A stretch of 64,000 bases of DNA, from NCBI GenBank assembly GCA_964599625.1, contig CAZRGC010000002.1, positions 71,883 to 135,882 on the forward strand. Reading direction: 5' to 3'. The DNA is from an uncultured Gammaproteobacteria bacterium. Lineage in GTDB: Bacteria > Patescibacteriota > Microgenomatia > UBA8517. Positions 1 to 64,000 of this stretch are shown here, one piece after another. The position numbers and the translations under genes are program-made. The first letter of the stretch is position 1. Each line of letters starts with the position of its first letter. The notes under the pieces were generated by a model. The model had not been told where the DNA came from, did no database searches, and was given only the letters and a program-made list of their open reading frames with translations.

Positions 1-8
1 GGTCACTT

Positions 9-1091
9 TTGGCACAAAGGGTGTCTCAAAAGATAGGAGACATATTTATTTTGATAAAAGGCGAAAACGAATTTGTCACAAAAAAAATAGCAGAATGCTC
101 AACGGGACTAAGTTTTGAATCGGGGAGGCAGTGCTGGGAGAGAGCAATTGGTGACGTTGATAAGATTTTTGGAACAAACACAGCTTTTGATTTCCTACAA
201 AAAGCATCTTCTTTGGACCCCCAGATTCAGGGCACCTGTCATTATTATTCTGAATACATTGGGTTTTTGGCTTACGAAAGATTTTTCAGGGGCCAAAAAC
301 CTGAAATATATAAATCTGCCGATATCTGCGGATATGGTTTTTATCATGCTTTTTTGCAGGAACTTGTTAGTCATACCAAAGACATAAGCCAGGCATATGA
401 GTATTGCGAAGGTCTGGATTATGGGGGAAGTGGTAGTTTTGGAAAAGAGAATTGCATACAAGGTATGGGTATAGGACTAGTTTTTATGAATGCAGGAGTT
501 TATTACGGAATGGATGACATTATTGTAAATCTATCCGCAAGCGAATGTGGAAAATTTTTCTCAAAAGATTCGGAGATTGCAGACATTTGCATTAATGGTG
601 TTTTTTCCGGTTTGGCACATTTGTATTTTGGGGATCACGGTATTTACCTGGACCTTAAAAAGGAAGACCCTTTTTGGGTTTGCAGAAATTTTGACATAAG
701 CTTGCAGCGGGAGTGTTACCCTGCACTGTCAGAAGTTGTTTATTATTCCGGTGGTGAAGATATAAATAAAACTGTAAACCATATTTCTGCTATCAAAGAT
801 GATATTGCAAGGCGCTTAACTGCAGAAAAGTTAGGCATAGCTATTTATAGTTCCGGGTACTTTAAAGGCAGACAACACTCACCTTTATTTGTATGTAAAT
901 TTCCTGATACAGAAGTTTCTGAATCTTGTTTCGATGGCTATATAAAGCGTTATATAGCAGTGGAGGTAAGAGCTTTAGAGGGTAAACTTAAAGAGGAAGT
1001 TTGTGAGATTCCCGACTTGCCTGATTATCGAAAAAAAACTTGCAATAAGTATTTAAAAATTTTTATAAACAACAATGAAAACGGATATTAA
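9..1091 (+). CDS. Secreted Cys/His-rich repeat protein, family A. Probably 5'-truncated by the window edge, since no signal/TM is present and the frame is open upstream.
   Basis: Carries the motifs CHYYSEYIGF, CGYGFYHAF, CINGVFSGL...GDHG and DPFWVCRNF. These are shared with the C-terminal domains of the ORFs at 1075, 3812, 6542, 9739, 10806 and 16098. Confidence 0.6.
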   Translation: MAQRVSQKIGDIFILIKGENEFVTKKIAECSTGLSFESGRQCWERAIGDVDKIFGTNTAFDFLQKASSLDPQIQGTCHYYSEYIGFLAYERFFRGQKPEIYKSADICGYGFYHAFLQELVSHTKDISQAYEYCEGLDYGGSGSFGKENCIQGMGIGLVFMNAGVYYGMDDIIVNLSASECGKFFSKDSEIADICINGVFSGLAHLYFGDHGIYLDLKKEDPFWVCRNFDISLQRECYPALSEVVYYSGGEDINKTVNHISAIKDDIARRLTAEKLGIAIYSSGYFKGRQHSPLFVCKFPDTEVSESCFDGYIKRYIAVEVRALEGKLKEEVCEIPDLPDYRKKTCNKYLKIFINNNENGY

Positions 1092-2583
1092 AATAATTTT
1101 ATTTAGATTAGTTTTTGTGGCTTATCTTGTCTTTTGCGTATTTCTTGCCGTTAAACTTTTACCAAAAGTATCAAAAGTTGCTTCCGGCGAAGTCGTCGTT
1201 ACTTTTGATCTTAACAAGGGTTTTTCGCCGTCTGAGGTTGTTATCTCCAGAGGTACCACTGTTCGTTTTAGAAACATGAGTGGGGTCAACTTCTGGCCAG
1301 CCAGTGATTTTTATCCTCAAAATTCAAATTATCCGGACTTTGATCCTAAAAGGATAATTGAATCCGGTGGTGAGTGGAGTTTCCGTTTTGATAATACGGG
1401 GAGTTGGGGTTATCACGACCATATTAAGCCTATATTCAAAGGTGTTGTTGTTGTGACCGATGAAAAAAAGTTTCATATACAAAACAAGAGTACTTGTGGC
1501 GACTTATCAAAGTTGTCCTATGTTCAAAGGCAGCTTTGTTGGTATAACCAAATTAAAGAAGCCGTAAAAACAGGTGGTGTTGAAAAAGCGCTTGTGCTTT
1601 TTGAGTCGCTGTATAACAGTGAACCTTTGTTTTCTCAAGGCTGCCACGATGCAATGCATTTAATAGGAGATGAGGCGTATAGGGAGTACCGCAAGGGTGT
1701 TAAGTTTGACTTTAGTGAGGAAACCTCATTTTGTGGATACGGATTTTATCATGGGTTTATTGAAGCCATGCTTTATACAACAGCTGACTACAAAGAAGTC
1801 ACTGATTTTTGTGAGGAAGCGAATACTAATATCAAAAATATAGAATCGCCAAACGCAATTTATTCCTGTTATCACGGTATTGGACACTCAACATTCGATG
1901 CTCATGATCCGTCGTTGTGGGGGGATGAAAACAAAATGGTTGGCCCTGCGATAACAACTTGTGAACGAGTTACAAAAAACTATTCACAAGAAAAGACAAA
2001 ACAGTGTGTTACGGGAGTTTTCAACGCGTTGGGGATTGCATACGCAAACAACCTGTATAAGTTTAAACTAAAGGAATCAGATCCTGTTTGGTATTGTAGA
2101 AATCTGAACGATACTTATAAAAAGGCTTGCTTTATAGAAGTCTCTATGGCTTGGATAAATTCTCAAATGGGCGACTACGATTTCAAATTCAATGATGGAG
2201 CAAAGTTCATCCAGAATTTGAACGACGCGGTGGGTGAAGAAGCTGCCATTTTTGCATTGTCTTCGGAGTTTTCGAGACTTCATTTAAATGACTTTTCCGA
2301 CAAATCCCTTCTTGATAACTGCAGGAGTGTTCGGAAGGACTTATTTGATCAGTGCCTGGTGGGGGTACAGCTGGCACTTTTGAATTGGGGAAAACCTGGC
2401 GAAGAGTACGTGAGGGCACTTTCCTTTTGTGATAACGGAGTGTTTTCGGTTAATGAGAAACGAAGTTGCTATGGATATATTTTTAAGCACCTTCCCAATA
2501 TGTATTCCAAAGAAAAAAGAATTAGTATATGCGAAGGCCTGCTTGACCAGGTCATCAAATCACAATGCATAAACTCACAATAA
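1075..2583 (+). CDS. Cupredoxin-like N-terminal domain fused to a family-A Cys/His-rich repeat domain; N-terminal TM/signal anchor.
   Basis: Hydrophobic N-terminus (LVFVAYLVFCVFLAV). The beta-rich domain at aa ~35-125 has WPASD...YHDH...GVVVV. Downstream motifs: CHDAMHLIGD, CGYGFYHGF, CYHGIGHS, CVTGVFNALG, DPVWYCRNL. It overlaps the previous ORF by 17 nt. Confidence 0.65.
   Translation: MKTDIKIILFRLVFVAYLVFCVFLAVKLLPKVSKVASGEVVVTFDLNKGFSPSEVVISRGTTVRFRNMSGVNFWPASDFYPQNSNYPDFDPKRIIESGGEWSFRFDNTGSWGYHDHIKPIFKGVVVVTDEKKFHIQNKSTCGDLSKLSYVQRQLCWYNQIKEAVKTGGVEKALVLFESLYNSEPLFSQGCHDAMHLIGDEAYREYRKGVKFDFSEETSFCGYGFYHGFIEAMLYTTADYKEVTDFCEEANTNIKNIESPNAIYSCYHGIGHSTFDAHDPSLWGDENKMVGPAITTCERVTKNYSQEKTKQCVTGVFNALGIAYANNLYKFKLKESDPVWYCRNLNDTYKKACFIEVSMAWINSQMGDYDFKFNDGAKFIQNLNDAVGEEAAIFALSSEFSRLHLNDFSDKSLLDNCRSVRKDLFDQCLVGVQLALLNWGKPGEEYVRALSFCDNGVFSVNEKRSCYGYIFKHLPNMYSKEKRISICEGLLDQVIKSQCINSQ
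1177..1450 (+). other. Cupredoxin-like (plastocyanin/EfeO-N-like) domain lacking the canonical Cys ligand.
   Basis: The pattern TVRFRN...FWPASD...FD...GEWSFRFDNTGSWGYHDHIKPIFKGVVVV parallels plastocyanin's GxYxFxCxPHxxxGMxGxIxV. It has His-Asp-His where the Cys-x-x-His normally sits. Confidence 0.4.
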
Positions 2584-3818
2584 TTTTTTCAAAAACTAAT
2601 CTTTTGTGGCTGATCACAACTCTTTTAGTTGTTTTTTTTGTTTTCCTAAAAGTGGGTCCGATTGTTAACTTTGGGAATGGAATGCTTGAAATGTTTGCAG
2701 GAAAGGTAATAAAAAAATGCGCAAACGAGACATACCGTCCAGCATGTTATGACAATGAGATTCCCAAATTTGTTGACAGAAATATTCTTTCAATGGAACA
2801 GGCTTTTGCTATGAATTCAATAATCCAAAAATCCGACAAAGAATATTTGTATTGTCACATATTGGGACACAACTTGGCCGATTCAGAAACAAGAAAAAAC
2901 CCGGATAAGTGGCTTGAGGTTATTACGCGGTGTCCCACACTGGCATGCAACAACGGATGTGAACATGGAGCAATAATGAGGAGGTTCAAGGGCTCCGAAG
3001 TCCTTTCGGCTTCTCAAATAGAAGAAATTATTCCGGAGCTGAAACGGGCTTGTGAACCAAGAGGGAAGTGGGACCCTACCGAGCTGGAAAGATCAATGTG
3101 CTATCACTCCATTGGACACTTGGGCCTGTATATTACAGGAGCTGATATTGAAAAATCTTTGGAAATATGTAGTAAAGTGGGCATTAAAGAAGATGGAAGA
3201 AGCTATTATCAAACGTGTGTTTCGGGAGTTTTTATGCTTATATTTCAAAGTCTGGACAAAGACGATGAAGCTTTGGTTGTGAATGTCAAACCCCCGAAAG
3301 AAAAAGTGAACGAATTTTGTTCAAAATATAGCGGAGTGGAAAACACAGCCTGCAGGACGGAATCCTGGCCGTATTTTTTTGATGAATTTACTGAGCCTGG
3401 TGGGCTAACCAAATTTTGCAGTTTCACTCAGGATAGTTATTACAGAAACTGGTGTTTTGATACAGGGTTGCGGGGTAACCTCACTTTGAGATTGTTGCAA
3501 AAGGATGGCATTTCCGGAGTTGCAAAATACTGTTTGGGTCTGCCCGGTGATATAAAAGCAAGATGTTTTGCATCAGTTGCCAACAGCTGGGTCCAAGATG
3601 AACCCAACTACATAGCCGATTCGATTGCTTTGTGTGTTGAAGCTGACAAGTATGGCTACGCAGACGAGTGCTATAAGGGTCTTTTGTATTTTTCCAAGTT
3701 TAGTTTTAATTATGGTTCTGATCTGTGGAGGTCGTATTGTACAAACTTTCCCGAAAACCACAAACAAAAAAACTATAGACAAATGTGTTTGAAAGGAGAA
3801 ACTCCTGAGGGATGGTAA
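2565..3818 (+). CDS. Secreted Cys-rich repeat protein, family B.
   Basis: N-terminal TM (LLWLITTLLVVFFVFL). Repeated C-x(9-12)-C modules: YLYCHILGHN, CNNGCEHGAIMRRFKG, CYHSIGHLGLYI, YYQTCVSGVFM, FCSKYSGVENTAC, FCSFTQDSYYRNWC. Close paralog of the ORF at 5305. Confidence 0.6.
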   Translation: MHKLTIIFSKTNLLWLITTLLVVFFVFLKVGPIVNFGNGMLEMFAGKVIKKCANETYRPACYDNEIPKFVDRNILSMEQAFAMNSIIQKSDKEYLYCHILGHNLADSETRKNPDKWLEVITRCPTLACNNGCEHGAIMRRFKGSEVLSASQIEEIIPELKRACEPRGKWDPTELERSMCYHSIGHLGLYITGADIEKSLEICSKVGIKEDGRSYYQTCVSGVFMLIFQSLDKDDEALVVNVKPPKEKVNEFCSKYSGVENTACRTESWPYFFDEFTEPGGLTKFCSFTQDSYYRNWCFDTGLRGNLTLRLLQKDGISGVAKYCLGLPGDIKARCFASVANSWVQDEPNYIADSIALCVEADKYGYADECYKGLLYFSKFSFNYGSDLWRSYCTNFPENHKQKNYRQMCLKGETPEGW

Positions 3819-5290
3819 AAAAAATCTTTTTTCGTTTCATTTTGATGATCTTTTTGTTTGCAGCGACCTGCCTGGTTGTTAGAGAGTCCGTATTTAAAAA
3901 TACAATTTTTTATACTGATAAAGGTTTTGCCCCGGCCGGAATACGAGTAGTAAGAGGCGATACCGTTACATTTATCAATCTGACAAACAGACAATTTTGG
4001 CCCGCGAGCGACCCTCATCCTCAGCATTCAATAGAACCAACATTTGACGCTCAAAACGGAATTGGTCTTTTGGGGAAATATAAAATATTTTTTAAAAACG
4101 ACGGAACGTATAGATACCACGATCATCTAAACCCTAAATTTAGGGGTGTAATAAAAGTTATTGATAAAGCTGTGGGTGCCGATGTATCACGCTGTACAGA
4201 GTTTACAGACAAGTACGAAAAGAAGCTTTGTTTCCTGGAATATTTAGAAGACATGCAGCTGGCAAAAGGTGATGTGAAAGCTTTATCAATGCTGGAGACA
4301 ATCGTATCGCAAAATTCTGATCTAAAGAGCGAGTGTCACTCAATGGCGCATAACATTGGTGAAATAGGTTATTGGTCATATTCGACGAATGCAAAAGTTA
4401 TAAATTCACAAAAAGTATCGGTCTGCGGGTTTGGCTATGTCCACGGTTTTATGCAGGAGTTTGCTCATCATTCTCCAGATTTCTACTCTAAAAGCAAATC
4501 CTTTTGTGACTATTTTTCAAAAGAAGTTAAATATGATTCAGACGATTGGCAAATTACTCCGGAAGATACCTGCTACAACGGAATAGGGCATGGAATTGTC
4601 TACCTCAACTTTGAGGATTATCGAAACGATCTTGTATCATTGGCCAGGACGTCTGGTGCAAAGTGTTCCGAAATAAATTCTGCACCCGCACCGCTTGATC
4701 ATTGTTTGCAGGGTGTTTTTAGCGGAATTTCGGGTTTGTATTTGGGAACTCACGGATTTTTCTTGCCACTTCCGGACACTGAGCCTCTTTCTTTGTGTAC
4801 CAAGTTTGACAAAGAGTATAAGTTAAGGTGTCTTGCCAACATGATTCCGGTGGTTGGGGTTATATATAATCACAACCTAGAGAACCTTCTGATGACTATC
4901 AAAAATATGTCAAAAGAGGATTTGGAACATTCTTACAGACTGGCGGGAGATATTGCAGCAAATTGGTACAGTGGAGGGGAAATTGATTCGGATAGTGTTG
5001 CAAAAGCATGCAGAAAACTAAGTAATCCCTTCAGCAAATATTGTATCAGTGGTTTTGTTGCCGCTCTTCCTAATATTTACGGGTACGAGGCAGATCCTGA
5101 ATTTGCCATGAATATTTGTAAAAAGGCATTAGTGGCGGCGGCCGGCTGCCAGACTGAATTTTTGCTTGAGTATGAAAAAATAAATCCAGACAAAATGGAG
5201 AGTGTATTGAGAGTATTGGAAGCAAAAGACTTCCATTTATTGTGTAGAAACCCCATAATCGGTAAATACTGTACATATTCAAATAATTGA
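3812..5290 (+). CDS. Cupredoxin-like N-terminal domain fused to a family-A Cys/His-rich repeat domain.
   Basis: TM (FRFILMIFLFAATCLVV). Cupredoxin-like motif FWPASDPHPQHS...YRYHDHLNPKFRGVIKV at roughly nt 3900-4170. Then CHSMAHNIGE, CGFGYVHGF, CYNGIGHG, CLQGVFSGISGLYLGTHG. The ATG overlaps the upstream stop. Confidence 0.65.
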   Translation: MVKKIFFRFILMIFLFAATCLVVRESVFKNTIFYTDKGFAPAGIRVVRGDTVTFINLTNRQFWPASDPHPQHSIEPTFDAQNGIGLLGKYKIFFKNDGTYRYHDHLNPKFRGVIKVIDKAVGADVSRCTEFTDKYEKKLCFLEYLEDMQLAKGDVKALSMLETIVSQNSDLKSECHSMAHNIGEIGYWSYSTNAKVINSQKVSVCGFGYVHGFMQEFAHHSPDFYSKSKSFCDYFSKEVKYDSDDWQITPEDTCYNGIGHGIVYLNFEDYRNDLVSLARTSGAKCSEINSAPAPLDHCLQGVFSGISGLYLGTHGFFLPLPDTEPLSLCTKFDKEYKLRCLANMIPVVGVIYNHNLENLLMTIKNMSKEDLEHSYRLAGDIAANWYSGGEIDSDSVAKACRKLSNPFSKYCISGFVAALPNIYGYEADPEFAMNICKKALVAAAGCQTEFLLEYEKINPDKMESVLRVLEAKDFHLLCRNPIIGKYCTYSNN

Positions 5291-5304
5291 ATTTATATGA
5301 CTAT

Positions 5305-6528
5305 ATGAAAAATAAACCAGTGACTCTTTTTGCAATTTTGTTGACTATTTCCGGTTTATTTATTTTTTTTATACCTGTTTTTAATAATTTATCCAGCGAA
5401 TATAAAACAAGTTATTTTTCGAAAAAAATTATAGAGAAGTGCTCGAACGACAATTTTAGAAGGGTCTGCTATGACAGAGAGATTCCCAAACTTCTTAAAA
5501 AAGGCTTTGTAACAATGGAGGAAGCTTTTTTGATAACTAACGATATTCAAAAAAAGGACACCTCGTATTTGTATTGTCATACTTTGGGACATGAGTTGGC
5601 GGACATCGAAACTGCAAAAAATACAGATAAATGGCTGGACGTTATGGCGCGTTGTCCGAATTCTGCCTGCAATGGCGGGTGCGAACATGGGGCTGTTGTG
5701 CGAAAGTTCAAGGGCAGCGAGACACTGACAGATGCACAAATAGAGGCGATAATTCCAGAGATATCAACCGCCTGTGAACCCAGGGGTAGTTGGAGGCCTT
5801 CAGGGCTTGAGATATCACTTTGCTACCATTCGATGGGGCATTTGGGCATGTATATTACGAATGCTGATATTGAAAGGTCTTTAGACTTTTGCAAAGATGT
5901 TTCTAAAAAACCTGACGGACGTGATTATTACCAGACTTGTGTGCAGGGTGTGTTTATGATTATTTTCCAAGCAAGGGACAGTGACGATTTGGCCTTGGTT
6001 TCCAGAATTGCACCTAAAAAAGTTGAAATAGAATCTTTTTGTTCAAAATATAGCGGCATCGACATGGTGGCTTGCAGAATAGAGTCCTGGCCGCTTTTCT
6101 CCGAAGAACTCAGATCGGCAGAAGGTTTAACAAAGTTTTGCAGTTTTACAAATGATTCAAATTTTAGGAAATGGTGTTTTGATGACTCAGGAATGAGGGG
6201 TGGTCTTTCAATTGAAATATTACAGTCGAAAGGAATTTCTGGTGTTGCGGATTATTGTGTTTCGTTCCCTTCTGATATAAGAGAAAGGTGTTTTAGTTCG
6301 GTTGCCACTGCTTGGATACAGGATGAACCATCCTTTTTAAGTAAATCTATAGAGTTATGCCAAGAGGGCAGTAAGTACGGTTACTCAAACAAATGCTTTG
6401 ACGCACTTGCTTCTTATTCAGTTTTCAGATTGAATAAAGGTTCGGAAGAATGGTCCGATTATTGCACGGCGCTCCCGAGTTTTTATAAGGAAAAATGCCT
6501 TAAAGGTGAAGTGTCGGATTCTTGGTAA
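5305..6528 (+). CDS. Secreted Cys-rich repeat protein, family B.
   Basis: ATG at 5305. The ORF track opens at a TTG at 5287 that overlaps the upstream stop. TM (VTLFAILLTISGLFIFFIPVF). Motifs colinear with 2565..3818: CYDREIPK, YLYCHTLGHELAD, CNGGCEHGAVVRKFKG, CYHSMGHLGMYI, YYQTCVQGVFM. Confidence 0.6.
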   Translation: MKNKPVTLFAILLTISGLFIFFIPVFNNLSSEYKTSYFSKKIIEKCSNDNFRRVCYDREIPKLLKKGFVTMEEAFLITNDIQKKDTSYLYCHTLGHELADIETAKNTDKWLDVMARCPNSACNGGCEHGAVVRKFKGSETLTDAQIEAIIPEISTACEPRGSWRPSGLEISLCYHSMGHLGMYITNADIERSLDFCKDVSKKPDGRDYYQTCVQGVFMIIFQARDSDDLALVSRIAPKKVEIESFCSKYSGIDMVACRIESWPLFSEELRSAEGLTKFCSFTNDSNFRKWCFDDSGMRGGLSIEILQSKGISGVADYCVSFPSDIRERCFSSVATAWIQDEPSFLSKSIELCQEGSKYGYSNKCFDALASYSVFRLNKGSEEWSDYCTALPSFYKEKCLKGEVSDSW

Positions 6529-6541
6529 CAACTACAACAAC

Positions 6542-7711
6542 ATGGTTAAAGCAGAAAATATTAGATTTGCCTTATTGATATTAATTCAGACATTTGCCAT
6601 GGTGCTAATTTCAATGGTTGTTCTGATTCTAACCTACGATAAGTTCAAAAGCGGGTCCAAATGCAGGACACTTTCGGATAACAAAGCAAAAATTGAATGT
6701 TGGAAACAAATTATCGATACCAATTTAGCCAAAGGCGATTTGGATGGAAGTATGAATCAAGTGGCCGAGTTTTATCAAATTGACGCTGTCTTTGCAGCCA
6801 ACTGCCACGATTTTACACACACGGTTGGGAAGAAAGCATACGAGCTGTTTTCCAAGGGGGTCAAATTCAAAGTGGGCGATAAAACCGCGTATTGTGCATA
6901 CGGCTTTTACCATGGTTTTATGGAAAGTTTGGTTTCTCAAAACGGAGATATAGAGACGGCACGCGACTTTTGTAAATTTGTGGATTCGGAGGTGGCAAAA
7001 ACCTCCCCTGGGGCCAAATTGGCATGCTATCACGGTATTGGCCATGGTTGGACAAATGTTCACGACGAGTCGCTTTGGGGAGATGAGCAGAAACTTATTC
7101 AGCCGGCTCTCACACTCTGTGAAAAAGTGACAAAGGACCCGGAAGAATTAAAGATCTGTGCAACAGGCGTTTTTGATTCAATTTCAATCGGGTATTACAA
7201 CTACCTTTACGAGTTGAAAATAAACAAAAAAGACCCATATTGGATCTGCAAGATCCAAAAAGAAAATTATAAAACACCATGCTACATGGATATTTCTCCG
7301 GCTGTTTTATGGCTTGGTGAATATCGCCTAGATAAAGCACTGAAATTTCTGCCCACCGTCGAAGAAAAGTTTAGAGATATTGTTGCTGTAACCCTTTCGG
7401 AAGATGCAGTCAGATTTATTTTGAAGGACGGATTGAAAATCGAAACCCAAATTGATATTTGTAGGGAATACAAAAATCCAGTATTAGATCTTTGCATTCA
7501 GGGCATAGCCTCTGGCTATTTGCAATTTGGACCGCCCCAGGAAGAGGAAAGGCTTGCTCTTAACTTTTGCTCGAATTCGTATTTAAACGACGAAGAGAAA
7601 AAAGTATGCTTTAAGCGTTTGGCGCAAAGCACCAAACAACTACTCTCGAATGATAGATATAAAGAGTCGTGTTCTAAAATTCCAGAAAATTATCGCGGAT
7701 ATTGTAACTAG
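6542..7711 (+). CDS. Secreted Cys/His-rich repeat protein, family A, without a cupredoxin domain.
   Basis: ATG at 6542 just after the upstream stop gives the signal anchor MVKAENIRFALLILIQTFAMVLISMVV. Motifs CHDFTHTVGK, CAYGFYHGF, CYHGIGHGWTNVHDESLWGDE, CATGVFDSI, DPYWICKIQ. Confidence 0.6.
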   Translation: MVKAENIRFALLILIQTFAMVLISMVVLILTYDKFKSGSKCRTLSDNKAKIECWKQIIDTNLAKGDLDGSMNQVAEFYQIDAVFAANCHDFTHTVGKKAYELFSKGVKFKVGDKTAYCAYGFYHGFMESLVSQNGDIETARDFCKFVDSEVAKTSPGAKLACYHGIGHGWTNVHDESLWGDEQKLIQPALTLCEKVTKDPEELKICATGVFDSISIGYYNYLYELKINKKDPYWICKIQKENYKTPCYMDISPAVLWLGEYRLDKALKFLPTVEEKFRDIVAVTLSEDAVRFILKDGLKIETQIDICREYKNPVLDLCIQGIASGYLQFGPPQEEERLALNFCSNSYLNDEEKKVCFKRLAQSTKQLLSNDRYKESCSKIPENYRGYCN

Positions 7712-8744
7712 CAAGAACTTTGCCGAAAAGTCCTTGGTAGTTATTGGTTTTGTGCTTCTTATTCTTTTATTGAAGTTTACTTCACCTTGGGTGAAAGATG
7801 ACTGTAGGAAAAATAATTATTTGTATGGCTATAAATTTTATTTGTCGTACGATATCGGGGAATCGCCAATATTCAGGGAAATAAATGATAATGACAAATG
7901 TTACTATGAGTTTTTCCGGGGAATATTTGAGGCTTCAAATATTCCCTTTGCAAATTACAAAAAGCTGGAAGGCGTTTGTGATTACATTAACTCAAAATAC
8001 CCGGTTAAAAGTTGGAATCAATGCTATTTTAAACTTGGAATAGCTTCAACTTATACTAAGCGTGACAAGATAAACGACGCTAAATCACTGCAGAAGTTTA
8101 CCGATAAGAGAATAAAATTTTGCGAAGGTGCGGGTGTTTACAAAGGCGATTGTATCGTTGGTGTTTACACCGGAATAAATATTGCTTTTGAAAATAGAGA
8201 CAACGACTCAGTTTTTCAGATTAAAGATGGTGACCCATTCTGGCTTTGCAAAGTTGGAAAAGGGTTGGAATATAAGCTTCAATGTTACCGTAATCTGGTT
8301 TCTGTTCTTTATAAGTTTTATCCTGATGATTTTCCAAAAGCTCTGGAAGTCTTGAAAAATGACTTAAGTGATAGTTTCGAGCGCTTTGAGCTTTTTCTTA
8401 CTTATTTTTCTAGCTTGGCATATCGGGAAGAATATAGTTATCAAAAAGTTTCAGAACTTTGTAACAGTTTTAAAGATGCGTTTACGAGACATTCGTGCAT
8501 TCAGGGTTATGCAACCGGTATTGACGAGGTGGCGGCTAATGGCACAGAGGGCAAGGAAGTTATTAAATTTTGTATGAATCCAATTTTTAGCACATTTGAG
8601 AGGGGTGAGTGTATAAGACGCGGCTTTTTTGAGCTCCCAACAACTTGGGATTTGAATGAGAAAAAATCTGAATGTCTTAGGTTGTCGCCGATTAATTATC
8701 GTAAATACTGCAACGTGAGTATGGATATGCCTGTGCCATTATGA
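7650..8744 (+). CDS. Secreted Cys-rich repeat protein, family C (His-poor variant); start uncertain.
   Basis: TM (VVIGFVLLILLL). Modules CYYEFFRGIF, CYFKLGIAST, CIVGVYTGINIAF, DPFWLCKVGK, CYRNLVSVLY, CIQGYATGI. The called ATG overlaps the previous gene by 62 nt. A TTG at 7733 is an alternative start. Confidence 0.5.
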   Translation: MIDIKSRVLKFQKIIADIVTSKNFAEKSLVVIGFVLLILLLKFTSPWVKDDCRKNNYLYGYKFYLSYDIGESPIFREINDNDKCYYEFFRGIFEASNIPFANYKKLEGVCDYINSKYPVKSWNQCYFKLGIASTYTKRDKINDAKSLQKFTDKRIKFCEGAGVYKGDCIVGVYTGINIAFENRDNDSVFQIKDGDPFWLCKVGKGLEYKLQCYRNLVSVLYKFYPDDFPKALEVLKNDLSDSFERFELFLTYFSSLAYREEYSYQKVSELCNSFKDAFTRHSCIQGYATGIDEVAANGTEGKEVIKFCMNPIFSTFERGECIRRGFFELPTTWDLNEKKSECLRLSPINYRKYCNVSMDMPVPL

Positions 8745-9721
8745 TTAGAAAGATAGTACTTATTGCTATACTGTTTCTGGTTTTTGTTGCAAATTTTGAT
8801 CCAACAACTTCTGATGACGGGAGGTTTTGCAAAGAGATCAATTACTTATCGGGAATAAGGTTTGGATTGTTGAACCACTTAAATATTTATTTTGGAGAAC
8901 CTGATGTTATTGCAGCTGATTCTTGCAACCTGGTTTTTTATTCTGGTCTTGCGAAATCTTTTGAACTAACCGGCAGTTACGAAAGCCTGAATTCGTCATG
9001 TCTTTTGATAAACAAGTCGTTTGCACCAAGACTCTGGGATCAGTGTTATTTTAAAGTTGGCGATGGGCTTGCGTACTCAAAAATTGCAGACAACCCAGGG
9101 AATGAAATCGTAATCAGAGAAGTTGACAGAGAATTGGAGTTTTGTAATGGAACAGCAAATCGTCTGAGTTGTATAGCCGGGGTCTTTACAGGGCTAAACA
9201 AAGCTTACACAAGCGACTTAAAAGCCGACAACAAGCACGAACCTTTTGGGGTATGTAACGCCATAAAACAGAACGAACACAAGCTTCAATGTATGAGAAA
9301 CATGGCCTCCTATCTTTATAATTTTGCAGGCGGCGATTTGGATTTGGCCATAAAGGTAATCGCGGATAATTCAGACAGCGACCTCGAAAAATACGAGGCT
9401 ACCCACACTTTGTTTTCTAGTTTGGCATTCATCAACGAGATAAAAGAAACTGATATCCCGAGAGTGTGTGTGGCATACAAAGACAGTGAAGTTAGATTTG
9501 CGTGTATATCCGGGTATGCAAACGGAATAACCGAGACTGCGGAAAGCGGAACGGAGACACCAAGAGTTATAACTTTTTGTATAAACCCGACTTTTAAGAA
9601 ACAAGAACAAGCTGAATGTCTTAGGAGGGCTTTTTCGGAAATACCCGTAGTCGATAAAAAGATGAACTGTCGGGAAAACGCCCCCGAAGAATTTGAACAT
9701 ATTTGCGGGAAAGTTGACTAG
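8741..9721 (+). CDS. Secreted Cys-rich repeat protein, family C.
   Basis: ATGA start/stop overlap with the upstream gene. Signal peptide MIRKIVLIAILFLVFVANF. Modules colinear with 7650..8744: CNLVFYSGLAKSF, CYFKVGDGLAYS, CIAGVFTGLNKAY, CMRNMASYLY, CISGYANGI. Confidence 0.55.
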   Translation: MIRKIVLIAILFLVFVANFDPTTSDDGRFCKEINYLSGIRFGLLNHLNIYFGEPDVIAADSCNLVFYSGLAKSFELTGSYESLNSSCLLINKSFAPRLWDQCYFKVGDGLAYSKIADNPGNEIVIREVDRELEFCNGTANRLSCIAGVFTGLNKAYTSDLKADNKHEPFGVCNAIKQNEHKLQCMRNMASYLYNFAGGDLDLAIKVIADNSDSDLEKYEATHTLFSSLAFINEIKETDIPRVCVAYKDSEVRFACISGYANGITETAESGTETPRVITFCINPTFKKQEQAECLRRAFSEIPVVDKKMNCRENAPEEFEHICGKVD

Positions 9722-9738
9722 GAAGTAAGAAAGTAAAT

Positions 9739-10809
9739 ATGAAGACAAAAACCAACAGTTTGACACTTTTGACCATTTTGATAGCGGCGGTCTTTATTGC
9801 ACGTATTGGAGTCAAATCCGAAAACCGGATTGTAAAAAAATGCGAAAACGTTCAAAACACCAGGGATTGTAGATTAAAAGAGGTGGTAAAAGTAATGAAC
9901 GAGCGAGGTGTGAGATTTGCATTTATTGCTGTCGAAAATCTTAAAGACGCAGATTCCGAGTTTGGTCCCACGTGTCATGCGTTTGTTCACGAGATAGGTT
10001 TGGAAGCATATAAAAATGTTTTAAAAGGAAGTAAATTTTTGGCCGTACCAATTTCACCTTGCAACTATGCTTTTTTCCATGGGTTGATGATGGAGCTTGT
10101 AATGCACCAAAGGACAACCAAGGAACTAGACTTCAGGTTTGCAAATCAGGTTTGCCAAGATGTTGTGAGAATGTCTGGATATGATCAATCAATAAAATAT
10201 CAGTGTTACCATGGGATAGGGCATGGTCTTGCACCTTATCACCTGTTGATGACCAACAAACCAATAGCCGAGATTATTGACAATAGTCTGCGAGACTGCG
10301 AGGAATATTTTGATGCCAAAGATTTTTGCAAGACGGGTGTTTATGGAGGAATGAGCTTGTTTATAACCGGTGACCACAATCTGTTTTTGGAGGGTTTTGG
10401 CATTTCTGACGCGTTTAAATTATGCAAAAACCAACCTTTAGATTTGCGGCCTGTGTGTTATGAAATGATTGCACCTGCACTTGTTTTTTCTACAGGCGGC
10501 GATGTTAAAAAGGCAGTGGCGGTGATGAAAGACTCAATAAAAAACGACGAGGAAAGATTGGTTATCTCCAGACAGCTCGGCCAGGCGGTTTTATCTTACA
10601 ACTTTGAGGCCGGCATAGTTGAAATGAAAGAAGTCTGTGATCAGATTTTAGGAGATAGCCACTTAAGCTGTGTGGAAGGTTTTATAAACGGTTATTTCGA
10701 CTCTCGTTCTAAAAACAGCATCAAACAAACTGCTGAAAGTTTCTGCCAAAGTCCAAGCTTTACAAACGAGGAATCAGATTTGTGCAGAAACCTTGCAGTC
10801 AAAATATGA
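9739..10809 (+). CDS. Secreted Cys/His-rich repeat protein, family A.
   Basis: Signal anchor MKTKTNSLTLLTILIAAVFIA. Motifs CHAFVHEIGLEAY, CNYAFFHGL, CYHGIGHGLAPYH, CKTGVYGGMSLFITGDHN. Confidence 0.6.
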   Translation: MKTKTNSLTLLTILIAAVFIARIGVKSENRIVKKCENVQNTRDCRLKEVVKVMNERGVRFAFIAVENLKDADSEFGPTCHAFVHEIGLEAYKNVLKGSKFLAVPISPCNYAFFHGLMMELVMHQRTTKELDFRFANQVCQDVVRMSGYDQSIKYQCYHGIGHGLAPYHLLMTNKPIAEIIDNSLRDCEEYFDAKDFCKTGVYGGMSLFITGDHNLFLEGFGISDAFKLCKNQPLDLRPVCYEMIAPALVFSTGGDVKKAVAVMKDSIKNDEERLVISRQLGQAVLSYNFEAGIVEMKEVCDQILGDSHLSCVEGFINGYFDSRSKNSIKQTAESFCQSPSFTNEESDLCRNLAVKI

Positions 10810-11951
10810 ATTCAAAATACAAATATATAATTATTGCCGTTATTGCCACTTTTGTTTTAATAATTTTATATATGCGAAATCAGATGTTTTTGTCCGACGG
10901 CTCAGAATGCTTTGATGTTCCCAGTTCTGAAAAATCTGACTGTATTCGACCTGATATAGATAGACTTTTGAACAATGGTAGAGTTGATGCGGCCTTAACC
11001 TTTCTAAGGCAATACCAGGTAAATGACAAAAATTATTATGGAACAGATTGTCACGGCATAGCCCACTATATAGGGGATAAGGCGTATCTGGTTTACAAGA
11101 AAGGCGGAAAAATCAACGTTGGAAGTGATTCAGGCGTTTGTGTATATGGGTTTTACCATGCTTTTACAAGCTCGTTTATTGCAAACGGTGAATACGAAAC
11201 AGTGAGAAGTTTTTGTTCAGGTATAAGTAAAGACAAGTTTCAGGAAATTTCAGGGTGTTATCATGGCATGGGCCACGGCGCCATCTACGATTTTTATGAA
11301 AAATTCGGGATTAGGGATCCATTAACTTTAATCAATAAAGGCGTCGCTCTTTGTGAGAAGTTGGAATTGCCCGAAGAGGGAGCTTTGGAATGTGTTACGG
11401 GTGTTTATGATGGGATTGGAGACGAGGTTTTGGACCCGTCATATACAGGACTCACACCTGAAATCATTTATTCTTACTGTGTAGACCAGCCGAAAGTATA
11501 CAAAGGTAAATGTTACGAAAATATTTCTCACCTGGTCTTTAGAAAAACTCAGTCCGGGTTTGAAAATTTACTGAACTTCGCACTGAAAAATGTAGAACAT
11601 GATTATGTGGCAGATGCTGTCAAAGGCTTGGCAACAATATATGTTGTCGATCTTAAAGGTGAGGATATTCGGACAGGAATCAGACTTTGTTTACCTCTAA
11701 AGGATGATGCAAAAACAGGGTGTATTAAAAATATGGTTTACAAAGTTATGGCTGATGTGGAAGACGGTACTCAGTTTGAAAAAGGTAAAGATTTTTGCAG
11801 TTTGGACGTTTTTGGAGAAATTGACAGAAGCTTTTGTGTCCGGGTTACGCTCGATGCTTTGACTGGTTTTTATAGTCAAAATCAGATTGAAGAGAAGTGC
11901 GAAGCTGACTCCAGTTTTTTTGGTGCGGCTTGTAAATCTAAATTTTTATGA
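10806..11951 (+). CDS. Secreted Cys/His-rich repeat protein, family A.
   Basis: The ATG at 10806 forms an ATGA overlap with the upstream TGA. The ORF track opens 24 nt earlier. TM (YIIIAVIATFVLIIL). Motifs CHGIAHYIGDKAY, CVYGFYHAF, CYHGMGHGAIYDF, CVTGVYDGIGDE. Confidence 0.6.
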   Translation: MNSKYKYIIIAVIATFVLIILYMRNQMFLSDGSECFDVPSSEKSDCIRPDIDRLLNNGRVDAALTFLRQYQVNDKNYYGTDCHGIAHYIGDKAYLVYKKGGKINVGSDSGVCVYGFYHAFTSSFIANGEYETVRSFCSGISKDKFQEISGCYHGMGHGAIYDFYEKFGIRDPLTLINKGVALCEKLELPEEGALECVTGVYDGIGDEVLDPSYTGLTPEIIYSYCVDQPKVYKGKCYENISHLVFRKTQSGFENLLNFALKNVEHDYVADAVKGLATIYVVDLKGEDIRTGIRLCLPLKDDAKTGCIKNMVYKVMADVEDGTQFEKGKDFCSLDVFGEIDRSFCVRVTLDALTGFYSQNQIEEKCEADSSFFGAACKSKFL

Positions 11952-12946
11952 GACCGAGAATATTGATATTGGCAATAGGCTTAATGTTAACTTCATTCAT
12001 CGTGATCTATGCAGGTATAAATTATCCGTTCACCGTGCGGATTACAAATGATGTGTTGATAAACCAAAATGAGTTAAAAAAAATAATTAAGACAAAAGGT
12101 ATTGATGAGGCTTATGTTTTTTTTAAGAAAAACTTTTCAAAGTACGACGCAACCTCCAAACATTATGTGGGGCATTTCTTGGGACAAGAATCTTACAGAA
12201 TAATGGGTGACAAAGGCCTGTCTATGTGCGATTTTGGGTTAGATTACGGATGCATTCACGGTTTTGTCATTGCCGGCATTGGCGAAAAGGGTAACGGTTT
12301 TATAGAAACTTCCATGAAGCGTTGTGAGGATTTTGATCCAAATGATGTCAGGAGGGGGAGTTGTGTACATGGGGTAAGCCATACACTCTTGTACTTAAAG
12401 GGGTATTCCTATAACGACTTGGTTTGGTCCCTAAAGCAATGCGATCAAATGTTATCAAGTGACAAGTTTGTGGGACCTGTCGGGTGCTACGAGGCCGTGT
12501 TTATGGAATACAACCTTAGGAATTTGGATGGTGAGTCGACGGGCAAATGGTTTGAAACAAGACCTCTTGACGATGCAAGACCGCTTTACCCTTGCGACGT
12601 AATCGATAACAGATATAAAAACTCTTGCTATTCGGAACTTGGTTCAATGTGGTCCAACAACATTGGCATGGACTTTTCGAAAATGTTTTCTTTTTGTGGG
12701 GGAATTATCAACCGTTTACATTTGAATTCTTGTTACTGGGGGGTTGGAAGGTCGATGGCTGATGACTACCAATTTGATTACAAACGAGTTGAAACAAAAT
12801 GTAGCGAGATAAAAGATGGTGGAAAGCAGTCTTGTATCGAAGGAGCTTCGGTTGTTTTATCCAATAACGGTGTAAAAGAGGCCGTGTCAATTTGCAGTGC
12901 TTTGGATGCAGACAGTGCTCTAAGGTGTAAAAAAATATTTGAATAA
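11948..12946 (+). CDS. Divergent member of Cys/His-rich family A.
   Basis: ATGA overlap at 11948. TM (ILILAIGLMLTSFIVIYAG). Degenerate motifs KHYVGHFLGQESY, CDFGLDYGCIHGF, CVHGVSHTLLYL, CYEAVFMEY, CYWGVGRSM. Confidence 0.5.
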   Translation: MRPRILILAIGLMLTSFIVIYAGINYPFTVRITNDVLINQNELKKIIKTKGIDEAYVFFKKNFSKYDATSKHYVGHFLGQESYRIMGDKGLSMCDFGLDYGCIHGFVIAGIGEKGNGFIETSMKRCEDFDPNDVRRGSCVHGVSHTLLYLKGYSYNDLVWSLKQCDQMLSSDKFVGPVGCYEAVFMEYNLRNLDGESTGKWFETRPLDDARPLYPCDVIDNRYKNSCYSELGSMWSNNIGMDFSKMFSFCGGIINRLHLNSCYWGVGRSMADDYQFDYKRVETKCSEIKDGGKQSCIEGASVVLSNNGVKEAVSICSALDADSALRCKKIFE

Positions 12947-12962
12947 CTGATATTATGAAATA

Positions 12963-13586
12963 GTGCTGCCAATGAACGACCAAGCGACAGAAAATAATCA
13001 GATCACTCAGGAAAACCTCACCAGCCCACAAACGCCATTGCAGGCTTCCACGCCTTCTGGCCAGTCCCAAATACCTGTTTCTGTCGTTCCAACTGAAGTA
13101 TCCGAAGAAGGTGACGCGCCATTTTACACACAGTGGGCCTTTTGGGTTCTCGTGGTTTTGATCGTTGTTTTGTTCGGTGTTATTGCATTTTTTTTAGTTC
13201 CGGCAAAAAATTCTTTTCTTGAGGCAGAAATGCAAGTTTCTGCAGAATCTGTGAAGTTGCATGTAAAAAACCTTACAGCACCCAGGAACGGTTTTTTGGT
13301 GCTACAAAAAGACGAAAACGGTGTTCCTGGTGCAATTTTTGAAATAAGTCCATTTTTGGTTCCAGACCACTATAAAGATTTTTTTATACCCTTCACACCT
13401 GACGAATACAACGACGATGTCTATTATCAAGACCTAGGGCTAAACGGAACCTTCTACGTTACTTACTACCTGGATAACGATAGCACTGGAACCTATAAAA
13501 AAGAAATTGATACGACAATCGGCAAGGACCAAGCAGGCAAACCCTTGCAAATAAAGATTGTCAGTGGCAAAATGGTTCAAGAGTAA
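12963..13586 (+). CDS. Single-pass membrane protein. Low-complexity cytoplasmic N-terminus, TM, extracellular domain of about 130 aa; function unknown.
   Basis: Q/T/S/P-rich N-terminal 60 aa. TM (WAFWVLVVLIVVLFGVIAFFLV). No recognisable catalytic motifs. Confidence 0.4.
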   Translation: MLPMNDQATENNQITQENLTSPQTPLQASTPSGQSQIPVSVVPTEVSEEGDAPFYTQWAFWVLVVLIVVLFGVIAFFLVPAKNSFLEAEMQVSAESVKLHVKNLTAPRNGFLVLQKDENGVPGAIFEISPFLVPDHYKDFFIPFTPDEYNDDVYYQDLGLNGTFYVTYYLDNDSTGTYKKEIDTTIGKDQAGKPLQIKIVSGKMVQE

Positions 13587-13587
13587 T

Positions 13588-14106
13588 ATGAATAAATTTA
13601 CATTGATTTTGTATTCTGTTCTGATATCGCTTTTAATTGCTCCTACTGTTTTGGCTCACGGGACAGCTCAAAGTTTCCCTAAAGATGTCGACAAATATAC
13701 GATTGAATTTGAATATGACGCATCTGGGGTTTTTGATGACACAACGATGGCTTTTGTTTTTAGGCTTTTGGACCAAAAGTCAAAAGAGCCGGTTAAGTTT
13801 GACTCTGTGTTGGCAAGGTTTGAAGACAGCAAAGACAAGTCGGCTGTAATAGTTTCCAGGCTATACCCGGATGAGCTACTGGACGGAATTGCCAGAATAT
13901 CTGCACTTTTGAATCGTGGAGACTATAAAGTATATTTAATCTTTTACAAAGAGGGAAACAAAATTGTTGAAACAGATTACGACCTGAACGTTCAAAAAGG
14001 TACAACAAGGAAAGACTTTCCGACGGTTCCAGTTGTTGTTGGGTTTTTGGGTTCTGCGTTGGGTTTTGTTTTTGGCAAGATGAAGAAGTCTTCAAATGAG
14101 AGATAA
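13588..14106 (+). CDS. Secreted protein with signal peptide and C-terminal TM anchor; function unknown.
   Basis: ATG at 13588 lies 2 nt after the upstream TAA. The ORF track opens at 13558. Signal peptide MNKFTLILYSVLISLLIAPTVLA|HG. C-terminal TM (VPVVVGFLGSALGFVFG) followed by basic residues. Confidence 0.4.
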   Translation: MNKFTLILYSVLISLLIAPTVLAHGTAQSFPKDVDKYTIEFEYDASGVFDDTTMAFVFRLLDQKSKEPVKFDSVLARFEDSKDKSAVIVSRLYPDELLDGIARISALLNRGDYKVYLIFYKEGNKIVETDYDLNVQKGTTRKDFPTVPVVVGFLGSALGFVFGKMKKSSNER

Positions 14107-15670
14107 AAAGTTACTGCTTCTTTTGTTTTTAATCCTATTTTTGGGACTGATTTTACGAACTTACAAACTTAATACAAATTTTATTTTTGGTGTTGACCAG
14201 GCGGAGGATATGTTTAAGTTCAAAGAAATCGTAACCGATATAGCTAGAGGTAACTTTTCCAACCTTCCGCTAATTGGTGAACCCGGGACAGATTTGACCG
14301 ATAACAAAAACGTACACGGCGACTACGTTGTGTATTCCGGGGCGCTTTTTTTGTATCTGGTGACACCGTTTGCTTTGATATCACGGTTTGATCCATCGAT
14401 TTTGGTGTATTTTTTTTCTTCTGCCAACCTTTTGGGAGTAATTTTGATTTATTTAGTTACCAAGAAGTTGTCGGGTAGTGTGCAGGCGGTTTTTGCTTCA
14501 CTTTTATATTCGGTAAATTTCTACATGTCTACCTATTCCCGAGCAATCTGGACTCCAAGTCTTGTTCCGGTTTTTTTGTTGACAGCTTTGTATTTATGGT
14601 CGGTTGTAAAAGAAGGTAGGGAGTCTTTGGTCCCTGCATACCTTTTTTTTGCCTCTGCTATTTCACAACTACATGACTCGGGGTACTATTACATGTTCTT
14701 TTTCATTATCCTGGCATTGGCAAGTCGTATTAGATTGTTTGCCAAAGATAAAGTTGTCTACAATTCGATGGCTTTTCTTGCGCCTCTTACACCAACACTT
14801 ATTTATGAAGTCAGTACCGGTTTCAGGTTCTTTAAACATATTATAGGTACGCTCTTGACTAATTCTACTAGTATAAATAGTGACCTGATTGTTGGGATTT
14901 TTGGTAAGTTTTGGGAATTTTTTGTGTCCATCAATTTTCCTTTATATTTCCACAATTTCTTTAGTCAAAAATATTCAATTTTATATATCCCGCTTTTAAC
15001 TGTCATAACTTTGGTAACAACACTTGGACTATTTTTGCCGATTATAAAAAGGGACAAAAAACTTGGTGTACTTTTTTTTGTTTTTATCATGACTTTTTTG
15101 GTTGTGCCTTACGCCTCAAAGGTTTTTTATAACGATTCATACTTTGGTTTATTCCCGCTTTTTGGAACCACATTTTCGACACTGGGTGCTATGCCTATTG
15201 TTATTATTTCTGTTGGTGTATTTTTGGGAAATCTGTACCTTAGGGGCGGTGTGGTAAAGTTTCTGTCGTTGGCTGTTGTTTCCTTTTTAGTTCTTAATCA
15301 AATTCCTTTGATCAAGTCCACTATTTGGGAAAACGGAGAACGAAAATATGACTATGGCAACAAACTGGACATAATAAAAACTCTTGGTGACAATGTTCAT
15401 TCTGGCTACTCGTTGGAATATCTGGATCCAGATAGCTACGGTGAAGGTTATGAGTTTTTCTACATTATAGAGACAGCAAACGTTAGACTACCTTACTCAT
15501 ATAACGGCGCTACGGAAAAAACCACACTTTTTCATAGATACGAGTTTGGCAAAAATAAGCCTTCAGACCATTTTGCGATTGCAGGGCGCAGGGTCTGGGA
15601 CAAATTTTCCGTAGAAGAGTGGCATCAACTTGGCGAATCCGGAGAATTTAGAATATTTAGGCAGAAATAG
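14096..15670 (+). CDS. Polytopic membrane protein. Putative GT-C-fold glycosyltransferase of the ArnT/PMT type (polyprenol-phosphate-sugar dependent).
   Basis: More than 10 predicted TM helices. An early extracytoplasmic loop GVDQAEDMFKFKEI resembles the ArnT DETRYAEISREM aspartate-glutamate motif. C-terminal soluble domain of about 120 aa. The assignment rests on pattern resemblance only. Confidence 0.4.
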   Translation: MRDKKLLLLLFLILFLGLILRTYKLNTNFIFGVDQAEDMFKFKEIVTDIARGNFSNLPLIGEPGTDLTDNKNVHGDYVVYSGALFLYLVTPFALISRFDPSILVYFFSSANLLGVILIYLVTKKLSGSVQAVFASLLYSVNFYMSTYSRAIWTPSLVPVFLLTALYLWSVVKEGRESLVPAYLFFASAISQLHDSGYYYMFFFIILALASRIRLFAKDKVVYNSMAFLAPLTPTLIYEVSTGFRFFKHIIGTLLTNSTSINSDLIVGIFGKFWEFFVSINFPLYFHNFFSQKYSILYIPLLTVITLVTTLGLFLPIIKRDKKLGVLFFVFIMTFLVVPYASKVFYNDSYFGLFPLFGTTFSTLGAMPIVIISVGVFLGNLYLRGGVVKFLSLAVVSFLVLNQIPLIKSTIWENGERKYDYGNKLDIIKTLGDNVHSGYSLEYLDPDSYGEGYEFFYIIETANVRLPYSYNGATEKTTLFHRYEFGKNKPSDHFAIAGRRVWDKFSVEEWHQLGESGEFRIFRQK

Positions 15671-15714
15671 CTTGACTTTGCATTTTTAAGGGTGTTAGAT
15701 ATGACTATCGGAAT

Positions 15715-16101
15715 ATGAGTAAAAAAACATCTGTTTTGATTGGAGTCTTGATTTTAGCAGTTGTTGCCTTTGTCGGTTACAAATATCTTTCACCTGATTC
15801 AAAGTCAAAAGCAGTCCCTTTGAATGATGGAGATATTGTAAAAATGGGTGAAGATGTATATGAACCGCAGGATTTTATTATTAAGAAGGGTGCAAAAATA
15901 AAATTTCAAAACACCTCGGGTACTTTGAGATGGCCGGCTAGCGATCTTCACCCTTCACACTTAATTTATCCCGAGTTTGATTCCAAAGAACCTGTTCAAA
16001 AAGACGGTGCTTGGGAGTTTGTTTTCGACAAAACAGGTGAGTGGACCTACCACGATCACCTGGCTCCATATATAACAGGAAAAGTTGTAGTAACGGAATG
16101 A
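15715..16101 (+). CDS. Stand-alone membrane-anchored cupredoxin-like protein (128 aa).
   Basis: TM (VLIGVLILAVVAFVGY), then IKKGAKIKFQNTSGTLRWPASDLHPSHLIYPEFD...GEWTYHDHLAPYITGKVVVTE. This is the same domain as the N-termini of the ORFs at 1075 and 3812. Its TGA overlaps the ATG of the next gene (ATGA). Confidence 0.6.
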   Translation: MSKKTSVLIGVLILAVVAFVGYKYLSPDSKSKAVPLNDGDIVKMGEDVYEPQDFIIKKGAKIKFQNTSGTLRWPASDLHPSHLIYPEFDSKEPVQKDGAWEFVFDKTGEWTYHDHLAPYITGKVVVTE

Positions 16102-17279
16102 AGTCTGATATTAGCTCGACCCTCAAATTTTTAGTTTTGGGAGGTCTTTTCGTATATATAATTTTTTTTCCCGTAAGTGATATTGTCGGGGGTATCCGCA
16201 GTACCTCTTCATTTTTGCGCTGTCATACACTTGAAAACTCTTCAGACAAAGTTATTTGCCAGAGAAAGGCGATAAGAACTGCGGTACAATCCGGTTCGGT
16301 AAATACTGCAATTAGCCTTTATAAAAGTGCTATAAGGGTTGGTGCTATCGATTGCCACTTTCTTGGCCACGAAGTGGGTAGAGATTTTTATGAAGTATTC
16401 AAAGAGCGGGGATTTGCAAGGGTAGGTGAGCCTATGTCTGAGTGCGGGTACGGTTTTTGGCATGGGTTTATGACGGGTGTGGCTCAGGACTTTTTAACAA
16501 CAGGAGAAGCAAAAGTTGATCTAAACAAAGTGTGCCCAATGATGTTGGGAAATAAAAAACAAATTTACGACATATGCTATCACGGTTTTGGGATAGGCTT
16601 TGTTGGCGACCCACCATTTCCTGAGAATGTGGGTAACATTCAAAGTACTGTTGACCGGGCAACAGGCCAATGTGACAAAATCACAAACGTTCCGATATAC
16701 AATGAACAGTGTTATTCGGGGGTTTTTCATCAAATGTTAAGTTATATGCAAAACTCTGAGTACGACTACAAATTTCCTTCCGGTGACGATGTGTATTTGT
16801 TTTGTAACAAATTTGGCACTTCCAAAGTGCGGCCTTGTATTGAGCAGCTTGGTCCTGTGCTCACAATTGTTGTTACGGACGATGTTGCGAAAATTACCGA
16901 TCTTGTGAACAAAAAATTTGGCTGGTTAGACAAAATAACCAGATCAAGACTTCTTCAGACAGTAGTAGGTGGAGCTGTCCATGCAAACACCGACGACAAG
17001 GATGCTTCAAGTATGATTTTTTGCTTTAGTTTGAAAGACAGCGACGTTACCGATTGTATAACTGGCGTGTTTTCGGGTGTAAAGACGAAGTCGGCAGAAG
17101 GTGACGTAAAAGCTTTGGAAAGGCTGGTGTCTTTTTGTTTGCAGGAAAAACTATCCTCGGAAAATCAAAAAGTGTGTATAGACTTTCTGAAAGCTTCCGT
17201 TAAAGACCCGGTACTCAACAAGGAGGTTAGATCTGAATGTGCACAAAAAAAAGATAAGGAAATATGCAAACTTATTTAA
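16098..17279 (+). CDS. Secreted Cys/His-rich repeat protein, family A.
   Basis: The ATG at 16098 forms an ATGA with the cupredoxin gene's stop. The ORF track opens at 16041 in the same frame. Signal anchor MKSDISSTLKFLVLGGLFVYIIFF. Motifs CHFLGHEVGRDFY, CGYGFWHGF, CYHGFGIGFVGD, CYSGVFHQML. Confidence 0.6.
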   Translation: MKSDISSTLKFLVLGGLFVYIIFFPVSDIVGGIRSTSSFLRCHTLENSSDKVICQRKAIRTAVQSGSVNTAISLYKSAIRVGAIDCHFLGHEVGRDFYEVFKERGFARVGEPMSECGYGFWHGFMTGVAQDFLTTGEAKVDLNKVCPMMLGNKKQIYDICYHGFGIGFVGDPPFPENVGNIQSTVDRATGQCDKITNVPIYNEQCYSGVFHQMLSYMQNSEYDYKFPSGDDVYLFCNKFGTSKVRPCIEQLGPVLTIVVTDDVAKITDLVNKKFGWLDKITRSRLLQTVVGGAVHANTDDKDASSMIFCFSLKDSDVTDCITGVFSGVKTKSAEGDVKALERLVSFCLQEKLSSENQKVCIDFLKASVKDPVLNKEVRSECAQKKDKEICKLI

Positions 17280-18438
17280 TCAAGGAAATAAGCAATGAGC
17301 AGATTTTAGATAGTTCTTTGTCTCCAAGTCCTTCGTAGACCGGGAGTGCAATGCTGTCTTTGATAACTTTTGCCACGTTTGATCTTCTTTTACCTTTGAT
17401 AAGATTGTCTGCAATTTCGTCTGCTAGTGCAATGTCGATTCCTTTTAGTGCCAACGACCGCCTTAGTTGGAAGATGTCTGCTTTTGTGTGTGCAAGGATC
17501 ATGTAATAAGAAGGTAAGTTGCCCTTTTGTATTCTTTGAAAGGTCAAATGCTTTTTGAGTTTACTAAAGTAATATTCACGTATCTTTCTGCGCTTTTCGA
17601 GTCTCTTTTGGAATGTTGGTATGTTCATTCTTGCTATTCTGGCATAGATAGGGGGAAGCTTGCTGTATATTTTTTCCTCCTCACCGGCCCTATACGATTT
17701 TACAAACATTTGCTGCCACTTTTTGAATCCAAAAACATACATCATGACATACCATATTGGAGTTTGAATTAGGAAATAGCCGAACAATGACTTGGCCAGC
17801 TCAAGTGGGGTTGAAGGGCTTTTTCCACCTACACCGCCAATGCTGTTTTTGACTCTCTTTATGATTTTTTTATTTTTACCGAATACGACACCGCCCCTGA
17901 TTCCTTGCAAGGGTTTTGATAAGTCAAAACTGGAAAAAGCAACATCGCCAAACGTGCCCAAAAGTTTTTTGTTTAAAGTTGAACCTAGTGATTGCGCACA
18001 ATCTTCAATGAGCAACAACCCCTTTGTTTTAGATAGTTTTTGCAGTTTTTGTATGTCACAGGCTACTCCAAAAAGGTGTGTCGCCAGTATCGCACCCGTG
18101 TTTTTATTTATAGACTTTTTGACACTTTCTACATCCATCTCGAATGTGTCGTAATTAATGTCGACCGGGTGTGGAATGTAACCCGCAGATTTGATTATGT
18201 GTGCAAGGGTTCCAAAAGTGTAACCTGGCATTATTACTTCTTTATTTTTCGGCATGCCTGAGTTCTCGAGTATTAATTTGAGACCAACCCTGCCTTGCCC
18301 CATAACTACCGGGTTCGGGATTTTGAGAAACGTTTTTAGGTCTCGCTCTAACTTTTCAGTTTCATCGTGCCTTATGGTGAGGTCGATTATTTTGTCCAAC
18401 GTTTTCGAGTGAAAATAAGGTTTTCGCCGCGGAATCAT
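17272..18438 (-). CDS. DegT/DnrJ/EryC1/StrS-family PLP-dependent sugar aminotransferase.
   Basis: VIMPGYTFGTLAHI; ATHLFGVACDIQKLQKLSKTKGLLLIEDCAQSLGS; FSSFDLSKPL with the PLP lysine. Colinear with the DegT family fold. Confidence 0.8.
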   Translation of the reverse strand: MIPRRKPYFHSKTLDKIIDLTIRHDETEKLERDLKTFLKIPNPVVMGQGRVGLKLILENSGMPKNKEVIMPGYTFGTLAHIIKSAGYIPHPVDINYDTFEMDVESVKKSINKNTGAILATHLFGVACDIQKLQKLSKTKGLLLIEDCAQSLGSTLNKKLLGTFGDVAFSSFDLSKPLQGIRGGVVFGKNKKIIKRVKNSIGGVGGKSPSTPLELAKSLFGYFLIQTPIWYVMMYVFGFKKWQQMFVKSYRAGEEEKIYSKLPPIYARIARMNIPTFQKRLEKRRKIREYYFSKLKKHLTFQRIQKGNLPSYYMILAHTKADIFQLRRSLALKGIDIALADEIADNLIKGKRRSNVAKVIKDSIALPVYEGLGDKELSKICSLLISLIK

Positions 18439-19190
18439 AGTAAATTCATTTTTTGAAGTCTAATCCTAGCACAACTTGCTACATACTCAAGCGAGTCCTT
18501 TAGGAAATATTTTATATATTTAGAATTCAGTCCAATTTTGGACTGCCCCTTGGTTCTTGGAGTGAATTTTGTCTTTATCTCGCAAATTTTGTTTGTATGC
18601 AAAGTGGTTTGGTAAATAAAGTAGTTAAAAAAACTAAAACCCTTGGGGAAATCATTAAAATCAAGTTTGCCAAGAATTGTATTATTTATGGCTTTGTATG
18701 CACTGTTGTGATCTTCTACTTCTGTAACTCCGGCAACGATTTCAGCAAATACGTTATTCGCAATAAAATGTATTGTTTGCCTGCCAAGCGACCATTTTGA
18801 ATGACCCGAAATTATTCTGCTGCAGGCAACTACATCCCATCCTGAATCAAGCTTTTTTAGTATCCTTGGAATCTCGCGCGGACTGTACGAAAAGTCTGCT
18901 TCGTTTGAAATTGTAAAGTCCGATTTAATTTTGAGTGAATGTTTGAGACCTCTTATCATTGCGGCTCCAAGTCCCTTTTTTCGTCCCGGGAGGAGGATTA
19001 TGTTTTTATTGTTTTTGGCAATTTGTCTCACAATTTTACCTGTCCCATCAGGGGAATTGTCGTCTACAACAAGAATTTTATATTCATATTTTTTTAATTT
19101 TTTAAAAATCGAATCAACAACTTTAATCATTGGAGCTATATTTTCCGCTTCGTTGTAAGTGGGGATTATATATGAAACTTTCTTCTTCAT
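18435..19190 (-). CDS. Family-2 glycosyltransferase (dolichol/polyprenol-phosphate mannose/glucose synthase-like).
   Basis: SYIIPTYNEAENI...KILVVDDNSPDGT is the GT-A DXD-type signature; size of about 250 aa. Confidence 0.8.
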   Translation of the reverse strand: MKKKVSYIIPTYNEAENIAPMIKVVDSIFKKLKKYEYKILVVDDNSPDGTGKIVRQIAKNNKNIILLPGRKKGLGAAMIRGLKHSLKIKSDFTISNEADFSYSPREIPRILKKLDSGWDVVACSRIISGHSKWSLGRQTIHFIANNVFAEIVAGVTEVEDHNSAYKAINNTILGKLDFNDFPKGFSFFNYFIYQTTLHTNKICEIKTKFTPRTKGQSKIGLNSKYIKYFLKDSLEYVASCARIRLQKMNLL

Positions 19191-19570
19191 TTTGGTTGAT
19201 AGGGGCCTTGTTTTATTTCCATTATTTCCGTATTTTTGTAGAAAGTTACTGAATGTGTTACCTCCATTATCAGCACACTATCGTCTCTTTTAAGTGTCTT
19301 TTCCTCAATGATACCGCCCCTTTTGTCGTAAAAAGTTATTTTAAGCTTTCCTCTTTTAATAATCAAAATTTCGTAAACAGGAGTTTTACTTTTTGACCAG
19401 ACTCTCTCGTGTCTGTGAGGAAGATTGGACTTCTTGACGCCTGATTTGTGAAACCCGATCTGTAGAAATGATGAATTTGGCGTAGGAAAGTATGGAGTGT
19501 TTTTGGGAAATCCTCTGAAAATTATTGCCACCTTTTTTGAACCGGCAAAGATATATTCTTCTTTGTACAT
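19187..19570 (-). CDS. Small cupin-fold protein, possibly a WxcM/FdtA-like sugar isomerase; uncertain.
   Basis: 127 aa with a His-containing motif NLPHRHER and a beta-rich profile. It sits between a methyltransferase and a GT2 in a sugar-modification cassette. Confidence 0.3.
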   Translation of the reverse strand: MYKEEYIFAGSKKVAIIFRGFPKNTPYFPTPNSSFLQIGFHKSGVKKSNLPHRHERVWSKSKTPVYEILIIKRGKLKITFYDKRGGIIEEKTLKRDDSVLIMEVTHSVTFYKNTEIMEIKQGPYQPK

Positions 19571-20298
19571 TATTTTTTTTGAGCCAAAATAATAACTGAG
19601 CTGCCAATCGGTATGTCTACATAACCAAAAATTATGGATTCAAGTTTTATTAAAACCTTAGCAATATAGTTAAGAACAGCGTTAACTTCTGACACGTCAG
19701 ATGTATGCGGCTTGAGTATTTTATCCAGTATTAGCCTTTTAAATGCAATTGCCGGGAGAGTACTCATAAATATATAGCTGGATCTAACTATTTCAAAATT
19801 CTGAGATTTAACGATTTTTTCCATTTGGGTAAGGGTATACCGGGTTTTTCCTTGTGTGTGGGTGTCGTGTCTGCCGGCTAGGATGGGAAGGGCTGAGTCT
19901 GTTATAAGAACTAGGCCATTTTTTTTGAGAACCCTGGATACCTCTTTTATGACACGTTTTTCGTCTTTTACGTTTTTGTGATAGAGAACATCAAATAATG
20001 TAACCAAGTCAAACTTATCTTCTTTTTGAGGTATTTTGGCAATATCGCTTATGAGTATTTTTACACCTCTTTTTTTAGCAAAAATTGCAGAATATCGTGA
20101 TTTTTCTATACCAACGACGTCACCATATTTTTCAAGATATTTAGTCATGCCCCCAGTACCCGATCCCAGATCGAGTATTTTTATATTACTTTTGAGCCTA
20201 TTTTTCAGAATTGCCTCAACAAACATTCTTTTCCCCAAAAACCAGAAGTGTTTATCTTCGATGTCAAACATTATTTTGTACTCTCTGGAGTTCATCAA
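19570..20298 (-). CDS. Class I SAM-dependent methyltransferase.
   Basis: Motif I ILDLGSGTGGMT. Acidic residue in VVGIEKS. DVLYH in the post-I region. Confidence 0.8.
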   Translation of the reverse strand: MMNSREYKIMFDIEDKHFWFLGKRMFVEAILKNRLKSNIKILDLGSGTGGMTKYLEKYGDVVGIEKSRYSAIFAKKRGVKILISDIAKIPQKEDKFDLVTLFDVLYHKNVKDEKRVIKEVSRVLKKNGLVLITDSALPILAGRHDTHTQGKTRYTLTQMEKIVKSQNFEIVRSSYIFMSTLPAIAFKRLILDKILKPHTSDVSEVNAVLNYIAKVLIKLESIIFGYVDIPIGSSVIILAQKK

Positions 20299-20322
20299 CT
20301 GGATTATATATCACCCCGAAAC

Positions 20323-20844
20323 TTAGTAATAGCAAACTCCACCACAGCAATTCCCAGGGTTATAGGCATTGATATCCTGACAGTCGGCTGTCGAAGCAGA
20401 CTTCATGACACCAAGTCTTCGGAGCCCCGGGCTTGAAGCTTCAAAGAAAGTAAAGTCTGCCGCCCAGCCGTCGGCATCGAAGTCTGCAACAAAGATTGGT
20501 GCTCCTGTTTTGATCAGTCCGCCGCTTTGGATTGCGACAGATCCGCCGCTCATGGTAAGCGACCCAACCAGAAGCGAGCCTGTTGAATTTATTGTAACGG
20601 AACCGTTACTTAAAAGGGAAAGGGAGGCTGTGTTAGATGTCGAAACTTCGTTTCCGTTTGCATTGTCAACCCCTTCTTTAGTGGATATTGTGCAGGTAGT
20701 TGACCAACTGACATCTTTGTTGTTGACAGTCATTGCTGCGTTGAAGTTGCAAGCCGCGAACGAATATTGAGGAAAAGTAATACAAACAGTTTCTAACAGA
20801 ATGAAGAGAAATATAGACCTTAATGTTTTTTTAATAATATTCAT
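20323..20844 (-). CDS. Small secreted S/T/G/N-rich protein with C-terminal NPGNCCGGVCYY motif.
   Basis: Signal peptide MNIIKKTLRSIFLFILLETVCITFPQYSFA. Low-complexity beta-like sequence reminiscent of the giant protein's composition. Lies 69 nt downstream of the giant gene on the same strand. Confidence 0.5.
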   Translation of the reverse strand: MNIIKKTLRSIFLFILLETVCITFPQYSFAACNFNAAMTVNNKDVSWSTTCTISTKEGVDNANGNEVSTSNTASLSLLSNGSVTINSTGSLLVGSLTMSGGSVAIQSGGLIKTGAPIFVADFDADGWAADFTFFEASSPGLRRLGVMKSASTADCQDINAYNPGNCCGGVCYY

Positions 20845-20913
20845 TATATCGAATATTGGAATATATTAAATTTAGACCTGTTGAAAAGTGAAGTCAATAG
20901 TTTGTATTAGTGA

Positions 20914-23900
20914 CTATTCTGTTTGAACTATCCACCAGTTGAAGTTGGTGTCTTCGGGAATTGGTGAGGTGAAACCGACCTTGAAATATCCGTTGCCTTT
21001 CTCTTTTATATAAAGCACGTTGTTTTGGGTATTGGATGTTGGCGTTATATAAACGAATGTGTAGTCGTTGACCTTGGGATTTCTTATTGTGATATCTGCC
21101 GAATTTGCCGGAAGCACACCTTTTCCAACAGTGGAGTTTGTGTGTATCTCGCCGTTTACAACTGCTGAATTTGTTGCATCTTGTGCACCTGCAACTATTA
21201 TTTGGGAAACATTCACGCTTGCGAAAGTTGCGCTTCCCGAAGCGTCAATTGAGGATACTTGATTACCCGATATGTCTTTGACGGCCAAAGTTGAAGTGGA
21301 AACTGTTCCGGCTACATCCAAGTTTCCTGCTATGGCAACGTTGCCGCTGGTATCTATTGTTACCAACCCTGCCATTATTTCAACGGGGGCGAGCGCCAGG
21401 TCCTGAATCTTCAAAGGCTCTGAAAGTGTGTTAATTCCGGTGGACGCAATTACCAAATCGTTACCGATTGTTGCCGTTTGTGTGACGGATAGTGAATTGA
21501 GAGCTGCCTGATTTGTGACATACAGGTCTGCTGTTGCCAATTGTCCAAAAGAGCCGGAGGCTGTGGATGTTGATGTGTTCCAGTTTTGAGATTCTGACAA
21601 CAAAGCCTGGTCTTCTTGTACTTGAGTAAGTATATCTCGGATTTGATCGAGGTTTTCTGAATGGATGTTTCTGGCATATAGCTCTCCCGAGAAGGTGGCA
21701 TCGCCCGTGCTTGAAATTGAAGCAACCTCTTCGTTTTGGGCATTTGTTATTGCCAGCCTACCGCTTTCTGTGGCTGATCCTATTTGGACTGTTATGTCTG
21801 TTTCTTCAGCAAGAGGGGCTATAAGTTTTGTTTTAAAGTCGGGTGCGATAAGACCCATCGAGATCAACATGTCTTGGGCTGAAATCTGTGTTGCGTTTAT
21901 TGTTTGTGTTGCTATTTCCTCTGCTTGAAGTGCGCCGGTTTTAATATTCGCTGCGACAAAGTTGCCGATTGACTCAATTCCGTCGATTACCTGTCCGGAT
22001 GCGTTTTTGAGTGAGTATGTGGCAATGCCCATTCCGTCGGATACTTTTTCGATAACAAAGTCACCCAGACGGGCGGCTTGTATGTTTTCTGCAAAGTTTG
22101 TAACTATATCAGCATTATTTATGATGAATCCTGCCACACCCTCGGTTCTGGTATTGAGCCAATTTGCCGCATCAAATCTGGGACCTGTCAGTCTATAAGA
22201 GATTTGTGCAGGCATGGCTGAGTAAATGTTTACTCTTTTATTTGACTGGTCAACTTCATACCAAGTTTTGGTTGGGAAGTTGGGTGTTAAAAGTGCTGTC
22301 AGTTTTCCAATGTTTTCGTTCATATTGGTTGTCTTGCCGAAAAGCCACAAGTCGCTTCCTTCCGGTTGGGCATTGAAGTCAATTACTGTTCGATAGCCAA
22401 CACCTGGTAGATATTCCGTAGTCTGGGTTGAGCCCGATACTTCTTCTTTTACACCAATCATGCTCGCAAGATATGTTGCATATTTTTTACCATTAATTGT
22501 GTAAGGAGGGTCGACGGTTCCAACGTCAATTTTTCCTGTTCCGCCGCCGACTGTTAAGTCTGTTCCCGAATTGTCTCCCAAGAACACATCTCCATTGGTG
22601 GCTACTCTGAATCTTAGAACGCCACCAGCTGATGCAACTATCAGGTCTCCACCCTTGCCGTTATTGACCGCCAGTGCCGGCTCACCAACGTTTGATTGAT
22701 TGTCTATTACCCAACTTCCTGCAGATAGGGTGTTTTCCAAGGCTGAAGTTGTGGCACAGGCTGCTCCAGATTGACCGGTACAGAGAACTATTGTTGCTGT
22801 TCCGTTGGTGTTGTAGATATTTTTACCGTCAAGATAAAGACCTGTGTCAACTTCCAGGTTGCCGTTTATCAAAACATCACCGGCGGTGGATAAGGCATGG
22901 TCGCTTGTTGTATCCGCTGTTGAAAATCTTGAGAATGTTCTGGTTGTGAGGCCTGTGACTGTTCCCACCAAAAGGTTCTTGGAGACCCCCAAAACACCGG
23001 CTGTTCCTGCATCGTAAAGTTGTGCAAGAGTGTTTGTTCCGTCAGTGAGCGATAGTGTTCCACCGTCACCAATTGTAATTATTGGTGAAGTATCGACAAG
23101 TGCTATGTCGGTATCCCATCCTGATCCAATTGAGAGTGCTGTTTCTGTTCCCGCACCTGCTCCTGAAAGATTTGCAATGTTGATACCGTATTCAGTGATA
23201 CCAGACCCGGCCGAGGCAGGGCTAACTTTGAGTCCGGAGTATGCACAAGTGCCACCTGTACAACCTGTGAGAGTTGGCGCAGAAACGTTGAACATGTTAA
23301 ATTCTTTTGTGCCTGTCGCTCCTGTTGTATTCAAAGTACCTGTGATATTTAGGCCATTAACAATTGAGTTTCCGGATGTGTTTGAAGATGTGTTACTTAA
23401 TGCAAGATTTACCAAAGACCCAGTGTTAGCGGCTGTTTGTGTATAAACTGCAGAGTTAATATCTATGACGTTGCCTGTTGTTAGGGCATTGCTAGCAACT
23501 ATATTAAATAAGTCTCCGGTTGTGAGATTTGCAGAATCCGTATATGTCATAGCATTGGCTGATGTTGATGGTCCAAAGTAGTTGTAGGTAAAGTTGCCGT
23601 TTGAATCAACCGACATTGCCGGGGTTTGGATAACCTCGCCTGTTGTTGTATTGGTAATGTTGTTGTAGTTGTTGTAGACCTGGAAGACATTATTAACAGT
23701 CACAGCGTTTTTGGTTTGGTTGGGGCTTGTGAGAGTTGCCAAGGTTGAATAAAGCGAAGTATTGGTTGTTTCCATCCAGGCTTGGTTATTGCCACTGCCG
23801 TCGATTCCTGCAATAGAAAGCGTTGCCTTTGTGTCACAGGAAGATGATCCGGAGTTATAAGCGATGCAGGGGAATCCTGCTACTGACAGCGATATTACGT

Positions 23901-26900
23901 CATTAGCTGAGTATTGAGTGCTATTGTCGGAATCTTTGGTTGTATTGGCTGTATTGTCGTAAAGATCCACTGCTGAGTCGCTGTCAATTCCAACAACGGT
24001 GACGCCACCTGTGTTGCCGGAAGCATCATTTATACCTGCATAAATAAATTGGGAGCCGGAGTCAATGCCAACCGACATGACTCTATTGGAAGTTGAAGTT
24101 CCACCCGATGCGTTACCCATAAGTCTTTGGTAGTTGTCGGCCGTTACGTTTGCAATGGCAGAAGCATTGTGGCTGCTTAATGCTCTTTGGCCAACCTGGT
24201 ACATTTTCTTTATCTGTGAGACTGTCATAGCTTCAGCTGTTATGGTCAACTCATCCAAATCTCCGTTCCAGAAGTTAGCCCCTGTGGCACAAGCTGCACC
24301 CGTTGAACAATCTGCGCCAACCCCCAAAATAACTCCTGTTCCTGTGAGTGTTCCCGTTGCCGTTAGAGATACATCAGACGCTGCAAGTTCGCCGTCTATA
24401 TACAAGTAGATTGCATTTGTGGAATCTTTTACAGCAACCAGGTGGTGCCATGAATTATCCAGAAATGTTCGTGATGTTGTAGCTTGGTCGTCTGTTGGAT
24501 CGGCGTTGGTCCAGGTTGCATCGTCATCGATACCAAAGGTTATTGTGCCGGCAGAATTCATCCAGATCTTCCATCCCAAAACCGCAGCAGGGGTGGTGTT
24601 ATAAGTATGGTCAATTATCACGTCATCGTTGGGTGCTGCCGGGGGAGCAGACACCGAATGTTTGAACCAAGTTGAGACAGAGAACGAACCCGTGCCAAAG
24701 TCGTAGTCAGAATCTGTATCACAGGTGTTGTCGTTGTTGGCATCAGAACAGAAGAAGTCATCTGTGTTGTCGAGTGTTACTCCGGTTCCACGGACGCCGC
24801 TTGCGTATGTAAAACCTGTTCCGTTAGCGTTGTCAGCATCAAGCACATTGCCTTTTACCGAAACATCGGTTGCGTTTGCGTTGTCAGCTATTGTTCCACT
24901 TCCGTTGAATGTCCATGAGCCTCTGATGTCTCCAATCATTTGCTCGGAAATGTAACTGCTATTGTAATACTTTGCACTTCCGTTACTTTCATCACCCTTT
25001 TTGTCATCAATAACTGTAAGTCCTCCATTGTGGCCAACGAAGATGGTGTCACTTTTTCCGTCTATCTTTGAAGTTCCTGTGGTTACCGCAAGATCTGATG
25101 GCGATACATTTATTGTTTGTGCGGAGGCAAAAAGATATGGCCCTGCAACAGCACCTGCGCCTGCAATCTTCACACCCGTTTCATCCCAAACATTGTCAGG
25201 GGTTCCATTCAATTCGCTTGCTGAGTCTGTTACAACACTGTTCCATCTTTCCAATTGTTGTGAGGTTTCGTTGAGGGCATACATATCACCTGTTTGTGAA
25301 ATTAAGGCAGTGTTGTAATCATCATTTGTGGCGTCTGAATAGCTGTACACAACATTGTCGGTTTCGTTAATGACTGATACTCCTGTGTCAGTTGCAACAG
25401 CAACATAAGTTTTACCTCGATATGTTCTAGCGTGAACATCATTAGCTGCAGAGTCTGCAATCGGGGATGAAGGACCAGATGTCCAGGTCACAGTCGTGTT
25501 TCTGTTCGCAATGTTCTTGTCGCTGTAGAAGTCGTTGGTTGAGTTGAACTTTTGTGCTCGATCTACTTTGAAGTCAATTACAAACAGTGCACCCGATGAA
25601 CTGTTGGCTGTGTAATAAATTTTTCCGTTCAAACCAAAGGTGGATGATCCAGTTGACGATGTCGTTGCGCCAATCATTTGCTCGGTTACACCGCTACCTT
25701 TATCAAACTCCATCCATAAACTGTTATCTTTTGCATCATAAATATATAGTGCGGTAGTAGTAGATACCAATATAGCCTTTTCCGGGAATTCGCGCCTGGA
25801 GCCTCTCGTTGCACCAGATGCTTCGTTGTACCAAGAACTTCCCTTGGCGCGCTCATCGTTTCTCCATAGACCTCCATCCGGGTCTTGGGTTGTGTCGTAT
25901 ACGAAAGTATCAGTAAGGTTTGCTATTTGTGTCTGATCTTTTTGACCGGCAATGTTTGTATCTTGGTCGTTCCATGCAAATGCTGTTCTATTGTCATCTG
26001 ATCTCATTGCCAAGAAGTTTCCGCTGGTAAGCCCAAGTCCATATATCGTTGTAATATCACTTGTGTCACTACCGCTTGTGACTATTAAATTTGTTGTTCC
26101 AGTTTCACCACCAATAGCAACATTGTTTGTGCCAGTACCACCTGTTGATATGTTTACCGAATTGTTTCCTGTTCCAGTTGCTACGTTGACAGTGTTGTCC
26201 CCGTTTCCTGAACCTATGTTGATTGCGGAGTAGTTTCCTGATCCGTTTCCGATATTTAGTGCTGTTGTGGCTGCGCCTCCAAGTGATAGGGAAGTTGCAT
26301 TTGTGTTGAATATGGTTGCAGGACCTGATCCTGTGGTTGTAATGTCACTTCCGTTAACAGCCAAGTCTCCATTAGCGGTAACATTTCCGGATGCGTCAAC
26401 AATAAACATTGTTGCCAAAGAATTTGTGGCGTATATAAAGTTGCCTGTGAACGAACCACCGCCTGTGTTATCGAAATCAAATGATAGTCCGTTGCCAGTA
26501 AAGTTTGCAGGGCCGGCCTGTCCAAGTTTGATGATATTTCCGGAGGTTATTGCCGAAGCTGTTGCTTCAAAAATATTTCCTGTTGTAACAACTGTTGAGT
26601 TGATCTTGGCAATGTCCCCAATTGCGTTTTCGATTCCAAACACTTGGAAAGCAGATCCTGTTGCGTTTCCACCAACCGTCAAATCATAGGTGGAATTGGC
26701 AGGGGAGAGAACTTTGTTTGCAAGCTGCCACCAACCTTGTGTTCCGGATGTTGCAGTTGTGGTAATTGCCCCAGAACACGTGAGGTTTCCGTTTGCGCCG
26801 TCCATTGTACAACCCGTATCGCCACTGCCACCTTCAAACACTATAGAAGCCGTTCCGCTTCCTGTTGGGCCTATATTTAGTGTTGTTGCGGCTCCAGCAA

Positions 26901-29900
26901 AGTTAAGTGTTGTGGTTGTTGCGTTAAGCAGAGAGAAGCTGGTCTCGTCTGTGGTTATGGAGGCACCATTCACAGCTAAGGCATTGTTTACAGTTGTTGT
27001 TCCGCTACCCGCACCAATTCCTAAAGTTGATGCATTAGTGAATAGGTTTGCAGTAGTTTGAGTTGTTGTCAGATCACCCCCGTTGACTGCAACATCACCT
27101 GTACAAGTTAAGTTTCCAGTGGAGTTGGCAATTGTACAGCCAGTGGAAGCGCTTCCGCCTGCAATTTCCACATCTCCTGCAGAAATATTGTTCAATTGAA
27201 GTGCTGAAGAGTTACCTGAATCAAGTCTTAAGATGCTGCCTGATTGGCTATTGGATATTGAATGAATACCTGTTCCTGTAAAAGAAATTCCCGCTGCGGC
27301 TCCGGTGAATGTTTGTCCTGTTGTGCCCGCCAAAGAAACGTTACCCGTGGAATCAACTGTGTAGTAGGTTGTGCCAGAGTTATCAAATCTAAGGAAGTTG
27401 CCGGAGAAGTTCCCGCCTCCAGCATTATCAAGATCTGCAAAGATTGCATTTCCCGAGAAAGCGTGTCCGTCACCACCACTACCGAGTTTGACAAGGTTAC
27501 CTGTTGTTATAGCAGAGGCTGTGGCCTCGAAAACGTTTCCAGTTGTAATGACTGATGAGTTAAGCTTTGCAATTCCACCGTTTGTGTTTTCGATGCCGTA
27601 TGCCAAGAACTTTGCAGACGAGGTTGAGTTACCACCCACAACAACATCGTATGTTTGATTGGATGGGTAAAGTGTCTGATTTAAAAGTGCCCAGTGGCTT
27701 GCACCCGCAGGACAGTTGGCACCACTACTGTCACAGACTGCAAATCCGTTTTGTGTGAAGGCGTTGGCATACACATTATCCCAAGGAAGAGACCCACTTC
27801 CCAAATCATTTGTTCCTGTTGTTGTTATCGGAATCAAGTCGACATCCTGTGCCACTCGGCCTGTGAATGTGATTGTGTCTGTAATTGCATCACCAAGTGT
27901 AGTGTTTCCGTTAACTGACAAGTCTCCTAAATCTGTAACGTTTTGGTTGTTGCCTGTGATGGCACCTGTTAATGTAAGCGCTCCCAATCTAAGTGTTCCG
28001 GAAGATGCCGTAATGTCGTGATTGCCGGCACCAGTAGCAAAAGTAAAATCAGAGTCTGCACCTGTTAGTGTAATTCCTGTCGTGCCTGTTGAAGATATGT
28101 TGCCATTAGCATCAATCTGGAAAGCGTCACCTGTTCCACTTGTTAAAGTTCCTGATATATCCAAATTTCCTGTAACGTTTGTGTTGTCTTGAAGTTCGAT
28201 AGTTGAACCTGAAACCAATATAACTTGATCAGAAGATGTCAATGTTAAGTCATTTCCTGCTCCGTTTGCCGTAACGTTAACAACCGATCCCTGCAGGGTT
28301 GTTGTTTGTCCTGTTGCGCCAATCACCAAAGCTCCGCCTGGTGTAATATTGAGTGCCCCGGATGATGTTATATCACCGCCGTTTATTGCTGCATCTCCTA
28401 ATGTAGAAATGTTACCTGCCGAATTAACAGTAAACTGTGTTGCGCCTGCATTATCAAATCTCAAGAAGTTTCCTGTAAAGGAACTTCCACCTGTGTTGTC
28501 AAAGTCCATAAATATTCCGTTACCTGTGAAATTTCCATTGTCACCACCTGTGCCAAGCTTTACCAAATTTCCTGTTGTTATTGCACTGGCTGTTGCTTCA
28601 AACACGTTTCCACTTGTGATTACTGTTGAATTGAGTTTGGCAATATCTCCTGAAGCTGTCTCTACACCAAACACCTGGAAAGCAGAACCGGTTGCAGTTC
28701 CTCCGATTGTTAAGTCGTAGGTTGAGTTGGCGGGGGAGATTATTTTGTTATTGAGCTGCCAATAAAGGCTTCCTGCTGGACAGTTGTTGCCGCTTGCGTC
28801 ACAGACCCCAAAACCGTTTTGGGTGAATGCTACTCCGTAAACGTTGTCCCATGGAAGTGACGCGCTTCCCAAATCATTTGTTCCTGTTGTTGTTATCGGA
28901 ATCAAGTCGACATCCTGTGCCACTCGGCCTGTGAATGTGATTGTGTCTGTAATTGCATCACCAAGTGTAGTGTTTCCGTTAACTGACAAGTCTCCTAAAC
29001 CTGTAACGTTTTGGTTGTTGCCTGTGATGGCACCTAAAAGAGTAAATGCTCCAAGTCTGAGTGTCCCAGCTGTTGCTGTTATATCGTGATTGCTTGCGCC
29101 GGTTGCAAAAGTTATATCAGAATCTGCTCCTGTAAGGGTGAGCCCTGTTGTGCCTGTTGAACTCAAATTCCCATTTGCGTCAACTTGGAATGCGTTACCA
29201 GTCCCGCTTGTTAAAGTTCCTGATACATCCAAATCTCCTGTTATGTTTGTGTTGTCGACTATTTCTACACTTGTTCCCGCGTTAAGGATTATTTGATCTG
29301 CTGACGTTAAAGAAATGTCATTTCCGGCGCCATTTGATGTAAGGCTTGCGGTTGACCCTTGCAGTGTAATTGGTTGGGTGGTTACTCCGGCAACCAGTGC
29401 TCCTGTGGGAGTGATATTCAAAGCACCCGATGATGTTATATCACCGCCGTTTACTGCAACATCACTTGCCACAATGTTTCCGCTTGAATCAAAGTGGAAT
29501 GTTGTTCCTCCGCCAACGGAATAACCTGCAGAATTCTGCAAATACCCCGACACCCCAGTTAATGAATTTGAATTGGGGAGTGTGAATGTTCCTGTTGCTG
29601 TTAAGTTGGCTCCATTTGCAGTGAGTGCTACACTTCCTCTTGAGTTAATTACAACATTTCCTGTTTCTGATCCGCCAAGTGTCAGGTCCGACATGTTTGT
29701 TGTTGCTAGATTGCCGTTGCCTGTCAGGTATGTTGCAACGTCCGCAACTGAACCAGAAACAGAAGCTGTTGGAACTCCTGAGGCCACATTTATAAATGCG
29801 AATTTAGCGGATGAGGTTGCATTGGAACCAACCAAAAGATCGACGGTGTTATTTACATTGTAAAGCGCCCCTAGTGCCTGTGCCCAATATCCTGCACCTG

Positions 29901-32900
29901 CTGGACAGTTATTGCCGCTTGCGTCACAGACCGCGTTTCCGTTTTGGAACAGATTTACTCCATAGATGTTATCCCAAGGAAGTGAGCCAGACCCCAAATC
30001 ATTTGTTCCTGTTGTTGTTATCGGAATCAAGTCGACATCCTGTGCCACTCGGCCTGTGAATGTGATTGTGTCTGTAATTGCATTACCCAGAGTTGAATCT
30101 CCATTGAGAGTGGTGTTGCCGGTTACGGATAGTCCGTTATTAACCGTTGTTGTTCCGCTACCTGCACCAATACCAAGTGTTGATGCATTAGTAAATATGT
30201 TTGCAGTAGTTTGAGATGTTGTTAGGTCACCACCGTTAACGGCAACGTCGCCTGCTGCGGTAACATTCCCTGAAGAATCAACAGTAAACACGGTACTTCC
30301 TGAGTTATCAAACCTCAAAAAGTTACCTGTGAAGTTGCCACCACCCGCATTGTCAAAATCCATAAAGATTCCATTACCAGAAAATGCATGCCCATCTCCA
30401 CCAGTCCCAAGTTTAACCAAGTTGCCTGTTGTTATCGCACTTGCTGTTGCTTCAAACACATTTCCTGTTGTTATTGCACTTGAGTTTAGTTTTGCTATAT
30501 CTCCACCAGCATTCTCAATTCCAAACACCTGGAATGCAGCACCCGTGGCATTTGAACCAACCGTTAGGTCGTAAGTTGAATTAGCAGGGGAGAGAACTTT
30601 GTTTGCAAGCTGCCACCAGCCTTGGGTTCCACTTGTTGCAGTTGAGGTGATATTCCCCGAACAGGTAAAGTTGCCTGTTGTTCCGTCAAGCGTACAACCT
30701 GTATCTCCACTTCCACCGGAGATTGCTACTAATCCACTGGAACCTGTTGGCCCGATATTTAGTGTTGTTGCGGCTCCTGCAAAGTTGATTGTTGTTGCAT
30801 TGGTATTCAAAAGGTTGGCAGTTCCTGCTGTTGTTGTTATATTTCCACCGTTTGCAGCTATATCATTGGCAACTATATTACCGCTGCCGTCAAAACGGTA
30901 GGTCGTACCTCCGCCAACCGAATAACCTGCCGAATTCTGTATATATCCTGAAACACCTGTCAGAGTATTTGAATTGGGGAGTGTGAATGTTCCTGTTGCT
31001 GTTAAATTAGCTCCGTTTGCAGTGAGTGCCGCTGAACCTCTGGAATTTATAACGACATTGCCAGTTGTTGATCCACCCAAAGTCAGATCCGACATGTTTG
31101 TTGTTGCCAAGTTTCCGTTGCCCGTCAGATATGTGGCTACATTTGCCACTGAACCTGCGATTGTTGCAGTAGGAACTCCAGATGCAACATTTGTGAATGC
31201 AAACTTTGCGGATGTTGTTGCATTTCCCCCTATAAGAAGATCTGTCGAGTTGTTGGTTGGGAAGAGTGCTCCCAGGCTTTGATTCCAGTAACCGGCTCCT
31301 GCAGGACAGTTGGCGCCGCTTGCGTCACAGACCGCATTTCCGTTTTGTACAAAAGCATCGGCATACACGTTGTCCCAAGGAAGCGAACCGCTTCCCAAGT
31401 CATTTGTTCCTGTTGTTGTTATAGGGATTAAATCGCTGTCTTGTGCAACACGACCTGTGAATGTGATTGTGTCTGTGATTGCGTTGCCGAAGACTGAATC
31501 TCCGTTAAGGTTTGTGCTGCCTGTAACACTTAATGCGTTGTTAACTGTTGTTGTTCCGCTACCTGCACCCAAACCAAGTGTTGTTGCATTCAAAAATACG
31601 TTAGCTGTTGTTTGATTAGTTGTAAGGTCGCCCCCGTTTACAGCTACATCACCGGCCGATGTTAGATTGCCGTTTGAATCAACTGTAAACACAGTACTTC
31701 CTGAGTTATCAAATCTCAAAAAGTTACCTGTGAAGTTGCCTCCGCCTGCATTATCGAGGTCTGCAAAGATAGCGTTACCTGAAAAAGAGTGTCCGTCTCC
31801 GCCTGTACCAAGTTTAACTAAGTTACCGGTCGTAATGGCGGAAGCTGTTGCTTCAAATACGTTTCCTGTTGTTATTACTGTTGAGTTAAGTTTGGCAATA
31901 TCACCACCTGTATTCTCGATTCCAAATACTTGGAATGCTGAGCCGGTTGCACTTCCTCCGACTGTTAGGTCGTAAGTTGAGTTAGCAGGGGAGAGAACTT
32001 TGTTTGCAAGCTGCCACCAACCCTGTGTTCCGGATGTTGCAGTTGAGGTGATGTTGCCGGAACAGGTGAAATTTCCTGTTGTTCCGTCAAGCGTACAACC
32101 TGTATCTCCACTTCCACCGGAGATTACAACCGTTCCACTGGAACCTGTTGGCCCGATATTTAGCGTTGTTGCGGCTCCTGCAAAGTTGATTGTTGTTGCA
32201 GTTGAATTTACAAGGTTAAAAGATGTTTGGTTTGTGGTGAGGGTTCCTCCGTTTACCGAGAGCGTATTGTTAACCGTTGTTGTTCCGCTGCCTGCACCAA
32301 TTCCCAAAGTTGTAGCATTTGTGAATAGGTTTGCAGTAGTTTGAGTGGTTGTCAGATCACCACCATTAACTGCAACATCTCCTGAACAGGTTAGATTTCC
32401 TGTAGCGTTTGCAATTGTACAACCTGTTGTGCCGCTTCCTCCCGCTATCTCAACATCTCCGGTTGATGAGTTGTTTAACTGTAAGTTGGCGGCGTTTCCG
32501 GAGTCGATTGTGAATACGCTCGCAGAGTTTGAATTTGTTATGGAATGAGTTCCAGATCCACTGAATGTTATGTCTGCACCTGTTCCGCTTTCTGTTATAC
32601 CTGTTGTTCCTTGAACGGTAAGATTTCCGGCAACAACAGTGGAAGCGTTATTGATTGTTGTTGTTCCGCTTGTGTTTCCGATTGATATTGTTGTTGCTGC
32701 AGCCCCAATATTCAAAGCTGTTGCGTTTGTGTTGAAAACGTTTGCGGTTGATGATGTTGTTGTCAAATTTCCGCTATTGGCCGCCACATCTCCTGCCGCC
32801 GTCATGTTACCGGAGGCATCAACTGTAAATCTTGTGCTTCCTGCGTTATCAAATCTTAAAAAGTTACCGGTAAACGAACTGCCTCCTGCGTTGTCAAAAT

Positions 32901-35900
32901 CCAAAAATATTCCGTTTCCTGTGAAATTGCCGCTATCTCCACCTGTCCCAAGTTTGATTATATTTCCGGATGTTATGGCACTGGCTGTGGCCTCAAATAC
33001 GTTTCCTGTTGTTATTACTGTTGAGTTAAGTTTGGCAATGTCACCATCTGTGTTTTCGATTCCAAACACTTGGAAAGCCGACCCTGTTGCTGTTCCACCA
33101 ATTGCCAAGTCATAAGAGGAGATAGAAGGCGAGATTATCTTGTTGTTTAGCTGCCAATAAGTTGCGTTTACAGGACAGTTGGCACCACTGCTATCACAGA
33201 CATTAAAACCATTTTGTACAAAAGCGTCTGCGTACACATTGTCCCAGGGCAAGGAAGAACTGCCCAAATCATTAGTTCCTGTTGTAGTTATCGGAATTAA
33301 GTCGTTGTCTTGTGCCACTCGTCCCGTGAATGTAATTGTGTCTGTGATTGCGTTTCCAAGAGTTGTATCGCCATTTACAACCAATGCATTATTAACTGTT
33401 GTTGTTCCTGATGCCGCACCCAAGTTAACTACTGTTGCAGCACCTCCAACGTTCAAAGTTGTTGCATTTGAGTTAAAAAGTGTTGCAGTTCCTGTCGAGC
33501 TTGTTGTTAAGTCGGCACCGTTTACCGCTACATCACCTGCAAAAGTTCCTGCATTGGCATTGATGTTTCCGCTTCCGTCGAAATAATAAGTTGTTGCCCC
33601 GCCTACAGAGAAGCCTGCCGACGACTGCAGATAGTTTGCAACACCTGTGAGTGTTATTGAGTTGGGGAGGTTAACGACACCTGTTGTTGTTATGTCACCA
33701 TTTGCTCCAACTGTAAATCTTGTGTTTCCTGCGTTGTCAAATTTAACAAAGTTTCCTGTAAAACTTCCTCCGCCTGTGTTGTCGAAATCTGCGTATATTC
33801 CGTTACCAGTAAAATTCTGATCTCCGCCTTCACCAAGTTTGACCAAGTTCCCCGAAGTTATTGCGGAAGATGTCGCACTCAACACGTTGCCTGTTGTGAT
33901 ACCTGTTGAATTAAGCGTTGCCAAATTGCCGCCAGAAGTTTCCAAAGCGTAGGCTTGGAATTTGGCTGAAGTTGTTGCGGTTCCACCGACTGCCAAATCA
34001 TGTGTAATATTGGCAGGGGAGAGAACTTTGTTGTTAAGTTGCCAATAATTCACGGATGAACTTGCCGGACAGCCCGATCCAGTTATGTCACAGACTGCGT
34101 TACCGTTTTGATACAGGTTTGTTCCGTATATATTTGCCCATTGAAGAGCGCCACTTCCCAAATCATAAGTGTTGTTGGTTATGGGTAAGACGTTTGTGTT
34201 TACTCTTCCCACAAAAGAAATTCCGTCTGTAATGGCATCGCCCAAAGTTGTGTCACCTTTGACCAAGAGAGAATTGTTGAGGGTTGTCGTTCCGGAAATT
34301 GCCCCGATGTTGATTGCAGTTGCAGCACCTGCAAAGTTAACAGTTGTTGAGTTGGTGTTTATTAACGAAAAACTTGTTTCGTCTGTAGTTATCGACGAGC
34401 CATTTACTGCCAATGCATTATTAACTGTTGTTGTTCCGCTGCCTGCACCAATTCCCAAAGTTGATGCATTTGTGAATAAGTTTCCCGTAGTTTGAGTTGT
34501 TGTCAGGTCACCGCCGTTGACCGCAACATCTCCCGCTGCGGTAACATTCCCAGAAGCGTCAACTAAAAAGTTTGTTGCTCCTGCATTATCAAATCTCAAA
34601 AAGTTTCCTGTAAAACTTCCTCCGCCAGTATTGTCAAAATCTGCATAAATTCCATTTCCTGTAAAGTTTTGATTTCCACCCTCGCCGAGTTTGATTATAT
34701 TTCCTGATGTTATGGCACTGGCTGTTGCTTCAAAAACATTTCCTGATGTGATTACACCAGAAGTGATTTTAGCCAGGTTGCCTGTGGTCTTTTCTACTCC
34801 AAACACCTGGAAGGCCGAACCTGTTGCACTTCCTCCAACTGTCAAATCATAAGTGGAATTGGCAGGGGAGAGAACTTTGTTGTTAAGCTGCCACCATCCT
34901 TGAGTTCCGCTTGTAGCCAGTGAGGTGATGCTCCCGGAACAAGTGAAATTTCCGCTGGATCCGTCTAGCGTACAACCTGTGTCTCCGCTTCCACCCGAGA
35001 GTGTTATTACACCAGCGCCTCCGTTTGGACCAATGTTAAGTGTATTGGCAGCGCCTGCAAAATTAATCGTTGTTGCATTTGTGTTAAAAAGTGTGGCACT
35101 CGAAGCACTTGTTGTAAGGTCGCCTCCGTTAACTGCAACATCTCCGCCAAATGTTCCGGCGTTTGCGTTAAGATCTCCGCTTGCAGAAAAGTTGTATGTA
35201 TCACTTCCTCCAACAGATACACCCTGAGATAATCTTAGGAAGTTGCTAACGCCTGTGATTGTGTTTGTGTTGGGGAAGGTAAATGTCCCAACAGTTGTAA
35301 GGTTGGCTCCATTTGCTGTTAGGGCGGCCACACCCCTGGAATTTATGTTGATATTACCTGTTGTTGATCCACCCAAAGTCAGGTCCGACATGTTTGTTGT
35401 TGCAAGATTGCCATTGCCAGTCAGATATGTGGCAACATTAGCGACAGATCCAGCAATGCTTGCGGTGGGAGTTCCTCCGTTAACTCCTGTAAACGCAAAC
35501 TTTGCGGAGCTTGTGGCATTTGAACCTATGAGAACATCTACTGAATTATTTTTGGGGAAGAGGGCTCCGTTTGTTTGTGTCCAGAATATTGAAGCTGCAG
35601 CCGCTGCAGAAGGGTCAACCCAAGACAAAGCCCCGGCACCGTCAGTTTGCAAAATATAACCTGAACTTTGCGAACCAGGCCAGGTGTAGGGGATTCCGCC
35701 AAAAGTTGTAGTACCACTTACAACCAGATTGTTATTTATTGTTGTACTTCCGGTTCCAGCTCCAAGGCTTAGTGACGTTGCGCCACCGCCAATGTTTAAA
35801 GCTGTCACCCCTGAGTTCAGTAAGTTAAATGTTCCCGATGTTGAAGTTATGTCGCCGCCGTTTACCGCCAAATCGCCTGCTGTTGTTGTATTGCCGTTTG

Positions 35901-38097
35901 CAACATTAACACTGAAGTTTGCACCGCCAACTGTGAGGTTTGCACCCGTAACGTCGACACCGCTTGTTGCGTCTACATTCCCGGCGATTGTTACTTGGCC
36001 TGTTGAATTAAGGCTTATTTCACCTGTTCCGCTTGTTGAAAGTGTTAACCCGGCAGTTGCTATGTCAGTGTTTGCGTCCAATGTCAGATTGTCTTTAAGC
36101 TGCGCAAAATCAAACGAATCGTTTGCAACTGAAACGTTTCCGGAAGAAACTGTAAAAAAGTTGGGGTCAAACGAGGCCACACCCACAGTGGATGTTGTAG
36201 CATTTGACCCTGTTACTGTAAGGGTGCTTCCTGATTGGGAAGTTGTGATTCCGTTTGATCCCGCAATTGTTTGGGTTCCGCCCAAGGCCACAGCTGACGA
36301 GCCGCTGTCACCCGCAAAAGTTATAGAGTTATTGGCGAGTTCGCTATTGGCAACACATCCAGTACAAGTTATTTCGGATGCTGTTATCGTTCCTGTTCCA
36401 GAGAAGGTGAGTGAGGATCCTGTTCCCACAACCATAGCTGCAGCTGTATTGGTTCCACTTGTCAGGTCTGCAAAAGAACCGGAAAAAGAACTGGTGCCTG
36501 TTGCTACCAATACCCAAGTTGCGCCGTCCCAGTAATAAATTTTGTCATCTCCGGAGTTGTAAACAATCGAACCTTCGCCAATTGCCGAAGGATTTGTTGT
36601 GAATCTGCCGAGTTGCAACTGCCCGTTAAAGATTGCGTTTCCTGTGTTTACTTTAAGCGCGGCCGCGTCGTTCCAGCCGTCATATCTATTGAGCACAAGT
36701 GTTGAGTAGCTTGAGTTTGCAGTGGTTGGTTTTCCTCTTTCATCAAGTGTCAAAGTCATTAAGTCGTTGAGCGCTCCGCCGGTAGCTGGCTTTTTGACTA
36801 TCGAGGCATATTCTCCGGCTCCTTGGTTTATTGTGAAGTTGCCAGAGTTTTGGGAGTATCCTGTTATGTTTTCCAGAGCACCGGCGCCTGTTAGTCTTTG
36901 TACGCCGCCTGTTGATATGTCGTTTTTAACTAGTAAATCGTCGCCAACTGTCAGGTCCCCGGCGGTAAAAGTGTTTCCAACCGCGTCTATCGTGAACTTG
37001 GATGTCATTTTGGGGGAGCCTGACTGAAGGTTCATCAAGTAATAACCAGTTGAGTTGTTTGGAACCATTCCGTAATAGAGTGATCCACTCGTTAGGTTGG
37101 GACCTTGTACATTCAAAAGGTCGCCTTTGTTGGCTTCAAACAAAAAGTGAACATATCCTTTGCCGTCAGGATTTACTTCAATGTTTCCGTCGCTTCCGTC
37201 TGCTGTTTTAATTGTCACCGCCTGACCTTCCATTAAGAAGTTGCCAGTCTTGGCTTTGATTGCGGGGGATTCACCTGCAAGCATTAATGCGCCATCGCTA
37301 TTGATTATGGGAACTGTCAGTGGACCGGCACCAACTGAAGGTTCAGCCGCCAAATAACCATTGAGGTTTGTAGAGGTATTGGCAGTGTTAACAGGAATTC
37401 TCATAACTCCAGATGAAGAACCAATTGATGGTTCCAAAAACAGTTTGTCGTTTTTGAAAAAAAGATCTGTTGGAACTTGATCCAAAGATATCAAAGCAGA
37501 ACCATTTGCATCAGTTTTTATCTGTTGAGCTGGGGATGAATAAAGTTCTGCACCTCCTGCAGATTGATTGTAAAGTTTGAAGGAGAGTGTTTCTGTGCCA
37601 ACTCTTGGGCTCCCGTTTGAATCTGTTAATGTCAGCTTTGCAAAAAGATTCCAGTAAGAATTAACCGCAGTATTTGCGGAAATGGCAATTGGCGAGCTTG
37701 ATGGGGATGGGGCAGCTGGGTTTACTGTAACAGTCTGCACTCTTGTATTCGGAACAGACTCGGCAGCGGGTGTAATTGTGAAGGGGATTGCGAATTGCAA
37801 CTTCCAAGTAAGAAGAAACAAAACAACAATTAAAGCACCGGTAAGAGTAAGTGTCATGAATACTCTTGGGTTTTTTTTCTTTGCGGGGGTAACGATTGTG
37901 TAGGGATTTGAATTCTCCACAACCGGCTTTGGTTGACTCAATGGATTGGAATCAATGTGACCTTGATTTTGAGCCCAGTCAAAAAATCTGTTAAGTGAAA
38001 TCTGTTTTCTCTTGAGTGTTGCAGCAGAAGAATTTTTCCCAATCTGTTCTTGATAGGCTTTTACTAATTCGGGTGATACGTTGGGTAGTTTTGCCAT
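20914..38097 (-). CDS. Giant (5727 aa) membrane-anchored surface protein. It has an N-terminal integrase-SAM-like half-domain, one TM helix, a T/G/N/S-rich repeat region, a LamG-like domain and a conserved C-terminal domain.
   Basis: Single uninterrupted ORF. The N-terminus ATLKRKQISLNRFFDWAQNQGHIDSNPL is SAM-like. TM is VFMTLTLTGALIVVLFLLTW. At least 6 copies of the module ITFTGRVAQDxDLIPITTTGTNDLGSGSLPWDNVY...CDASGANCPAG. One LamG/ConA-like domain (WFKH...WHHLVAVKD...IYLYIDG). The C-terminal ~350 aa are shared with the 46804..58254 protein and end in FNWWIVQTE. Confidence 0.85.
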   Translation of the reverse strand: MAKLPNVSPELVKAYQEQIGKNSSAATLKRKQISLNRFFDWAQNQGHIDSNPLSQPKPVVENSNPYTIVTPAKKKNPRVFMTLTLTGALIVVLFLLTWKLQFAIPFTITPAAESVPNTRVQTVTVNPAAPSPSSSPIAISANTAVNSYWNLFAKLTLTDSNGSPRVGTETLSFKLYNQSAGGAELYSSPAQQIKTDANGSALISLDQVPTDLFFKNDKLFLEPSIGSSSGVMRIPVNTANTSTNLNGYLAAEPSVGAGPLTVPIINSDGALMLAGESPAIKAKTGNFLMEGQAVTIKTADGSDGNIEVNPDGKGYVHFLFEANKGDLLNVQGPNLTSGSLYYGMVPNNSTGYYLMNLQSGSPKMTSKFTIDAVGNTFTAGDLTVGDDLLVKNDISTGGVQRLTGAGALENITGYSQNSGNFTINQGAGEYASIVKKPATGGALNDLMTLTLDERGKPTTANSSYSTLVLNRYDGWNDAAALKVNTGNAIFNGQLQLGRFTTNPSAIGEGSIVYNSGDDKIYYWDGATWVLVATGTSSFSGSFADLTSGTNTAAAMVVGTGSSLTFSGTGTITASEITCTGCVANSELANNSITFAGDSGSSAVALGGTQTIAGSNGITTSQSGSTLTVTGSNATTSTVGVASFDPNFFTVSSGNVSVANDSFDFAQLKDNLTLDANTDIATAGLTLSTSGTGEISLNSTGQVTIAGNVDATSGVDVTGANLTVGGANFSVNVANGNTTTAGDLAVNGGDITSTSGTFNLLNSGVTALNIGGGATSLSLGAGTGSTTINNNLVVSGTTTFGGIPYTWPGSQSSGYILQTDGAGALSWVDPSAAAAASIFWTQTNGALFPKNNSVDVLIGSNATSSAKFAFTGVNGGTPTASIAGSVANVATYLTGNGNLATTNMSDLTLGGSTTGNININSRGVAALTANGANLTTVGTFTFPNTNTITGVSNFLRLSQGVSVGGSDTYNFSASGDLNANAGTFGGDVAVNGGDLTTSASSATLFNTNATTINFAGAANTLNIGPNGGAGVITLSGGSGDTGCTLDGSSGNFTCSGSITSLATSGTQGWWQLNNKVLSPANSTYDLTVGGSATGSAFQVFGVEKTTGNLAKITSGVITSGNVFEATASAITSGNIIKLGEGGNQNFTGNGIYADFDNTGGGSFTGNFLRFDNAGATNFLVDASGNVTAAGDVAVNGGDLTTTQTTGNLFTNASTLGIGAGSGTTTVNNALAVNGSSITTDETSFSLINTNSTTVNFAGAATAINIGAISGTTTLNNSLLVKGDTTLGDAITDGISFVGRVNTNVLPITNNTYDLGSGALQWANIYGTNLYQNGNAVCDITGSGCPASSSVNYWQLNNKVLSPANITHDLAVGGTATTSAKFQAYALETSGGNLATLNSTGITTGNVLSATSSAITSGNLVKLGEGGDQNFTGNGIYADFDNTGGGSFTGNFVKFDNAGNTRFTVGANGDITTTGVVNLPNSITLTGVANYLQSSAGFSVGGATTYYFDGSGNINANAGTFAGDVAVNGADLTTSSTGTATLFNSNATTLNVGGAATVVNLGAASGTTTVNNALVVNGDTTLGNAITDTITFTGRVAQDNDLIPITTTGTNDLGSSSLPWDNVYADAFVQNGFNVCDSSGANCPVNATYWQLNNKIISPSISSYDLAIGGTATGSAFQVFGIENTDGDIAKLNSTVITTGNVFEATASAITSGNIIKLGTGGDSGNFTGNGIFLDFDNAGGSSFTGNFLRFDNAGSTRFTVDASGNMTAAGDVAANSGNLTTTSSTANVFNTNATALNIGAAATTISIGNTSGTTTINNASTVVAGNLTVQGTTGITESGTGADITFSGSGTHSITNSNSASVFTIDSGNAANLQLNNSSTGDVEIAGGSGTTGCTIANATGNLTCSGDVAVNGGDLTTTQTTANLFTNATTLGIGAGSGTTTVNNTLSVNGGTLTTNQTSFNLVNSTATTINFAGAATTLNIGPTGSSGTVVISGGSGDTGCTLDGTTGNFTCSGNITSTATSGTQGWWQLANKVLSPANSTYDLTVGGSATGSAFQVFGIENTGGDIAKLNSTVITTGNVFEATASAITTGNLVKLGTGGDGHSFSGNAIFADLDNAGGGNFTGNFLRFDNSGSTVFTVDSNGNLTSAGDVAVNGGDLTTNQTTANVFLNATTLGLGAGSGTTTVNNALSVTGSTNLNGDSVFGNAITDTITFTGRVAQDSDLIPITTTGTNDLGSGSLPWDNVYADAFVQNGNAVCDASGANCPAGAGYWNQSLGALFPTNNSTDLLIGGNATTSAKFAFTNVASGVPTATIAGSVANVATYLTGNGNLATTNMSDLTLGGSTTGNVVINSRGSAALTANGANLTATGTFTLPNSNTLTGVSGYIQNSAGYSVGGGTTYRFDGSGNIVANDIAANGGNITTTAGTANLLNTNATTINFAGAATTLNIGPTGSSGLVAISGGSGDTGCTLDGTTGNFTCSGNITSTATSGTQGWWQLANKVLSPANSTYDLTVGSNATGAAFQVFGIENAGGDIAKLNSSAITTGNVFEATASAITTGNLVKLGTGGDGHAFSGNGIFMDFDNAGGGNFTGNFLRFDNSGSTVFTVDSSGNVTAAGDVAVNGGDLTTSQTTANIFTNASTLGIGAGSGTTTVNNGLSVTGNTTLNGDSTLGNAITDTITFTGRVAQDVDLIPITTTGTNDLGSGSLPWDNIYGVNLFQNGNAVCDASGNNCPAGAGYWAQALGALYNVNNTVDLLVGSNATSSAKFAFINVASGVPTASVSGSVADVATYLTGNGNLATTNMSDLTLGGSETGNVVINSRGSVALTANGANLTATGTFTLPNSNSLTGVSGYLQNSAGYSVGGGTTFHFDSSGNIVASDVAVNGGDITSSGALNITPTGALVAGVTTQPITLQGSTASLTSNGAGNDISLTSADQIILNAGTSVEIVDNTNITGDLDVSGTLTSGTGNAFQVDANGNLSSTGTTGLTLTGADSDITFATGASNHDITATAGTLRLGAFTLLGAITGNNQNVTGLGDLSVNGNTTLGDAITDTITFTGRVAQDVDLIPITTTGTNDLGSASLPWDNVYGVAFTQNGFGVCDASGNNCPAGSLYWQLNNKIISPANSTYDLTIGGTATGSAFQVFGVETASGDIAKLNSTVITSGNVFEATASAITTGNLVKLGTGGDNGNFTGNGIFMDFDNTGGSSFTGNFLRFDNAGATQFTVNSAGNISTLGDAAINGGDITSSGALNITPGGALVIGATGQTTTLQGSVVNVTANGAGNDLTLTSSDQVILVSGSTIELQDNTNVTGNLDISGTLTSGTGDAFQIDANGNISSTGTTGITLTGADSDFTFATGAGNHDITASSGTLRLGALTLTGAITGNNQNVTDLGDLSVNGNTTLGDAITDTITFTGRVAQDVDLIPITTTGTNDLGSGSLPWDNVYANAFTQNGFAVCDSSGANCPAGASHWALLNQTLYPSNQTYDVVVGGNSTSSAKFLAYGIENTNGGIAKLNSSVITTGNVFEATASAITTGNLVKLGSGGDGHAFSGNAIFADLDNAGGGNFSGNFLRFDNSGTTYYTVDSTGNVSLAGTTGQTFTGAAAGISFTGTGIHSISNSQSGSILRLDSGNSSALQLNNISAGDVEIAGGSASTGCTIANSTGNLTCTGDVAVNGGDLTTTQTTANLFTNASTLGIGAGSGTTTVNNALAVNGASITTDETSFSLLNATTTTLNFAGAATTLNIGPTGSGTASIVFEGGSGDTGCTMDGANGNLTCSGAITTTATSGTQGWWQLANKVLSPANSTYDLTVGGNATGSAFQVFGIENAIGDIAKINSTVVTTGNIFEATASAITSGNIIKLGQAGPANFTGNGLSFDFDNTGGGSFTGNFIYATNSLATMFIVDASGNVTANGDLAVNGSDITTTGSGPATIFNTNATSLSLGGAATTALNIGNGSGNYSAINIGSGNGDNTVNVATGTGNNSVNISTGGTGTNNVAIGGETGTTNLIVTSGSDTSDITTIYGLGLTSGNFLAMRSDDNRTAFAWNDQDTNIAGQKDQTQIANLTDTFVYDTTQDPDGGLWRNDERAKGSSWYNEASGATRGSRREFPEKAILVSTTTALYIYDAKDNSLWMEFDKGSGVTEQMIGATTSSTGSSTFGLNGKIYYTANSSSGALFVIDFKVDRAQKFNSTNDFYSDKNIANRNTTVTWTSGPSSPIADSAANDVHARTYRGKTYVAVATDTGVSVINETDNVVYSYSDATNDDYNTALISQTGDMYALNETSQQLERWNSVVTDSASELNGTPDNVWDETGVKIAGAGAVAGPYLFASAQTINVSPSDLAVTTGTSKIDGKSDTIFVGHNGGLTVIDDKKGDESNGSAKYYNSSYISEQMIGDIRGSWTFNGSGTIADNANATDVSVKGNVLDADNANGTGFTYASGVRGTGVTLDNTDDFFCSDANNDNTCDTDSDYDFGTGSFSVSTWFKHSVSAPPAAPNDDVIIDHTYNTTPAAVLGWKIWMNSAGTITFGIDDDATWTNADPTDDQATTSRTFLDNSWHHLVAVKDSTNAIYLYIDGELAASDVSLTATGTLTGTGVILGVGADCSTGAACATGANFWNGDLDELTITAEAMTVSQIKKMYQVGQRALSSHNASAIANVTADNYQRLMGNASGGTSTSNRVMSVGIDSGSQFIYAGINDASGNTGGVTVVGIDSDSAVDLYDNTANTTKDSDNSTQYSANDVISLSVAGFPCIAYNSGSSSCDTKATLSIAGIDGSGNNQAWMETTNTSLYSTLATLTSPNQTKNAVTVNNVFQVYNNYNNITNTTTGEVIQTPAMSVDSNGNFTYNYFGPSTSANAMTYTDSANLTTGDLFNIVASNALTTGNVIDINSAVYTQTAANTGSLVNLALSNTSSNTSGNSIVNGLNITGTLNTTGATGTKEFNMFNVSAPTLTGCTGGTCAYSGLKVSPASAGSGITEYGINIANLSGAGAGTETALSIGSGWDTDIALVDTSPIITIGDGGTLSLTDGTNTLAQLYDAGTAGVLGVSKNLLVGTVTGLTTRTFSRFSTADTTSDHALSTAGDVLINGNLEVDTGLYLDGKNIYNTNGTATIVLCTGQSGAACATTSALENTLSAGSWVIDNQSNVGEPALAVNNGKGGDLIVASAGGVLRFRVATNGDVFLGDNSGTDLTVGGGTGKIDVGTVDPPYTINGKKYATYLASMIGVKEEVSGSTQTTEYLPGVGYRTVIDFNAQPEGSDLWLFGKTTNMNENIGKLTALLTPNFPTKTWYEVDQSNKRVNIYSAMPAQISYRLTGPRFDAANWLNTRTEGVAGFIINNADIVTNFAENIQAARLGDFVIEKVSDGMGIATYSLKNASGQVIDGIESIGNFVAANIKTGALQAEEIATQTINATQISAQDMLISMGLIAPDFKTKLIAPLAEETDITVQIGSATESGRLAITNAQNEEVASISSTGDATFSGELYARNIHSENLDQIRDILTQVQEDQALLSESQNWNTSTSTASGSFGQLATADLYVTNQAALNSLSVTQTATIGNDLVIASTGINTLSEPLKIQDLALAPVEIMAGLVTIDTSGNVAIAGNLDVAGTVSTSTLAVKDISGNQVSSIDASGSATFASVNVSQIIVAGAQDATNSAVVNGEIHTNSTVGKGVLPANSADITIRNPKVNDYTFVYITPTSNTQNNVLYIKEKGNGYFKVGFTSPIPEDTNFNWWIVQTE
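24190..24850 (-). other. LamG/Concanavalin-A-like lectin domain within the giant protein.
   Basis: FGTGSFSVSTWFKHSV...GWKIWMNSAGTITFGIDDD...NSWHHLVAVKDSTNAIYLYIDGELAA...GDLDELTITAEAMTVSQIKKMYQ. Same architecture as the repeats in 58256..63193. Confidence 0.6.
26300..35700. repeat. Intragenic tandem repeats (period about 1.1-1.3 kb) inside the giant gene, with near-identical stretches of about 90 nt.
   Basis: The string ccaaatcatttgttcctgttgttgttatcggaatcaagtcgacatcctgtgccactcggcctgtgaatgtgattgtgtctgtaattgcat recurs almost exactly at about 27.80, 28.87 and 29.99 kb. Diverged copies lie at about 31.39 and 33.26 kb. Confidence 0.8.
37950..38097 (-). other. Cytoplasmic integrase-N-terminal SAM-like (core-binding) half-domain at the N-terminus of the giant protein.
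   Basis: VSPELVKAYQEQIGKNSSAATLKRKQISLNRFFDWAQNQGHIDSNPL matches the C-terminal half of XerD/phage-integrase N-terminal domains (sinrrlsalrsFf.wl...g....nP). Confidence 0.5.
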
Positions 38098-38103
38098 ATA
38101 TTT

Positions 38104-38628
38104 TTAGTTTCTGATTTCGAAATTTCCTTTGTTCTCATCCATCCAGGCAAGAAATTGTTTGACATCCGAAAGATAGTTTTTGAGTGTGCTTGAACTTACT
38201 TTTTCAGCCTCCAAAAAGGCTTTAAAATCATCAACTATATCAAAAGACATCTTTGGGCTTGGAGTTGATTTTTGTATGGGGGAAATATTTTCTACGCCTT
38301 GTGTAAAATCGTAGTTGGCAATTTGGGTGGCAACCATAAATCTAGCAAAATGACGAAGTGTTGAAAGTCTTCTATTGATTGATCCAACAGGCTGATTATT
38401 TTCTGACATGTAGCTTTTATATTCCTGGGCAATGTTTTGGTTAAGGAAGGGAACGGCTTCTGTTAGGGACTCAACATAAGATCCCAAAGACCTGATTTTA
38501 AGAATTAACCAGCCGGTGAAATGTGACAAATCGCTTCTGTAGTTTTTGTGAGATTTTGGAGAAACGCCCAAAGTGTCAAGGTATTTTGAAAACTCTTTTT
38601 TGACGATGTCGTTATCAAATTTGGGCAT
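38104..38628 (-). CDS. Small cytoplasmic protein built from tandem phage-integrase N-terminal SAM-like domains. No recombinase catalytic domain.
   Basis: SPKSHKNYRSDLSHFTGWL plus SINRRLSTLRHFARFMV form one full domain. SSSTLKNYLSDVKQFLAWM is the first half of a second. The stop TAA is followed after 6 nt, in the same frame, by the ATG of the giant ORF. Confidence 0.6.
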   Translation of the reverse strand: MPKFDNDIVKKEFSKYLDTLGVSPKSHKNYRSDLSHFTGWLILKIRSLGSYVESLTEAVPFLNQNIAQEYKSYMSENNQPVGSINRRLSTLRHFARFMVATQIANYDFTQGVENISPIQKSTPSPKMSFDIVDDFKAFLEAEKVSSSTLKNYLSDVKQFLAWMDENKGNFEIRN

Positions 38629-39022
38629 TTTGTAATTATGGCTAAATTAGACGAATTATACTGATTAGACTATTATTAAAAAGCTACGGGAGGCTGTCAA
38701 GAGGCTGTTTGCTATTCAAAAAAGCTATCACGTTACCTTTATTTTCACAGTGTATGTAGTATAATTACCGCATGGTTTTTACGCATAAATTTCGATACAT
38801 GATATATTTTGAAATACCCGTATAACATGCGAATAAGGCTATTTTTTTGATTTTTCGTAGGCACAAAGTCAATTTTGCGGAAAACCGCGGTTAATTTGAG
38901 AAAAGAAAAAAGTTTGCGGAAAAGGAGGCTGTTAACCTCCAAATCCGAAAGTTTTGTTGCCTTGCCACTATAAACACTACAGGTCGATGTTTTGTATTTG
39001 GTTACGCTTGATAAATAATGTA

Positions 39023-39051
39023 ATTAGCAATCGCCAATTGCGACTGCTAAT
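39023..39051. promoter_or_regulatory. 29-nt near-perfect palindrome in the divergent intergenic region.
   Basis: ATTAGCAATCGC-caatt-GCGACTGCTAAT (12-nt arms, 1 mismatch). Lies about 125 nt upstream of leuS and about 400 nt upstream of the minus-strand giant operon. Confidence 0.3.
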
Positions 39052-39140
39052 AAAAAATGATAGCAATTCGTTCCGAAAACTGGGGAATTATTTTAAAAAT
39101 GAAGCTGTTTTTTGTTAGGCTCAAAAAAAACTTTTAAATG

Positions 39141-39168
39141 TTGATTTTTTTGCGTCAAATACTACAAT
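39141..39168 (+). promoter_or_regulatory. Candidate sigma70-type promoter of leuS.
   Basis: TTGATT (39141-39146), 16-nt spacer, TACAAT (39163-39168). The ATG at 39176 implies a leaderless or near-leaderless transcript. Confidence 0.35.
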
Positions 39169-39175
39169 TTCTACT

Positions 39176-41770
39176 ATGGCTAATAAATATAAGCATACAG
39201 AAGTAGAGGGAAAATGGCAACAGAAATGGGAACAGTCAAAGTTATACGAGCCAAATATTAACGCAAAAGACGTTTTCTACAATTTATGGATGTTTCCGTA
39301 CCCCAGTGCCGAAGGGTTGCACGCAGGGCACGCATTTGCCTCTACAGGAAGTGACATATACGGAAGATATATGAGGATGTCTGGGGCCGCTGTTCTGCAG
39401 CCAATAGGCTACGACTCATTTGGCATTCACTCAGAAAATTACGCCATAAAGATTGGCGAAACACCTCAAACAATGCTTGAAAGGACAACCAAGCATTATG
39501 AACAACAGCTCAAAAGCCTTGGTCACGGATACGACTGGACAAGAACAGTGACCACTTCTGATCCAGATTATTATAAATGGACACAGTGGTTATTTAGTGA
39601 AATGTTTAAGGCAGGTCTTGCATACAAAAAGAAGGCCTCAGTCAACTTTTGCCCCTCGTGCAAGACAGTCCTGGCCGACGAGCAGGTTATGAGCCCCAAA
39701 GAAGCCGGAAAGGACCCTAAAGATAAAGATGGCAATCCTGTTGAAGCGACACCTGACACAAGAGTCTGCGAAAGATGTGGCACTGTTGTTGAGAAAAAAG
39801 ACTTGGACCAGTGGTTTGCAAGGATAACAGACTACGCAGACAGACTTTTGAATGGTTTGGAAACAATTGATTGGAGTGAAAGAGTCGTTATTGCACAACG
39901 CGAGTGGATAGGAAAAAAGGCAGGTGTAACAGTTAGACACAAAGTGATTAATTCCGATATAGTTCTTGAAGCCTTTAGCGCTTACCCAGCATGGCTATAT
40001 GCAGATACTTTTCTTGTAATTGCACCAACTCATCCAAAAGTGGTCGAACTGGTTAAAGGTTCCGAGTATGAGGCCGACGTCATGGCTTTTGTAAAAGAAA
40101 GTCAGATGCCTCTTTCTAACGAAGAAAAAGCAAAAAAAGAAAAGAATGGAATATTTACAGGAAGATACGCTCATGATCCTTTGACAGGGAGGGAATTTCC
40201 AATATGGCTGGCAAACTTTGCTTTGATGGATTTTGGCACAGGTATTATTCGATGCTCGTCACATGATCCTCGTGACTATGAATTTGCAAAAAAATATGAC
40301 ATTGCCATCGAAGAGATAGTAGACAGAGTCGATCCCGATATACCTGTAAATGCACATACAAATACCGGCAAGCTTAAAAACTCAGGCCCATTCACAGGGA
40401 GATTGATAGATACAGGTCTAATTTCTGATGTAACTAACTTCATTTCTCAGAAAAGCTTTGGTGAAACACGCACTACATACCATCTTCGTGATTGGCTGGT
40501 CAGCCGTCAGAGATATTGGGGTGCACCCATACCTATGATCTATTGTGATGCCTGTAAAGAAAAAGGTGTAAGTTGGCTTACCAAAAATAAGCCTTCGCAA
40601 CACACCGATAGCTCTGATTGGGATCATTTTGGTTGGTGGCCAGAAGAGTCTTTGCCTGTAACACTACCGGAAATGAAAGATTACCAGCCGGAAGGAACGG
40701 GGAGTGGTCCGTTGAGTCATCATCCGGAGTTTTACAAAACAAAATGTCCTCACTGCGGAAACGATGCTGTCAGGGAAACCGATGTTATGGACACTTTTGT
40801 GGATTCATCCTGGTATTTCCTGCGTTATCCTTCGACTCGCGCAGAGTCAGCAAATAAATATGCTTTTGATAAGAAGATAACGGAGTCCTGGCTTCCTGTT
40901 AGCCTTTATTTTGGAGGTGCAGAGCATTCCGTACTGCACCTTATGTATGCAAGGTTTGTGACCATGGTGATGCATGACAGGGGTCATATTAACTTTGATG
41001 AACCTTTCCCAAGGTTTTTTGCACACGGTCTAATGATCAAGGATGGTGCCAAAATGAGCAAGAGCAGGGGCAATGTGGTTAATCCCGACGAATACGTCGC
41101 CAAGTTTGGAGCTGACACACTTAGGCTTTATGTCATGTTTATGGGGCCTATGGATGGGTCTCCGGACTTTAGAGACACGGGGATCGAAGGCATGGCCAGA
41201 TTTGTGGGACGGCTTTGGAAGCTTTTTACCGATCATAAAGATTTTGCTGTATCTGAAAGCGATGGTAGAGAGATAACAAGCAAGCTCCATAAGACCATTG
41301 GCCAAGTAACAGAAGATGTGTCTAATTTTAAGTATAATACAGCCATAGCTAGCCTCATGGAACTTGTGAATGTTTTGTATTCAAAAATCCCTCAGGGATC
41401 AGAAAAAACATCCGAAGGAACATTCGAACCTTGGCAGAATGCCCTGACAAATCTTTGTTTACTTCTGGCACCTTTTGCACCACACTTGGCCGAAGAGGTT
41501 TGGGTGGAAATTTTGGGAAGAGAATTTAGTGTCCATACTTCACCTTGGCCTGTTTACAACAAGGATCTGGTAAAAACTGACACTGCGACAGTTGTTATTC
41601 AGGTAAACGGAAAGGTGCGTGCCTCGCTGCAGGTAACCCCTGAGGTTGCAATGAACGAAACCAAAGTATTTGATTTGGCACAAAAGGACCAAAACGCTTC
41701 AAAGTGGATTACAGGTGAAGTCAAAAAGCAAATATTCATCCCGGGCAAACTTCTCAATTTGGTCGTATAA
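39176..41770 (+). CDS. leuS: Leucyl-tRNA synthetase.
   Basis: HIGH-type motif PYPSAEGLHAGHAF. KMSKS motif KMSKSRGN. Length 864 aa, with a bacterial-type editing domain. Confidence 0.95.
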   Translation: MANKYKHTEVEGKWQQKWEQSKLYEPNINAKDVFYNLWMFPYPSAEGLHAGHAFASTGSDIYGRYMRMSGAAVLQPIGYDSFGIHSENYAIKIGETPQTMLERTTKHYEQQLKSLGHGYDWTRTVTTSDPDYYKWTQWLFSEMFKAGLAYKKKASVNFCPSCKTVLADEQVMSPKEAGKDPKDKDGNPVEATPDTRVCERCGTVVEKKDLDQWFARITDYADRLLNGLETIDWSERVVIAQREWIGKKAGVTVRHKVINSDIVLEAFSAYPAWLYADTFLVIAPTHPKVVELVKGSEYEADVMAFVKESQMPLSNEEKAKKEKNGIFTGRYAHDPLTGREFPIWLANFALMDFGTGIIRCSSHDPRDYEFAKKYDIAIEEIVDRVDPDIPVNAHTNTGKLKNSGPFTGRLIDTGLISDVTNFISQKSFGETRTTYHLRDWLVSRQRYWGAPIPMIYCDACKEKGVSWLTKNKPSQHTDSSDWDHFGWWPEESLPVTLPEMKDYQPEGTGSGPLSHHPEFYKTKCPHCGNDAVRETDVMDTFVDSSWYFLRYPSTRAESANKYAFDKKITESWLPVSLYFGGAEHSVLHLMYARFVTMVMHDRGHINFDEPFPRFFAHGLMIKDGAKMSKSRGNVVNPDEYVAKFGADTLRLYVMFMGPMDGSPDFRDTGIEGMARFVGRLWKLFTDHKDFAVSESDGREITSKLHKTIGQVTEDVSNFKYNTAIASLMELVNVLYSKIPQGSEKTSEGTFEPWQNALTNLCLLLAPFAPHLAEEVWVEILGREFSVHTSPWPVYNKDLVKTDTATVVIQVNGKVRASLQVTPEVAMNETKVFDLAQKDQNASKWITGEVKKQIFIPGKLLNLVV

Positions 41771-41815
41771 CAAACTCTTGTTGCAACCCTTAGTAAAAGG
41801 GAATTAAATTAATTT

Positions 41816-42445
41816 ATGGAAGGTTCTCGTTTTGATGAACTTCTTTATAAATACAGAACACCTTTGACGGTATTTGCAGTTGGGGCTATTGTAATCGGTC
41901 TGGGAATAATTTTTTTGAAAAGCGGCATAGTAGGCCCCGAGACAAAAATAGAAGTTCTGAACGGTACTACATTACCGCAGGCGGGTAGTGTGATTACTGC
42001 GGAGATTGCTGGGCAAGTTGTTAACCCCGGCGTTTATAAGTTAACATCCGATAGTAGAATAGATGACCTATTGATTGCGTCAGGTGGGCTTTCTGTTGAT
42101 GCCGATAGGGAATGGACTGCAAAAAATCTCAACAGGGCAGCCAAATTATCCGACGGACAAAAAGTATATATTCCCCAAATCAACGAGCAGTCAAATGTCT
42201 TGAGTGCTAAAGTTAATGGTGGGGATCAAACTGCATCATCGGTAAATTTATCCGATAGTAACAGTTTGATCAATATCAATGGAGCAAGCCTTGCAGAATT
42301 AGATAAGTTACCGGGAATTGGCCCTGCATACGGCCAAAACATAATTGATCACAGACCTTACTCAAACATAGAAGAGCTGCTTTCCAAAGGTGTTCTAAAG
42401 AAAAATGTTTACGAAAAGATTAAAAACCTCATCTCCGTTTATTAA
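41816..42445 (+). CDS. comEA: ComEA-family DNA-binding competence protein. TM, SLBB-like region and tandem helix-hairpin-helix.
   Basis: N-terminal TM (LTVFAVGAIVIGLGIIFL). C-terminal ININGASLAELDKLPGIGPAYGQNIIDHR HhH motif. Confidence 0.8.
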   Translation: MEGSRFDELLYKYRTPLTVFAVGAIVIGLGIIFLKSGIVGPETKIEVLNGTTLPQAGSVITAEIAGQVVNPGVYKLTSDSRIDDLLIASGGLSVDADREWTAKNLNRAAKLSDGQKVYIPQINEQSNVLSAKVNGGDQTASSVNLSDSNSLININGASLAELDKLPGIGPAYGQNIIDHRPYSNIEELLSKGVLKKNVYEKIKNLISVY

Positions 42446-43541
42446 GATAAATTATTTTACAATCAACAAAAATAAAGCCTGGGAATTTATCATTTTTGCA
42501 GTTCTTTTTATTGCAGTTTTATTTAGGATTGTTTTTTACCGGAGTCCTATTCCCGAAGGCACTCAAGTTAGGGTTACAACAACGGTTTTATCAGATCCTA
42601 TAAAATATGATAATTCTCAGTATTTTAAAATTGTTGGGACAAAAATTTACTTACCGTTATTCCCGGAAATAAACTATGGTGACAGGATAATTATGGAGGG
42701 CGAGGTAAAAGCAGGGATATTGAAAAACGCAAAACTTATTAGTATTTTTCCTCAGGGACAAAGTTTATTTATAGTTCGCAAAAAAATAATCGAAGTTTAC
42801 CAAAAATCACTTCCGGAACCATACGCCGGACTAACGGCCGGAGTCGTTCTGGGAGACAAGGGTGCACTAACTTCTGATTTTTGGGAACAAGTAAGAACTG
42901 CGGGCGTTGCTCATGTGGTTGTGGCTTCCGGGACAAATATCACTTTTGTTGTTTCCTTTTTATTGGCTTTCACTGCACTGTTCAATAAACGCAAAGTAAT
43001 GATGCCTTTTGTTATATTTGGAATACTTTTGTATATATCAATCTCAGGTTTTCAGCCGCCAATTATTCGTGCGGGTTTGATGTCTCTTACGCTATTATCA
43101 GGCCAAATATTGGGAAGGGCCACAAACCCGTGGAGAGTACTAATTATTACAGCCTGTGCAATGTTGTTGTTTAGTCCCGAGTGGGCGGGTGACATTGGGT
43201 TTATTCTTTCATTTGCCTCGACTGCGTCGTTGATGATATTTGAAAGGAAAGTTGCAAAATTTTTTGTGAGACTACCTTCGGGGTTTAGAGAAGGTTTGAC
43301 AACCAGTATCGCAGCCCAAATCGGTGTTGCCCCGATACTCTTTGTTACATTTGGAGAGTTTTATATATTGTCTCCACTGGTCAATGCGTTGGTTTTGTGG
43401 ACTGTACCTTTTATAATGGTCTTTGGTTCGTTGGCTGGAGTAATCGGGCTTGTATCTTTGCCATTGGGGAAGTTTATACTTGTTTTGGGTTACCCCTTCG
43501 TGTTTTGGTTTGTTAAGATAACCCAACTGTTTGCAGGATGA
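42405..43541 (+). CDS. comEC: ComEC/Rec2 N-terminal part: DUF4131 plus the competence membrane channel domain.
   Basis: GLTAGVVLGDKGALTSDFWEQVRTAGVAHVVVASGTNITFV is the competence-domain signature. Multiple TM helices. The start overlaps the end of comEA, so the start is uncertain. Confidence 0.75.
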   Translation: MFTKRLKTSSPFIKINYFTINKNKAWEFIIFAVLFIAVLFRIVFYRSPIPEGTQVRVTTTVLSDPIKYDNSQYFKIVGTKIYLPLFPEINYGDRIIMEGEVKAGILKNAKLISIFPQGQSLFIVRKKIIEVYQKSLPEPYAGLTAGVVLGDKGALTSDFWEQVRTAGVAHVVVASGTNITFVVSFLLAFTALFNKRKVMMPFVIFGILLYISISGFQPPIIRAGLMSLTLLSGQILGRATNPWRVLIITACAMLLFSPEWAGDIGFILSFASTASLMIFERKVAKFFVRLPSGFREGLTTSIAAQIGVAPILFVTFGEFYILSPLVNALVLWTVPFIMVFGSLAGVIGLVSLPLGKFILVLGYPFVFWFVKITQLFAG

Positions 43542-44416
43542 AAAGGTTTAAATATTTCTTTATACTTCTCACCTTTATTTTGATATTGGTTGCCATATTT
43601 GCTTTTTCAATTCCCGGCGCCAAACTTCGGGTGATTGCCTGTGATGTAGGGCAAGGTGATGCCATACTTGTAACATACAAAAATATCCAAATACTCACCG
43701 ACGGTGGCCCTGGAAATTCTGTTATCTCTTGTCTGGGGAGATACATACCGTTTTGGGATAGAACAATAGAGCTAGTTGTATCAACACATCCAGACGCCGA
43801 TCACTCAACGGGACTAGTGGAAGTCTTAAAAAGATACACCGTGGCTAATATATTAATAAATCCTATCGATTCTGGCACTCAAACAATTAAAGCGCTAGAA
43901 AAACAGGTGGGGAGTAAAGGTATCACCCAAATAAAACCCCAAGATGGTCAAAGTATTGTGTTAGGTTTGATACGTTTAGACATAGTTAACCCATCCATGG
44001 GCCAAGTACTTGGTTTGGATACATTTGCAGAGGAAAGTGACTTGGGATATTTTAAACCAGTAGACCCAACCAACGATTACTCCATTTCATACGTACTTAG
44101 ATTTGGAAATTTCAGCGGTTTGTTTACTGGGGATATAGGAAACGATGTTTCTGACAGAATTGCTGAATACCCGGGAATTGACAATGTCGACTATATCAAA
44201 ATACCTCATCATGGTTCTAAGAATGGAACCACCGAAAATCTCCTCAAAAGTTTTATGCCTAAAGTTGCGGTAATAAGTGTTGGTAAAAATAGCTACGGAC
44301 ATCCAAATAGGCAGATCCTGGATTTACTTAACAAATACGGAGTAACTACATATAGAACAGATTCATTGGGGGATGTGATATTGGAAACTGATGGAAAGAA
44401 GTGGGGTATAAAGTGA
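43538..44416 (+). CDS. comEC: ComEC C-terminal metallo-beta-lactamase-fold domain encoded as a separate ORF.
   Basis: VIACDVGQGDAILV...VVSTHPDADHSTG (HxHxDH)...IPHHGSKNG. The ATGA overlap (43538-43541) with the preceding ORF suggests translational coupling. Confidence 0.8.
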   Translation: MKRFKYFFILLTFILILVAIFAFSIPGAKLRVIACDVGQGDAILVTYKNIQILTDGGPGNSVISCLGRYIPFWDRTIELVVSTHPDADHSTGLVEVLKRYTVANILINPIDSGTQTIKALEKQVGSKGITQIKPQDGQSIVLGLIRLDIVNPSMGQVLGLDTFAEESDLGYFKPVDPTNDYSISYVLRFGNFSGLFTGDIGNDVSDRIAEYPGIDNVDYIKIPHHGSKNGTTENLLKSFMPKVAVISVGKNSYGHPNRQILDLLNKYGVTTYRTDSLGDVILETDGKKWGIK

Positions 44417-44418
44417 TA

Positions 44419-44455
44419 TGCCGGACAGCGTATTTCAAAAAGTTGACTGTCCGGC
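44419..44455. terminator. Candidate bidirectional terminator-like hairpin between convergent ORFs.
   Basis: Perfect 9-bp inverted repeat GCCGGACAG...CTGTCCGGC (44419-44427 and 44447-44455) with a 19-nt loop. There is no strong U-tract, hence the low confidence. Confidence 0.3.
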
Positions 44456-44521
44456 AAAGGATTAGGGCATTACTTGTTGGTAGTAGATGTACACTCCGAT
44501 TGCAAACCCCATCCTCTTTTT

Positions 44522-44620
44522 TCATTTGCCAAAGTATGTGAACCCAAAGTTCAAAAATATAACAATGAACACAAGCGTCCCCATGACAAGGGCTAAAAGT
44601 GGTAACAAATTGCGTTTCTT
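44522..44620 (-). CDS. Possible 32-aa hydrophobic peptide MKKRNLLPLLALVMGTLVFIVIFLNFGFTYFGK.
   Basis: ATG-to-TGA ORF with a single TM-like helix. A TATAAT-like element lies about 50 nt upstream and the hairpin lies downstream. No other support. Confidence 0.2.
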   Translation of the reverse strand, partial: KKRNLLPLLALVMGTLVFIVIFLNFGFTYFGK

Positions 44621-44822
44621 CATTTTGCTCCAAAAAGTGCGAGTGCTAAAAAGTATAATTTGGTAATATAACTAACCTATAGTTATTATATCACGCATAG
44701 TCAAATAAATCAAGGCAGATATGGTAATGCCGAAATTGAGTCTGTTTTGTGCCTGCGAAATGAGGCAAAATCTAAGAATCTGAGCGCTTTTGTGCCTGAC
44801 ATTACTTCCTCCAACTCAGGCG

Positions 44823-44851
44823 TGAATTGTGGGTTTGGATAGTGGTACAAT
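44823..44851 (+). promoter_or_regulatory. Candidate promoter of argS with an extended -10.
   Basis: TGgTACAAT at 44843-44851 (TGn-extended -10). Weak -35 TGAATT 17 nt upstream. The ATG lies 33 nt downstream. Confidence 0.3.
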
Positions 44852-44884
44852 GAGCCTATACTCAAGAAAGTCGAGTTATGAAAT

Positions 44885-46546
44885 ATGCTAAAAGATTTAT
44901 CTGACAAAGTTTCGCAGGTTTTGGGAATGGAGGCTGTTTTAGCTCGCACAGACGATCTGTCGTTTGGTGACTTTTCGACCAATATCGCTATGGTTAACGC
45001 CAAAAAAGAAGGCGTTAATCCCAGAGAGCTTGCGGCAAAGTATAAAGAAAAGCTTGAAAAGGACCAGGAGCTCAGCATTTATTTCGAGAAAATAGAAGTT
45101 GCCGGGCCTGGATTTATAAATTTTTATTTGAACAGAGACTTTGTGGCCAAAGAGGTTTTTGACGGATTAAAACAATCACTCGCTTACGGCAATTCAGACT
45201 CGTTAAAAGGAAAGAAAATTGTTTATGAATATGCCCATCCAAATACACACAAAGCTTTCCATATCGGCCATCTGAGAAATATAACCACCGGTGAAGCACT
45301 GTCGCGCTTAACCCAAAGCCAGGGCGCTGAAGTTGCCCGTGTAAATTACCAGGGCGATGTAGGTTTGCATATTGCAAAGGCTTTGTGGGGCATTTTGGAC
45401 ACTGGCTTTGCCGATCCCGGAGATATTCATGCGCGTGCCGAATATCTTGGGAAGACCTACGCACATGGGGCTACAAAGTATGAGGAAGATGAATCCGTAA
45501 AAAGTGAGATAGACAAAATAAACGTTAAGATTTACGACAAGTCCGACGAAGAAATAAACAAACTCTACAAAGAGACCAGACAGTGGAGTCTTGATTACTT
45601 TAGTTCTATTTACGATAGGGTTTACACTGGTTTTGATAGACTGTATTTTGAGAGTGAGTGTGCCGAAAGTGGTAAAGAGATAGCACTTAAAGCTCTAAAG
45701 GATGGAATCTTCAAGGAAAGCGAAGGTGCAGTAATATTTCCCGGGTCAGAATATGGACTGCATGACAGGGTGTTTGTAACAGGCAAAGGTGTCCCTACCT
45801 ATGAAGGTAAGGATTTGGGACTTGCCAAACTCCAGTTTGCGGAACAAAACCCGGACCTTCTTATACACACAGTTGGGCCGGAACAAAAAGAGTACTTCAA
45901 AGTTATATTCAAAGCTTTGGAAATGATAATGCCGGAAACCAAGGGTCGCGAGGTTCATGTACCCTACGGTTGGGTAAGGCTCAAAGAAGGAAAGATGAGC
46001 TCCAGAACTGGAAATGTTGTTTTGGGTGAATGGCTTTTGGATGAGGCTAAAAGTTCTATTAAGAAATCTTTTGATACAGATGATGATGCTGCAGAAATAA
46101 TTGCCGTTGCGGCCGTAAAGTACTCTTTCTTGAGAAATGGTTTAGCCCAAGATATAGCTTTTGATATAAAAGAATCAATTTCTTTGGAAGGCAACTCCGG
46201 ACCTTACCTTCAATACACCTACGCAAGGTGCAAAAGTGTTCTGAGGAAGGCTGATTATGAACCAGGAACAATTGACACAAAAGGCATAAACGAGGCTGAA
46301 ATGCCAATTGTAAAGTCTATTGCAGGTTTTTCTGACATCGTACAGTCTTCTGCGTTTAATTATTCGCCTAATACACTCTGTAATTATTTATTTGATCTTG
46401 CTCAGAAATATAACGGGTTTTATAACACTAATAAGATAATAGGTTCGGATAACGAGGCTGAAAGATTGTTTGTTACTTATGCAGTATCTCATGTGATCAA
46501 AAATGGACTCAAACTTTTGGGGATAAAGACTCTGGAGAGGATGTAG
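44885..46546 (+). CDS. argS: Arginyl-tRNA synthetase.
   Basis: HIGH motif AHPNTHKAFHIGHLRN. C-terminal DALR anticodon-binding region (YLFDLAQKYNGFY). 553 aa. Confidence 0.95.
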   Translation: MLKDLSDKVSQVLGMEAVLARTDDLSFGDFSTNIAMVNAKKEGVNPRELAAKYKEKLEKDQELSIYFEKIEVAGPGFINFYLNRDFVAKEVFDGLKQSLAYGNSDSLKGKKIVYEYAHPNTHKAFHIGHLRNITTGEALSRLTQSQGAEVARVNYQGDVGLHIAKALWGILDTGFADPGDIHARAEYLGKTYAHGATKYEEDESVKSEIDKINVKIYDKSDEEINKLYKETRQWSLDYFSSIYDRVYTGFDRLYFESECAESGKEIALKALKDGIFKESEGAVIFPGSEYGLHDRVFVTGKGVPTYEGKDLGLAKLQFAEQNPDLLIHTVGPEQKEYFKVIFKALEMIMPETKGREVHVPYGWVRLKEGKMSSRTGNVVLGEWLLDEAKSSIKKSFDTDDDAAEIIAVAAVKYSFLRNGLAQDIAFDIKESISLEGNSGPYLQYTYARCKSVLRKADYEPGTIDTKGINEAEMPIVKSIAGFSDIVQSSAFNYSPNTLCNYLFDLAQKYNGFYNTNKIIGSDNEAERLFVTYAVSHVIKNGLKLLGIKTLERM

Positions 46547-46803
46547 AGACTTCTTTTGATTTTTCTTCTGGAGCGCTATTCAACCACACAACTTGACCCT
46601 GGTGTGTTGTTTCTCTAACAACGTCTGCAGGAAAGGGCTCGACCTTCATTTCGTTTTGCCCAGAAATTTCGATTGACATAACAACAATCTACAACTTGAA
46701 ATTTTGCTTGTCAAACCATTGCCAAAAACACTAAAAGGGGCTTGCGTTTTTCACGAAATAATAAGTAAATAAGTATGTTGCAAAGTTGGACATTTGAATA
46801 TAA

Positions 46804-49800
46804 ATGTCCAAGTTTATAAAACACTGCCCAATGAGATATCTAAAGATTGCCCAAGCTGCTCAAAGATTAGGAGTATCCACAAAAACCTTAAGAAGGTGGG
46901 AGAAAAGCGGAATACTCACACCCAGAAGGACTCCGGGAGGCCAAAGAGTTTATCTTGCAAGCTCTATAGAAACCTTTGTAAGGCCGGAGAAACAAACAGG
47001 AAAAACAAAAACAAGATTTGTAGCCAAAACATACGAAGTCAAAAATAGCTTCAATTATAAAAGTTTTGCTTACGGCGGAATTGCGTCGGCATTTGCAGTT
47101 CTTTTGTTCTTTAGTCTTTTTAAAGTTGATTTGAGTTTGAGGCTGCCCCAGGAAAGTTCATCTAACGTATTGGGTGCCAACACACAAAGAAACCCGGTTA
47201 TAGCTTTTGTAGACGATTTGGTGAAGCCTGTATTCGGATTTTTTGCCAATAGCGCCAAAAGGATTGAGCTGGCCCTATTCAGTTTCAATGTTAATCAGGA
47301 TATAAGCCAAGGTCAAACGATTATTCAAACAGCAAGCCAGGTGGGCGGAGGGTCGGAGATAGCAGACAGATCGGTTACTGGTGTAAAGATCGCAATTCAA
47401 ACAGTACTTAACGAAAATATTGCCAGAGGCCAAATCAGCGTGGACAGGTTAGTTTCAAACCTCGTCTTTCCGTCAACATATCTTTTAGATCTCTCAGAAA
47501 TAAAACATACAACAACATCAAATACTGGCTTAATACTTCCAAATACATCAAGTTCATCTCCATCCAAGCCTACAAGCGGTGAAGGATATCTGGCATATGA
47601 CACTTCGGGAAACCAGCTTATCCTTTATAACGGTTCCAACTGGCAGACTATTAGCGGAGGAGGGGGCGGAGGAAGCGGAGATATAACAACTGTCACTGCC
47701 GGGGACGGACTAACCGGCGGGGGTGGCTCAGGAGACCTTACCTTAAACATTGTCGGGGGAAGTGGTTTTTTGGTTTCTGGGGATCAAATTGATTTGGATG
47801 TAACAACTACGGGAACAACATCAACGACATCTTCAAATTCTGGTTTGGAGGTTACAACAGCGGGATTGTCTCTTATGAGAGGTTGTTCCAATACACAAAT
47901 ATTGAAATGGAATGCGAGTACACAGGTGTGGTACTGTGCAGCAGACAATAGCGGAAGTGGCGGATCTTTAGATATAGAAGAGGGTGGAAGCACAGTCGTG
48001 ACCAGCCCAACAGCGATTAACTTTACGGCATCTGAATTTTCTGTCACAGAATCACCAAGTGGAGTCGGTTTGATAGCTATTGATTACGTTAATTCAAAAA
48101 TTAGCAGGTATGATGCCACAGAAGTTCTTACCAACAAAACAATCTCTGCAGGAAGTAACACAATAACAGGTCTTACAAACTCCAACCTTTCCGGAAGTGC
48201 GGGAATAACAAACGCCAACCTCGCAAATTCATCAGTTACCATTAACTCTTCGGGAATCCTCACAGGTGGCGGATCTGTTTCTTTGGGAGGCAATATTACG
48301 CTTGCAGCGACAGAGGCTGACACACTGGCTGCAGTAGTTTCCAGAGGAGCCACCACCACAACTTTAGTTAATTTGAATGGTGGAATAATCTCTCAAGGTG
48401 CTGTTGCAGGAAAAGCGCTTGTGAGAATTGACGAAACTGGGGATCAGAATCTATTGGTTGCAAGCGCTTCAGGAGTTACAAAATTCACATTAGACAGATC
48501 GGGTAATGTTGCAGCCTCCGGAACTGTTACTGGTTCCAACCTCAGCGGCACCAATACAGGTGACCAAACAATCACTTTAACGGGAGATGTAACAGGAAGC
48601 GGAACAGGAAGCTTTGCAACTACGATTGCCACAAACTCAGTTGCACTTACAACAGACACCACAGGTAATTATGTTGCAACAGGAGCCTCGGGGAATGGAG
48701 TTTCTTTGACAGGTGGTGGTTCTGAGGGGGCAACTCTTACCGCTAATCTTGGTGCTTTGACAGGTGATTGGGATCAAACAGGTGCTTTTGATATTGCTCT
48801 CAACAATTCTTCGTCTGAACTCAAGATTTTAGAATCAGGATCAACACCAACCTTGTTCGGCATCTTTGATGTTGGAGATCTGAGCTCATCTGACTCTACA
48901 TTCACTTTCTCTGGGAGTTCTGGTACTGTTTTGACAAGTGCTAACGTTGCATCTGCCCTGTCAGGGTGGGACCAAAATTCCAGTGACGATTTAACAACAG
49001 GCAACTATGGTGCAACCCTCGACTCTGTTTATGTAAATGTTGCCGAGTCGCCAACCTCTGCAGATATTGCAGGAAGTTTTTCGGGAGGACTTACTCTAAA
49101 TTCAAACACAGTTGACGATTCGGAGCTTGTTGATGCACTCACATACACAGGGGCGTTTTCAGTTGGAAATCTTACAATTTCTGACACGAATGTACCTCTT
49201 ACGGGGGCCTCGTTAACTTTCGATTTTAATAATGCCAGCGATAGAACCCTTACAATTGCAAATGCAGGAGCAGGAACTGCAAATTTGTCAGTTGACGGTA
49301 CAATCGCCGCTTCAAACTTCTCAGGTTCATCAAGTGGCACCAATACAGGCGATCAGACTATTACATTAACGGGAGATGTAACAGGAAGTGGAACGGGAAG
49401 CTTTGCAACAACAATTGCAGCCAACTCTGTTGCATTAACAACAGATACGACAGGTAATTATGTTCAAAGCATAACAAACGGAACAGGAATCACAGGAGGC
49501 GATGGTGGCGCAGAAGGATCAACCCTAACATTAGCAGTTGATCAAGCTGCAAATTTTACGTTAACAGGAAATAACACATTTACACCTTCCTCAACAAACG
49601 ATTTAACAATAAATCTGGATGCAGACTCAACGCTTTCAGAAGTTTTCTCAAGTAGCACAAATTCAACAAGTGCAGTGACTCAATCTATAACAAACTCTGC
49701 ATCAAGTGGAACAATTACAGTTAACGGAAACGATATAACTTTGGTAGGAACTGACAATGCAGGCGGTGCTAACACCATTAATGCTTTCAAATTTGAAAAC

Positions 49801-52800
49801 GTTACCGCACACACAAATAACACCTTTAACGGACTAAACTTTGGAACGGGTTATACAAACTTTTTGACCTCGGGAACAATTGCAATCGTTGCCGATGGGA
49901 CAATAACAGGTGCAACAATCTCAGGCGGAAGCAACACATTGTCTAATATTGGTAACTCAAGCCTTACTAACTCATCTATTACTATTAATTCTTCGGGGAT
50001 TTTGACAGGCGGTGGATCGGTTTCCTTGGGTGGAAACATTACACTAACGGCAACCGAGGCTGATACTTTGGCAAGTGTGACTGGGCGCGGTGCTACAACA
50101 TCAACTGCCCTAACACTATCTAATGCATCAAACAGTATCACTGTAGGCACTTTAACAGCAACAGGTGGAACGATTAACGGAACTGTAATTGGTGGATCAA
50201 CACCTGCCGCGGGAACATTTACAACTCTAACCGCGAATGGAGATGTGACACTTGGGGATGCAATAACAGACAACATTACTTTTACAGGGCGTGTGGCACA
50301 GGATAGTGACTTGGTACCAATTGGCACAACCGGGACAAATGATCTGGGAAGTGGATCTCTTCCTTGGGATAACATTTACGCAAATGCAATAACTCAAAAC
50401 GGAAACCTGGTTTGTGACGCAAGCGGCGCCAACTGTCCCGCAGGGGCAGGCTACTGGGGTCAGACTCTTGGCGCGCTTTATGCAAACAACAATACCACAG
50501 ACCTTTTGATCGGTGGTAATGCTACAACTTCTGCCAAGTTTGCATTTACAAATGTATTAACAGGAACTCCAACTGCTTCTATCTCGGGAACTACTGCAAA
50601 TGTCGCGACTTATTTAACTGGTGAGGGGAATTTGGCAACAACAAATATGCAACCTTTGACAATTGGTGGTTCAACTACCGGTTCTGTTCAGCTAAACCCC
50701 AAAGGTTCAACGGGGCTCTTTGTAAGTGGTAGTGGAAATGTAGGAATTGGCACAACATCAAACACTGGCGGGTATGTTCTTGATGTTATCGGACATGCAA
50801 GATCCTCCGGATACTTTTTTGGAGACAATGGGTCGTTTGTATCTTTCACGGCAGGTGGGGCCTATCTTGGTGATTCAAGCTACGCAGCAGGTGGTGGAAT
50901 TGGGTATGGTTCTAGTAGAACGCAAATTTGGTCTGGAAGCGGATTTCCGCTCACGTTTGGAACAGCCGGAACTGAACATATGAGACTTAGTGCTGCAGGT
51001 GGTTTGTCGCTTGGCGCATCTTATTTAACAACTGATGCTGGTGCAGGCAACGCAATTATAACCGGCTCACTTGGTATAGGCACTTCTGGTCCTGATGCAA
51101 AACTCGATTCACTTTCTACTGCCGGTGAGCAGCTAAGGCTTACTTATGCTGACGGGTCGACTTATTCAAGTTTTACAACCAACTCCAGCGGTGATTTAAC
51201 CATTGCACCTTCAGGTGGCGATACGAACATAACAGGCAACTTATCGTCAACAGGGATAGTCACAGGATCTAATTTAAGTGGCACAAACACAGGTGATCAG
51301 ACAATTACCTTAACAGGTGATGTGACTGGAAGCGGAACAGGAAGCTTTGCAACAACAATCTCAGCCAACTCTGTTGAGCTTTCCACCGATACAACCGGCA
51401 ATTACGTGGCAACAGGAGCTTCTGGAAACGGAGTTGCCCTTACCGGTGGAGGCTCTGAAGGTGCAACATTGACTGCTAATCTTGGTGCTTTGACAGGTGA
51501 TTGGGATCAAACGGGGGCATTTGATATTGTTCTTAATAATTCATCATCTGAACTCAAAATCTTAGAATCAGGATCAACGCCAACCTTGTTCGGTATCTTT
51601 GATGTCGGAGATTTAAGTTCATCTGATTCCACATTTACTTTTTCTGGTTCATCCGGAACTGTTTTAACTTCAGCGAACTATGCAGGGACACTTGACTCTG
51701 TTTACGTTAATGTCGCTGAGTCACCTGCGGCTGGGGATGTTGCAGGTAGTTTCTCAGGAGGACTTACTCTAAATTCAAACACCGTCGATGATTCAGAACT
51801 TGTGGATGCTTTGACTTATACAGGTGCTTTTTCGGTGGGTAACCTTACAATTTCAGACACGAGCGTGCCTCTGACTGGGTCTTCTTTCACCTTCGACTTC
51901 AATAACGCCAGCGACAGAACTTTGACAATTGCAAACGCAGGGGCAGGTACTGCAAATTTGTCAGTTGACGGAACAATTTCTGCTTCCAACTTTTCAGGAT
52001 CGTCCAGTGGAACAAACACAGGCGACCAAACAATTACTCTAACAGGTGATGTAACCGGAACAGGAACGGGATCGTTTGCAACAACAATTGCAGCCAACTC
52101 TGTTGCATTAACAACAGATACGACAGGTAATTATGTCCAGTCTATTACGAACGGAACAGGAATAACTGGCGGTGACGGCGGCGGCGAAGGTTCTACTTTA
52201 ACACTTGCAGTTGACCAGGCAGCCAACTTTACCTTAACAGGTAATAATGCATTTACCCCATCATCTACAAATGATCTTACGATCAATTTAGATGCAGACT
52301 CAACTCTTGCTGAGGTGTTCACGAGTGGAACTAATTCAACAAGCGCAAATACAGTATCTTTAACAAATTCAGCATCAAGCGGAACAGTTGGTATCAAAGG
52401 CCTCGACTTTACATTTGTGGGAACCGACAACGCAGGTGGAGCAAACACAATTACAGGTATAAATTTTGGTGACGCAACAGCACACACCAACAACACTTAC
52501 AATGGAATTACATTTGGAACAGGGTATAACAACTTCCTGACCTCTGGAACTATAAACATTGCCGCGAATGGAACTATAACAGGCGCAACAATATCAGGTG
52601 GAAGCAACACCCTTTCCGATATCGACAACTCAAGCCTTACTAACTCATCTATTACTATTAATTCTTCTGGGATTTTGACAGGCGGCGGATCGGTTTCCTT
52701 GGGTGGAAACATCACACTCACCGCAACCGAAGCAGATACTTTGGCAGCAGTTGTGTCACGCGGCGCCGCAACCACAACTCTCGTAAACTTGAACGGCGGA

Positions 52801-55800
52801 ATAATTTCCCAAGGAGCAGTTACAGGAAAAGCTTTGGTAAGGCTGGATGAGACTGGCGATCAAAATATATTTGTCGCCTCTGCTGCGGGCGCTTTCAGAT
52901 TTGCCGTTGCCAACGACGGAGCTTTGGAGCTAAGAAACTCTGAAACAATATCGAACTCATCAAATGGTGCCATTGCTTTTACAGGTGTTGGTGGATCCAA
53001 CAATGGTGCTTTGGAGATAGACCTTGAGACGAATTCGGTACCTACTTTGACATCTTCAACTGACACGTCAATCGGAATTGACGAAAACCTTCAGTTCATT
53101 GGCGCTCAGTCTATAACCACTTCAACAGGAGCTTTGACTTTGCAACCTGCTTCAGGGAGCAATTTAAATGTAACGCTTTCAGGAACGGGGGATTTTGCCG
53201 TAAATACAAATCAGCTTTATGTTGATACTAGCACGGGGTTAGTGGGAATCGGAACTTCGTCATTAATCTCCGGCGCAGAATTAACCGTAAAGGCTGCAAG
53301 CGGCAACTCTGATTTAGTATTGACTGAGAGCGGAGGTACTTATTCTTGGGACTTTTTCGTTGAAACTGGTGGCAGGGCGGGTTGGTATGACATTACCAAT
53401 AATAGAAATCCTTTTTACATGGAAGCTGGTGCGGCAAACAACTCCTTCTATATTGATTCAAGTGGTGCAGTTGGCATTGGCAAAGCTGATCCTGAACACA
53501 AACTCCAAGTAGAAAGTAGCACTGTTGGTAAGGCTTTGGTTGTAATAAATGATACAGATTCCGATCAGAATTTGTTTGTAGCATCTTCTGCGGGCAGTTT
53601 TAGGTTCTCAATTGCGAACGATGGGACTTTGTCACTTAGAAACTCCGAGACTGTTTCCAATTCAACAAACGGCTCAATTACACTTTCTGACTCGGGTGGG
53701 CAATCTGTAACATTTGACTTGGACGCAACTAACCCGACACTCACAAGTTCAACTGGAACATTTGAGGTTGGCTCAACACTCACAGCGGGAACTGTTGATA
53801 TCAATGGCGGTGCAATTGACGGTACTACAATTGGCGGATCATCTGCCGCTTCCGGAACATTTACAACTCTGACATCAACCGGCACTGTTGACCTCTCAAG
53901 TGATTCAGGCGCAGATACAATTACAATCGGTCAGAGTGGAACAACGGATGACACTGTAACAATCGCTGGTGATATATCTTTGACTGATGATCAATGGAGT
54001 GTGTCTGCGGCCGGTGTTGGTAGCTTTATAACCGGCTCTTCTATTGGTTCACTCACTTTTACCACAAACAATATTGCCGACTCGGGCGCGTTGACAATAA
54101 GATCTGCGACTTCAAACGCCTTAACACTTGACTCTGGAACAACAGGTACCGTCAATTTGGGAACCGGTAACAATGCAAAAACCATAGCAATCGGCACAGG
54201 AAATGCAGGTAATACAATAAATGTTGGCACAGACAACACTGTTTCGGACACGATTACGATTGGTAGTGCCTTGGATAACGTAGCAATTACCGGCGATGAT
54301 TGGTCCATAACGTCTGCCGGTGTTCTCACGGTAGCCAGTTGTACCGGCTGTGGTGGTGGGGGTGGAACATTGGACTCTGTTTACGAAACAGGCAATGCTT
54401 TAACAACATCTGACAATAGAGATGTAGCACTTGTATTTGCAGACACAACAACCGATTCCAACTTCAATATTGATCTTGAGGCGGATAACACTGTTACTAT
54501 TACAAGAAATGCCACAGCCTCCACAGAAACACCGTCTCAACTTGTACTTCTGGAAAATGCAGATGCTGACGTAACAGTTACTGCAGGGTTAAGCATTTTG
54601 GAATCGGGTGGAAACATTGGAACAGGGTTAAATATTGGTTCTGGTATGACAATCGGAATAAATGCCAACGCAAACACCATAGAGAATATTGGCAATTCAG
54701 GAACAGATTTTGATTCCTCAGGAGGTCTTACCCTGGCTTCTACACTCACACTAACCAACAACACCATTACTTGTACAGGATGTGTGGACGCAACCGACTT
54801 GGCTGCAAATTCGGTTGATGATTCCGAACTTGCGGACACACTGAGTTACACCGGTACTTTGACAATTGCTTCAAATGCGCTGGCCGTTAACTCTGATTCT
54901 ATTACTGCAGACGGCGCAACTCTTACCATAAATGCAGCAGGGAACGTGGATGTTCAAGACGCACTTAATGCAGATTCAATCACCTCTGATGCCGGTGTAT
55001 CAATTGCCGCAGGGCAAAGTTATACAGGCGCCGGTGCAGTTAGTGTAACTTCGGCAACGGGAGCAAACGCTTTAACTTTGGATTCTGGTTCTACTGGTAA
55101 TGTCAACCTTGGAACGGGTAATAATGCAAAAACCATAGCAATCGGCACAGGGAATGCAGGCAATACAATAAACTTGGGCACCAACGACACCGTCAGCGAC
55201 ACCATTGCAATCGGAAGTGCTTTGGACAACGTTTCGATTACAGGCGATCAGTGGTCTATTACAGATGCAGGTGTTCTTACTGTTGCAAGTTGTAGCGGTT
55301 GTGGAGGCGGAGGATCAACATTGCAAGCTGCATATGATGCTTCAAGCGGTAATACAATATTAACCACAACAGGCAGAAACATTGCATTCACTCTGGGTGA
55401 GGTTGCATCACCGACATCCTTCACGCTGACAAATCAAGATACTGCCGGAACAACTGCTTTTGGGCTAACAAATTCTATTGCATCGGGAACACTAACAAAC
55501 GGTATTTTAATAGATCAAACAGGTGCAGGAACACTTACGTCTGCCATTAAAATAGTGGAAACAGCAGGAACAATAACCGATGGTCTTGTTATCTCGGGAA
55601 CTTTATCCAACATTCTTAATAGTGACTCGATTGATATAACGGGTGCGGGTGCAATTACGGGAGCTACAGGAGTCGGAACAACAACTTTAACATCAACCGG
55701 GACAACTAATATCGGAAGCAATTCGGGAGCTGTAACAATCGATTCAACAGGCTCTTTAACTATTAACGATACTGTAGTTTCGTTAGCAAATCAGTCTACA

Positions 55801-58254
55801 GATTTTGAAATAATCGACAACGCAGCTTCGGCTTTTACAATTACCCAAGGTTCAAATGAATATTTTGGAATAACTACAAGTAACGGTGCTCCAGTTGTAA
55901 ATCTAAACACACCTGAAGCAACGGGTACTATCAACATTGGTTCAACGAACTTCGCAAGAACCATAAACTTGGGGACTGGCACAGGTGCAGACGCAATCAA
56001 TATCGGCACAGGAGCAACAACCGCAGACACTCTGACATTCGGAAACACAGGTGTTGCAACAACATTCACATTTAACTCTGGTGCAACAACACAAACACCA
56101 GTCACATTTAATCTGGATGCTTTGACACAGGGAACGGGAATTGACCTTTCTCTGGATGGACTTACAACTGGAACCGGTTTGAAAATTGACGACAATACGG
56201 GAGCAGGGCTCACATCAGGGACTTTGGTATATGTAAATTCAGTGTCGACAGCCTTGACTTCTCCCACAAACGGTGGATCTTTGGCCTATTTTAATTGGAA
56301 TCCTGCAAGCACAACAAGCGCAACAGGTGACTTGTTCAGGATCAATATTGGTTCGAATGGAAGTACTTCCGGTAATTTGTTCAATATTACAGACAACGGA
56401 TCAACACTTTTTTCGGTGTCAGAAAACTTAATTACATCTGCGCTTCCGCACAGTTTTTCGGCCGTTGGCGACGTGGCGATATCTTACGACTTGGTATTCA
56501 CCAATCAAACATCATCATTGATTGACAGCTATGGTCCGTTAACGATTAGGGCTGGTGAAAGTTTTGAAAACAACAATCTTACTCTTACAACATTTGGAAC
56601 AGGTGCGATAATTGCAGACACAAAGTTTTCGTTCGATACACAGTTAACTTTGGGTGACAACACAACACCTTCTGTTACATCCGGAAACTATTATATTGAG
56701 GCCAATTCTACAAACAGACTCGTTACAAACTTTACCAATGGTACTGCGGGTCAAGTTATATTTATTGAAGTAGGCACTGCAAATTTCGACCTTGACTGTA
56801 CAAGCTCAAGTATAAACTGTGGCACAACCGACATGACCGGGCTTGCAGCAGGCGACCAAATATTTTTGATTTACGACGGCTCAACTTGGAATTTATTGGG
56901 CTGGATGGATGCATCGGCCAACAACAACGACAACACAGACGGGGTTGATATAGCAGAGTTCTTCCCAAGTTTGCAGAATCTTACTGCTGGTGAAGTTGTA
57001 AAGATTGATATAAATAATCCAGAACACGTTGTCAGGTCTGCTTCAGCTTACGAAAATATGGTGGTGGGAATCGTATCTACTCAGCCAGGTATAACTTTGG
57101 GAAGTAATAATGGCAATGCTTATGCAATAGCACTTGCCGGACGTGTTCCTGTTCAAATATCAAACCTTTCAGAAAATATTTCCCCCGGTGACTATGTAAC
57201 AACATCAACTCTTTCCGGAAAAGCTATGAAAGCAACGGGTACAGGGAGGGTGATTGGACAGGCGCTTGAAAACTGGAGCCCGTCCTCTGGGAAGTCGGAG
57301 ATAGTTGTATTTATTAATAATAGTTGGTTTGAAAACATGCCGACGATTGACCAAGGTGGCAACTTAAGTGTGGACTTGAGTGCCGAAAACATAATTGCTA
57401 CGAACATCAAGACATCAAGAATTCAGCCGTCTGAGGGGAAAACTGATATCTCGATACAAATTGGCAGCAGTTCGACTCCTTCCGGAAGACTTAAAATTGA
57501 AAATGTTTTGGGTGATACAGTTTTTGAAGTCGACGATGGGGGAGACGCAACAATATCTGGAGATCTGCATACCGTTGGGGACTTGTATGCAACTAACGTT
57601 CACTCTCAGAATATTGAAGATATCGAGGCGTTATTGGCCCAAGTTCAATCGGATCAGGCACTTTTGTTGGCGTCAAATTCCGGAATATTCAGCGCAACGA
57701 CTTCAGCGAGCCTTAATGACCTGATGACATCTGATTTATATGTGACAAACCAGGCTGCGGTTTATTCACTCTCTGTCAGTTCCAGTTTGGCAGTGGGTGG
57801 TGATTTGGTAATTCAAAGTCTTGATTCTTCGGTAAACACTTTGGTGTCTCCGCTTAAGATTCAATCACTGGCACTGGCACCGGTAGAGATAATGGGAGGA
57901 CTTATTAAGATTGATACATTGGGTAATGCAGAAATTGAAGGAAACCTTGCTGTTAAGGGTGCCCTTAGCACCTCAGGCATAATAATCACCGGAGACACTG
58001 CAGGCAAAGCAAAAGTTCCCGAAGGTGAAATTGAAGTTGTACTTCAAAACCCGAATATAAAAGAGGGGACATTGGTATTTGTGACTCCAACATCACCAAC
58101 CAGTAACGGTCTATATATCAAAAGCCAGGAGGTGGGCAGTGTTACTGTGGGCTTTGTTCTTGCAGAGGACTTTGATGTAACGTTTAATTGGTGGATTGTG
58201 GGTACGAGTGGTCAGGCTGAGGCATCGGGTTCAGGCGTCCTGGTTAATCCTTAA
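46804..58254 (+). CDS. Giant (3816 aa) membrane-anchored surface protein. It has an N-terminal MerR-type HTH, one TM helix and a T/G/N/S-rich extracellular region. It is paralogous to the 20914..38097 product.
   Basis: The N-terminus LKIAQAAQRLGVSTKTLRRWEKSGILTPRRTPGGQRVY is a MerR/excisionase-like HTH. TM is YGGIASAFAVLLFFSLF. One copy of ITFTGRVAQDSDLVPIGTTGTNDLGSGSLPWDNIY...CDASGANCPAG. The C-terminal ~330 aa are colinear with the other giant and end in FNWWIV. Confidence 0.85.
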   Translation: MSKFIKHCPMRYLKIAQAAQRLGVSTKTLRRWEKSGILTPRRTPGGQRVYLASSIETFVRPEKQTGKTKTRFVAKTYEVKNSFNYKSFAYGGIASAFAVLLFFSLFKVDLSLRLPQESSSNVLGANTQRNPVIAFVDDLVKPVFGFFANSAKRIELALFSFNVNQDISQGQTIIQTASQVGGGSEIADRSVTGVKIAIQTVLNENIARGQISVDRLVSNLVFPSTYLLDLSEIKHTTTSNTGLILPNTSSSSPSKPTSGEGYLAYDTSGNQLILYNGSNWQTISGGGGGGSGDITTVTAGDGLTGGGGSGDLTLNIVGGSGFLVSGDQIDLDVTTTGTTSTTSSNSGLEVTTAGLSLMRGCSNTQILKWNASTQVWYCAADNSGSGGSLDIEEGGSTVVTSPTAINFTASEFSVTESPSGVGLIAIDYVNSKISRYDATEVLTNKTISAGSNTITGLTNSNLSGSAGITNANLANSSVTINSSGILTGGGSVSLGGNITLAATEADTLAAVVSRGATTTTLVNLNGGIISQGAVAGKALVRIDETGDQNLLVASASGVTKFTLDRSGNVAASGTVTGSNLSGTNTGDQTITLTGDVTGSGTGSFATTIATNSVALTTDTTGNYVATGASGNGVSLTGGGSEGATLTANLGALTGDWDQTGAFDIALNNSSSELKILESGSTPTLFGIFDVGDLSSSDSTFTFSGSSGTVLTSANVASALSGWDQNSSDDLTTGNYGATLDSVYVNVAESPTSADIAGSFSGGLTLNSNTVDDSELVDALTYTGAFSVGNLTISDTNVPLTGASLTFDFNNASDRTLTIANAGAGTANLSVDGTIAASNFSGSSSGTNTGDQTITLTGDVTGSGTGSFATTIAANSVALTTDTTGNYVQSITNGTGITGGDGGAEGSTLTLAVDQAANFTLTGNNTFTPSSTNDLTINLDADSTLSEVFSSSTNSTSAVTQSITNSASSGTITVNGNDITLVGTDNAGGANTINAFKFENVTAHTNNTFNGLNFGTGYTNFLTSGTIAIVADGTITGATISGGSNTLSNIGNSSLTNSSITINSSGILTGGGSVSLGGNITLTATEADTLASVTGRGATTSTALTLSNASNSITVGTLTATGGTINGTVIGGSTPAAGTFTTLTANGDVTLGDAITDNITFTGRVAQDSDLVPIGTTGTNDLGSGSLPWDNIYANAITQNGNLVCDASGANCPAGAGYWGQTLGALYANNNTTDLLIGGNATTSAKFAFTNVLTGTPTASISGTTANVATYLTGEGNLATTNMQPLTIGGSTTGSVQLNPKGSTGLFVSGSGNVGIGTTSNTGGYVLDVIGHARSSGYFFGDNGSFVSFTAGGAYLGDSSYAAGGGIGYGSSRTQIWSGSGFPLTFGTAGTEHMRLSAAGGLSLGASYLTTDAGAGNAIITGSLGIGTSGPDAKLDSLSTAGEQLRLTYADGSTYSSFTTNSSGDLTIAPSGGDTNITGNLSSTGIVTGSNLSGTNTGDQTITLTGDVTGSGTGSFATTISANSVELSTDTTGNYVATGASGNGVALTGGGSEGATLTANLGALTGDWDQTGAFDIVLNNSSSELKILESGSTPTLFGIFDVGDLSSSDSTFTFSGSSGTVLTSANYAGTLDSVYVNVAESPAAGDVAGSFSGGLTLNSNTVDDSELVDALTYTGAFSVGNLTISDTSVPLTGSSFTFDFNNASDRTLTIANAGAGTANLSVDGTISASNFSGSSSGTNTGDQTITLTGDVTGTGTGSFATTIAANSVALTTDTTGNYVQSITNGTGITGGDGGGEGSTLTLAVDQAANFTLTGNNAFTPSSTNDLTINLDADSTLAEVFTSGTNSTSANTVSLTNSASSGTVGIKGLDFTFVGTDNAGGANTITGINFGDATAHTNNTYNGITFGTGYNNFLTSGTINIAANGTITGATISGGSNTLSDIDNSSLTNSSITINSSGILTGGGSVSLGGNITLTATEADTLAAVVSRGAATTTLVNLNGGIISQGAVTGKALVRLDETGDQNIFVASAAGAFRFAVANDGALELRNSETISNSSNGAIAFTGVGGSNNGALEIDLETNSVPTLTSSTDTSIGIDENLQFIGAQSITTSTGALTLQPASGSNLNVTLSGTGDFAVNTNQLYVDTSTGLVGIGTSSLISGAELTVKAASGNSDLVLTESGGTYSWDFFVETGGRAGWYDITNNRNPFYMEAGAANNSFYIDSSGAVGIGKADPEHKLQVESSTVGKALVVINDTDSDQNLFVASSAGSFRFSIANDGTLSLRNSETVSNSTNGSITLSDSGGQSVTFDLDATNPTLTSSTGTFEVGSTLTAGTVDINGGAIDGTTIGGSSAASGTFTTLTSTGTVDLSSDSGADTITIGQSGTTDDTVTIAGDISLTDDQWSVSAAGVGSFITGSSIGSLTFTTNNIADSGALTIRSATSNALTLDSGTTGTVNLGTGNNAKTIAIGTGNAGNTINVGTDNTVSDTITIGSALDNVAITGDDWSITSAGVLTVASCTGCGGGGGTLDSVYETGNALTTSDNRDVALVFADTTTDSNFNIDLEADNTVTITRNATASTETPSQLVLLENADADVTVTAGLSILESGGNIGTGLNIGSGMTIGINANANTIENIGNSGTDFDSSGGLTLASTLTLTNNTITCTGCVDATDLAANSVDDSELADTLSYTGTLTIASNALAVNSDSITADGATLTINAAGNVDVQDALNADSITSDAGVSIAAGQSYTGAGAVSVTSATGANALTLDSGSTGNVNLGTGNNAKTIAIGTGNAGNTINLGTNDTVSDTIAIGSALDNVSITGDQWSITDAGVLTVASCSGCGGGGSTLQAAYDASSGNTILTTTGRNIAFTLGEVASPTSFTLTNQDTAGTTAFGLTNSIASGTLTNGILIDQTGAGTLTSAIKIVETAGTITDGLVISGTLSNILNSDSIDITGAGAITGATGVGTTTLTSTGTTNIGSNSGAVTIDSTGSLTINDTVVSLANQSTDFEIIDNAASAFTITQGSNEYFGITTSNGAPVVNLNTPEATGTINIGSTNFARTINLGTGTGADAINIGTGATTADTLTFGNTGVATTFTFNSGATTQTPVTFNLDALTQGTGIDLSLDGLTTGTGLKIDDNTGAGLTSGTLVYVNSVSTALTSPTNGGSLAYFNWNPASTTSATGDLFRINIGSNGSTSGNLFNITDNGSTLFSVSENLITSALPHSFSAVGDVAISYDLVFTNQTSSLIDSYGPLTIRAGESFENNNLTLTTFGTGAIIADTKFSFDTQLTLGDNTTPSVTSGNYYIEANSTNRLVTNFTNGTAGQVIFIEVGTANFDLDCTSSSINCGTTDMTGLAAGDQIFLIYDGSTWNLLGWMDASANNNDNTDGVDIAEFFPSLQNLTAGEVVKIDINNPEHVVRSASAYENMVVGIVSTQPGITLGSNNGNAYAIALAGRVPVQISNLSENISPGDYVTTSTLSGKAMKATGTGRVIGQALENWSPSSGKSEIVVFINNSWFENMPTIDQGGNLSVDLSAENIIATNIKTSRIQPSEGKTDISIQIGSSSTPSGRLKIENVLGDTVFEVDDGGDATISGDLHTVGDLYATNVHSQNIEDIEALLAQVQSDQALLLASNSGIFSATTSASLNDLMTSDLYVTNQAAVYSLSVSSSLAVGGDLVIQSLDSSVNTLVSPLKIQSLALAPVEIMGGLIKIDTLGNAEIEGNLAVKGALSTSGIIITGDTAGKAKVPEGEIEVVLQNPNIKEGTLVFVTPTSPTSNGLYIKSQEVGSVTVGFVLAEDFDVTFNWWIVGTSGQAEASGSGVLVNP
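46831..46960 (+). other. MerR-family helix-turn-helix DNA-binding domain at the cytoplasmic N-terminus of the giant protein.
   Basis: MRYLKIAQAAQRLGVSTKTLRRWEKSGILTPRRTPGGQRVYLASSI fits the MerR HTH pattern (..a...GVs..TLR.WE..GLl.P.R...g.R.Y). About 40 aa separate it from the TM helix. Confidence 0.6.
48540..50080 (+). repeat. Intragenic duplicated block, copy 1 (about 1.5 kb).
   Basis: Copy 1 encodes GTNTGDQTITLTGDVTGSGTGSFATTIA...INSSGILTGGGSVSLGGNITLTATEADTLA. It is colinear with 51280..52760 and has identical DNA patches of 50-60 nt. Confidence 0.7.
51280..52760 (+). repeat. Intragenic duplicated block, copy 2.
   Basis: Same module order as 48540..50080. About 85-95% nt identity with fully identical patches, e.g. 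acaacaattgcagccaactctgttgcattaacaacagatacgacaggtaattatgt. Confidence 0.7.
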
Positions 58255-58255
58255 T

Positions 58256-61200
58256 ATGAATAAATTTAAATCTGTTTTTGCGAACATCCAGTTTTTAAAG
58301 AATAAAAAGGCCCGAAGATTTTTGCTTGTAATTTTAACGATTACCTTGATGTTCTCAACAGTTGTTGCCACATTTTTCAGGCCGGGAAGGGTGTCTGCTG
58401 ATACTGCATTATTGTTCAACGAGGGCTACGGTACATCCGTTAATGACTCAAACGGAAATGTCAGTGCAGGAACCATAACTGGATCGGTATGGAGAACTGA
58501 CGATCTTTGTAGAAGAGATAAGTGTTTATATTTTGACGGTTCTGGTGACAAAGTCACATTTTCAGATAATGCCGATTTGGACTTTTCTGCTACAAACACC
58601 TTTACTATCTCTGGATGGTTCCGTCACCCTGTAATATCAACCAATCCTGATTATCTTGTGACCAAACATCAATCGGGAGTGGCAGGTGGATATAAGATTT
58701 ATATGGATAGCGATGGTGACATTTCTTTTGGAATTGATGACGATGGCACTTGGGGACCGGAGGACGTGATTGGTGATGACCAAGGAAAAAATTATGATGA
58801 TAACAGGTGGCACCACTTTGCAGCGGTTAAAAATGGAACAACAGGAATATATTTATATGTAGATGGAGTTTTGATTGATGAGGACACATCCCTAGCTGCG
58901 AATGGCTCGCTTGTAAACGCTGCAAGTTTTTATGTTGGAATCGATGCAGACGGGTCAAGTAACTCGTGGGATGGTTTTATTGATGAAGTAAAGGTCGTTC
59001 GTCAGGCAAGAAGTGCGGCCCAAGTCCTGACTGATTATTTGGGATCGGGTGTGCCGGCAACCGGCAATGGTCCGGTTGCGCACTGGAAGTTTGATGAAAA
59101 TACTGGAACTGCTACTTATGACTCAACATCTAACGGAAACAATAGTACCACATGGACCGGGAACACCACCTGGGCTGCGGGCAAGTACGGGTCTGCCCTT
59201 TCATTTGACGGTACGGACGATGTTGTTCGTTTTACCGAGACCACTTCTACTGATTTAGGAGGAAGTTCCTCGTATACGCTTGCGGCATGGTTCAAGACCA
59301 CTGCCAATTTTTCCAACAATGCGGTAATTCTTTCAAAATACAATGCTACCGGTACGTTGCCGTTTGGATTGTATCTTAATCCATCGGAACAGGGAGTGTT
59401 CCAGTTTGGTGATGCAGGGAGCAATATAGTTACAATTACGGGTGCAACCGCGTTAAATGACGGTGGTTGGCATCACATTGTTGGTGTGAGGGATGTAGGT
59501 GCTGATACTGCATATTTATATATCGATGGAAAACTTATTGGGTCCTCAAATGATATTACGACAAGTTCGATGGTAAACAACAACGATATATCGATCGGTA
59601 ATGCGGGAACTAGTTATTTGGCTTATGACTTTAACGGCCAGATTGATGATGTCAGAATATACGATTATGCCCGTTCCGCCACTCAGGTGTTGGAAGACAT
59701 CAATGCCAACCTTCCGCCTGGGGTTTCTGCTTCGTTTGGATCGGATCAGTCATATCTTTCAAATGGACTTGTGGGATATTGGAAAATGGACGAAAACACA
59801 GGAACGACAACCAGTGATTCTAGTGGAAACAACAATACAAGTTCAACATTTTCCGGTGATGTGTCATGGGTAACTGGAGTGTATGGTTCAGGACTTAGTT
59901 TTGATGGAACTGGTGATAGAGTTTCTGTAGCAGATGCTGCGCCGATTGATTTTGGTTCAAATGATTCGTATACAGTTTCTGCTTGGGTTTACAAGGACAA
60001 CGATGCTGACTCAGGTGAGATCATTAGCAAGCGTATTGGGGGTTCGGGTTATCCGATGAGGTTGATAGTTGGCAGTGATGAACGCATAACTTTCAACTTT
60101 CGTGGCTCAGATATCGGTACAAGTGTGCAAAGTCCATCAGGCATATCACTTAATTCATGGCATCACATTGTCGGTGTGCGCGATTTGGCAACAGATACTG
60201 CCTACCTTTACATTGACGGTGTTTTGGTTGCAAGCGCAAATGATACAACAACCGGAAGTTTGGCTAATAACGCCGCTTTAACTTTCGGGGACTGTGATAC
60301 TGGATCGGGGTGTTCGGGCAACCCTGTTGATATTCAAATTGATGAGGTTCGTCTTTATAACCGATCCCTGGGTCCGTTAGAAGTGTTACAACTTTCAAAA
60401 TGGGCAGCACCACCTGTTGGTTGGTGGAAATTGGATGAATCAAGTAATGCAACAGCTAACGACAGTTCTGGAAACAACAATAACCTAACAAATAACGGTA
60501 CAGTACTCCGTAGTCCGGGCAAGTTTGGGTCTGCGGGTGAATTTGACAATTCAGAGTCTGACAATTTGTCCATTACAGACGGATCGCAAGTCGGACTCGA
60601 CTTTACTTCCAGTTTCACAATAGGATTTTGGCTCAATCGTTTGTCCAACGGTGCTTGTGATGATGTCATGGGTAAAAGTGATGCGTACGCTTTTTACTTT
60701 GATTGTAGTGATACGACTATTGTGGCTTATTATTACAATGGGAGTACAACACCTTCAACAGAGAGTGCGACCGGTACAGTCAACGACGGCCAGTGGGTAC
60801 ATGTGGAATTTGTTCACAACGACACTCAAGACACAGATACTATGTATATAAATGGTGTCTTGTCTGCGCAAAATACCGGTAGAACTACCAATGCTATAAA
60901 TTCCTCGGAAGATTTCATGCTTGGCGGATCAGCGTTTTTCCCTTCCCAGCTGCATGGATTCATGGACGATGTGCGAGTCTATAACTATGCACGTACTCTC
61001 CCGCAAGTGGTTGAAGACATGAACGGCGGACATCCTGCGCCAGGGAGCCCGATAGGTTCTGCTCTGGCACACTATAAATTTGATGAAGGTGCTCATAATA
61101 CATGCAGTGGAGGTGTGAATGATGCTTGTAATTCCGGAAACGGTGGTTCTACACTTGACGGGGCGGTAAGCGGCATGGCGTTACCGGCAACATCAACTTC

Positions 61201-63193
61201 TGGTTGGAGCAATAATGGCGTGTTTGGTGGGGCAATGAATTTTGATGGCACAGACGATGCCGTGACACTTCCTGTAAATAGCAGCTTTAATTTATTAACA
61301 GGTGGCACTATATCAGCCTGGTTATATCCCAGATCCAGTGGCGAGGGTTCATTTGGAAGAATAATCGACAAATCAAATGATACAAATGGTACTGGCGGGT
61401 ACACAATCGAGATGGATGGCTCAAGTACAAGGATAATGGTAGAAATTAATGATGTTCAGTGTGAAACAACTGCCGGATCAATAACACAATCTGCTTGGAA
61501 TCACTTTGTATGGGCATTTAATGGTGTTAACTGGAATTTGTATGTAAATGGCAAGCTGAATACGACGTGTGCATACACAACTCTACCGTCCAATACCAGT
61601 TTAGGTGTAACAATTGGGAACCGCCAAGGGGCAACTGATAGAACTTTTAACGGTCTTATAGACGAAGTCAAAATATATACTTCGATACTTTCTGCCGACC
61701 AGGTAATGGTTGAGTATAACCGTGGAGAAGCAATTGTCTTGGGTGCATTGTCTACAGACTCATCTGGAAATCCAAGTAATTCCACAGAGAGGTCATATTG
61801 TCCTCCCGGAGATGCTACGGCAACTTGTTCACCAGTGGGAGAATGGAAACTTGACGAAAATACCGGAACGTCTGCTTATGATATCAGTACGGTAAGCAAC
61901 ACAGGAACACTTAACGGAACTTCGTTGTGGGAGCCTGGGAAAGTTGGACAGGCGGTAAAGTTTGACGGAAGCTCTGGTTATATTTCGGTTCCTTACAGTG
62001 CCAGCCAGGATCCTACAGCAAATCTAACAGTGAGTTTTTGGTTCAAGCCTACGGTAACAATTGACTCATCTATTGCATCAAACAAAGGATTGATCTCCAA
62101 AGCCAATACAAACACAGATGCAAATAATGACTGGGTGTTTTTTTGGAATTCTGCCGACGCGGGGAGGATGCGTTTTGGGACATATGGTGACAATATTCAA
62201 ACAACCAACGCCACTTGGACCGCGGGTACTTGGTACCACATAGAAGCTGTAGTAACCAGCACAAATACAGCCAATATTTACGTAAATGGCAAGCTTGATA
62301 CCTACAACGCGGATTCAAATATAAGCACGGATCCCATTAACGGAAATCAAAATACTGTGTTAAACATTGGATTGGCAAAAGTCGCCTCTGGGGACTTGTA
62401 TTGCAGTTGCACAATTGACCACTTCAGATTATATGACTATGCAAGAAGTTTCTCCCAAGTTGCCTGGGATTATGCGTTGGGAATGCCACATGCATGGTGG
62501 CGATTTGATGAGGGTTCCGGAAGTAGCGCCAACGACGCAACGGGTAATGGCAACACAGGCACAGTTACAATTGGTGGTGGCGGCAGTCAGACCACAACCA
62601 CTCAGGCCTGGTCGAATGGAAGTGTGGGTAAATACAACGGTAGTATAAATTTGGATGGAAATGACGACTATGTAACAATAACCGAATCTGACACTGACGG
62701 GGAAATGGATTTTAATTCAGGCGATCAAATAACTGTCACTGCATGGATAAATCCTTCAAGTCTTCCCGCAGCAGATGAATACGACACTATTGTTGGTAAG
62801 AACAATAGTGGAAACGGAGATGGATACTATGCACAATACCAAGGCAATGGTGCAATGGAGTTTTGCACAATCAATACAGGGGCGTTTGACTGTATATCTT
62901 CTACCACAACGCCAGTTGTTGCGGGTTCTTGGCAGTTTTTGGTATTCACTGTTACTTTGGGCACCGATACAAGTATGAAGATGTATTACAATGGACGCCT
63001 CCAGCCAAACGGGGGCAATGGCAACAATGTAGCACCGCCATTGTCCAACGATCCGATTGTGATTGGTGCCAATAATGGCGGTACGGAGGCTGTAACTGGC
63101 AAAATAGATGACGTCAGAATATACAGGTATACCCTAAGCCAACAACAAATCCAAACAGTTATGAATCAAGGAGCTGTTAGATTTAATCAGTAG
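58256..63193 (+). CDS. Secreted/membrane-anchored protein composed of at least 7 tandem LamG (Concanavalin-A-like lectin, Laminin_G_3-type) domains.
   Basis: ATG at 58256, 2 nt after the giant gene's stop. The ORF track's 58196 start overlaps the giant gene. Signal anchor RRFLLVILTITLMFSTVVATFF. Repeated units such as FDG..D.V.F......TISGWF......HH...V......LYVDG......D.V.VY..A.S..QV. Confidence 0.8.
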   Translation: MNKFKSVFANIQFLKNKKARRFLLVILTITLMFSTVVATFFRPGRVSADTALLFNEGYGTSVNDSNGNVSAGTITGSVWRTDDLCRRDKCLYFDGSGDKVTFSDNADLDFSATNTFTISGWFRHPVISTNPDYLVTKHQSGVAGGYKIYMDSDGDISFGIDDDGTWGPEDVIGDDQGKNYDDNRWHHFAAVKNGTTGIYLYVDGVLIDEDTSLAANGSLVNAASFYVGIDADGSSNSWDGFIDEVKVVRQARSAAQVLTDYLGSGVPATGNGPVAHWKFDENTGTATYDSTSNGNNSTTWTGNTTWAAGKYGSALSFDGTDDVVRFTETTSTDLGGSSSYTLAAWFKTTANFSNNAVILSKYNATGTLPFGLYLNPSEQGVFQFGDAGSNIVTITGATALNDGGWHHIVGVRDVGADTAYLYIDGKLIGSSNDITTSSMVNNNDISIGNAGTSYLAYDFNGQIDDVRIYDYARSATQVLEDINANLPPGVSASFGSDQSYLSNGLVGYWKMDENTGTTTSDSSGNNNTSSTFSGDVSWVTGVYGSGLSFDGTGDRVSVADAAPIDFGSNDSYTVSAWVYKDNDADSGEIISKRIGGSGYPMRLIVGSDERITFNFRGSDIGTSVQSPSGISLNSWHHIVGVRDLATDTAYLYIDGVLVASANDTTTGSLANNAALTFGDCDTGSGCSGNPVDIQIDEVRLYNRSLGPLEVLQLSKWAAPPVGWWKLDESSNATANDSSGNNNNLTNNGTVLRSPGKFGSAGEFDNSESDNLSITDGSQVGLDFTSSFTIGFWLNRLSNGACDDVMGKSDAYAFYFDCSDTTIVAYYYNGSTTPSTESATGTVNDGQWVHVEFVHNDTQDTDTMYINGVLSAQNTGRTTNAINSSEDFMLGGSAFFPSQLHGFMDDVRVYNYARTLPQVVEDMNGGHPAPGSPIGSALAHYKFDEGAHNTCSGGVNDACNSGNGGSTLDGAVSGMALPATSTSGWSNNGVFGGAMNFDGTDDAVTLPVNSSFNLLTGGTISAWLYPRSSGEGSFGRIIDKSNDTNGTGGYTIEMDGSSTRIMVEINDVQCETTAGSITQSAWNHFVWAFNGVNWNLYVNGKLNTTCAYTTLPSNTSLGVTIGNRQGATDRTFNGLIDEVKIYTSILSADQVMVEYNRGEAIVLGALSTDSSGNPSNSTERSYCPPGDATATCSPVGEWKLDENTGTSAYDISTVSNTGTLNGTSLWEPGKVGQAVKFDGSSGYISVPYSASQDPTANLTVSFWFKPTVTIDSSIASNKGLISKANTNTDANNDWVFFWNSADAGRMRFGTYGDNIQTTNATWTAGTWYHIEAVVTSTNTANIYVNGKLDTYNADSNISTDPINGNQNTVLNIGLAKVASGDLYCSCTIDHFRLYDYARSFSQVAWDYALGMPHAWWRFDEGSGSSANDATGNGNTGTVTIGGGGSQTTTTQAWSNGSVGKYNGSINLDGNDDYVTITESDTDGEMDFNSGDQITVTAWINPSSLPAADEYDTIVGKNNSGNGDGYYAQYQGNGAMEFCTINTGAFDCISSTTTPVVAGSWQFLVFTVTLGTDTSMKMYYNGRLQPNGGNGNNVAPPLSNDPIVIGANNGGTEAVTGKIDDVRIYRYTLSQQQIQTVMNQGAVRFNQ

Positions 63194-63194
63194 G

Positions 63195-63992
63195 CTATCT
63201 ACGGGGAGTGAATGATTTTATTGGAAGCTCACCAAGTTTTAGTTTAGAAGGAGACCATTGTAAAAAGTATCCCGAAGGAAAGTCGGGATACAAATCTTCT
63301 GTCGCGATAGATTTTCCTATTAACCAAATTCCTCCTGTGGACTTCTCACCTGTGTTAAAACCTTGGGCTGATAAATCATCTAAGTCTGTGTCTTCAACCA
63401 TACAAATGGTGGCAAAACTCCTTGGACCCTTGTAGGTGAGTGTTTTTTTGAGTAGTTCTGTGTTCTCAGGTCTACCTTTTCGGAAAAAGTTGCCTAAATC
63501 GTCTACAACAAGAATTCTAGGATTATCCTGTTTAAACGAAAACCTTTTTTGTTTTGTTTCTAGATCAGCCACAATTCTGCTGAGCACAACTTCTGCAATC
63601 TTTCCTTCGGGGGCATATGCAACTCCATTTTTTTCGATATGTCTTTTTATACCCCAGGTTTTGTCTAACTCATATTGGCTGTCGTGCCTGAGAACCATAT
63701 CCACTTTTAGATACCCTTCTGCGGTCCTTTCACCTTGGAATTGAAGAATTGACTTAACTAAATCTTCCTTTCCGGAGTCCGGCCCTCCCACAACAAAGAT
63801 TGTATTGTTAGTATTTTTGGTTATATCAACCTCCACAGGGTAATATCGATTTTCTGATGGAACAAATCCAAGTACCATTTTGGTAATCGGTCGATCCAGG
63901 TCGGGGTGGTTGTGGCTGGGAAGCCAATGGTCAATATCCGTGGAATCACGGGATACTTTTGCTATATTCAATACTTCCAGTTCTCTGGACAT
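63195..63992 (-). CDS. P-loop NTPase with variant Walker A; HerA/FtsK/DUF87-like pattern. Function unknown.
   Basis: Walker A-like IFVVGGPDSGKEDL (GKE instead of GKS/T). Walker B-like PRILVVDDLGNFF. Convergent with the LamG gene across a 1-nt gap. Confidence 0.4.
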   Translation of the reverse strand: MSRELEVLNIAKVSRDSTDIDHWLPSHNHPDLDRPITKMVLGFVPSENRYYPVEVDITKNTNNTIFVVGGPDSGKEDLVKSILQFQGERTAEGYLKVDMVLRHDSQYELDKTWGIKRHIEKNGVAYAPEGKIAEVVLSRIVADLETKQKRFSFKQDNPRILVVDDLGNFFRKGRPENTELLKKTLTYKGPRSFATICMVEDTDLDDLSAQGFNTGEKSTGGIWLIGKSIATEDLYPDFPSGYFLQWSPSKLKLGELPIKSFTPRR

Positions 63993-64000
63993 AATAGGGG

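What the first reader, a model, noticed from the sequence alone, without database searches (positions are those of the whole stretch)
26300..35700. Concerted evolution of kb-scale tandem repeats inside the giant gene (near-identical 90-nt DNA stretches)
Repeat copies spaced 1.1-1.3 kb apart share essentially identical DNA over about 90 nt (for example around 27.80, 28.87 and 29.99 kb), while flanking repeat sequence is more diverged. This is the signature of ongoing intragenic recombination or gene conversion. It is a mechanism for length and antigenic variation of the surface fibre, and it is also an assembly hazard.
Basis: seen in the sequence. Interest (0 to 1): 0.55.

Follow-up and report, generated by a model that had tools for sequence, protein, structure and literature searches.

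The report
Gene-conversion patches in giant surface gene
Three diverged repeat copies inside a 17-kb surface-protein gene of an uncultured Patescibacteria (CPR) bacterium share a stretch of exactly identical DNA, and comparison with a sister species shows it was pasted between copies by recent gene conversion, a well-known process seen here in a new lineage and repeat family.

Summary
Window 27797-27931 equals 28865-28999 exactly (135 nt; 171 nt with one mismatch). A 91-nt core recurs exactly at 29993-30083. Flanking repeat sequence is only 45-85% identical.

The tract encodes the most conserved peptide of the array (AITDTITFTGRVAQDVDLIPITTTGTNDLG). Three other copies encode almost the same peptide with about 45% different codons, so protein-level selection does not explain the identity.

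I recovered an orthologous gene from another MAG (P0039, 5657 aa, 82.7% aa identity, DNA in L036). There the three orthologous copies differ from each other at 18/91 nt and from ours at 19-21/91. Outside the tract, orthologues are closer than paralogues.

The orthologue carries its own exact tracts (98, 80 and 71 nt) at other repeat pairs. One 47-nt pair is identical within each genome but differs at 9/47 between genomes. Gene conversion is therefore recurrent and lineage-specific.

It is also patchy. The array as a whole is old, collinear between the two species and diverged (mean orthologue distance 0.227, mean best-paralogue distance 0.255). One 230-aa module block is replaced by a 143-aa module in the orthologue.

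Evidence for length variation is limited to that single difference. Nothing supports antigenic variation. The assembly hazard is real. This is a new member of a known kind, of moderate-to-low interest.

The parts
20914..38097 (-). Giant gene, 5727 aa. It has an N-terminal Phage_int_SAM-like segment (aa 5-66), a hydrophobic stretch near aa 80-100, the repeat array (aa 811-3926), a Laminin_G_3 domain (about aa 4457-4630) and a long C-terminal part.
   Evidence: ORF list; translation; Pfam and PHROG scans
26320..35667 (-). Repeat array of about 12 superunits of roughly 220 aa, each a D-F or E module followed by an ABC module, with H-module or linker insertions. DNA identity between units is 62-86%. 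No Pfam, NCBIfam, PHROG or PDB sequence match.
   Evidence: jackhmmer domain hits aa 811-3926
27797..27967 (-). Conversion tract, copy at aa 3405. 171 nt with one mismatch to the 28.87-kb copy; 27797-27931 is exact.
28865..29035 (-). Conversion tract, copy at aa 3049. Possible donor: the residue V in 'QDVD' is shared with its own orthologue, but DNA distances do not single out a donor.
29993..30083 (-). Conversion tract, copy at aa 2674. The 91-nt core is exact to both other copies. Flanking protein sequence is almost identical to the orthologue (one difference), and 3 of the 4 differences in the 81-aa window lie in the tract.
31291..31521 (-). Unconverted D-F copy (aa 2207). It encodes nearly the same peptide as the tract but differs at 14/91 nt. 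Serves as internal control.
33160..33390 (-). Unconverted D-F copy (aa 1584). Internal control.
34048..34275 (-). Most diverged D-F copy (aa 1289).
30133..30822 (-). E+ABC block (aa 2426-2655). The orthologue has an H module of about 143 aa in its place. The right breakpoint lies directly upstream of the converted D-F copy at aa 2674.
31853..31899 (-). 47-nt exact tract, partner of 32993-33039. The pair is identical in this genome and in the orthologue, but the two genomes differ at 9/47.
32993..33039 (-). 47-nt exact tract, partner of 31853-31899.
30674..30724 (-). 51-nt exact tract, partner of 32075-32125, inside the 1401-nt-offset unit pair. Marginal significance on its own.
32075..32125 (-). 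51-nt exact tract, partner of 30674-30724.
50236..50713 (+). Single copy of the D-F module with its flank in the second giant gene (46804-58254). It is 70-77% identical in DNA to the copies in the first gene and shares no long exact tract with them (longest shared exact match 26 nt).
49402..49463 (+). 62-nt exact tract in the second giant gene, partner at 52075-52136, within a 78.8%-identical repeat pair. Candidate conversion tract.

Best explanation
The identical stretches are short non-reciprocal recombination (gene-conversion) tracts between old, diverged, in-frame repeat units of a giant cell-surface protein gene of a Patescibacteria (CPR, probably Microgenomates-group) bacterium. The array predates the split from a sister species and mostly evolves divergently. 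Strong purifying selection on one small peptide module (ITDTITFTGRVAQD.DLIPITTTGTNDLGS.SLPWDN) keeps islands of DNA identity, with 23-nt exact matches even to unconverted copies. Inferred step: these islands let homologous recombination (presumably RecA-dependent, between misaligned repeats on one chromosome or on sister chromosomes) start there and copy 90-170 nt from one unit into others. In this lineage one event or two nested events homogenised the copies at aa 2674, 3049 and 3405 after the split. The sister lineage underwent independent events at other repeat pairs. Occasional longer events replace whole modules in frame, as with the E+ABC block versus the H module next to the aa 2674 copy, and these change protein length. 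Shown: the tracts, their statistical excess, identity at synonymous sites, their lineage specificity, the module replacement, and contig breakage at the repeats. Inferred: the enzymology, initiation at identity islands, and any adaptive value.
For: Exact 135-nt and 91-nt matches and the 171-nt tract with sharp edges. Codon-run permutation: 0 of 20000 shuffles reach the observed run, and control copies are not significant. Uniform-model P=1e-14 and 6.5e-11 for the two 91-nt runs, and below numerical precision for the 135-nt run. Copies at aa 1584, aa 2207 and in giant gene 2 encode almost the same peptide, yet only about 55% of their same-amino-acid codons are identical. Orthologue P0039 is 82.7% identical and collinear. 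Its three orthologous peptides are distinct where ours are identical, and residue differences concentrate in the tract. At DNA level paralogues differ at 0/91 here and 18/91 in the orthologue, with 19-21/91 between species. In the 3' flank the orthologue of the aa 2674 copy is closer (11/67) than its paralogues (23-25/67). In sliding windows the within-genome distance falls to 0.00-0.02 in the tract while between-species distances stay at 0.23-0.29. The orthologue's own pair falls to 0.05-0.10 in an overlapping stretch. The orthologue has private exact tracts of 98, 80 and 71 nt where our copies differ at 17/98, 11/80 and 15/71. The 47-nt pair is identical within both genomes but differs at 9/47 between them. 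Long unit alignments stay collinear across each tract, at offsets 1401 and 1068, so there is no chimeric join at the tracts. Two independent MAG assemblies give the same module order.
Against: Both genomes are metagenome assemblies and no reads were available. The order and number of the segments lying between identical tracts therefore cannot be verified. Orthologue DNA was retrievable only for gene nt 1-9994, so the third copy is covered for only 50 of 91 nt. Synonymous divergence between the two species is high (about 23% of all sites), so the donor copy and the polarity of the module swap are unresolved. The tract is closest in DNA to our own aa 2207 copy (14/91), not to any orthologue. 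A deliberately conservative array-wide test found no general excess of within-genome similarity (7 windows vs 12 of opposite sign), so conversion is confined to patches. No recombination gene or population-level variant was examined.
Confidence: 0.85

Rival explanations
1. Assembly or polishing artefact. The identical stretches were created or misplaced by the assembler, through repeat collapse, gap filling from a paralogous copy, or homogenisation by mis-mapped reads. On this view the real copies differ or occur in another order or number.
For: The source is a MAG contig of 225 kb. Short-read k=31 assemblies of the same species shatter at this array. A path error through a 91-135-nt identical stretch would stay in frame and be invisible in the sequence.
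Against: De Bruijn assembly does not invent identity, because each tract is joined to unique flanks on both sides. Unit-level collinearity with paralogous units is kept across every tract. An independent assembly of a sister species has the same module order and shows the same kind of tracts at other positions. The residue changes relative to the orthologue lie mostly inside the tract.
Confidence: 0.05
2. Nucleotide-level functional constraint. The 91-nt sequence is itself a functional DNA or RNA element, such as a structured RNA, a binding site or a programmed recombination site, kept identical by selection rather than by copying.
For: The 3' (coding-sense) end of the tract coincides within 3 nt in all three copies. 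The tract sits at the same H/D-F junction where the orthologue also has a near-identical stretch.
Against: The RNA fold is unremarkable (z=-1.0, 34 of 200 shuffles fold as well). Three other copies of the module lack the sequence. The orthologous copies differ at about 20% of the 91 positions. The orthologue's near-identical stretch only partly overlaps ours and has a different sequence.
Confidence: 0.03
3. Recent unit duplication followed by rapid diversifying selection on the flanks, leaving only the constrained core identical. No conversion is involved.
For: Surface-exposed repeats often evolve fast. The aa 3049 and aa 3405 units are each other's closest relatives.
Against: Flank divergence is just as high at synonymous sites, with an identical-codon fraction of about 0.56. 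All three units have one-to-one orthologues in the sister species, so the duplications predate the split while the identity postdates it. The aa 2674 copy belongs to a different unit type with a non-homologous upstream flank.
Confidence: 0.04
4. Diversity-generating retroelement or another cassette-type programmed variation system, with the identical stretches acting as template and variable repeats.
For: CPR bacteria are known to be rich in DGRs (my own background knowledge, not tested here). The gene encodes a surface protein.
Against: No reverse transcriptase or any other Pfam-recognisable retroelement gene among the ORFs of 150 aa or more scanned across the 64-kb window. The copies are exactly identical rather than differing at adenines. 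All copies are in frame inside one gene and lie in its most conserved, not its variable, segment.
Confidence: 0.01

Closest known systems
Intragenic recombination among direct DNA repeats of Helicobacter pylori cagY (PMC2194252)
   Same: A large surface-exposed protein gene holds many direct repeats. All repeat spacings are in frame, so recombination yields intact ORFs. Recombination between repeats changes module content.
   Different: For cagY, size variants were shown within hosts and linked to antibody evasion. Here only one between-species module replacement is seen, and no within-population variants could be examined. The repeats here are much longer (0.85-2 kb spacing) and far more diverged.
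Periscope proteins (SasG, Aap, Rib, Sgo_0707; PMC8201768)
   Same: A long repetitive stalk-like region sits in a surface protein. DNA identity between repeats is proposed to drive intragenic recombination and length change.
   Different: [quoted passage not shown] Here whole units are only 62-86% identical in DNA, identity is confined to patches of at most 171 nt, and unit number is conserved between two species.
Segmental gene conversion in Mycoplasma genitalium mgpB/mgpC with MgPar repeats (PMC2169797)
   Same: A small-genome bacterium uses homologous recombination between repeated sequences to alter a surface adhesin gene. The result is mosaic tracts.
   Different: MgPa variation draws on silent donor cassettes elsewhere in the genome and diversifies variable regions. 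Here donor and recipient are expressed repeats of one gene, and the main tract homogenises the most conserved segment.
Classical concerted evolution of paralogous repeats (paralogues identical within a genome, diverged between genomes)
   Same: This pattern is seen at the 47-nt pair and at the H/D-F junction. Paralogues differ at 0-5% within each genome but at 19-26% between genomes.
   Different: It affects only short patches, not the array. Most of each unit follows ordinary divergent evolution.

Membership tests
Gene-conversion tract between paralogous repeats | A run of identity significantly longer than the divergence of the flanks predicts | tested here: met
   135-nt and 91-nt exact runs against 68-75% flank identity. 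P=1e-14 and 6.5e-11 for the 91-nt runs, below numerical precision for the 135-nt run. 0 of 20000 codon shuffles reach the observed run.
Gene-conversion tract between paralogous repeats | Identity extends to synonymous sites, so it is not explained by protein conservation | tested here: met
   All 30-45 codons are identical in the tract. Copies with almost the same peptide elsewhere share only about 55% of codons.
Gene-conversion tract between paralogous repeats | Phylogenetic incongruence: paralogues cluster inside the tract, orthologues cluster outside it | tested here: met
   Inside the tract, paralogues differ at 0/91 and orthologues at 19-21/91. In the 3' flank the orthologue differs at 11/67 and paralogues at 23-25/67.
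Gene-conversion tract between paralogous repeats | Identified donor and recipient | tested here: inconclusive
   The residue V in 'QDVD' points to the aa 3049 copy as donor. DNA distances to the orthologues (19-21/91) do not discriminate.
Array-wide concerted evolution | Whole repeat units are more similar within a genome than to their orthologues | tested here: not met
   Mean orthologue distance is 0.227 against 0.255 for the best paralogue over 234 windows. Module order is collinear between species. A conservative test shows no excess.
Periscope protein | Tandem array of highly identical repeats along their whole length | tested here: not met
   Unit pairs are 62-86% identical in DNA.
Periscope protein | Repeat number varies between closely related strains | tested here: inconclusive
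   Strain contigs at 97-100% identity (Logan) all break at the array. Between species there is a single module replacement with a net change of 87 aa.
Periscope protein | Repeats form an elongated rod that projects a distal binding domain | not testable with these tools
   The AlphaFold2 monomer model of one unit had pLDDT 55 and pTM 0.25 and is unusable. A Laminin_G_3 domain lies C-terminal to the array.
Diversity-generating retroelement target | A nearby reverse transcriptase, and a template/variable repeat pair differing at adenines | tested here: not met
   No RT among the ORFs of 150 aa or more in the window. The repeats are exactly identical.
cagY-type in-frame repeat recombination | Recombination between any pair of repeats keeps the reading frame | tested here: met
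   Tract spacings of 1068, 1125 and 2193 nt and all family spacings (852-2031 nt) are multiples of 3.
cagY-type in-frame repeat recombination | Size variants coexist within populations | not testable with these tools
   No read-level data were available.

The most novel reading that the evidence does not exclude
The conserved D-F peptide module and the H/D-F junction might act as a built-in recombination hotspot. On this reading an episymbiotic CPR bacterium uses it to shuffle and resize modules of its giant surface fibre (E+ABC block versus H module), giving a cassette-like length and architecture variation system in a lineage where none has been described. The supporting hints are that both species carry private tracts and that the only structural difference between them abuts a converted copy.
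Probability: 0.15. Interest if true: 0.55.

Novelty: new member of a known kind. Interest (0 to 1): 0.33.

Why it matters
The finding shows that homologous-recombination-driven homogenisation and module replacement operate inside giant surface-protein genes of CPR bacteria. These organisms have tiny genomes, and their cell-surface proteins presumably mediate attachment to hosts. It gives a concrete two-genome example with dated, lineage-specific tracts. It also flags this gene as one whose copy order cannot be trusted from short reads. The repeat family itself is undescribed: it has no Pfam or NCBIfam match, yet 2691 cluster representatives match it at E<=0.001. The mechanism is textbook, so the result refines annotation and assembly practice rather than changing understanding.

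Tried and rejected
- TRF found no tandem array, because the units are too long, diverged and aperiodic.
- Pfam, NCBIfam, PHROGs and a PDB sequence search gave nothing for the repeat units.
- AlphaFold2 on one unit (aa 3030-3250, 17-sequence alignment) gave pLDDT 55, so I ran no fold search.
- Scans of genome contigs and metagenome contigs with the post-repeat domain returned only relatives at 47% identity or less, of no use for counting repeats. Some of those relatives do show their own exact tracts in unrelated modules.
- A word-index homologue search with the repeat region found no same-species fragments.
- Logan contigs of other strains (97-100% identity) all end at the array, so strain-level copy number could not be compared.
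- A search with the downstream 173-aa neighbour did not reach the orthologue genome. The upstream 174-aa neighbour did.
- The DGR idea was dropped: no RT in the window.
- The RNA-structure idea was dropped: z=-1.0.
- The array-wide test with the paralogue chosen by cross-species distance was uninformative for the tract, and it shows no general signal.
- The mapping of the 51-nt tract onto the orthologue falls in the swapped segment and was discarded.
Full report
**1. What is there**

The region lies inside one ORF on the minus strand, 20914-38097, encoding 5727 aa.
- The protein starts with a Phage_int_SAM-like segment (PHROG integrase match at aa 5-66).
- A hydrophobic stretch follows near aa 80-100, as read from the translation.
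- Next comes a long Gly/Thr/Asn/Ser-rich repetitive region.
- A Laminin_G_3 domain lies at about aa 4457-4630, followed by a long C-terminal part.

The neighbouring genes are LeuRS, ArgRS, ComEA, ComEC, a GT2 glycosyltransferase, a DegT aminotransferase and a methyltransferase. Homologues of the giant protein and of the upstream 174-aa gene carry names from Levybacteria, Gottesmanbacteria, Amesbacteria and the Microgenomates group. The organism is therefore a CPR/Patescibacteria bacterium, probably of the Microgenomates group; this is an inference from those names. The window comes from an NCBI contig of 225,083 bp.

**2. The repeats**

Self-BLAST gives 45 direct HSPs within 26.3-35.9 kb, at 67-90% identity; all but one 52-nt HSP are at most 86%. 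TRF finds nothing, because the array is not periodic.

Motif mapping and an iterated HMM search show about 12 superunits between aa 811 and 3926, which is window 26320-35667. Each superunit is built as follows:
- A small two-cysteine module comes first. It is either 'D-F' (ITDTITFTGRVAQD.DLIPITTTGTNDLGS.SLPWDNVY...VCD.SG.NCP) or 'E' (GGSGDTGCT...).
- An 'ABC' module of about 135 aa follows.
- Optional 'H' (LNITPGGALV..., about 155 aa) or linker insertions complete the unit.

None of this matches Pfam, NCBIfam, PHROGs or any PDB sequence. A profile of the unit nevertheless hits 2691 cluster representatives at E<=0.001, many of them proteins of 2000-7000 aa. A monomer AlphaFold2 model was of low confidence (pLDDT 55).

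**3.

The longest exact repeats in the gene are these:
- 27797-27931 equals 28865-28999, 135 nt.
- A 91-nt core is shared by three copies, starting at 27800, 28868 and 29993.

The next longest exact repeat anywhere in the gene is 51 nt. Between the first two copies the tract is really 171 nt with a single mismatch, and identity drops abruptly at its coding-sense 3' end. The spacings are 1068 and 1125 nt, both in frame.

The flanks are 45-85% identical. The upstream flank of the 29.99-kb copy is a different module type altogether.

**4. Not chance, and not protein-level selection**

Under a uniform model the two 91-nt runs give P=1e-14 and 6.5e-11, and the 135-nt run a probability below numerical precision.

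The tract encodes the most conserved peptide of the array, so I tested synonymous sites only. Among same-amino-acid degenerate codons, the pair of units at aa 3049 and aa 3405 has a run of 55 identical codons against a background identical-codon fraction of 0.56. None of 20000 shuffles reaches that run. The aa 2674 copy gives a run of 30 against each partner, reached in 5 and 3 of 20000 shuffles. Control comparisons with the aa 2207 and aa 1584 copies give runs of 4-8 and are not significant.

The aa 2207 copy, the aa 1584 copy and the single copy in the second giant gene (50236-50713) encode almost the same peptide. They differ from the tract at about 14/91 nt or more. The tract RNA has no unusual fold, z=-1.0. 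No reverse transcriptase is present in the window.

**5. Comparative test**

The exhaustive profile search returned P0039, a protein of 5657 aa from another NCBI contig of 145,915 bp. It is 82.7% identical to the giant protein and collinear with it end to end.

I reached its DNA through the orthologue of the upstream 174-aa gene, P0184. This gave locus L036, from GCA_964600575.1 contig CAZRJH010000004.1. Synteny there is conserved, and the locus holds gene nt 1-9994.

The results are as follows.

(a) The three D-F copies that are identical here are three different peptides there. The tract region reads ...DNITFTGRVAQDSDLLPITTTG...DSITFTGRVAQDVDLLPITTTG and ...DNITFTARVAQDSDLIPIGTTG. For the aa 2674 copy, 3 of the 4 residue differences between the species in the 81-aa window lie in the tract.

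(b) In DNA, the 91-nt core differs as follows.

| Comparison | Differences |
|---|---|
| Between our copies | 0/91 |
| Between the orthologous copies | 18/91 |
| Between species | 19-21/91 |
| 3' flank, aa 2674 copy to its orthologue | 11/67 |
| 3' flank, aa 2674 copy to its paralogues | 23-25/67 |

(c) In sliding windows across the H module and the D-F junction, the within-genome distance here falls to 0.00-0.02 in the tract. All between-species distances stay at 0.23-0.29. The orthologue's own pair of copies falls to 0.05-0.10 in a stretch that overlaps the 5' part of our tract, then rises again. The same junction has therefore been homogenised independently in both lineages.

(d) The orthologue has private exact tracts of 98, 80 and 71 nt at other repeat pairs. 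At those positions our copies differ at 17/98, 11/80 and 15/71.

(e) The 47-nt pair at 31853/32993 is identical within each genome but differs at 9/47 between genomes. This is the classical signature of concerted evolution.

**6. Scope**

Conversion is patchy.
- Over 234 sixty-nt windows, the mean distance to the orthologue is 0.227 and the mean distance to the best in-frame paralogue is 0.255. The paralogue is closer in 85 windows, many of them only marginally.
- A test deliberately biased against conversion shows no array-wide signal: 7 windows against 12 of opposite sign.
- Module order and number are the same in both species, with one exception.

The exception is our aa 2426-2655, an E+ABC block of 230 aa at window 30133-30822. 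In the orthologue it is replaced by an H module of about 143 aa, which is itself a mosaic of stretches 4-40% divergent from the next H module.

The polarity of this replacement is unresolved.
- Distances favour a duplication or homogenisation in our lineage. Our two E+ABC copies differ by 0.173, against 0.226 between orthologues.
- The junction in the orthologue favours a replacement there. It reads 'GDLSVDGNTTL|NGDSTIGNAITD' and retains the linker end typical of our arrangement.

Either way it is a lineage-specific, in-frame module replacement. Its right end abuts the converted D-F copy.

**7. Assembly issues**

Logan (k=31) contigs from independent runs carry this species at 97-100% identity, and all stop at the array.
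- L003 ends at window 35249 and L004 at 34853, beside a 30-nt exact repeat.
- L031 starts at window 26651, inside the last repeat unit and 48 nt from a 38-nt exact repeat (26699-26736). L032 and L034, from two other runs, have the same gene layout at their start.

The hazard is therefore real. Against an artefactual origin of the tracts:
- Each tract is embedded in unique flanks.
- Long unit alignments remain collinear across the tracts, at offsets 1401 and 1068.
- An independent assembly of the sister species has the same architecture.

What the sequence alone cannot exclude is a wrong order or number of the segments that lie between the identical tracts.

**8. Mechanism and comparison**

The best explanation is short-patch homologous recombination between misaligned in-frame repeats, seeded where purifying selection on the D-F peptide maintains islands of DNA identity. 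Even unconverted copies share 23-nt exact matches with the tract. Rare longer events swap modules.

This is the behaviour described for cagY (PMC2194252) and, in general terms, for repeat-bearing surface proteins such as Periscope proteins (PMC8201768) and MgPa (PMC2169797). The gene does not meet the Periscope criterion of highly identical repeats.

Nothing supports antigenic variation. The main tract homogenises the most conserved segment and changes only 2-4 residues per copy.

**9. Verdict**

The gene-conversion interpretation is supported and is now backed by orthologue data. Array-wide 'concerted evolution' and 'antigenic variation' are overstated. This is a known kind of process in a new lineage and an undescribed repeat family, and interest is moderate to low.

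Noticed in passing
window 37900-38085 (-), 46804-58254 (+), 38104-38628 (-): Both giant proteins begin with a cytoplasmic DNA-binding-type domain followed (for giant 1, as read in the translation) by a hydrophobic stretch and a huge presumably extracellular part. Giant 1 has a Phage_int_SAM-like segment at aa 5-66; giant 2 has a MerR/HTH domain at aa 12-60. A stand-alone 174-aa protein with two SAM-like domains sits directly upstream of giant 1. It has 339 homologues, many labelled XerD although they lack a catalytic domain. The arrangement is conserved in the orthologue genome.
   Followed up: partly
window 46804-58254 (+); L036 1-690: The second giant (MerR-type) gene encodes 3816 aa here, but the gene in the same syntenic position in the sister genome encodes 4411 aa. 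It has its own repeats at 48.5-52.7 kb, about 79-80% identical, with a 62-nt exact tract at 49402/52075 (P=3e-5).
   Followed up: partly
window 58196-63193 (+): A 1665-aa ORF with seven Laminin_G_3 domains plus Toxin_R_bind_N and Sialidase/Pentaxin-like matches. It starts at a TTG that overlaps the end of the second giant gene by 59 nt, so it may be a continuation or a partner of that gene.
   Followed up: no
window 1075-12946 (+): Ten consecutive ORFs of 326-502 aa have no Pfam match at all. Two of them are paralogous (2745-3604 vs 5467-6329, 66% DNA identity). A PMT_2-like glycosyltransferase follows at 14096-15670.
   Followed up: no
window 34853-42077 vs L004 (SRR29476910): A second strain (97.9% identity) differs in patches. 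There are 2-28 mismatches per 300 nt across LeuRS (38.7-41.7 kb) and in spots of the giant gene's 5' part. No differences occur over 35.1-36.6 kb, and codon differences in the giant gene are 30 synonymous to 2 non-synonymous. This suggests recombination between strains.
   Followed up: partly
L031, L032, L034 (Logan contigs of three runs) vs window 26651: L031 aligns to the window from 26651 in the last repeat unit, 48 nt from a 38-nt exact repeat (26699/31985). L032 and L034, from two other sequencing runs, have the identical gene layout at their start. This shows how reproducibly the array breaks k=31 assemblies.
   Followed up: yes
proteins P0019, P0023, P0025, P0027, P0029: In more distant homologues the ~58-aa D-F module ('...DLGSxxxxWxxxY') occurs as 3-4 head-to-tail copies rather than once per superunit. 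The module family is large (2691 representatives at E<=0.001) but is absent from Pfam and NCBIfam.
   Followed up: partly
L010 5141/6560 (69 nt), L017 5453/6689 (68 nt), L011 423/14398 (154 nt): Distant CPR relatives of the giant gene also carry exact tracts between otherwise 77-89% identical repeats, in unrelated modules. Patchy conversion may be common in these genes.
   Followed up: partly

What the first reader, a model, noticed from the sequence alone, without database searches (positions are those of the whole stretch)
37930..38628. Integrase-type SAM-like (core-binding) domains without a recombinase, and one such domain split by an in-frame TAA between the 174-aa ORF and the giant ORF
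ORF 38104..38628 contains one complete integrase N-terminal SAM-like domain (SPKSHKNYRSDLSHFTGWL ... SINRRLSTLRHFARFMV). It also contains the first half of a second (SSSTLKNYLSDVKQFLAWM). The matching second half (ATLKRKQISLNRFFDWAQNQGHIDSNPL) is the N-terminus of the giant protein, at the spacing of about 40 aa expected within one domain. The two ORFs are in the same reading frame and are separated only by TAA plus two sense codons (AAA TAT), which are followed by the giant's ATG. This suggests three alternatives. It may be one ancestral gene of about 5900 aa interrupted by a nonsense mutation or sequencing error. It may be programmed stop-codon readthrough giving two isoforms. It may be a recent fission. 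No tyrosine-recombinase catalytic domain is present in the window, so this is not a mobile-element integrase.
Basis: seen in the sequence. Interest (0 to 1): 0.8.

Follow-up and report, generated by a model that had tools for sequence, protein, structure and literature searches.

The report
Conserved split DNA-binding domain on giant protein
In a group of tiny uncultured bacteria (Woesebacteria), a small DNA-binding-type domain at the inner end of a giant surface protein has been cut in two by an old, conserved gene split, so its two halves are made as separate proteins that most likely snap back together; it is not a sequencing error or a read-through signal.

Summary
The minus-strand ORF 38104..38628 (174 aa) carries one complete integrase core-binding (CB, "SAM-like") domain plus helices A-B of a second. 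Helices C-D open the 5727-aa ORF 20914..38097. The junction is TAA AAA TAT ATG, in frame.

- The identical junction occurs in three independent assemblies, one from a 98.3%-identical strain.
- 23 species-level orthologous loci are split at the same loop. Only 11 are in frame. The rest overlap, sit in other frames, have a tandem stop, or have a whole gene inserted between the two ORFs.
- Among the 150 best 50%-identity cluster representatives, 76 giants begin exactly at helix C, and 31 or more are fused.
- Both halves are under purifying selection (dN/dS 0.07-0.28).
- A rough tree suggests repeated switching between fused and split states.

Best reading: an old gene fission inside a domain, kept as a two-gene operon, whose products reassemble into a four-helix CB domain. 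This would dock a soluble 1.5-CB protein onto the cytoplasmic tail of a membrane-anchored giant surface protein. Reassembly and DNA binding are inferred, not shown.

A strongly conserved promoter/operator-like element lies just upstream.

The parts
38639..38706 (-). Conserved promoter/operator-like element upstream of the small ORF. It reads TTGACA-17-AATAAT followed by AGTCTAAT-C-AGTATAAT-TC-GTCTAAT-TTAGCC, that is, direct GTNTAAT repeats about 9-10 bp apart.
   Evidence: An 11/12 sigma-70-like match lies at 38700-38672. There are 25 invariant columns across 23 species-level loci (A6), although coding dS is saturated. The element occurs exactly once in each of the 33 loci held, including the fused ones. 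It is unique in the 64-kb window. No conserved RNA structure was found.
38104..38628 (-). Small gene (174 aa): a soluble protein with 1.5 core-binding domains and no hydrophobic segment.
   Evidence: Supported by ORF and translation and Pfam. There are 339 homologs, and the best 120 are all 154-181 aa long. No TM-like segment was found.
38329..38595 (-). Complete CB (Phage_int_SAM_1) domain 1, aa 12-100 of the small protein.
   Evidence: Pfam gives 53.5 bits, E 3e-14. The AF2 helices have pLDDT above 90.
38131..38241 (-). First half (helices A-B, aa about 130-166) of CB domain 2, at the C-terminus of the small protein.
   Evidence: Pfam SAM_4 profile 2-35. F135, L139, K143, S145, T148, K150, N151, Y152, S154, D155, F159 and W162 are invariant in 28 homologs. 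dN/dS is 0.07-0.28. AF2 places helices at 130-141 and 146-166.
38098..38106 (-). Junction: TAA stop of the small gene plus the 6-nt spacer AAA TAT before the giant's ATG, in the same frame.
   Evidence: The junction is identical in three independent assemblies.
37960..38085 (-). Second half (helices C-D, aa 5-46) of CB domain 2, at the N-terminus of the giant protein.
   Evidence: Pfam SAM_1 profile 41-83. The motif Y..e....sS.aT.KRK..sl..FfdWA is conserved in 23 loci. dN/dS is 0.07-0.17. The AF2 helices have pLDDT 93-95.
37795..37869 (-). The single transmembrane helix of the giant (aa about 77-101), preceded by PAKKKNPR. The predicted topology is N-terminus inside.
   Evidence: This is the only Kyte-Doolittle segment above threshold in 5727 aa. 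AF2 places a helix at 251-275 of the concatenated sequence. The topology itself is inferred from the positive-inside rule.
37000..37698 (-). Conserved membrane-proximal extracellular module (giant aa about 134-366), shared by split and fused relatives.
   Evidence: 49-58% identity to P0001-P0006. Matched by most of the top 150 representatives.
20914..38097 (-). Giant gene (5727 aa): a membrane-anchored surface protein with a Laminin_G_3 domain near its C-terminus.
   Evidence: Orthologs reach up to 5818 aa.

Best explanation
This is an old, conserved gene fission that cuts the second of two cytoplasmic core-binding (CB) domains in the loop between helices B and C.

The ancestral protein had this order: CB domain, CB domain, one transmembrane helix, giant ectodomain. 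That form is still found fused in relatives. In the window's lineage (Candidatus Woesebacteria / Microgenomates) the first 1.5 domains are a separate 174-aa soluble protein. The giant begins with the remaining half domain.

The two genes sit in one operon behind a strongly conserved promoter and are translated separately, with the giant's start codon a few bases from the small gene's stop. The most likely mechanism is non-covalent reassembly of the A-B hairpin of the small protein with the C-D hairpin of the giant into one four-helix CB domain. This would dock the small protein, with its intact and basic CB domain 1, onto the cytoplasmic tail of the giant surface protein.

Shown:
- the domain assignment;
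- conservation of the split;
- the existence of fused relatives;
- purifying selection on both halves;
- operon layout.

Inferred:
- physical reassembly;
- N-in topology;
- any DNA binding;
- translational coupling.

The in-frame layout in this window is a feature of its clade, not a readthrough device.
For: - Domain split: the two halves each match half of the Pfam profile, and together they match the whole profile 1-83.
- Conservation of the split: 23 distinct loci from species-representative genomes and metagenomes have the small ORF immediately upstream of a giant starting at the same M..LP.(I/V)(S/T)P motif. Gaps range from -17 to +15 nt in 21 of the 23.
- Small-protein family: 339 homologs, with the best 120 all 154-181 aa long.
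- Census: an exhaustive HMMER search of 1.84 billion representatives gave 1451 hits. Among the top 150 plus seven earlier hits, 76 giants start with Met within 4 residues of the start of the half domain, and about 31-40 proteins carry the junction fused in one chain.
- Selection: dN/dS is 0.07-0.28 on both half domains while dS is about 1 or higher. Half-domain residues are invariant across 28 small proteins.
- Interchangeable states: fused and split forms interleave on two distance trees, with a Fitch minimum of 11 changes on the ectodomain-based NJ tree and fused forms as the deepest branches.
- Structure prediction: AF2 of the joined domain gives four helices, pTM 0.79, with helix pLDDT mostly above 90. 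All top Foldseek PDB hits (probability 1.00) are tyrosine-recombinase CB domains: XerD 1a0p at rmsd 2.1 A over 99 columns, XerA, lambda Int, Cre and Brujita Int.
- Not an error: the identical junction is present in three independent assemblies, one of them a 98.3% identical strain.
- Operon: a conserved promoter lies upstream and there is no terminator between the genes.
Against: - No experiment or two-chain model shows that the halves bind each other. AF2 was run on a covalently joined chain with a shallow alignment for the C-D hairpin (effectively the query plus one fused homolog), so it mimics the fused state.
- The A-B and C-D hairpins resemble each other in sequence. Homotypic pairings (A-B with A-B, or C-D with C-D) are therefore conceivable.
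- Charge complementarity between the halves is seen in the window (pI 4.8 against 9.7) but is not general across orthologs.
- The trees are unbootstrapped neighbour-joining trees, so the number of fission and fusion events is only indicative.
- Low-level readthrough in the in-frame lineages cannot be excluded from sequence alone.
Confidence: 0.65

Rival explanations
1. Programmed stop-codon readthrough. Ribosomes sometimes read through TAA at 38106-38104 and make a 5904-aa fused isoform alongside the two separate proteins.
For: In the window and in 10 of the 22 other split loci the two ORFs are in frame, with 0-5 sense codons between them. The fused state is clearly functional in relatives.
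Against: - 12 of 23 loci are out of frame or overlapping (ATGA; -11, -17; gaps of 5, 7, 8, 10, 11, 127 and 404 nt).
- The in-frame locus L002 has TAA TAA.
- L022 has an entire 23S_rRNA_IVP gene between the ORFs.
- 11/23 in frame is not significantly above one third (P = 0.11), and the in-frame loci are phylogenetically clustered.
- TAA is the usual stop in this genome.
- The regions scanned revealed no conserved RNA structure. Rfam has no hit in the window.
- UAA readthrough is not an established regulatory device in bacteria (own knowledge).
Confidence: 0.06
2. Artefact or pseudogene. The stop is a sequencing or assembly error, or a recent inactivating nonsense mutation in a single 5900-aa gene.
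For: The in-frame stop sits inside a recognisable domain, which is the classic signature of a pseudogene. Some related contigs do show fragmented giants (L001 and L004).
Against: - The same junction occurs in three independent assemblies from different runs, one with 42 SNPs elsewhere.
- The split is shared by 23 loci and 76 cluster representatives.
- Both halves and the giant are under purifying selection.
- A 17-kb ORF stays open downstream.
Confidence: 0.01
3. A split without reassembly. After the fission the two hairpins took on separate roles. For example, the small protein could be a free DNA-binding regulator that dimerises through its A-B hairpin, while the giant's C-D hairpins pair with each other or bind another partner.
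For: The two hairpins are similar enough that MAFFT aligns one on the other, so homotypic four-helix bundles are sterically plausible. Gene adjacency could simply reflect co-regulation. L022 and L020 tolerate long spacers.
Against: The small gene is found upstream of the giant in all 23 split loci examined. Repeated interconversion of fused and split states is what is expected when the covalent and non-covalent forms are equivalent (the Rosetta-stone principle, own knowledge). Half-domain residues that form the hydrophobic core in the full profile stay invariant.
Confidence: 0.22

Closest known systems
Core-binding (CB / Phage_int_SAM_1, PF02899) domain of tyrosine recombinases such as XerC/XerD, XerA, lambda Int and Cre
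   Same: Both share the four-helix fold and sequence profile. Domain 1 and the rejoined domain 2 pass the Pfam threshold. The AF2 model superposes on XerD, XerA, lambda Int and Cre CB domains with probability 1.00 and TM-score 0.6-0.72.
   Different: There is no catalytic domain anywhere in the gene pair. The domains are tandem, followed by a transmembrane helix and a giant ectodomain. One domain is divided between two polypeptides. DNA binding is untested.
Split genes / gene fission with complementing fragments in reduced genomes, for example the split genes of Nanoarchaeum equitans (own knowledge; no paper on it was read)
   Same: A protein that is contiguous in relatives is encoded as two ORFs. 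Both parts are retained under selection and are presumed to reassemble.
   Different: Here the cut lies inside a small four-helix domain rather than between domains. The genes stay adjacent in one operon. The state appears to have switched between fused and split several times within one bacterial lineage.
ToxR/CadC-type membrane-tethered one-component regulators (own knowledge)
   Same: The order of parts along the chain matches: an N-terminal cytoplasmic DNA-binding-type domain, a single transmembrane helix, and an extracytoplasmic domain. A second giant in the window has the same layout with a MerR HTH.
   Different: The DNA-binding fold differs (CB or MerR, not winged helix). The ectodomain is thousands of residues long and adhesin-like. 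No regulatory activity is shown. The conserved repeat element upstream is only a candidate operator.
Programmed translational readthrough or recoding
   Same: There is an in-frame stop between two ORFs whose products form one domain.
   Different: The frame relation is not conserved among orthologs, no recoding signal was found, and tandem stops and inserted genes occur.

Membership tests
Tyrosine recombinase (XerC/XerD/phage integrase) | C-terminal catalytic domain (Phage_integrase, PF00589) with the R-K-H-R-H/W-Y active site | tested here: not met
   Pfam finds only SAM-like domains in the small ORF and the giant's N-terminus. There is no PF00589 hit in the two overlapping halves of the giant or in the other ORFs scanned.
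Tyrosine recombinase (XerC/XerD/phage integrase) | Full-length match to curated XerC/XerD equivalog models | tested here: not met
   TIGR02224 scores 67.3 bits against a cutoff of 335, and TIGR02225 scores 62.7 against 329.6. Only model positions 2-102 of about 295 are matched.
CB / Phage_int_SAM_1 domain (PF02899) | Score above the Pfam gathering threshold over the whole profile | tested here: met
   Domain 1 scores 53.5 bits over profile 3-81. Domain 2 rejoined across the stop scores 41.4 bits over profile 1-83 (cutoff 22.3). The giant's half alone scores 16.8 bits, below the cutoff.
CB / Phage_int_SAM_1 domain (PF02899) | Four-helix CB fold | tested here: met
   The AF2 model of the joined domain has pTM 0.79. 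Foldseek against the PDB returns CB domains only among the top hits. This is a prediction on a covalently joined chain.
CB / Phage_int_SAM_1 domain (PF02899) | Binding to DNA core-type sites | not testable with these tools
   There are only indirect hints: domain 1 has pI 9.6 and the giant's tail pI 9.9, and a conserved repeat element lies upstream.
Gene fission with complementing halves (split protein) | Contiguous (fused) homologs exist | tested here: met
   P0004, P0163, P0160/L026, L023 and about 30 representatives carry the junction in one chain.
Gene fission with complementing halves (split protein) | Both fragments retained together and under purifying selection | tested here: met
   23 of 23 split loci have both genes adjacent. 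dN/dS is 0.07-0.28 on both halves.
Gene fission with complementing halves (split protein) | Physical reassembly of the fragments | not testable with these tools
   Only a single-chain AF2 model is available. No multimer prediction or experiment was possible.
Programmed stop-codon readthrough | In-frame relation and readthrough context conserved among orthologs | tested here: not met
   11 loci are in frame and 12 are not. Other variants are TAA TAA, overlaps and an inserted gene. The binomial P is 0.11.
ToxR-like membrane-tethered transcription regulator | Cytoplasmic DNA-binding domain, single TM helix and extracytoplasmic domain in that order | tested here: inconclusive
   The order of parts fits. 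However, topology rests on a hydropathy scan and the positive-inside rule, the DNA-binding fold is different, and regulation is untested.

The most novel reading that the evidence does not exclude
The split CB module is a contact-signalling switch of an episymbiotic bacterium. The giant adhesin's cytoplasmic C-D hairpin holds the soluble 1.5-CB protein at the membrane. Engagement of, or tension on, the ectodomain would release or capture it. The free protein would then bind the conserved GTNTAAT direct-repeat operator in front of its own operon, and possibly other sites. If so, the non-covalent break in the domain is the regulated step. The MerR-headed second giant in the window would be a covalent variant of the same idea, a membrane-tethered transcription factor on a giant surface protein.
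Probability: 0.1. Interest if true: 0.85.

Novelty: new variant of a known kind. Interest (0 to 1): 0.6.

Why it matters
Patescibacteria (the CPR) make up a large share of bacterial diversity, live attached to host cells, and devote a remarkable fraction of very small genomes to giant surface proteins of unknown function.

This locus shows that one widespread family of such giants carries recombinase-type DNA-binding domains on its cytoplasmic end, without any recombinase. In a whole lineage, one of these domains is encoded in two pieces that must find each other.

Three concrete, testable consequences follow:
1. It offers a natural split-domain pair, two hairpins forming a four-helix bundle, that evolution has repeatedly fused and unfused.
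2. It provides a cytoplasmic handle (the CB module plus a conserved candidate operator) for asking what giant CPR surface proteins signal or anchor inside the cell.
3. It has practical value for annotation. More than 300 database proteins of this family are labelled XerD or site-specific integrase, although the member tested here lacks the catalytic domain. The downstream giants are not pseudogenes.

Tried and rejected
- The third homolog search, using only the junction region, returned just 7 small proteins and gave no census.
- MAFFT placed the giants' N-terminal hairpin on the small proteins' A-B hairpin. As a result, the alignment behind the first AF2 model had almost no depth for the C-D hairpin. 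I removed those rows for the second model.
- Foldseek with the 540-residue model was uninformative because the multi-domain model diluted the scores. The single-domain model resolved this.
- A direct sequence search of the PDB with the joined domain found nothing significant.
- A 12-bp-arm palindrome at 39023-39051 looked like a possible Xer-type site, but it is not conserved in the orthologous loci.
- No conserved RNA secondary structure was found in the upstream element, and Rfam had no hit in the window.
- Charge complementarity of the two halves holds in the window but not generally.
Only 9 of 169 matches had a CB-family gene downstream, so it does not test specificity.
- I first took P0210 (3816 aa) to be the window's second giant. 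It is not, and the claim of a shared membrane-proximal module between the two window giants was withdrawn.
- Literature searches for this architecture found no description. This covers only the held open-access library.

Full report
**1. What is in the sequence**

On the minus strand, ORF 38104..38628 encodes 174 aa and ends in TAA. The next two codons are AAA TAT. Then comes the ATG of a 5727-aa ORF (20914..38097) in the same frame.

Pfam gives the following:
- The small protein has a complete Phage_int_SAM_1 (core-binding, CB) domain at aa 12-100 (53.5 bits, cutoff 22.3).
- At aa 132-165 it matches only the first 35 positions of the SAM-like profile.
- The giant's first 46 residues match only profile positions 41-83.
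- Joined across the stop, the two pieces match the full profile 1-83 (41.4 bits, E 1.7e-10).

NCBIfam XerC/XerD models match only through their N-terminal 100 positions and score far below their cutoffs. No integrase catalytic domain was found in the ORFs scanned. TAA is an ordinary stop in this genome, and all three stop codons are in use.

**2. It is not an error**

The exact 174-aa protein and the identical TAA AAA TAT ATG junction occur in three contigs assembled independently from three sequencing runs. One of these is a strain with 42 substitutions over 2.5 kb.

**3. The split is conserved**

The closest giants in the protein database all start at the same M..LP.(I/V)(S/T)P motif. Their contigs carry a 166-173-aa CB protein immediately upstream and a divergent leucyl-tRNA synthetase beyond it, as in the window.

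The small protein has 339 homologs. The best 120 are all 154-181 aa long. Sources name them "XerD", "site-specific integrase" or "CB domain-containing", in Candidatus Woesebacteria / Microgenomates.

A scan of species-representative genomes added 24 loci. Across 23 distinct split loci the junction varies:
- Gaps are -17, -11, -4, 0, 0, 3, 3, 5, 5, 6 (six loci), 7, 8, 8, 10, 11, 15, 127 and 404 nt.
- 11 loci are in frame and 12 are not.
- One in-frame locus has TAA TAA.
- One has a 23S_rRNA_IVP gene between the two ORFs (PF05635, E 1e-35).

An in-frame share of 11/23 is not significantly above one third (P = 0.11), and the in-frame loci cluster phylogenetically. What is conserved is the cut position and the adjacency of the genes, not the frame. 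This argues against readthrough or frameshifting as the conserved mechanism.

**4. Fused relatives exist, and the state has switched**

P0004/L004, P0163, L023 and L026/P0160 carry both hairpins of domain 2 in one chain, with an 8-15-residue loop.

An exhaustive HMMER search of 1.84 billion cluster representatives with the joined sequence gave 1451 hits. I classified 153 proteins, namely the top representatives plus seven earlier hits, using hairpin-specific HMMs:
- 76 proteins start with Met within four residues of the start of the C-D hairpin and have no A-B hairpin. Their median length is 1784 aa and the maximum is 5818 aa.
- By alignment span across the junction, 31 of the top 150 are fused, with up to three CB domains; the hairpin-HMM architectures suggest up to about 40.
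- About 28 are small 1.5-domain proteins.

On a neighbour-joining tree of the region downstream of the cut (88 proteins), the window's clade is uniformly split and the deepest branches are fused. Fused and split forms interleave elsewhere, with a Fitch minimum of 11 changes. A second tree, built on the cytoplasmic module, shows the same interleaving.

These trees have no support values, so the count is only indicative. The qualitative point is that the two states have interconverted more than once. This fits with both hairpin-linker subfamilies containing both states.

**5. Both halves are functional**

In 28 small proteins the half-domain residues are invariant: F135, L139, K143, S145, T148, K150, N151, Y152, S154, D155, F159 and W162. 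They are as conserved as their counterparts in domain 1.

The giant's N-terminal hairpin keeps the motif Y..e....sS.aT.KRK..sl..FfdWA in all 23 loci.

Pairwise dN/dS is 0.07-0.28 for the small half and 0.07-0.17 for the giant half, wherever dS could be estimated. dS is about 1 or saturated. The fission is therefore old.

**6. Structure and topology**

AF2 on the joined sequence predicts domain 1 with pLDDT above 90. For domain 2 it predicts two helices from the small protein (130-141, 146-166) and two from the giant (its residues 9-22 and 25-44), with pLDDT 93-95. A transmembrane helix follows at giant residues 77-101.

The domain-2-only model has pTM 0.79. Its top Foldseek hits in the PDB are exclusively CB domains of tyrosine recombinases: XerD 1a0p at rmsd 2.1 A over 99 columns, XerA, lambda Int, Cre and Brujita Int.

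The giant has a single hydrophobic segment at aa 77, preceded by KKKNPR. The small protein has none. The CB module is therefore inferred to be cytoplasmic and the remaining 5600 residues extracellular.

Caveat: the models are of a covalently joined chain with little alignment depth for the C-D hairpin.

**7. Expression**

An 11/12 match to the sigma-70 consensus (TTGACA-17-AATAAT) lies 44 nt upstream of the small ORF. No terminator-like site lies between the two genes.

This promoter is part of a 65-nt element that continues as AGTCTAAT-C-AGTATAAT-TC-GTCTAAT-TTAGCC. Its properties:
- It has 25 invariant columns in 23 loci, although synonymous sites in the adjacent genes are saturated.
- It occurs exactly once in every locus held at that point, fused ones included.
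- It is unique in the window.
- It has no conserved RNA structure.

I read it as a promoter plus a protein-binding site. Whether the CB module binds it is speculation.

Shine-Dalgarno motifs are essentially absent from the whole window. The lack of one before the giant is therefore not informative. Translational coupling by proximity is plausible but only inferred.

**8. Mechanism**

The best-supported reading is a two-gene operon whose products rebuild one four-helix CB domain from two helix hairpins. This would dock a soluble protein carrying an intact, basic CB domain (pI 9.6) onto the cytoplasmic tail of a giant membrane-anchored surface protein.

The repeated interconversion of fused and split states is the strongest indirect argument that the covalent and non-covalent forms are equivalent.

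The main rival is that the hairpins no longer pair with each other. They resemble each other in sequence, so homotypic bundles are possible.

Readthrough remains possible only as a minor, lineage-specific by-product. The artefact and pseudogene readings are excluded.

**9. What the module does**

This is unknown. By analogy of layout, it resembles ToxR/CadC-type membrane-tethered regulators. The window's second giant (46804..58254, 3816 aa) has a MerR HTH, one TM helix and a giant ectodomain. This suggests a recurring theme of DNA-binding heads on giant surface proteins in this organism.

Membership in the tyrosine-recombinase family is rejected because there is no catalytic domain. Membership in the CB-domain family is accepted.

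**10. Novelty**

Gene fission and split proteins are known phenomena, and so are CB domains.

What appears undescribed is the combination seen here:
- a recombinase-less tandem CB module heading giant Patescibacteria surface proteins;
- a conserved cut inside one small domain;
- repeated fused/split switching;
- a family-specific conserved upstream element.

None of this appeared in the library I could search. I rate it a new variant of a known kind, with interest 0.6.

Noticed in passing
window 38639-38706 (-); the same element lies about 40-60 nt upstream of the CB gene in L001-L033: A strongly conserved 65-nt element: TTGACA-17-AATAAT followed by three direct GTNTAAT repeats 9-10 bp apart and TAGCC. 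It has 25 invariant columns in 23 species-level loci, occurs once per locus (also in fused loci), and is unique in the window. It has no RNA structure. It is a candidate promoter plus operator.
   Followed up: partly
window 46804-58254 (+): A second giant ORF (3816 aa) with an N-terminal MerR HTH (aa 14-57, E 2e-13), one TM-like segment at about aa 87-108, and a giant ectodomain. This is the same head/TM/giant layout with a different DNA-binding fold. It shares a C-terminal region of about 300 aa (42% identity) and one 101-aa stretch (61% identity) with giant #1, but not the membrane-proximal module.
   Followed up: partly
window 9-12946 and 16041-17279 (+): A tandem array of at least 12 paralogous genes (326-502 aa, 20-53% pairwise identity). 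Nearly all have an N-terminal hydrophobic anchor, and none has a Pfam hit.
   Followed up: partly
L022 2856-3263: A complete 23S_rRNA_IVP / bAvd-like four-helix-bundle gene (PF05635, E 1e-35) is inserted between the small CB gene and the giant. It is flanked by GTATCTCGTAT-type repeats.
   Followed up: partly
L020 3502-3632: A 127-nt spacer between the two genes begins with a short ORF, MTKLPQT..., that resembles the usual giant N-terminus (M.KLP). The giant restarts downstream at MDHFSNITPELV. This looks like an insertion just after the original start.
   Followed up: no
L004 4001-5299: The fused relative P0004 is only 432 aa long (two CB domains, a TM helix and about 180 extracellular residues). 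The downstream genes are not homologous to the giant, so this is a truncated, re-fused derivative.
   Followed up: partly
window 39176-44416 (+); L004 1-3500: Leucyl-tRNA synthetase, ComEA-like (SLBB + HHH_3), ComEC (Competence) and a metallo-beta-lactamase-domain ORF lie divergently next to the CB/giant operon. LeuRS, ComEA and ComEC are in the same arrangement in L004. It is unknown whether the DNA-uptake genes are functionally linked to the operon.
   Followed up: no
whole window: Almost no gene has a Shine-Dalgarno-like motif upstream. No Rfam family reaches its gathering score anywhere in the 64 kb.
   Followed up: no
small ORF aa 130-166 against giant aa 5-46: The A-B and C-D helix hairpins of the CB domain are similar enough in sequence that MAFFT aligns one onto the other (S..T.K.Y...…F..W pattern). 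The domain is an internal hairpin repeat, cut exactly between the repeats.
   Followed up: partly
window 39023-39051: An inverted repeat with 12-bp arms and a 5-nt spacer (ATTAGCAATCGC / GCGACTGCTAAT) lies in the divergent intergenic region. It is not conserved in the orthologous loci.
   Followed up: yes

What the first reader, a model, noticed from the sequence alone, without database searches (positions are those of the whole stretch)
46804..47130. MerR-type HTH fused to a TM anchor and a 3700-aa extracellular region: candidate membrane-tethered one-component surface sensor/regulator
The first ~50 aa of the second giant protein (LKIAQAAQRLGVSTKTLRRWEKSGILTPRRTPGGQRVY) match the MerR/excisionase HTH signature. 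There is no in-frame alternative start between the HTH and the TM helix (GGIASAFAVLLFFSLF). The DNA-binding domain is therefore an integral, cytoplasmic part of a surface giant. The other giant gene carries a different DNA-binding-type domain (integrase SAM-like) at the same position. The architecture of a cytoplasmic DNA-binding domain, a single TM and a huge extracellular part is analogous to ToxR/CadC-type membrane-bound transcription factors. That raises the possibility that contact through the giant fibre is coupled directly to DNA binding or nucleoid tethering. I am not aware of MerR-HTH giant adhesin fusions having been described.
Basis: partly seen in the sequence, partly recalled or inferred. 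Interest (0 to 1): 0.85.

Follow-up and report, generated by a model that had tools for sequence, protein, structure and literature searches.

The report
Membrane-anchored DNA-binding giant surface protein
A 3,800-residue surface protein of a tiny uncultured bacterium starts with a real DNA-binding domain on the cytoplasmic side of the membrane. It belongs to a large, undescribed family whose genes almost all carry the same repeated DNA motif at their own promoters, which suggests these surface proteins control their own production.

Summary
The giant ORF begins with a MerR-type winged helix-turn-helix (HTH; Pfam MerR, 53 bits). A basic linker follows, then the only hydrophobic helix of the protein, then about 3,700 residues. 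The true start is ATG 46831, not 46804, and the HTH is still included.

The fold is BldC/CarH-like: it has no coiled-coil helix and no effector domain, so this is not a classical MerR regulator. The architecture recurs widely. Close relatives in Patescibacteria (Microgenomates) genomes carry 1-13 HTH copies, one transmembrane (TM) helix and a variable ectodomain of 100 to more than 3,300 aa.

New here is a conserved dyad, TTGGACA-N12-TGTCCAA (46786-46811), just downstream of the predicted -10 element. TTGGACA is the most enriched 7-mer upstream of family members (28 of 47 loci, 56-fold). It occurs as 10-bp direct repeats or as 19-20-bp inverted pairs, and it fits the TnnACA site of the CarH DNA-binding domain.

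Best reading: an autoregulated transmembrane transcription regulator. Binding, the sign of regulation and any sensing are untested.

The other giant has a real integrase SAM-like domain, but a conserved in-frame TAA splits it.

The parts
46742..46771 (+). Predicted promoter: -35 TTGCGT (46742-46747), an 18-nt spacer, and -10 TAAATA (46766-46771)
   Evidence: Read from the sequence. It has the same geometry as the CTTGACA-N18/19-TAAAT/TAATAT promoters upstream of family members. It lies in a block that is 89.5% identical to L001. No transcription start site has been mapped.
46786..46811 (+). Dyad TTGGACA-N12-TGTCCAA, the candidate operator for the gene's own HTH; it overlaps the ATG at 46804
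   Evidence: With its flanks it is 97% identical to L001, against 57% for the neighbouring non-coding DNA. It is unique in the window. The same half-site is the top enriched 7-mer upstream of family members.
46824..46829 (+). CTGCCC element 1 nt before the start codon; function unknown
   Evidence: CTGCC lies within 45 nt upstream of the HTH in 37 of 49 family loci. CTGCCCA is enriched 40-fold. It does not precede other genes of the window.
46831..58254 (+). Revised gene for giant protein 2 (3,807 aa plus stop)
   Evidence: The start is conserved in L001, and a 1-nt indel upstream breaks the frame from ATG 46804.
46837..46983 (+). MerR-type winged HTH of the BldC/CarH kind, with a beta-alpha-alpha-beta-beta-alpha order of elements
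   Evidence: Pfam. AlphaFold2 pLDDT at least 93 over model residues 1-50. Foldseek best match BldC, rmsd 1.4-1.5 A, followed by RacA and CarH. PDB sequence hits to CarH (E~1e-7) and BldC (E~1e-4). dN/dS 0.105.
46984..47064 (+). Basic linker with no predicted structure and no coiled-coil helix
   Evidence: pLDDT 51-59 and no helix in the model. The MerR_1 profile is matched only at positions 2-45 of 69.
47065..47124 (+). Single transmembrane helix, predicted N-terminus inside the cell
   Evidence: Hydropathy scan and charge bias.
47125..58251 (+). Ectodomain of about 3,700 aa: Thr/Gly/Ser/Asn-rich repeats and a C-terminal module shared with giant 1
   Evidence: Translation. No Pfam family matches it. 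The C-terminal ~300 aa are 42% identical to the C-terminus of giant 1.
38104..38628 (-). Integrase SAM-like ORF (174 aa) in the same frame as giant 1, ending in a TAA at 38104-38106
   Evidence: Phage_int_SAM_1, E=3e-14. The in-frame TAA followed by 2 codons is conserved in L001. Read through, one complete SAM-like domain (profile positions 1-83) spans the stop, E=5e-18.
20914..38097 (-). Giant 1 (5,727 aa): N-terminal second half of a SAM-like domain, TM helix at aa ~78-100, giant ectodomain
   Evidence: An uninterrupted relative (two SAM-like domains, one TM helix, an ectodomain and the same NWW(V/I) C-terminus; 1,368 aa) lies next to an HTH-TM gene in L204.

Best explanation
Giant 2 is a single-pass membrane protein with its N-terminus inside the cell. 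Its first ~50 residues form a MerR-type winged HTH of the BldC/CarH kind, which has no dimerisation helix and no effector domain.

It is one member of a large Patescibacteria family built as 1-13 HTH copies, one TM helix and a variable ectodomain. In architecture the family is a transmembrane transcription regulator.

The HTH most likely recognises TTGGACA half-sites. In the window these form the dyad at 46786-46811, just downstream of the predicted -10 element, at roughly +5 to +35 of the transcript. The membrane-anchored protein would then feed back on transcription of its own gene. Given the position of the sites, the likely effect is repression.

Because the HTH hangs on a flexible linker rather than a rigid coiled coil, it can occupy 10-bp direct repeats or 19-20-bp inverted pairs on one face of the DNA.

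Shown here: the domain, the fold, the TM helix, recurrence of the architecture, purifying selection, and the enrichment, geometry and conservation of the motif.

Inferred: that this HTH binds that motif, the sign of regulation, the topology, and any link to what the ectodomain touches.
For: Domain and fold:
- Pfam, AlphaFold2, Foldseek and PDB sequence searches agree.
- In the HMMER alignment to BldC, three of the four side-chain DNA contacts named in the BldC paper are conserved. These are BldC Thr27, Arg30 (the base contact) and Lys33. Thr29 aligns with Arg (PMC5859096).

Family:
- An exhaustive HMMER search found 2,223 proteins at E<=1e-3.
- Among the best 150, 148 have the HTH, and 89 of these have a TM helix right after the last HTH copy. 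Of those 89, 14 are at least 1,000 aa long and 6 at least 2,000 aa.
- In representative genomes, 48 of the best 80 loci encode an HTH plus a TM helix. All of them that carry a lineage name are Patescibacteria. 21 are at least 1,000 aa, and 34 are cut by a contig or locus end.

Selection: dN/dS of the HTH is 0.105.

Cis-element:
- TTGGACA is the top 7-mer in the 150 nt upstream of the HTH (28 of 47 loci, 56-fold).
- Half-site density is 8.5 per kb there against 0.21 per kb in 610 kb of flanking DNA.
- A paired site with at most 2 mismatches is present in 32 of 48 loci, against about 2% of random windows.
- Spacing is ordered: direct repeats 10 nt apart in 22 of 37 cases, inverted pairs mostly 19-20 nt apart, and no everted pairs. 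Arrays reach 6 copies.
- The first half-site starts 4-18 nt after the -10 element.
- The window's dyad is 97% conserved against L001 although dS is above 1.2.
- A JGI metagenome contig (the same locus read as L202 and L204), reached through a protein hit rather than by the DNA scans, shows the same order: promoter, two direct half-sites and one inverted, CTGCCC, ATG. It has no other half-site in 6.7 kb.

Specificity by homology: CarH, the closest solved relative by sequence, binds tandem direct repeats nnnnTnnACAn (PMC9304148). TGGACA fits TnnACA.
Against: - No binding data exist and no transcription start site has been mapped. The promoter assignment rests on consensus matching.
- The loci were selected through the peptide pattern [GA]VS[TSV][KS]TLRRW, so the shared motif may hold only for this sub-family. 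A tandem-HTH member, L201, lacks exact half-sites. Six of 48 loci show no site.
- The reverse test failed. The exact palindrome occurs in at least 120 metagenome stretches, and only 8 of 124 sites lie next to such an HTH gene. Most of the rest are in unrelated, virus-like contexts.
- The dyad is transcribed and can fold as a hairpin (z=-2.4).
- Nothing shows that the ectodomain modulates DNA binding.
Confidence: 0.55

Rival explanations
1. Structural tether. The HTH anchors DNA to the membrane or to the base of the fibre, as RacA anchors the chromosome at the cell pole, and has no regulatory role.
For: RacA is among the best fold matches. The cells are tiny, so DNA is always close to the membrane. 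The giant gene needs minutes of coupled transcription, translation and membrane insertion.
Against: Paired sites are rare in 610 kb of flanking DNA. They sit at the family's own promoters or at a divergent neighbouring gene. That pattern fits promoter control better than chromosome anchoring. A tether confined to the protein's own gene remains possible.
Confidence: 0.15
2. The TTGGACA repeats belong to something else. They could be a leader RNA element or the site of another regulator of surface-protein genes. In that case the HTH has other, unknown targets.
For: The dyad lies in the predicted 5' leader and folds. A second conserved leader element, CTGCCC, is unexplained. The palindrome also occurs in unrelated contexts.
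Against: At least 10 loci have direct repeats, which cannot form hairpins. 5 of 21 dyads would carry an A-C mismatch in the RNA. The stem sequence is invariant rather than covarying. No Rfam family matches. What the target genes share is the HTH-TM module, not the ectodomain. The motif fits the CarH-type half-site.
Confidence: 0.15
3. Released regulator. The membrane form is inactive, and proteolysis near the TM helix frees the HTH, which then acts as a soluble factor on contact or stress.
For: This mechanism is known for other membrane-bound regulators (my own knowledge). The flexible basic linker would be accessible to proteases.
Against: No site-2 protease gene was looked for or seen in the window. 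There is no evidence either way. This is a variant of the best explanation rather than an alternative to DNA binding.
Confidence: 0.1
4. Vestige or plain anchor. The HTH is a relic of a mobile element (IS607 or excisionase type) or merely a cytoplasmic stopper for a signal anchor, and no longer binds DNA.
For: The nearest non-Patescibacteria relatives are IS607-like proteins of about 208 aa.
Against: dN/dS is 0.105. The residues aligned to three of the four BldC side-chain DNA contacts are conserved. The architecture is family-wide and includes up to 13 tandem copies. No resolvase domain is present.
Confidence: 0.05

Closest known systems
Transmembrane transcription regulators (ToxR, CadC, TcpP; census of Demey et al. 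2023, PMC10269533)
   Same: A cytoplasmic N-terminal DNA-binding domain, a single TM helix and an outside domain, all in one polypeptide. The census counts 386 MerR, 350 MerR_1 and 151 HTH_17 members.
   Different: ToxR and CadC use an OmpR-type winged helix and have small periplasmic sensors. Here the domain is MerR-type and the outside part reaches about 3,700 aa of fibre-like repeats. The predicted target is the protein's own promoter. The lineage (Patescibacteria) is not mentioned in that paper.
BldC of Streptomyces (PDB 6ama, 6amk; PMC5859096)
   Same: Best structural match (rmsd 1.4-1.5 A, 36-39% identity). Both are a MerR-like winged HTH without a coiled coil or an effector domain. BldC binds variable numbers of direct repeats head to tail, which parallels the 10-bp arrays found here.
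   Different: BldC is a free 68-residue protein with an AATT-type site. Here the domain is fused to a TM helix and an ectodomain, the half-site is TTGGACA, and inverted pairs are also used.
CarH/LitR DNA-binding domain (PDB 5c8d/5c8e, 3whp)
   Same: Closest solved sequence (E~1e-7), with a nearly identical wing, PRRTPGG.R.Y. CarH binds tandem direct repeats with the motif TnnACA on one face of the DNA (PMC9304148). TGGACA fits that motif.
   Different: CarH is soluble and oligomerises through a B12-binding domain. Its repeats are 11 bp apart, against 10 bp here.
RacA of Bacillus subtilis (PDB 5i44)
   Same: A MerR-like winged HTH that ties DNA to a membrane-associated structure.
   Different: RacA is soluble, binds DivIVA through a coiled coil, and has many sites near the replication origin. 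Here the sites are at the gene's own promoter.
Classical MerR regulators (MerR, CueR, SoxR)
   Same: The winged HTH.
   Different: Here there is no long dimerisation helix and no effector domain, and the sites are not inside a 19-20-bp promoter spacer.

Membership tests
Classical MerR family | N-terminal winged HTH matching the MerR profiles | tested here: met
   PF00376 53 bits, PF13411 38.7 bits, both above cut-off. Fold matches to MtaN, CueR, SoxR and CadR.
Classical MerR family | Long alpha-helix forming an antiparallel coiled-coil dimer | tested here: not met
   The model has no helix after residue 50, and the linker has pLDDT 51-59. The MerR_1 profile is matched only at positions 2-45 of 69.
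Classical MerR family | C-terminal effector-binding domain | tested here: not met
   The HTH is followed by a 27-residue linker, a TM helix and an ectodomain without any Pfam family.
Classical MerR family | Dyad operator inside an over-long (19-20 bp) -35/-10 spacer | tested here: not met
   Half-sites start 4-18 nt after the predicted -10 element. Spacers are 18-19 nt but hold no dyad. The promoters are predicted, not mapped.
BldC family | MerR-like winged HTH lacking a coiled coil and an effector domain | tested here: met
   NCBIfam HTH_BldC is the best hit, but at 35.7 bits against a cut-off of 77.
BldC family | Small stand-alone protein | tested here: not met
   The domain is fused to a TM helix and about 3,700 aa.
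BldC family | Head-to-tail binding to direct repeats | not testable with these tools
   Candidate 10-bp direct-repeat arrays exist upstream of relatives. The window itself has an inverted pair.
Transmembrane transcription regulators | A DNA-binding domain and at least one TM region in one protein (the criterion of PMC10269533) | tested here: met
Transmembrane transcription regulators | Controls transcription while in the membrane | not testable with these tools
   Only a candidate operator at the gene's own promoter was found.
ToxR/CadC-like receptors | OmpR-type (Trans_reg_C) winged-helix DNA-binding domain | tested here: not met
   No Trans_reg_C hit; the domain is MerR-type.
IS607-type transposase or excisionase | MerR-like HTH followed by a serine-recombinase domain, or a stand-alone excisionase | tested here: not met
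   No PF00239 match in the window protein. The IS607 model scores 29 bits against a cut-off of 110. Relatives without a TM helix are about 208 aa long; similar ~208-aa proteins in the protein search carry PF00239.
RacA-type chromosome anchor | Many chromosomal sites and a coiled coil that binds DivIVA | tested here: not met
   No coiled coil. Paired sites are rare outside the family's promoter regions in 610 kb. Whole genomes were not scanned.
Integrase SAM-like domain (giant 1) | A complete Phage_int_SAM_1 domain within one polypeptide | tested here: inconclusive
   Giant 1 alone scores 14.8 bits, below the cut-off. The domain is complete (profile positions 1-83, E=5e-18) only if the conserved in-frame TAA is read through. 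It is uninterrupted in the relative in L204.

The most novel reading that the evidence does not exclude
The N-terminal DNA-binding domain acts in cis while the protein is still being made. The HTH is the first part to leave the ribosome and emerges a few tens of base pairs from its own operator. It binds there while the 11-kb gene is still being transcribed, translated and inserted into the membrane. This would tie gene, ribosome and membrane together and allow one round of synthesis at a time.

A second family carries integrase SAM-like domains ahead of a TM helix and a large ectodomain. Taken together, the two families suggest that Patescibacteria surface giants generally carry their own DNA 'address' domain.
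Probability: 0.15. Interest if true: 0.85.

Novelty: new variant of a known kind. Interest (0 to 1): 0.66.

Why it matters
Patescibacteria have very few recognisable regulators, and their giant surface proteins are thought to mediate attachment to hosts. How these proteins are controlled is unknown.

The family described here joins a DNA-binding domain directly to surface proteins, and each gene carries a conserved, easily testable site at its own promoter. That gives a concrete handle on gene regulation in an uncultured lineage. The handle consists of a defined protein domain of about 50 aa, a defined half-site (TTGGACA) and a defined geometry.

The family would also extend transmembrane transcription regulators to proteins more than ten times larger than any studied so far.

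The split SAM-like domain of the second giant raises a separate question: stop-codon read-through or assembly of a split domain.

Tried and rejected
- A word-indexed homologue search with aa 1-285 gave one hit only. The exhaustive HMMER search was needed.
- Exact look-ups of the window's proteins on contigs found nothing.
- The first alignment was too diverse for the locus scan.
- Reverse test, from motif to gene, in metagenomes: at least 120 stretches were hit, but only 8 of 124 sites lie next to an HTH gene. Most sites belong to unrelated repeated families. This test is not informative about specificity within Patescibacteria.
- RNA hairpin reading of the dyad: considered, and judged less likely because of the direct-repeat variants, the A-C mismatches and the invariant stem. 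No Rfam family matches.
- The 39023-39051 palindrome as an operator: it is not the TTGGACA motif, its inner arms are not conserved in L001, and no Rfam family matches.
- A search for further TTGGACA dyads in the window found none beyond chance.
- A homologue search with the N-terminus of giant 1 gave no hits, and BLASTP against the upstream SAM-like ORF was not significant.
- Literature searches for MerR-giant fusions in Patescibacteria found no description. The library is incomplete, so this is not proof of absence.
- Tandem-HTH member L201 has no exact half-sites upstream.
Full report
**The observation.** The window holds a 3,816-codon ORF at 46804..58254.
- Residues 14-50 match Pfam MerR (PF00376, E=3e-14, 53 bits against a cut-off of 28.2). 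MerR_1 (38.7 bits) and HTH_17 (36.2 bits) are also above their cut-offs.
- NCBIfam ranks BldC-family, HspR, IS607 and CarH HTH models highest, all below their full-length cut-offs.
- A hydropathy scan finds one hydrophobic segment in the whole protein, at residues ~88-107. Residues 1-89 hold 20 K/R against 4 D/E, while the 93 residues after the helix hold 7 against 8. The N-terminus is therefore predicted to be cytoplasmic.
- In-frame start candidates are ATG aa1 (directly after a TAA), ATG aa10, and then TTG aa101 inside the helix.

**Gene model.** A scan of representative genomes returned L001, a syntenic relative with the same local gene order, running from the giant 1 N-terminus through the SAM-like ORF, LeuRS, ComEA and ComEC to giant 2.
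- Its ORF starts at MRYLKIAQ, the equivalent of aa10.
- The DNA alignment shows a 1-nt indel between the two ATGs, so the equivalent of ATG 46804 is out of frame there.
- The start is therefore ATG 46831. The HTH still lies inside the protein.
- Against L001 the HTH is 85% identical, with dN/dS 0.105 at dS 1.25. The linker (0.22), TM helix (0.19) and ectodomain (0.09-0.13) are also constrained.

**Fold.** An AlphaFold2 model built on 40 sequences gives pLDDT of at least 93 for model residues 1-50, with a beta-alpha-alpha-beta-beta-alpha order of elements. Beyond that the model shows nothing structured.
- Foldseek against the PDB puts BldC first (rmsd 1.4-1.5 A over 48-50 residues, 36-39% identity). 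RacA, CarH and classical MerR proteins follow.
- By sequence the best solved relatives are CarH/LitR (E~1e-7) and BldC (E~1e-4). The wing PRRTPGG.R.Y is almost identical to that of CarH.
- In the BldC alignment, Thr27, Arg30 (the base contact) and Lys33 of BldC are conserved, while Thr29 aligns with Arg. These are four DNA-contacting residues named in PMC5859096.
- There is no coiled-coil helix and no effector domain. The domain is MerR-type, but the protein is not a classical MerR regulator.

**Family.** An exhaustive HMMER search with residues 1-161 found 2,223 proteins at E<=1e-3.
- Of the best 150, 148 carry the HTH. Most have two tandem copies (129), and some have up to 8 by my threshold (HMMER reports 13 matched stretches in P0004).
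- 89 have a single TM helix right after the last copy. Of these, 14 are at least 1,000 aa long and 6 at least 2,000 aa, up to 3,356 aa.
- One of these proteins is named by NCBI as a 'MerR family DNA-binding transcriptional regulator' of Candidatus Daviesbacteria.
- In representative genomes, 48 of the best 80 loci encode an HTH followed by a TM helix at residues ~75-250 and a long C-terminal part. 34 are cut by a contig or locus end, 21 are at least 1,000 aa and 8 at least 2,000 aa.
- Where the record names a lineage it is Patescibacteria: Shapiro-, Ames-, Levy-, Woese- and Beckwithbacteria, and one Saccharibacteria. Many records are third-party MAGs titled 'uncultured Gammaproteobacteria'. 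These include a 0.81-Mb chromosome, so I take the label to be a placeholder; this is an inference.
- The 31 loci without a TM helix include proteins of about 208 aa from Massilia and Psychrobacter. Similar ~208-aa proteins in the protein search carry a resolvase domain, so I read them as IS607-like.
- Ectodomains are diverse and mostly unannotated. Among 67 members there are 7 with SH3_3, 2 with Peptidase_S74 and 1 with Peptidase_G2.

**A conserved cis-element.** The 112 nt before ATG 46831 are 89.5% identical to L001. A dyad with its flanks (46781-46816) is 97% identical. The adjacent non-coding stretch is 57% identical, and synonymous sites are saturated.
- The dyad is TTGGACA-N12-TGTCCAA at 46786-46811, and it is unique in the window.
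- The pattern TTRGACA-N(4-18)-TGTCYAA occurs 28 times in 1.07 Mb (the 80 loci plus the window). About 20 of these lie 2-66 nt upstream of the HTH.
- An unbiased 7-mer count makes TTGGACA the top word in the 150 nt upstream of the HTH (28 of 47 loci, 56-fold). The next words are the -35-like CTTGACA (25 loci), variants of the half-site, and CTGCCCA.
- Half-site density is 8.5 per kb there, against 0.21 per kb in the other 610 kb.
- A paired site with at most 2 mismatches is present in 32 of 48 HTH-TM loci, in 2 of 31 loci without a TM helix (both cut by a contig end), and in about 2% of random windows.
- Half-sites come in two arrangements. Direct repeats are 10 nt apart in 22 of 37 cases, with up to 6 copies. 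Inverted pairs are mostly 19-20 nt apart. No everted pairs occur.
- Where a promoter is recognisable (TTGACA, 18-19 nt, TAAAT or TAATAT), the first half-site begins 4-18 nt after the -10 element, at or just after the expected transcription start.
- A JGI metagenome contig (the same locus read as L202 and L204), reached through a protein hit rather than by the DNA scans, shows the same order: promoter, two direct half-sites and one inverted, CTGCCC, ATG. It has no other half-site in 6.7 kb.
- Secondary dyads 400-700 nt upstream lie in front of a divergently transcribed, conserved secreted protein, which is followed by ATP synthase genes.

**DNA site or RNA hairpin?** The dyad would be transcribed and folds (z=-2.4). 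Four points argue against an RNA element:
- Many loci have direct repeats, which cannot pair.
- 5 of 21 dyads would carry an A-C mismatch in the RNA.
- The stem is invariant in sequence rather than covarying.
- No Rfam family matches.

The one-helical-turn spacing fits proteins bound on one face of the DNA.

**Who binds it?**
- What the genes share is the HTH-TM module, not the ectodomain.
- CarH, the closest characterised DNA-binding domain, binds tandem direct repeats of nnnnTnnACAn on one face of the DNA (PMC9304148), and TGGACA fits TnnACA.
- BldC, the closest fold, binds variable numbers of direct repeats head to tail (PMC5859096).
- I therefore infer that the HTH binds these repeats, that is, autoregulation. 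Because the sites lie at about +5 to +35, I infer repression.

Both are inferences, and three caveats apply:
- The loci were selected through the recognition-helix pattern VS.KTLRRW.
- A tandem-HTH member (L201) lacks exact sites.
- The reverse scan of metagenomes was uninformative. At least 120 stretches were hit, only 8 of 124 sites were next to such a gene, and most lay in unrelated virus-like families.

**What is known.** Transmembrane transcription regulators are an established class. A census of 50,302 of them lists MerR (386), MerR_1 (350) and HTH_17 (151) types, but it does not mention Patescibacteria (PMC10269533). My literature searches found no description of MerR-type giants in this lineage. 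Public annotation calls the fragments 'MerR family transcriptional regulator', 'excisionase family DNA binding protein' or 'helix-turn-helix domain-containing protein'. I rate this a new variant of a known kind.

**The other giant.**
- Alone, the N-terminus of giant 1 is a sub-threshold SAM-like match (14.8 bits, profile positions 41-83).
- The upstream 174-aa ORF is a strong SAM-like protein whose second domain stops at profile position ~35.
- The two ORFs are in the same frame, separated by one TAA and two codons, and the same is true in L001.
- Read through, one complete Phage_int_SAM_1 domain (profile positions 1-83, E=5e-18) spans the stop.
- In L204 a 1,368-aa protein has two uninterrupted SAM-like domains, a TM helix at ~393, an ectodomain and the same NWW(V/I) C-terminus. 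It lies directly upstream of an HTH-TM gene.
- A second family of surface proteins with a cytoplasmic DNA-binding-type domain therefore exists. In the window it is either a split gene or expressed by read-through.

**Verdict.** The regulatory reading is plausible, and there is now a specific, testable operator. Sensing and tethering remain speculation.

Noticed in passing
window 38097-38628 (-); L001 1-700 (-); L204 5547-9653: The SAM-like ORF and giant 1 are in one frame, separated by a TAA conserved in L001. The stop splits a single Phage_int_SAM_1 domain. In L204 the equivalent protein is uninterrupted: two SAM-like domains, a TM helix and an ectodomain. The window's version could be expressed by read-through, could be a split domain, or could be a recent break.
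   Followed up: partly
window 46509-46679 (-): A small ORF (56 aa) divergent from giant 2 and overlapping the end of ArgRS. It is conserved in L001, with 3-nt indels and a shared core GQVVWL.SAPE.K. It is probably a real small gene.
   Followed up: partly
window 46824-46829; upstream of HTH-TM genes in L001-L077 and L202: CTGCC(C) lies 1-4 nt before the start codon in 37 of 49 family loci, and CTGCCCA is enriched 40-fold. It does not precede other genes of the window, which show no Shine-Dalgarno motif. Its function is unknown.
   Followed up: partly
window 38629-39175: The intergenic region between the SAM-like ORF and LeuRS has blocks nearly identical to L001. These are two TTAGAC copies flanking a TATAAT just upstream of the SAM-like ORF, a TGTAGTATAAT promoter-like box, and two TTTGCGGAAAA repeats. 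Of the 39023-39051 palindrome, only the outer arms TTAGCA/TGCTAA are conserved. No Rfam family matches.
   Followed up: partly
L039, L059, L015, L025, L054, L060, L013, L010: In other Microgenomates the HTH-TM gene lies divergent to a conserved secreted protein of ~250-300 aa, followed by ATP synthase genes. A second TTGGACA dyad sits in front of that secreted-protein gene.
   Followed up: partly
L093, L119, L130, L134, L143, L153, L177, L182, L196; L083, L104, L108, L122, L147, L162, L183: The same palindrome (AAGTTGGACA-N-TGTCCAASTT) recurs in unrelated metagenome contigs. It lies ~145-170 nt upstream of zinc-finger-like genes (METLGNT...) and usually ~38 nt (241 nt in L104) upstream of MAIKKHDFKS-type genes. 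These may be viral promoter elements.
   Followed up: no
window 20914-21850 and 57400-58254; 49980-50845 and 30870-31690: Giants 1 and 2 share a C-terminal module of ~300 aa (42% identity) and an internal module of ~300 aa (54%). Giant 3 (58196-63193) shares a Laminin_G_3 region with giant 1.
   Followed up: partly
L202/L204 10001-15895; L013 7856-10302: In some relatives the HTH-TM ORF ends after ~210-260 aa, and a large ORF of the same repeat type follows within 60-200 nt. These are either split genes or frameshifts, present in two independent samples for L202 and L203.
   Followed up: no
L201 2830-3000: A tandem-HTH member lacks TTGGACA. It has GTTAGC/GTTTAGG/GTTAGAC repeats ~13 nt apart upstream, which may be a variant half-site for a diverged recognition helix.
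   Followed up: no
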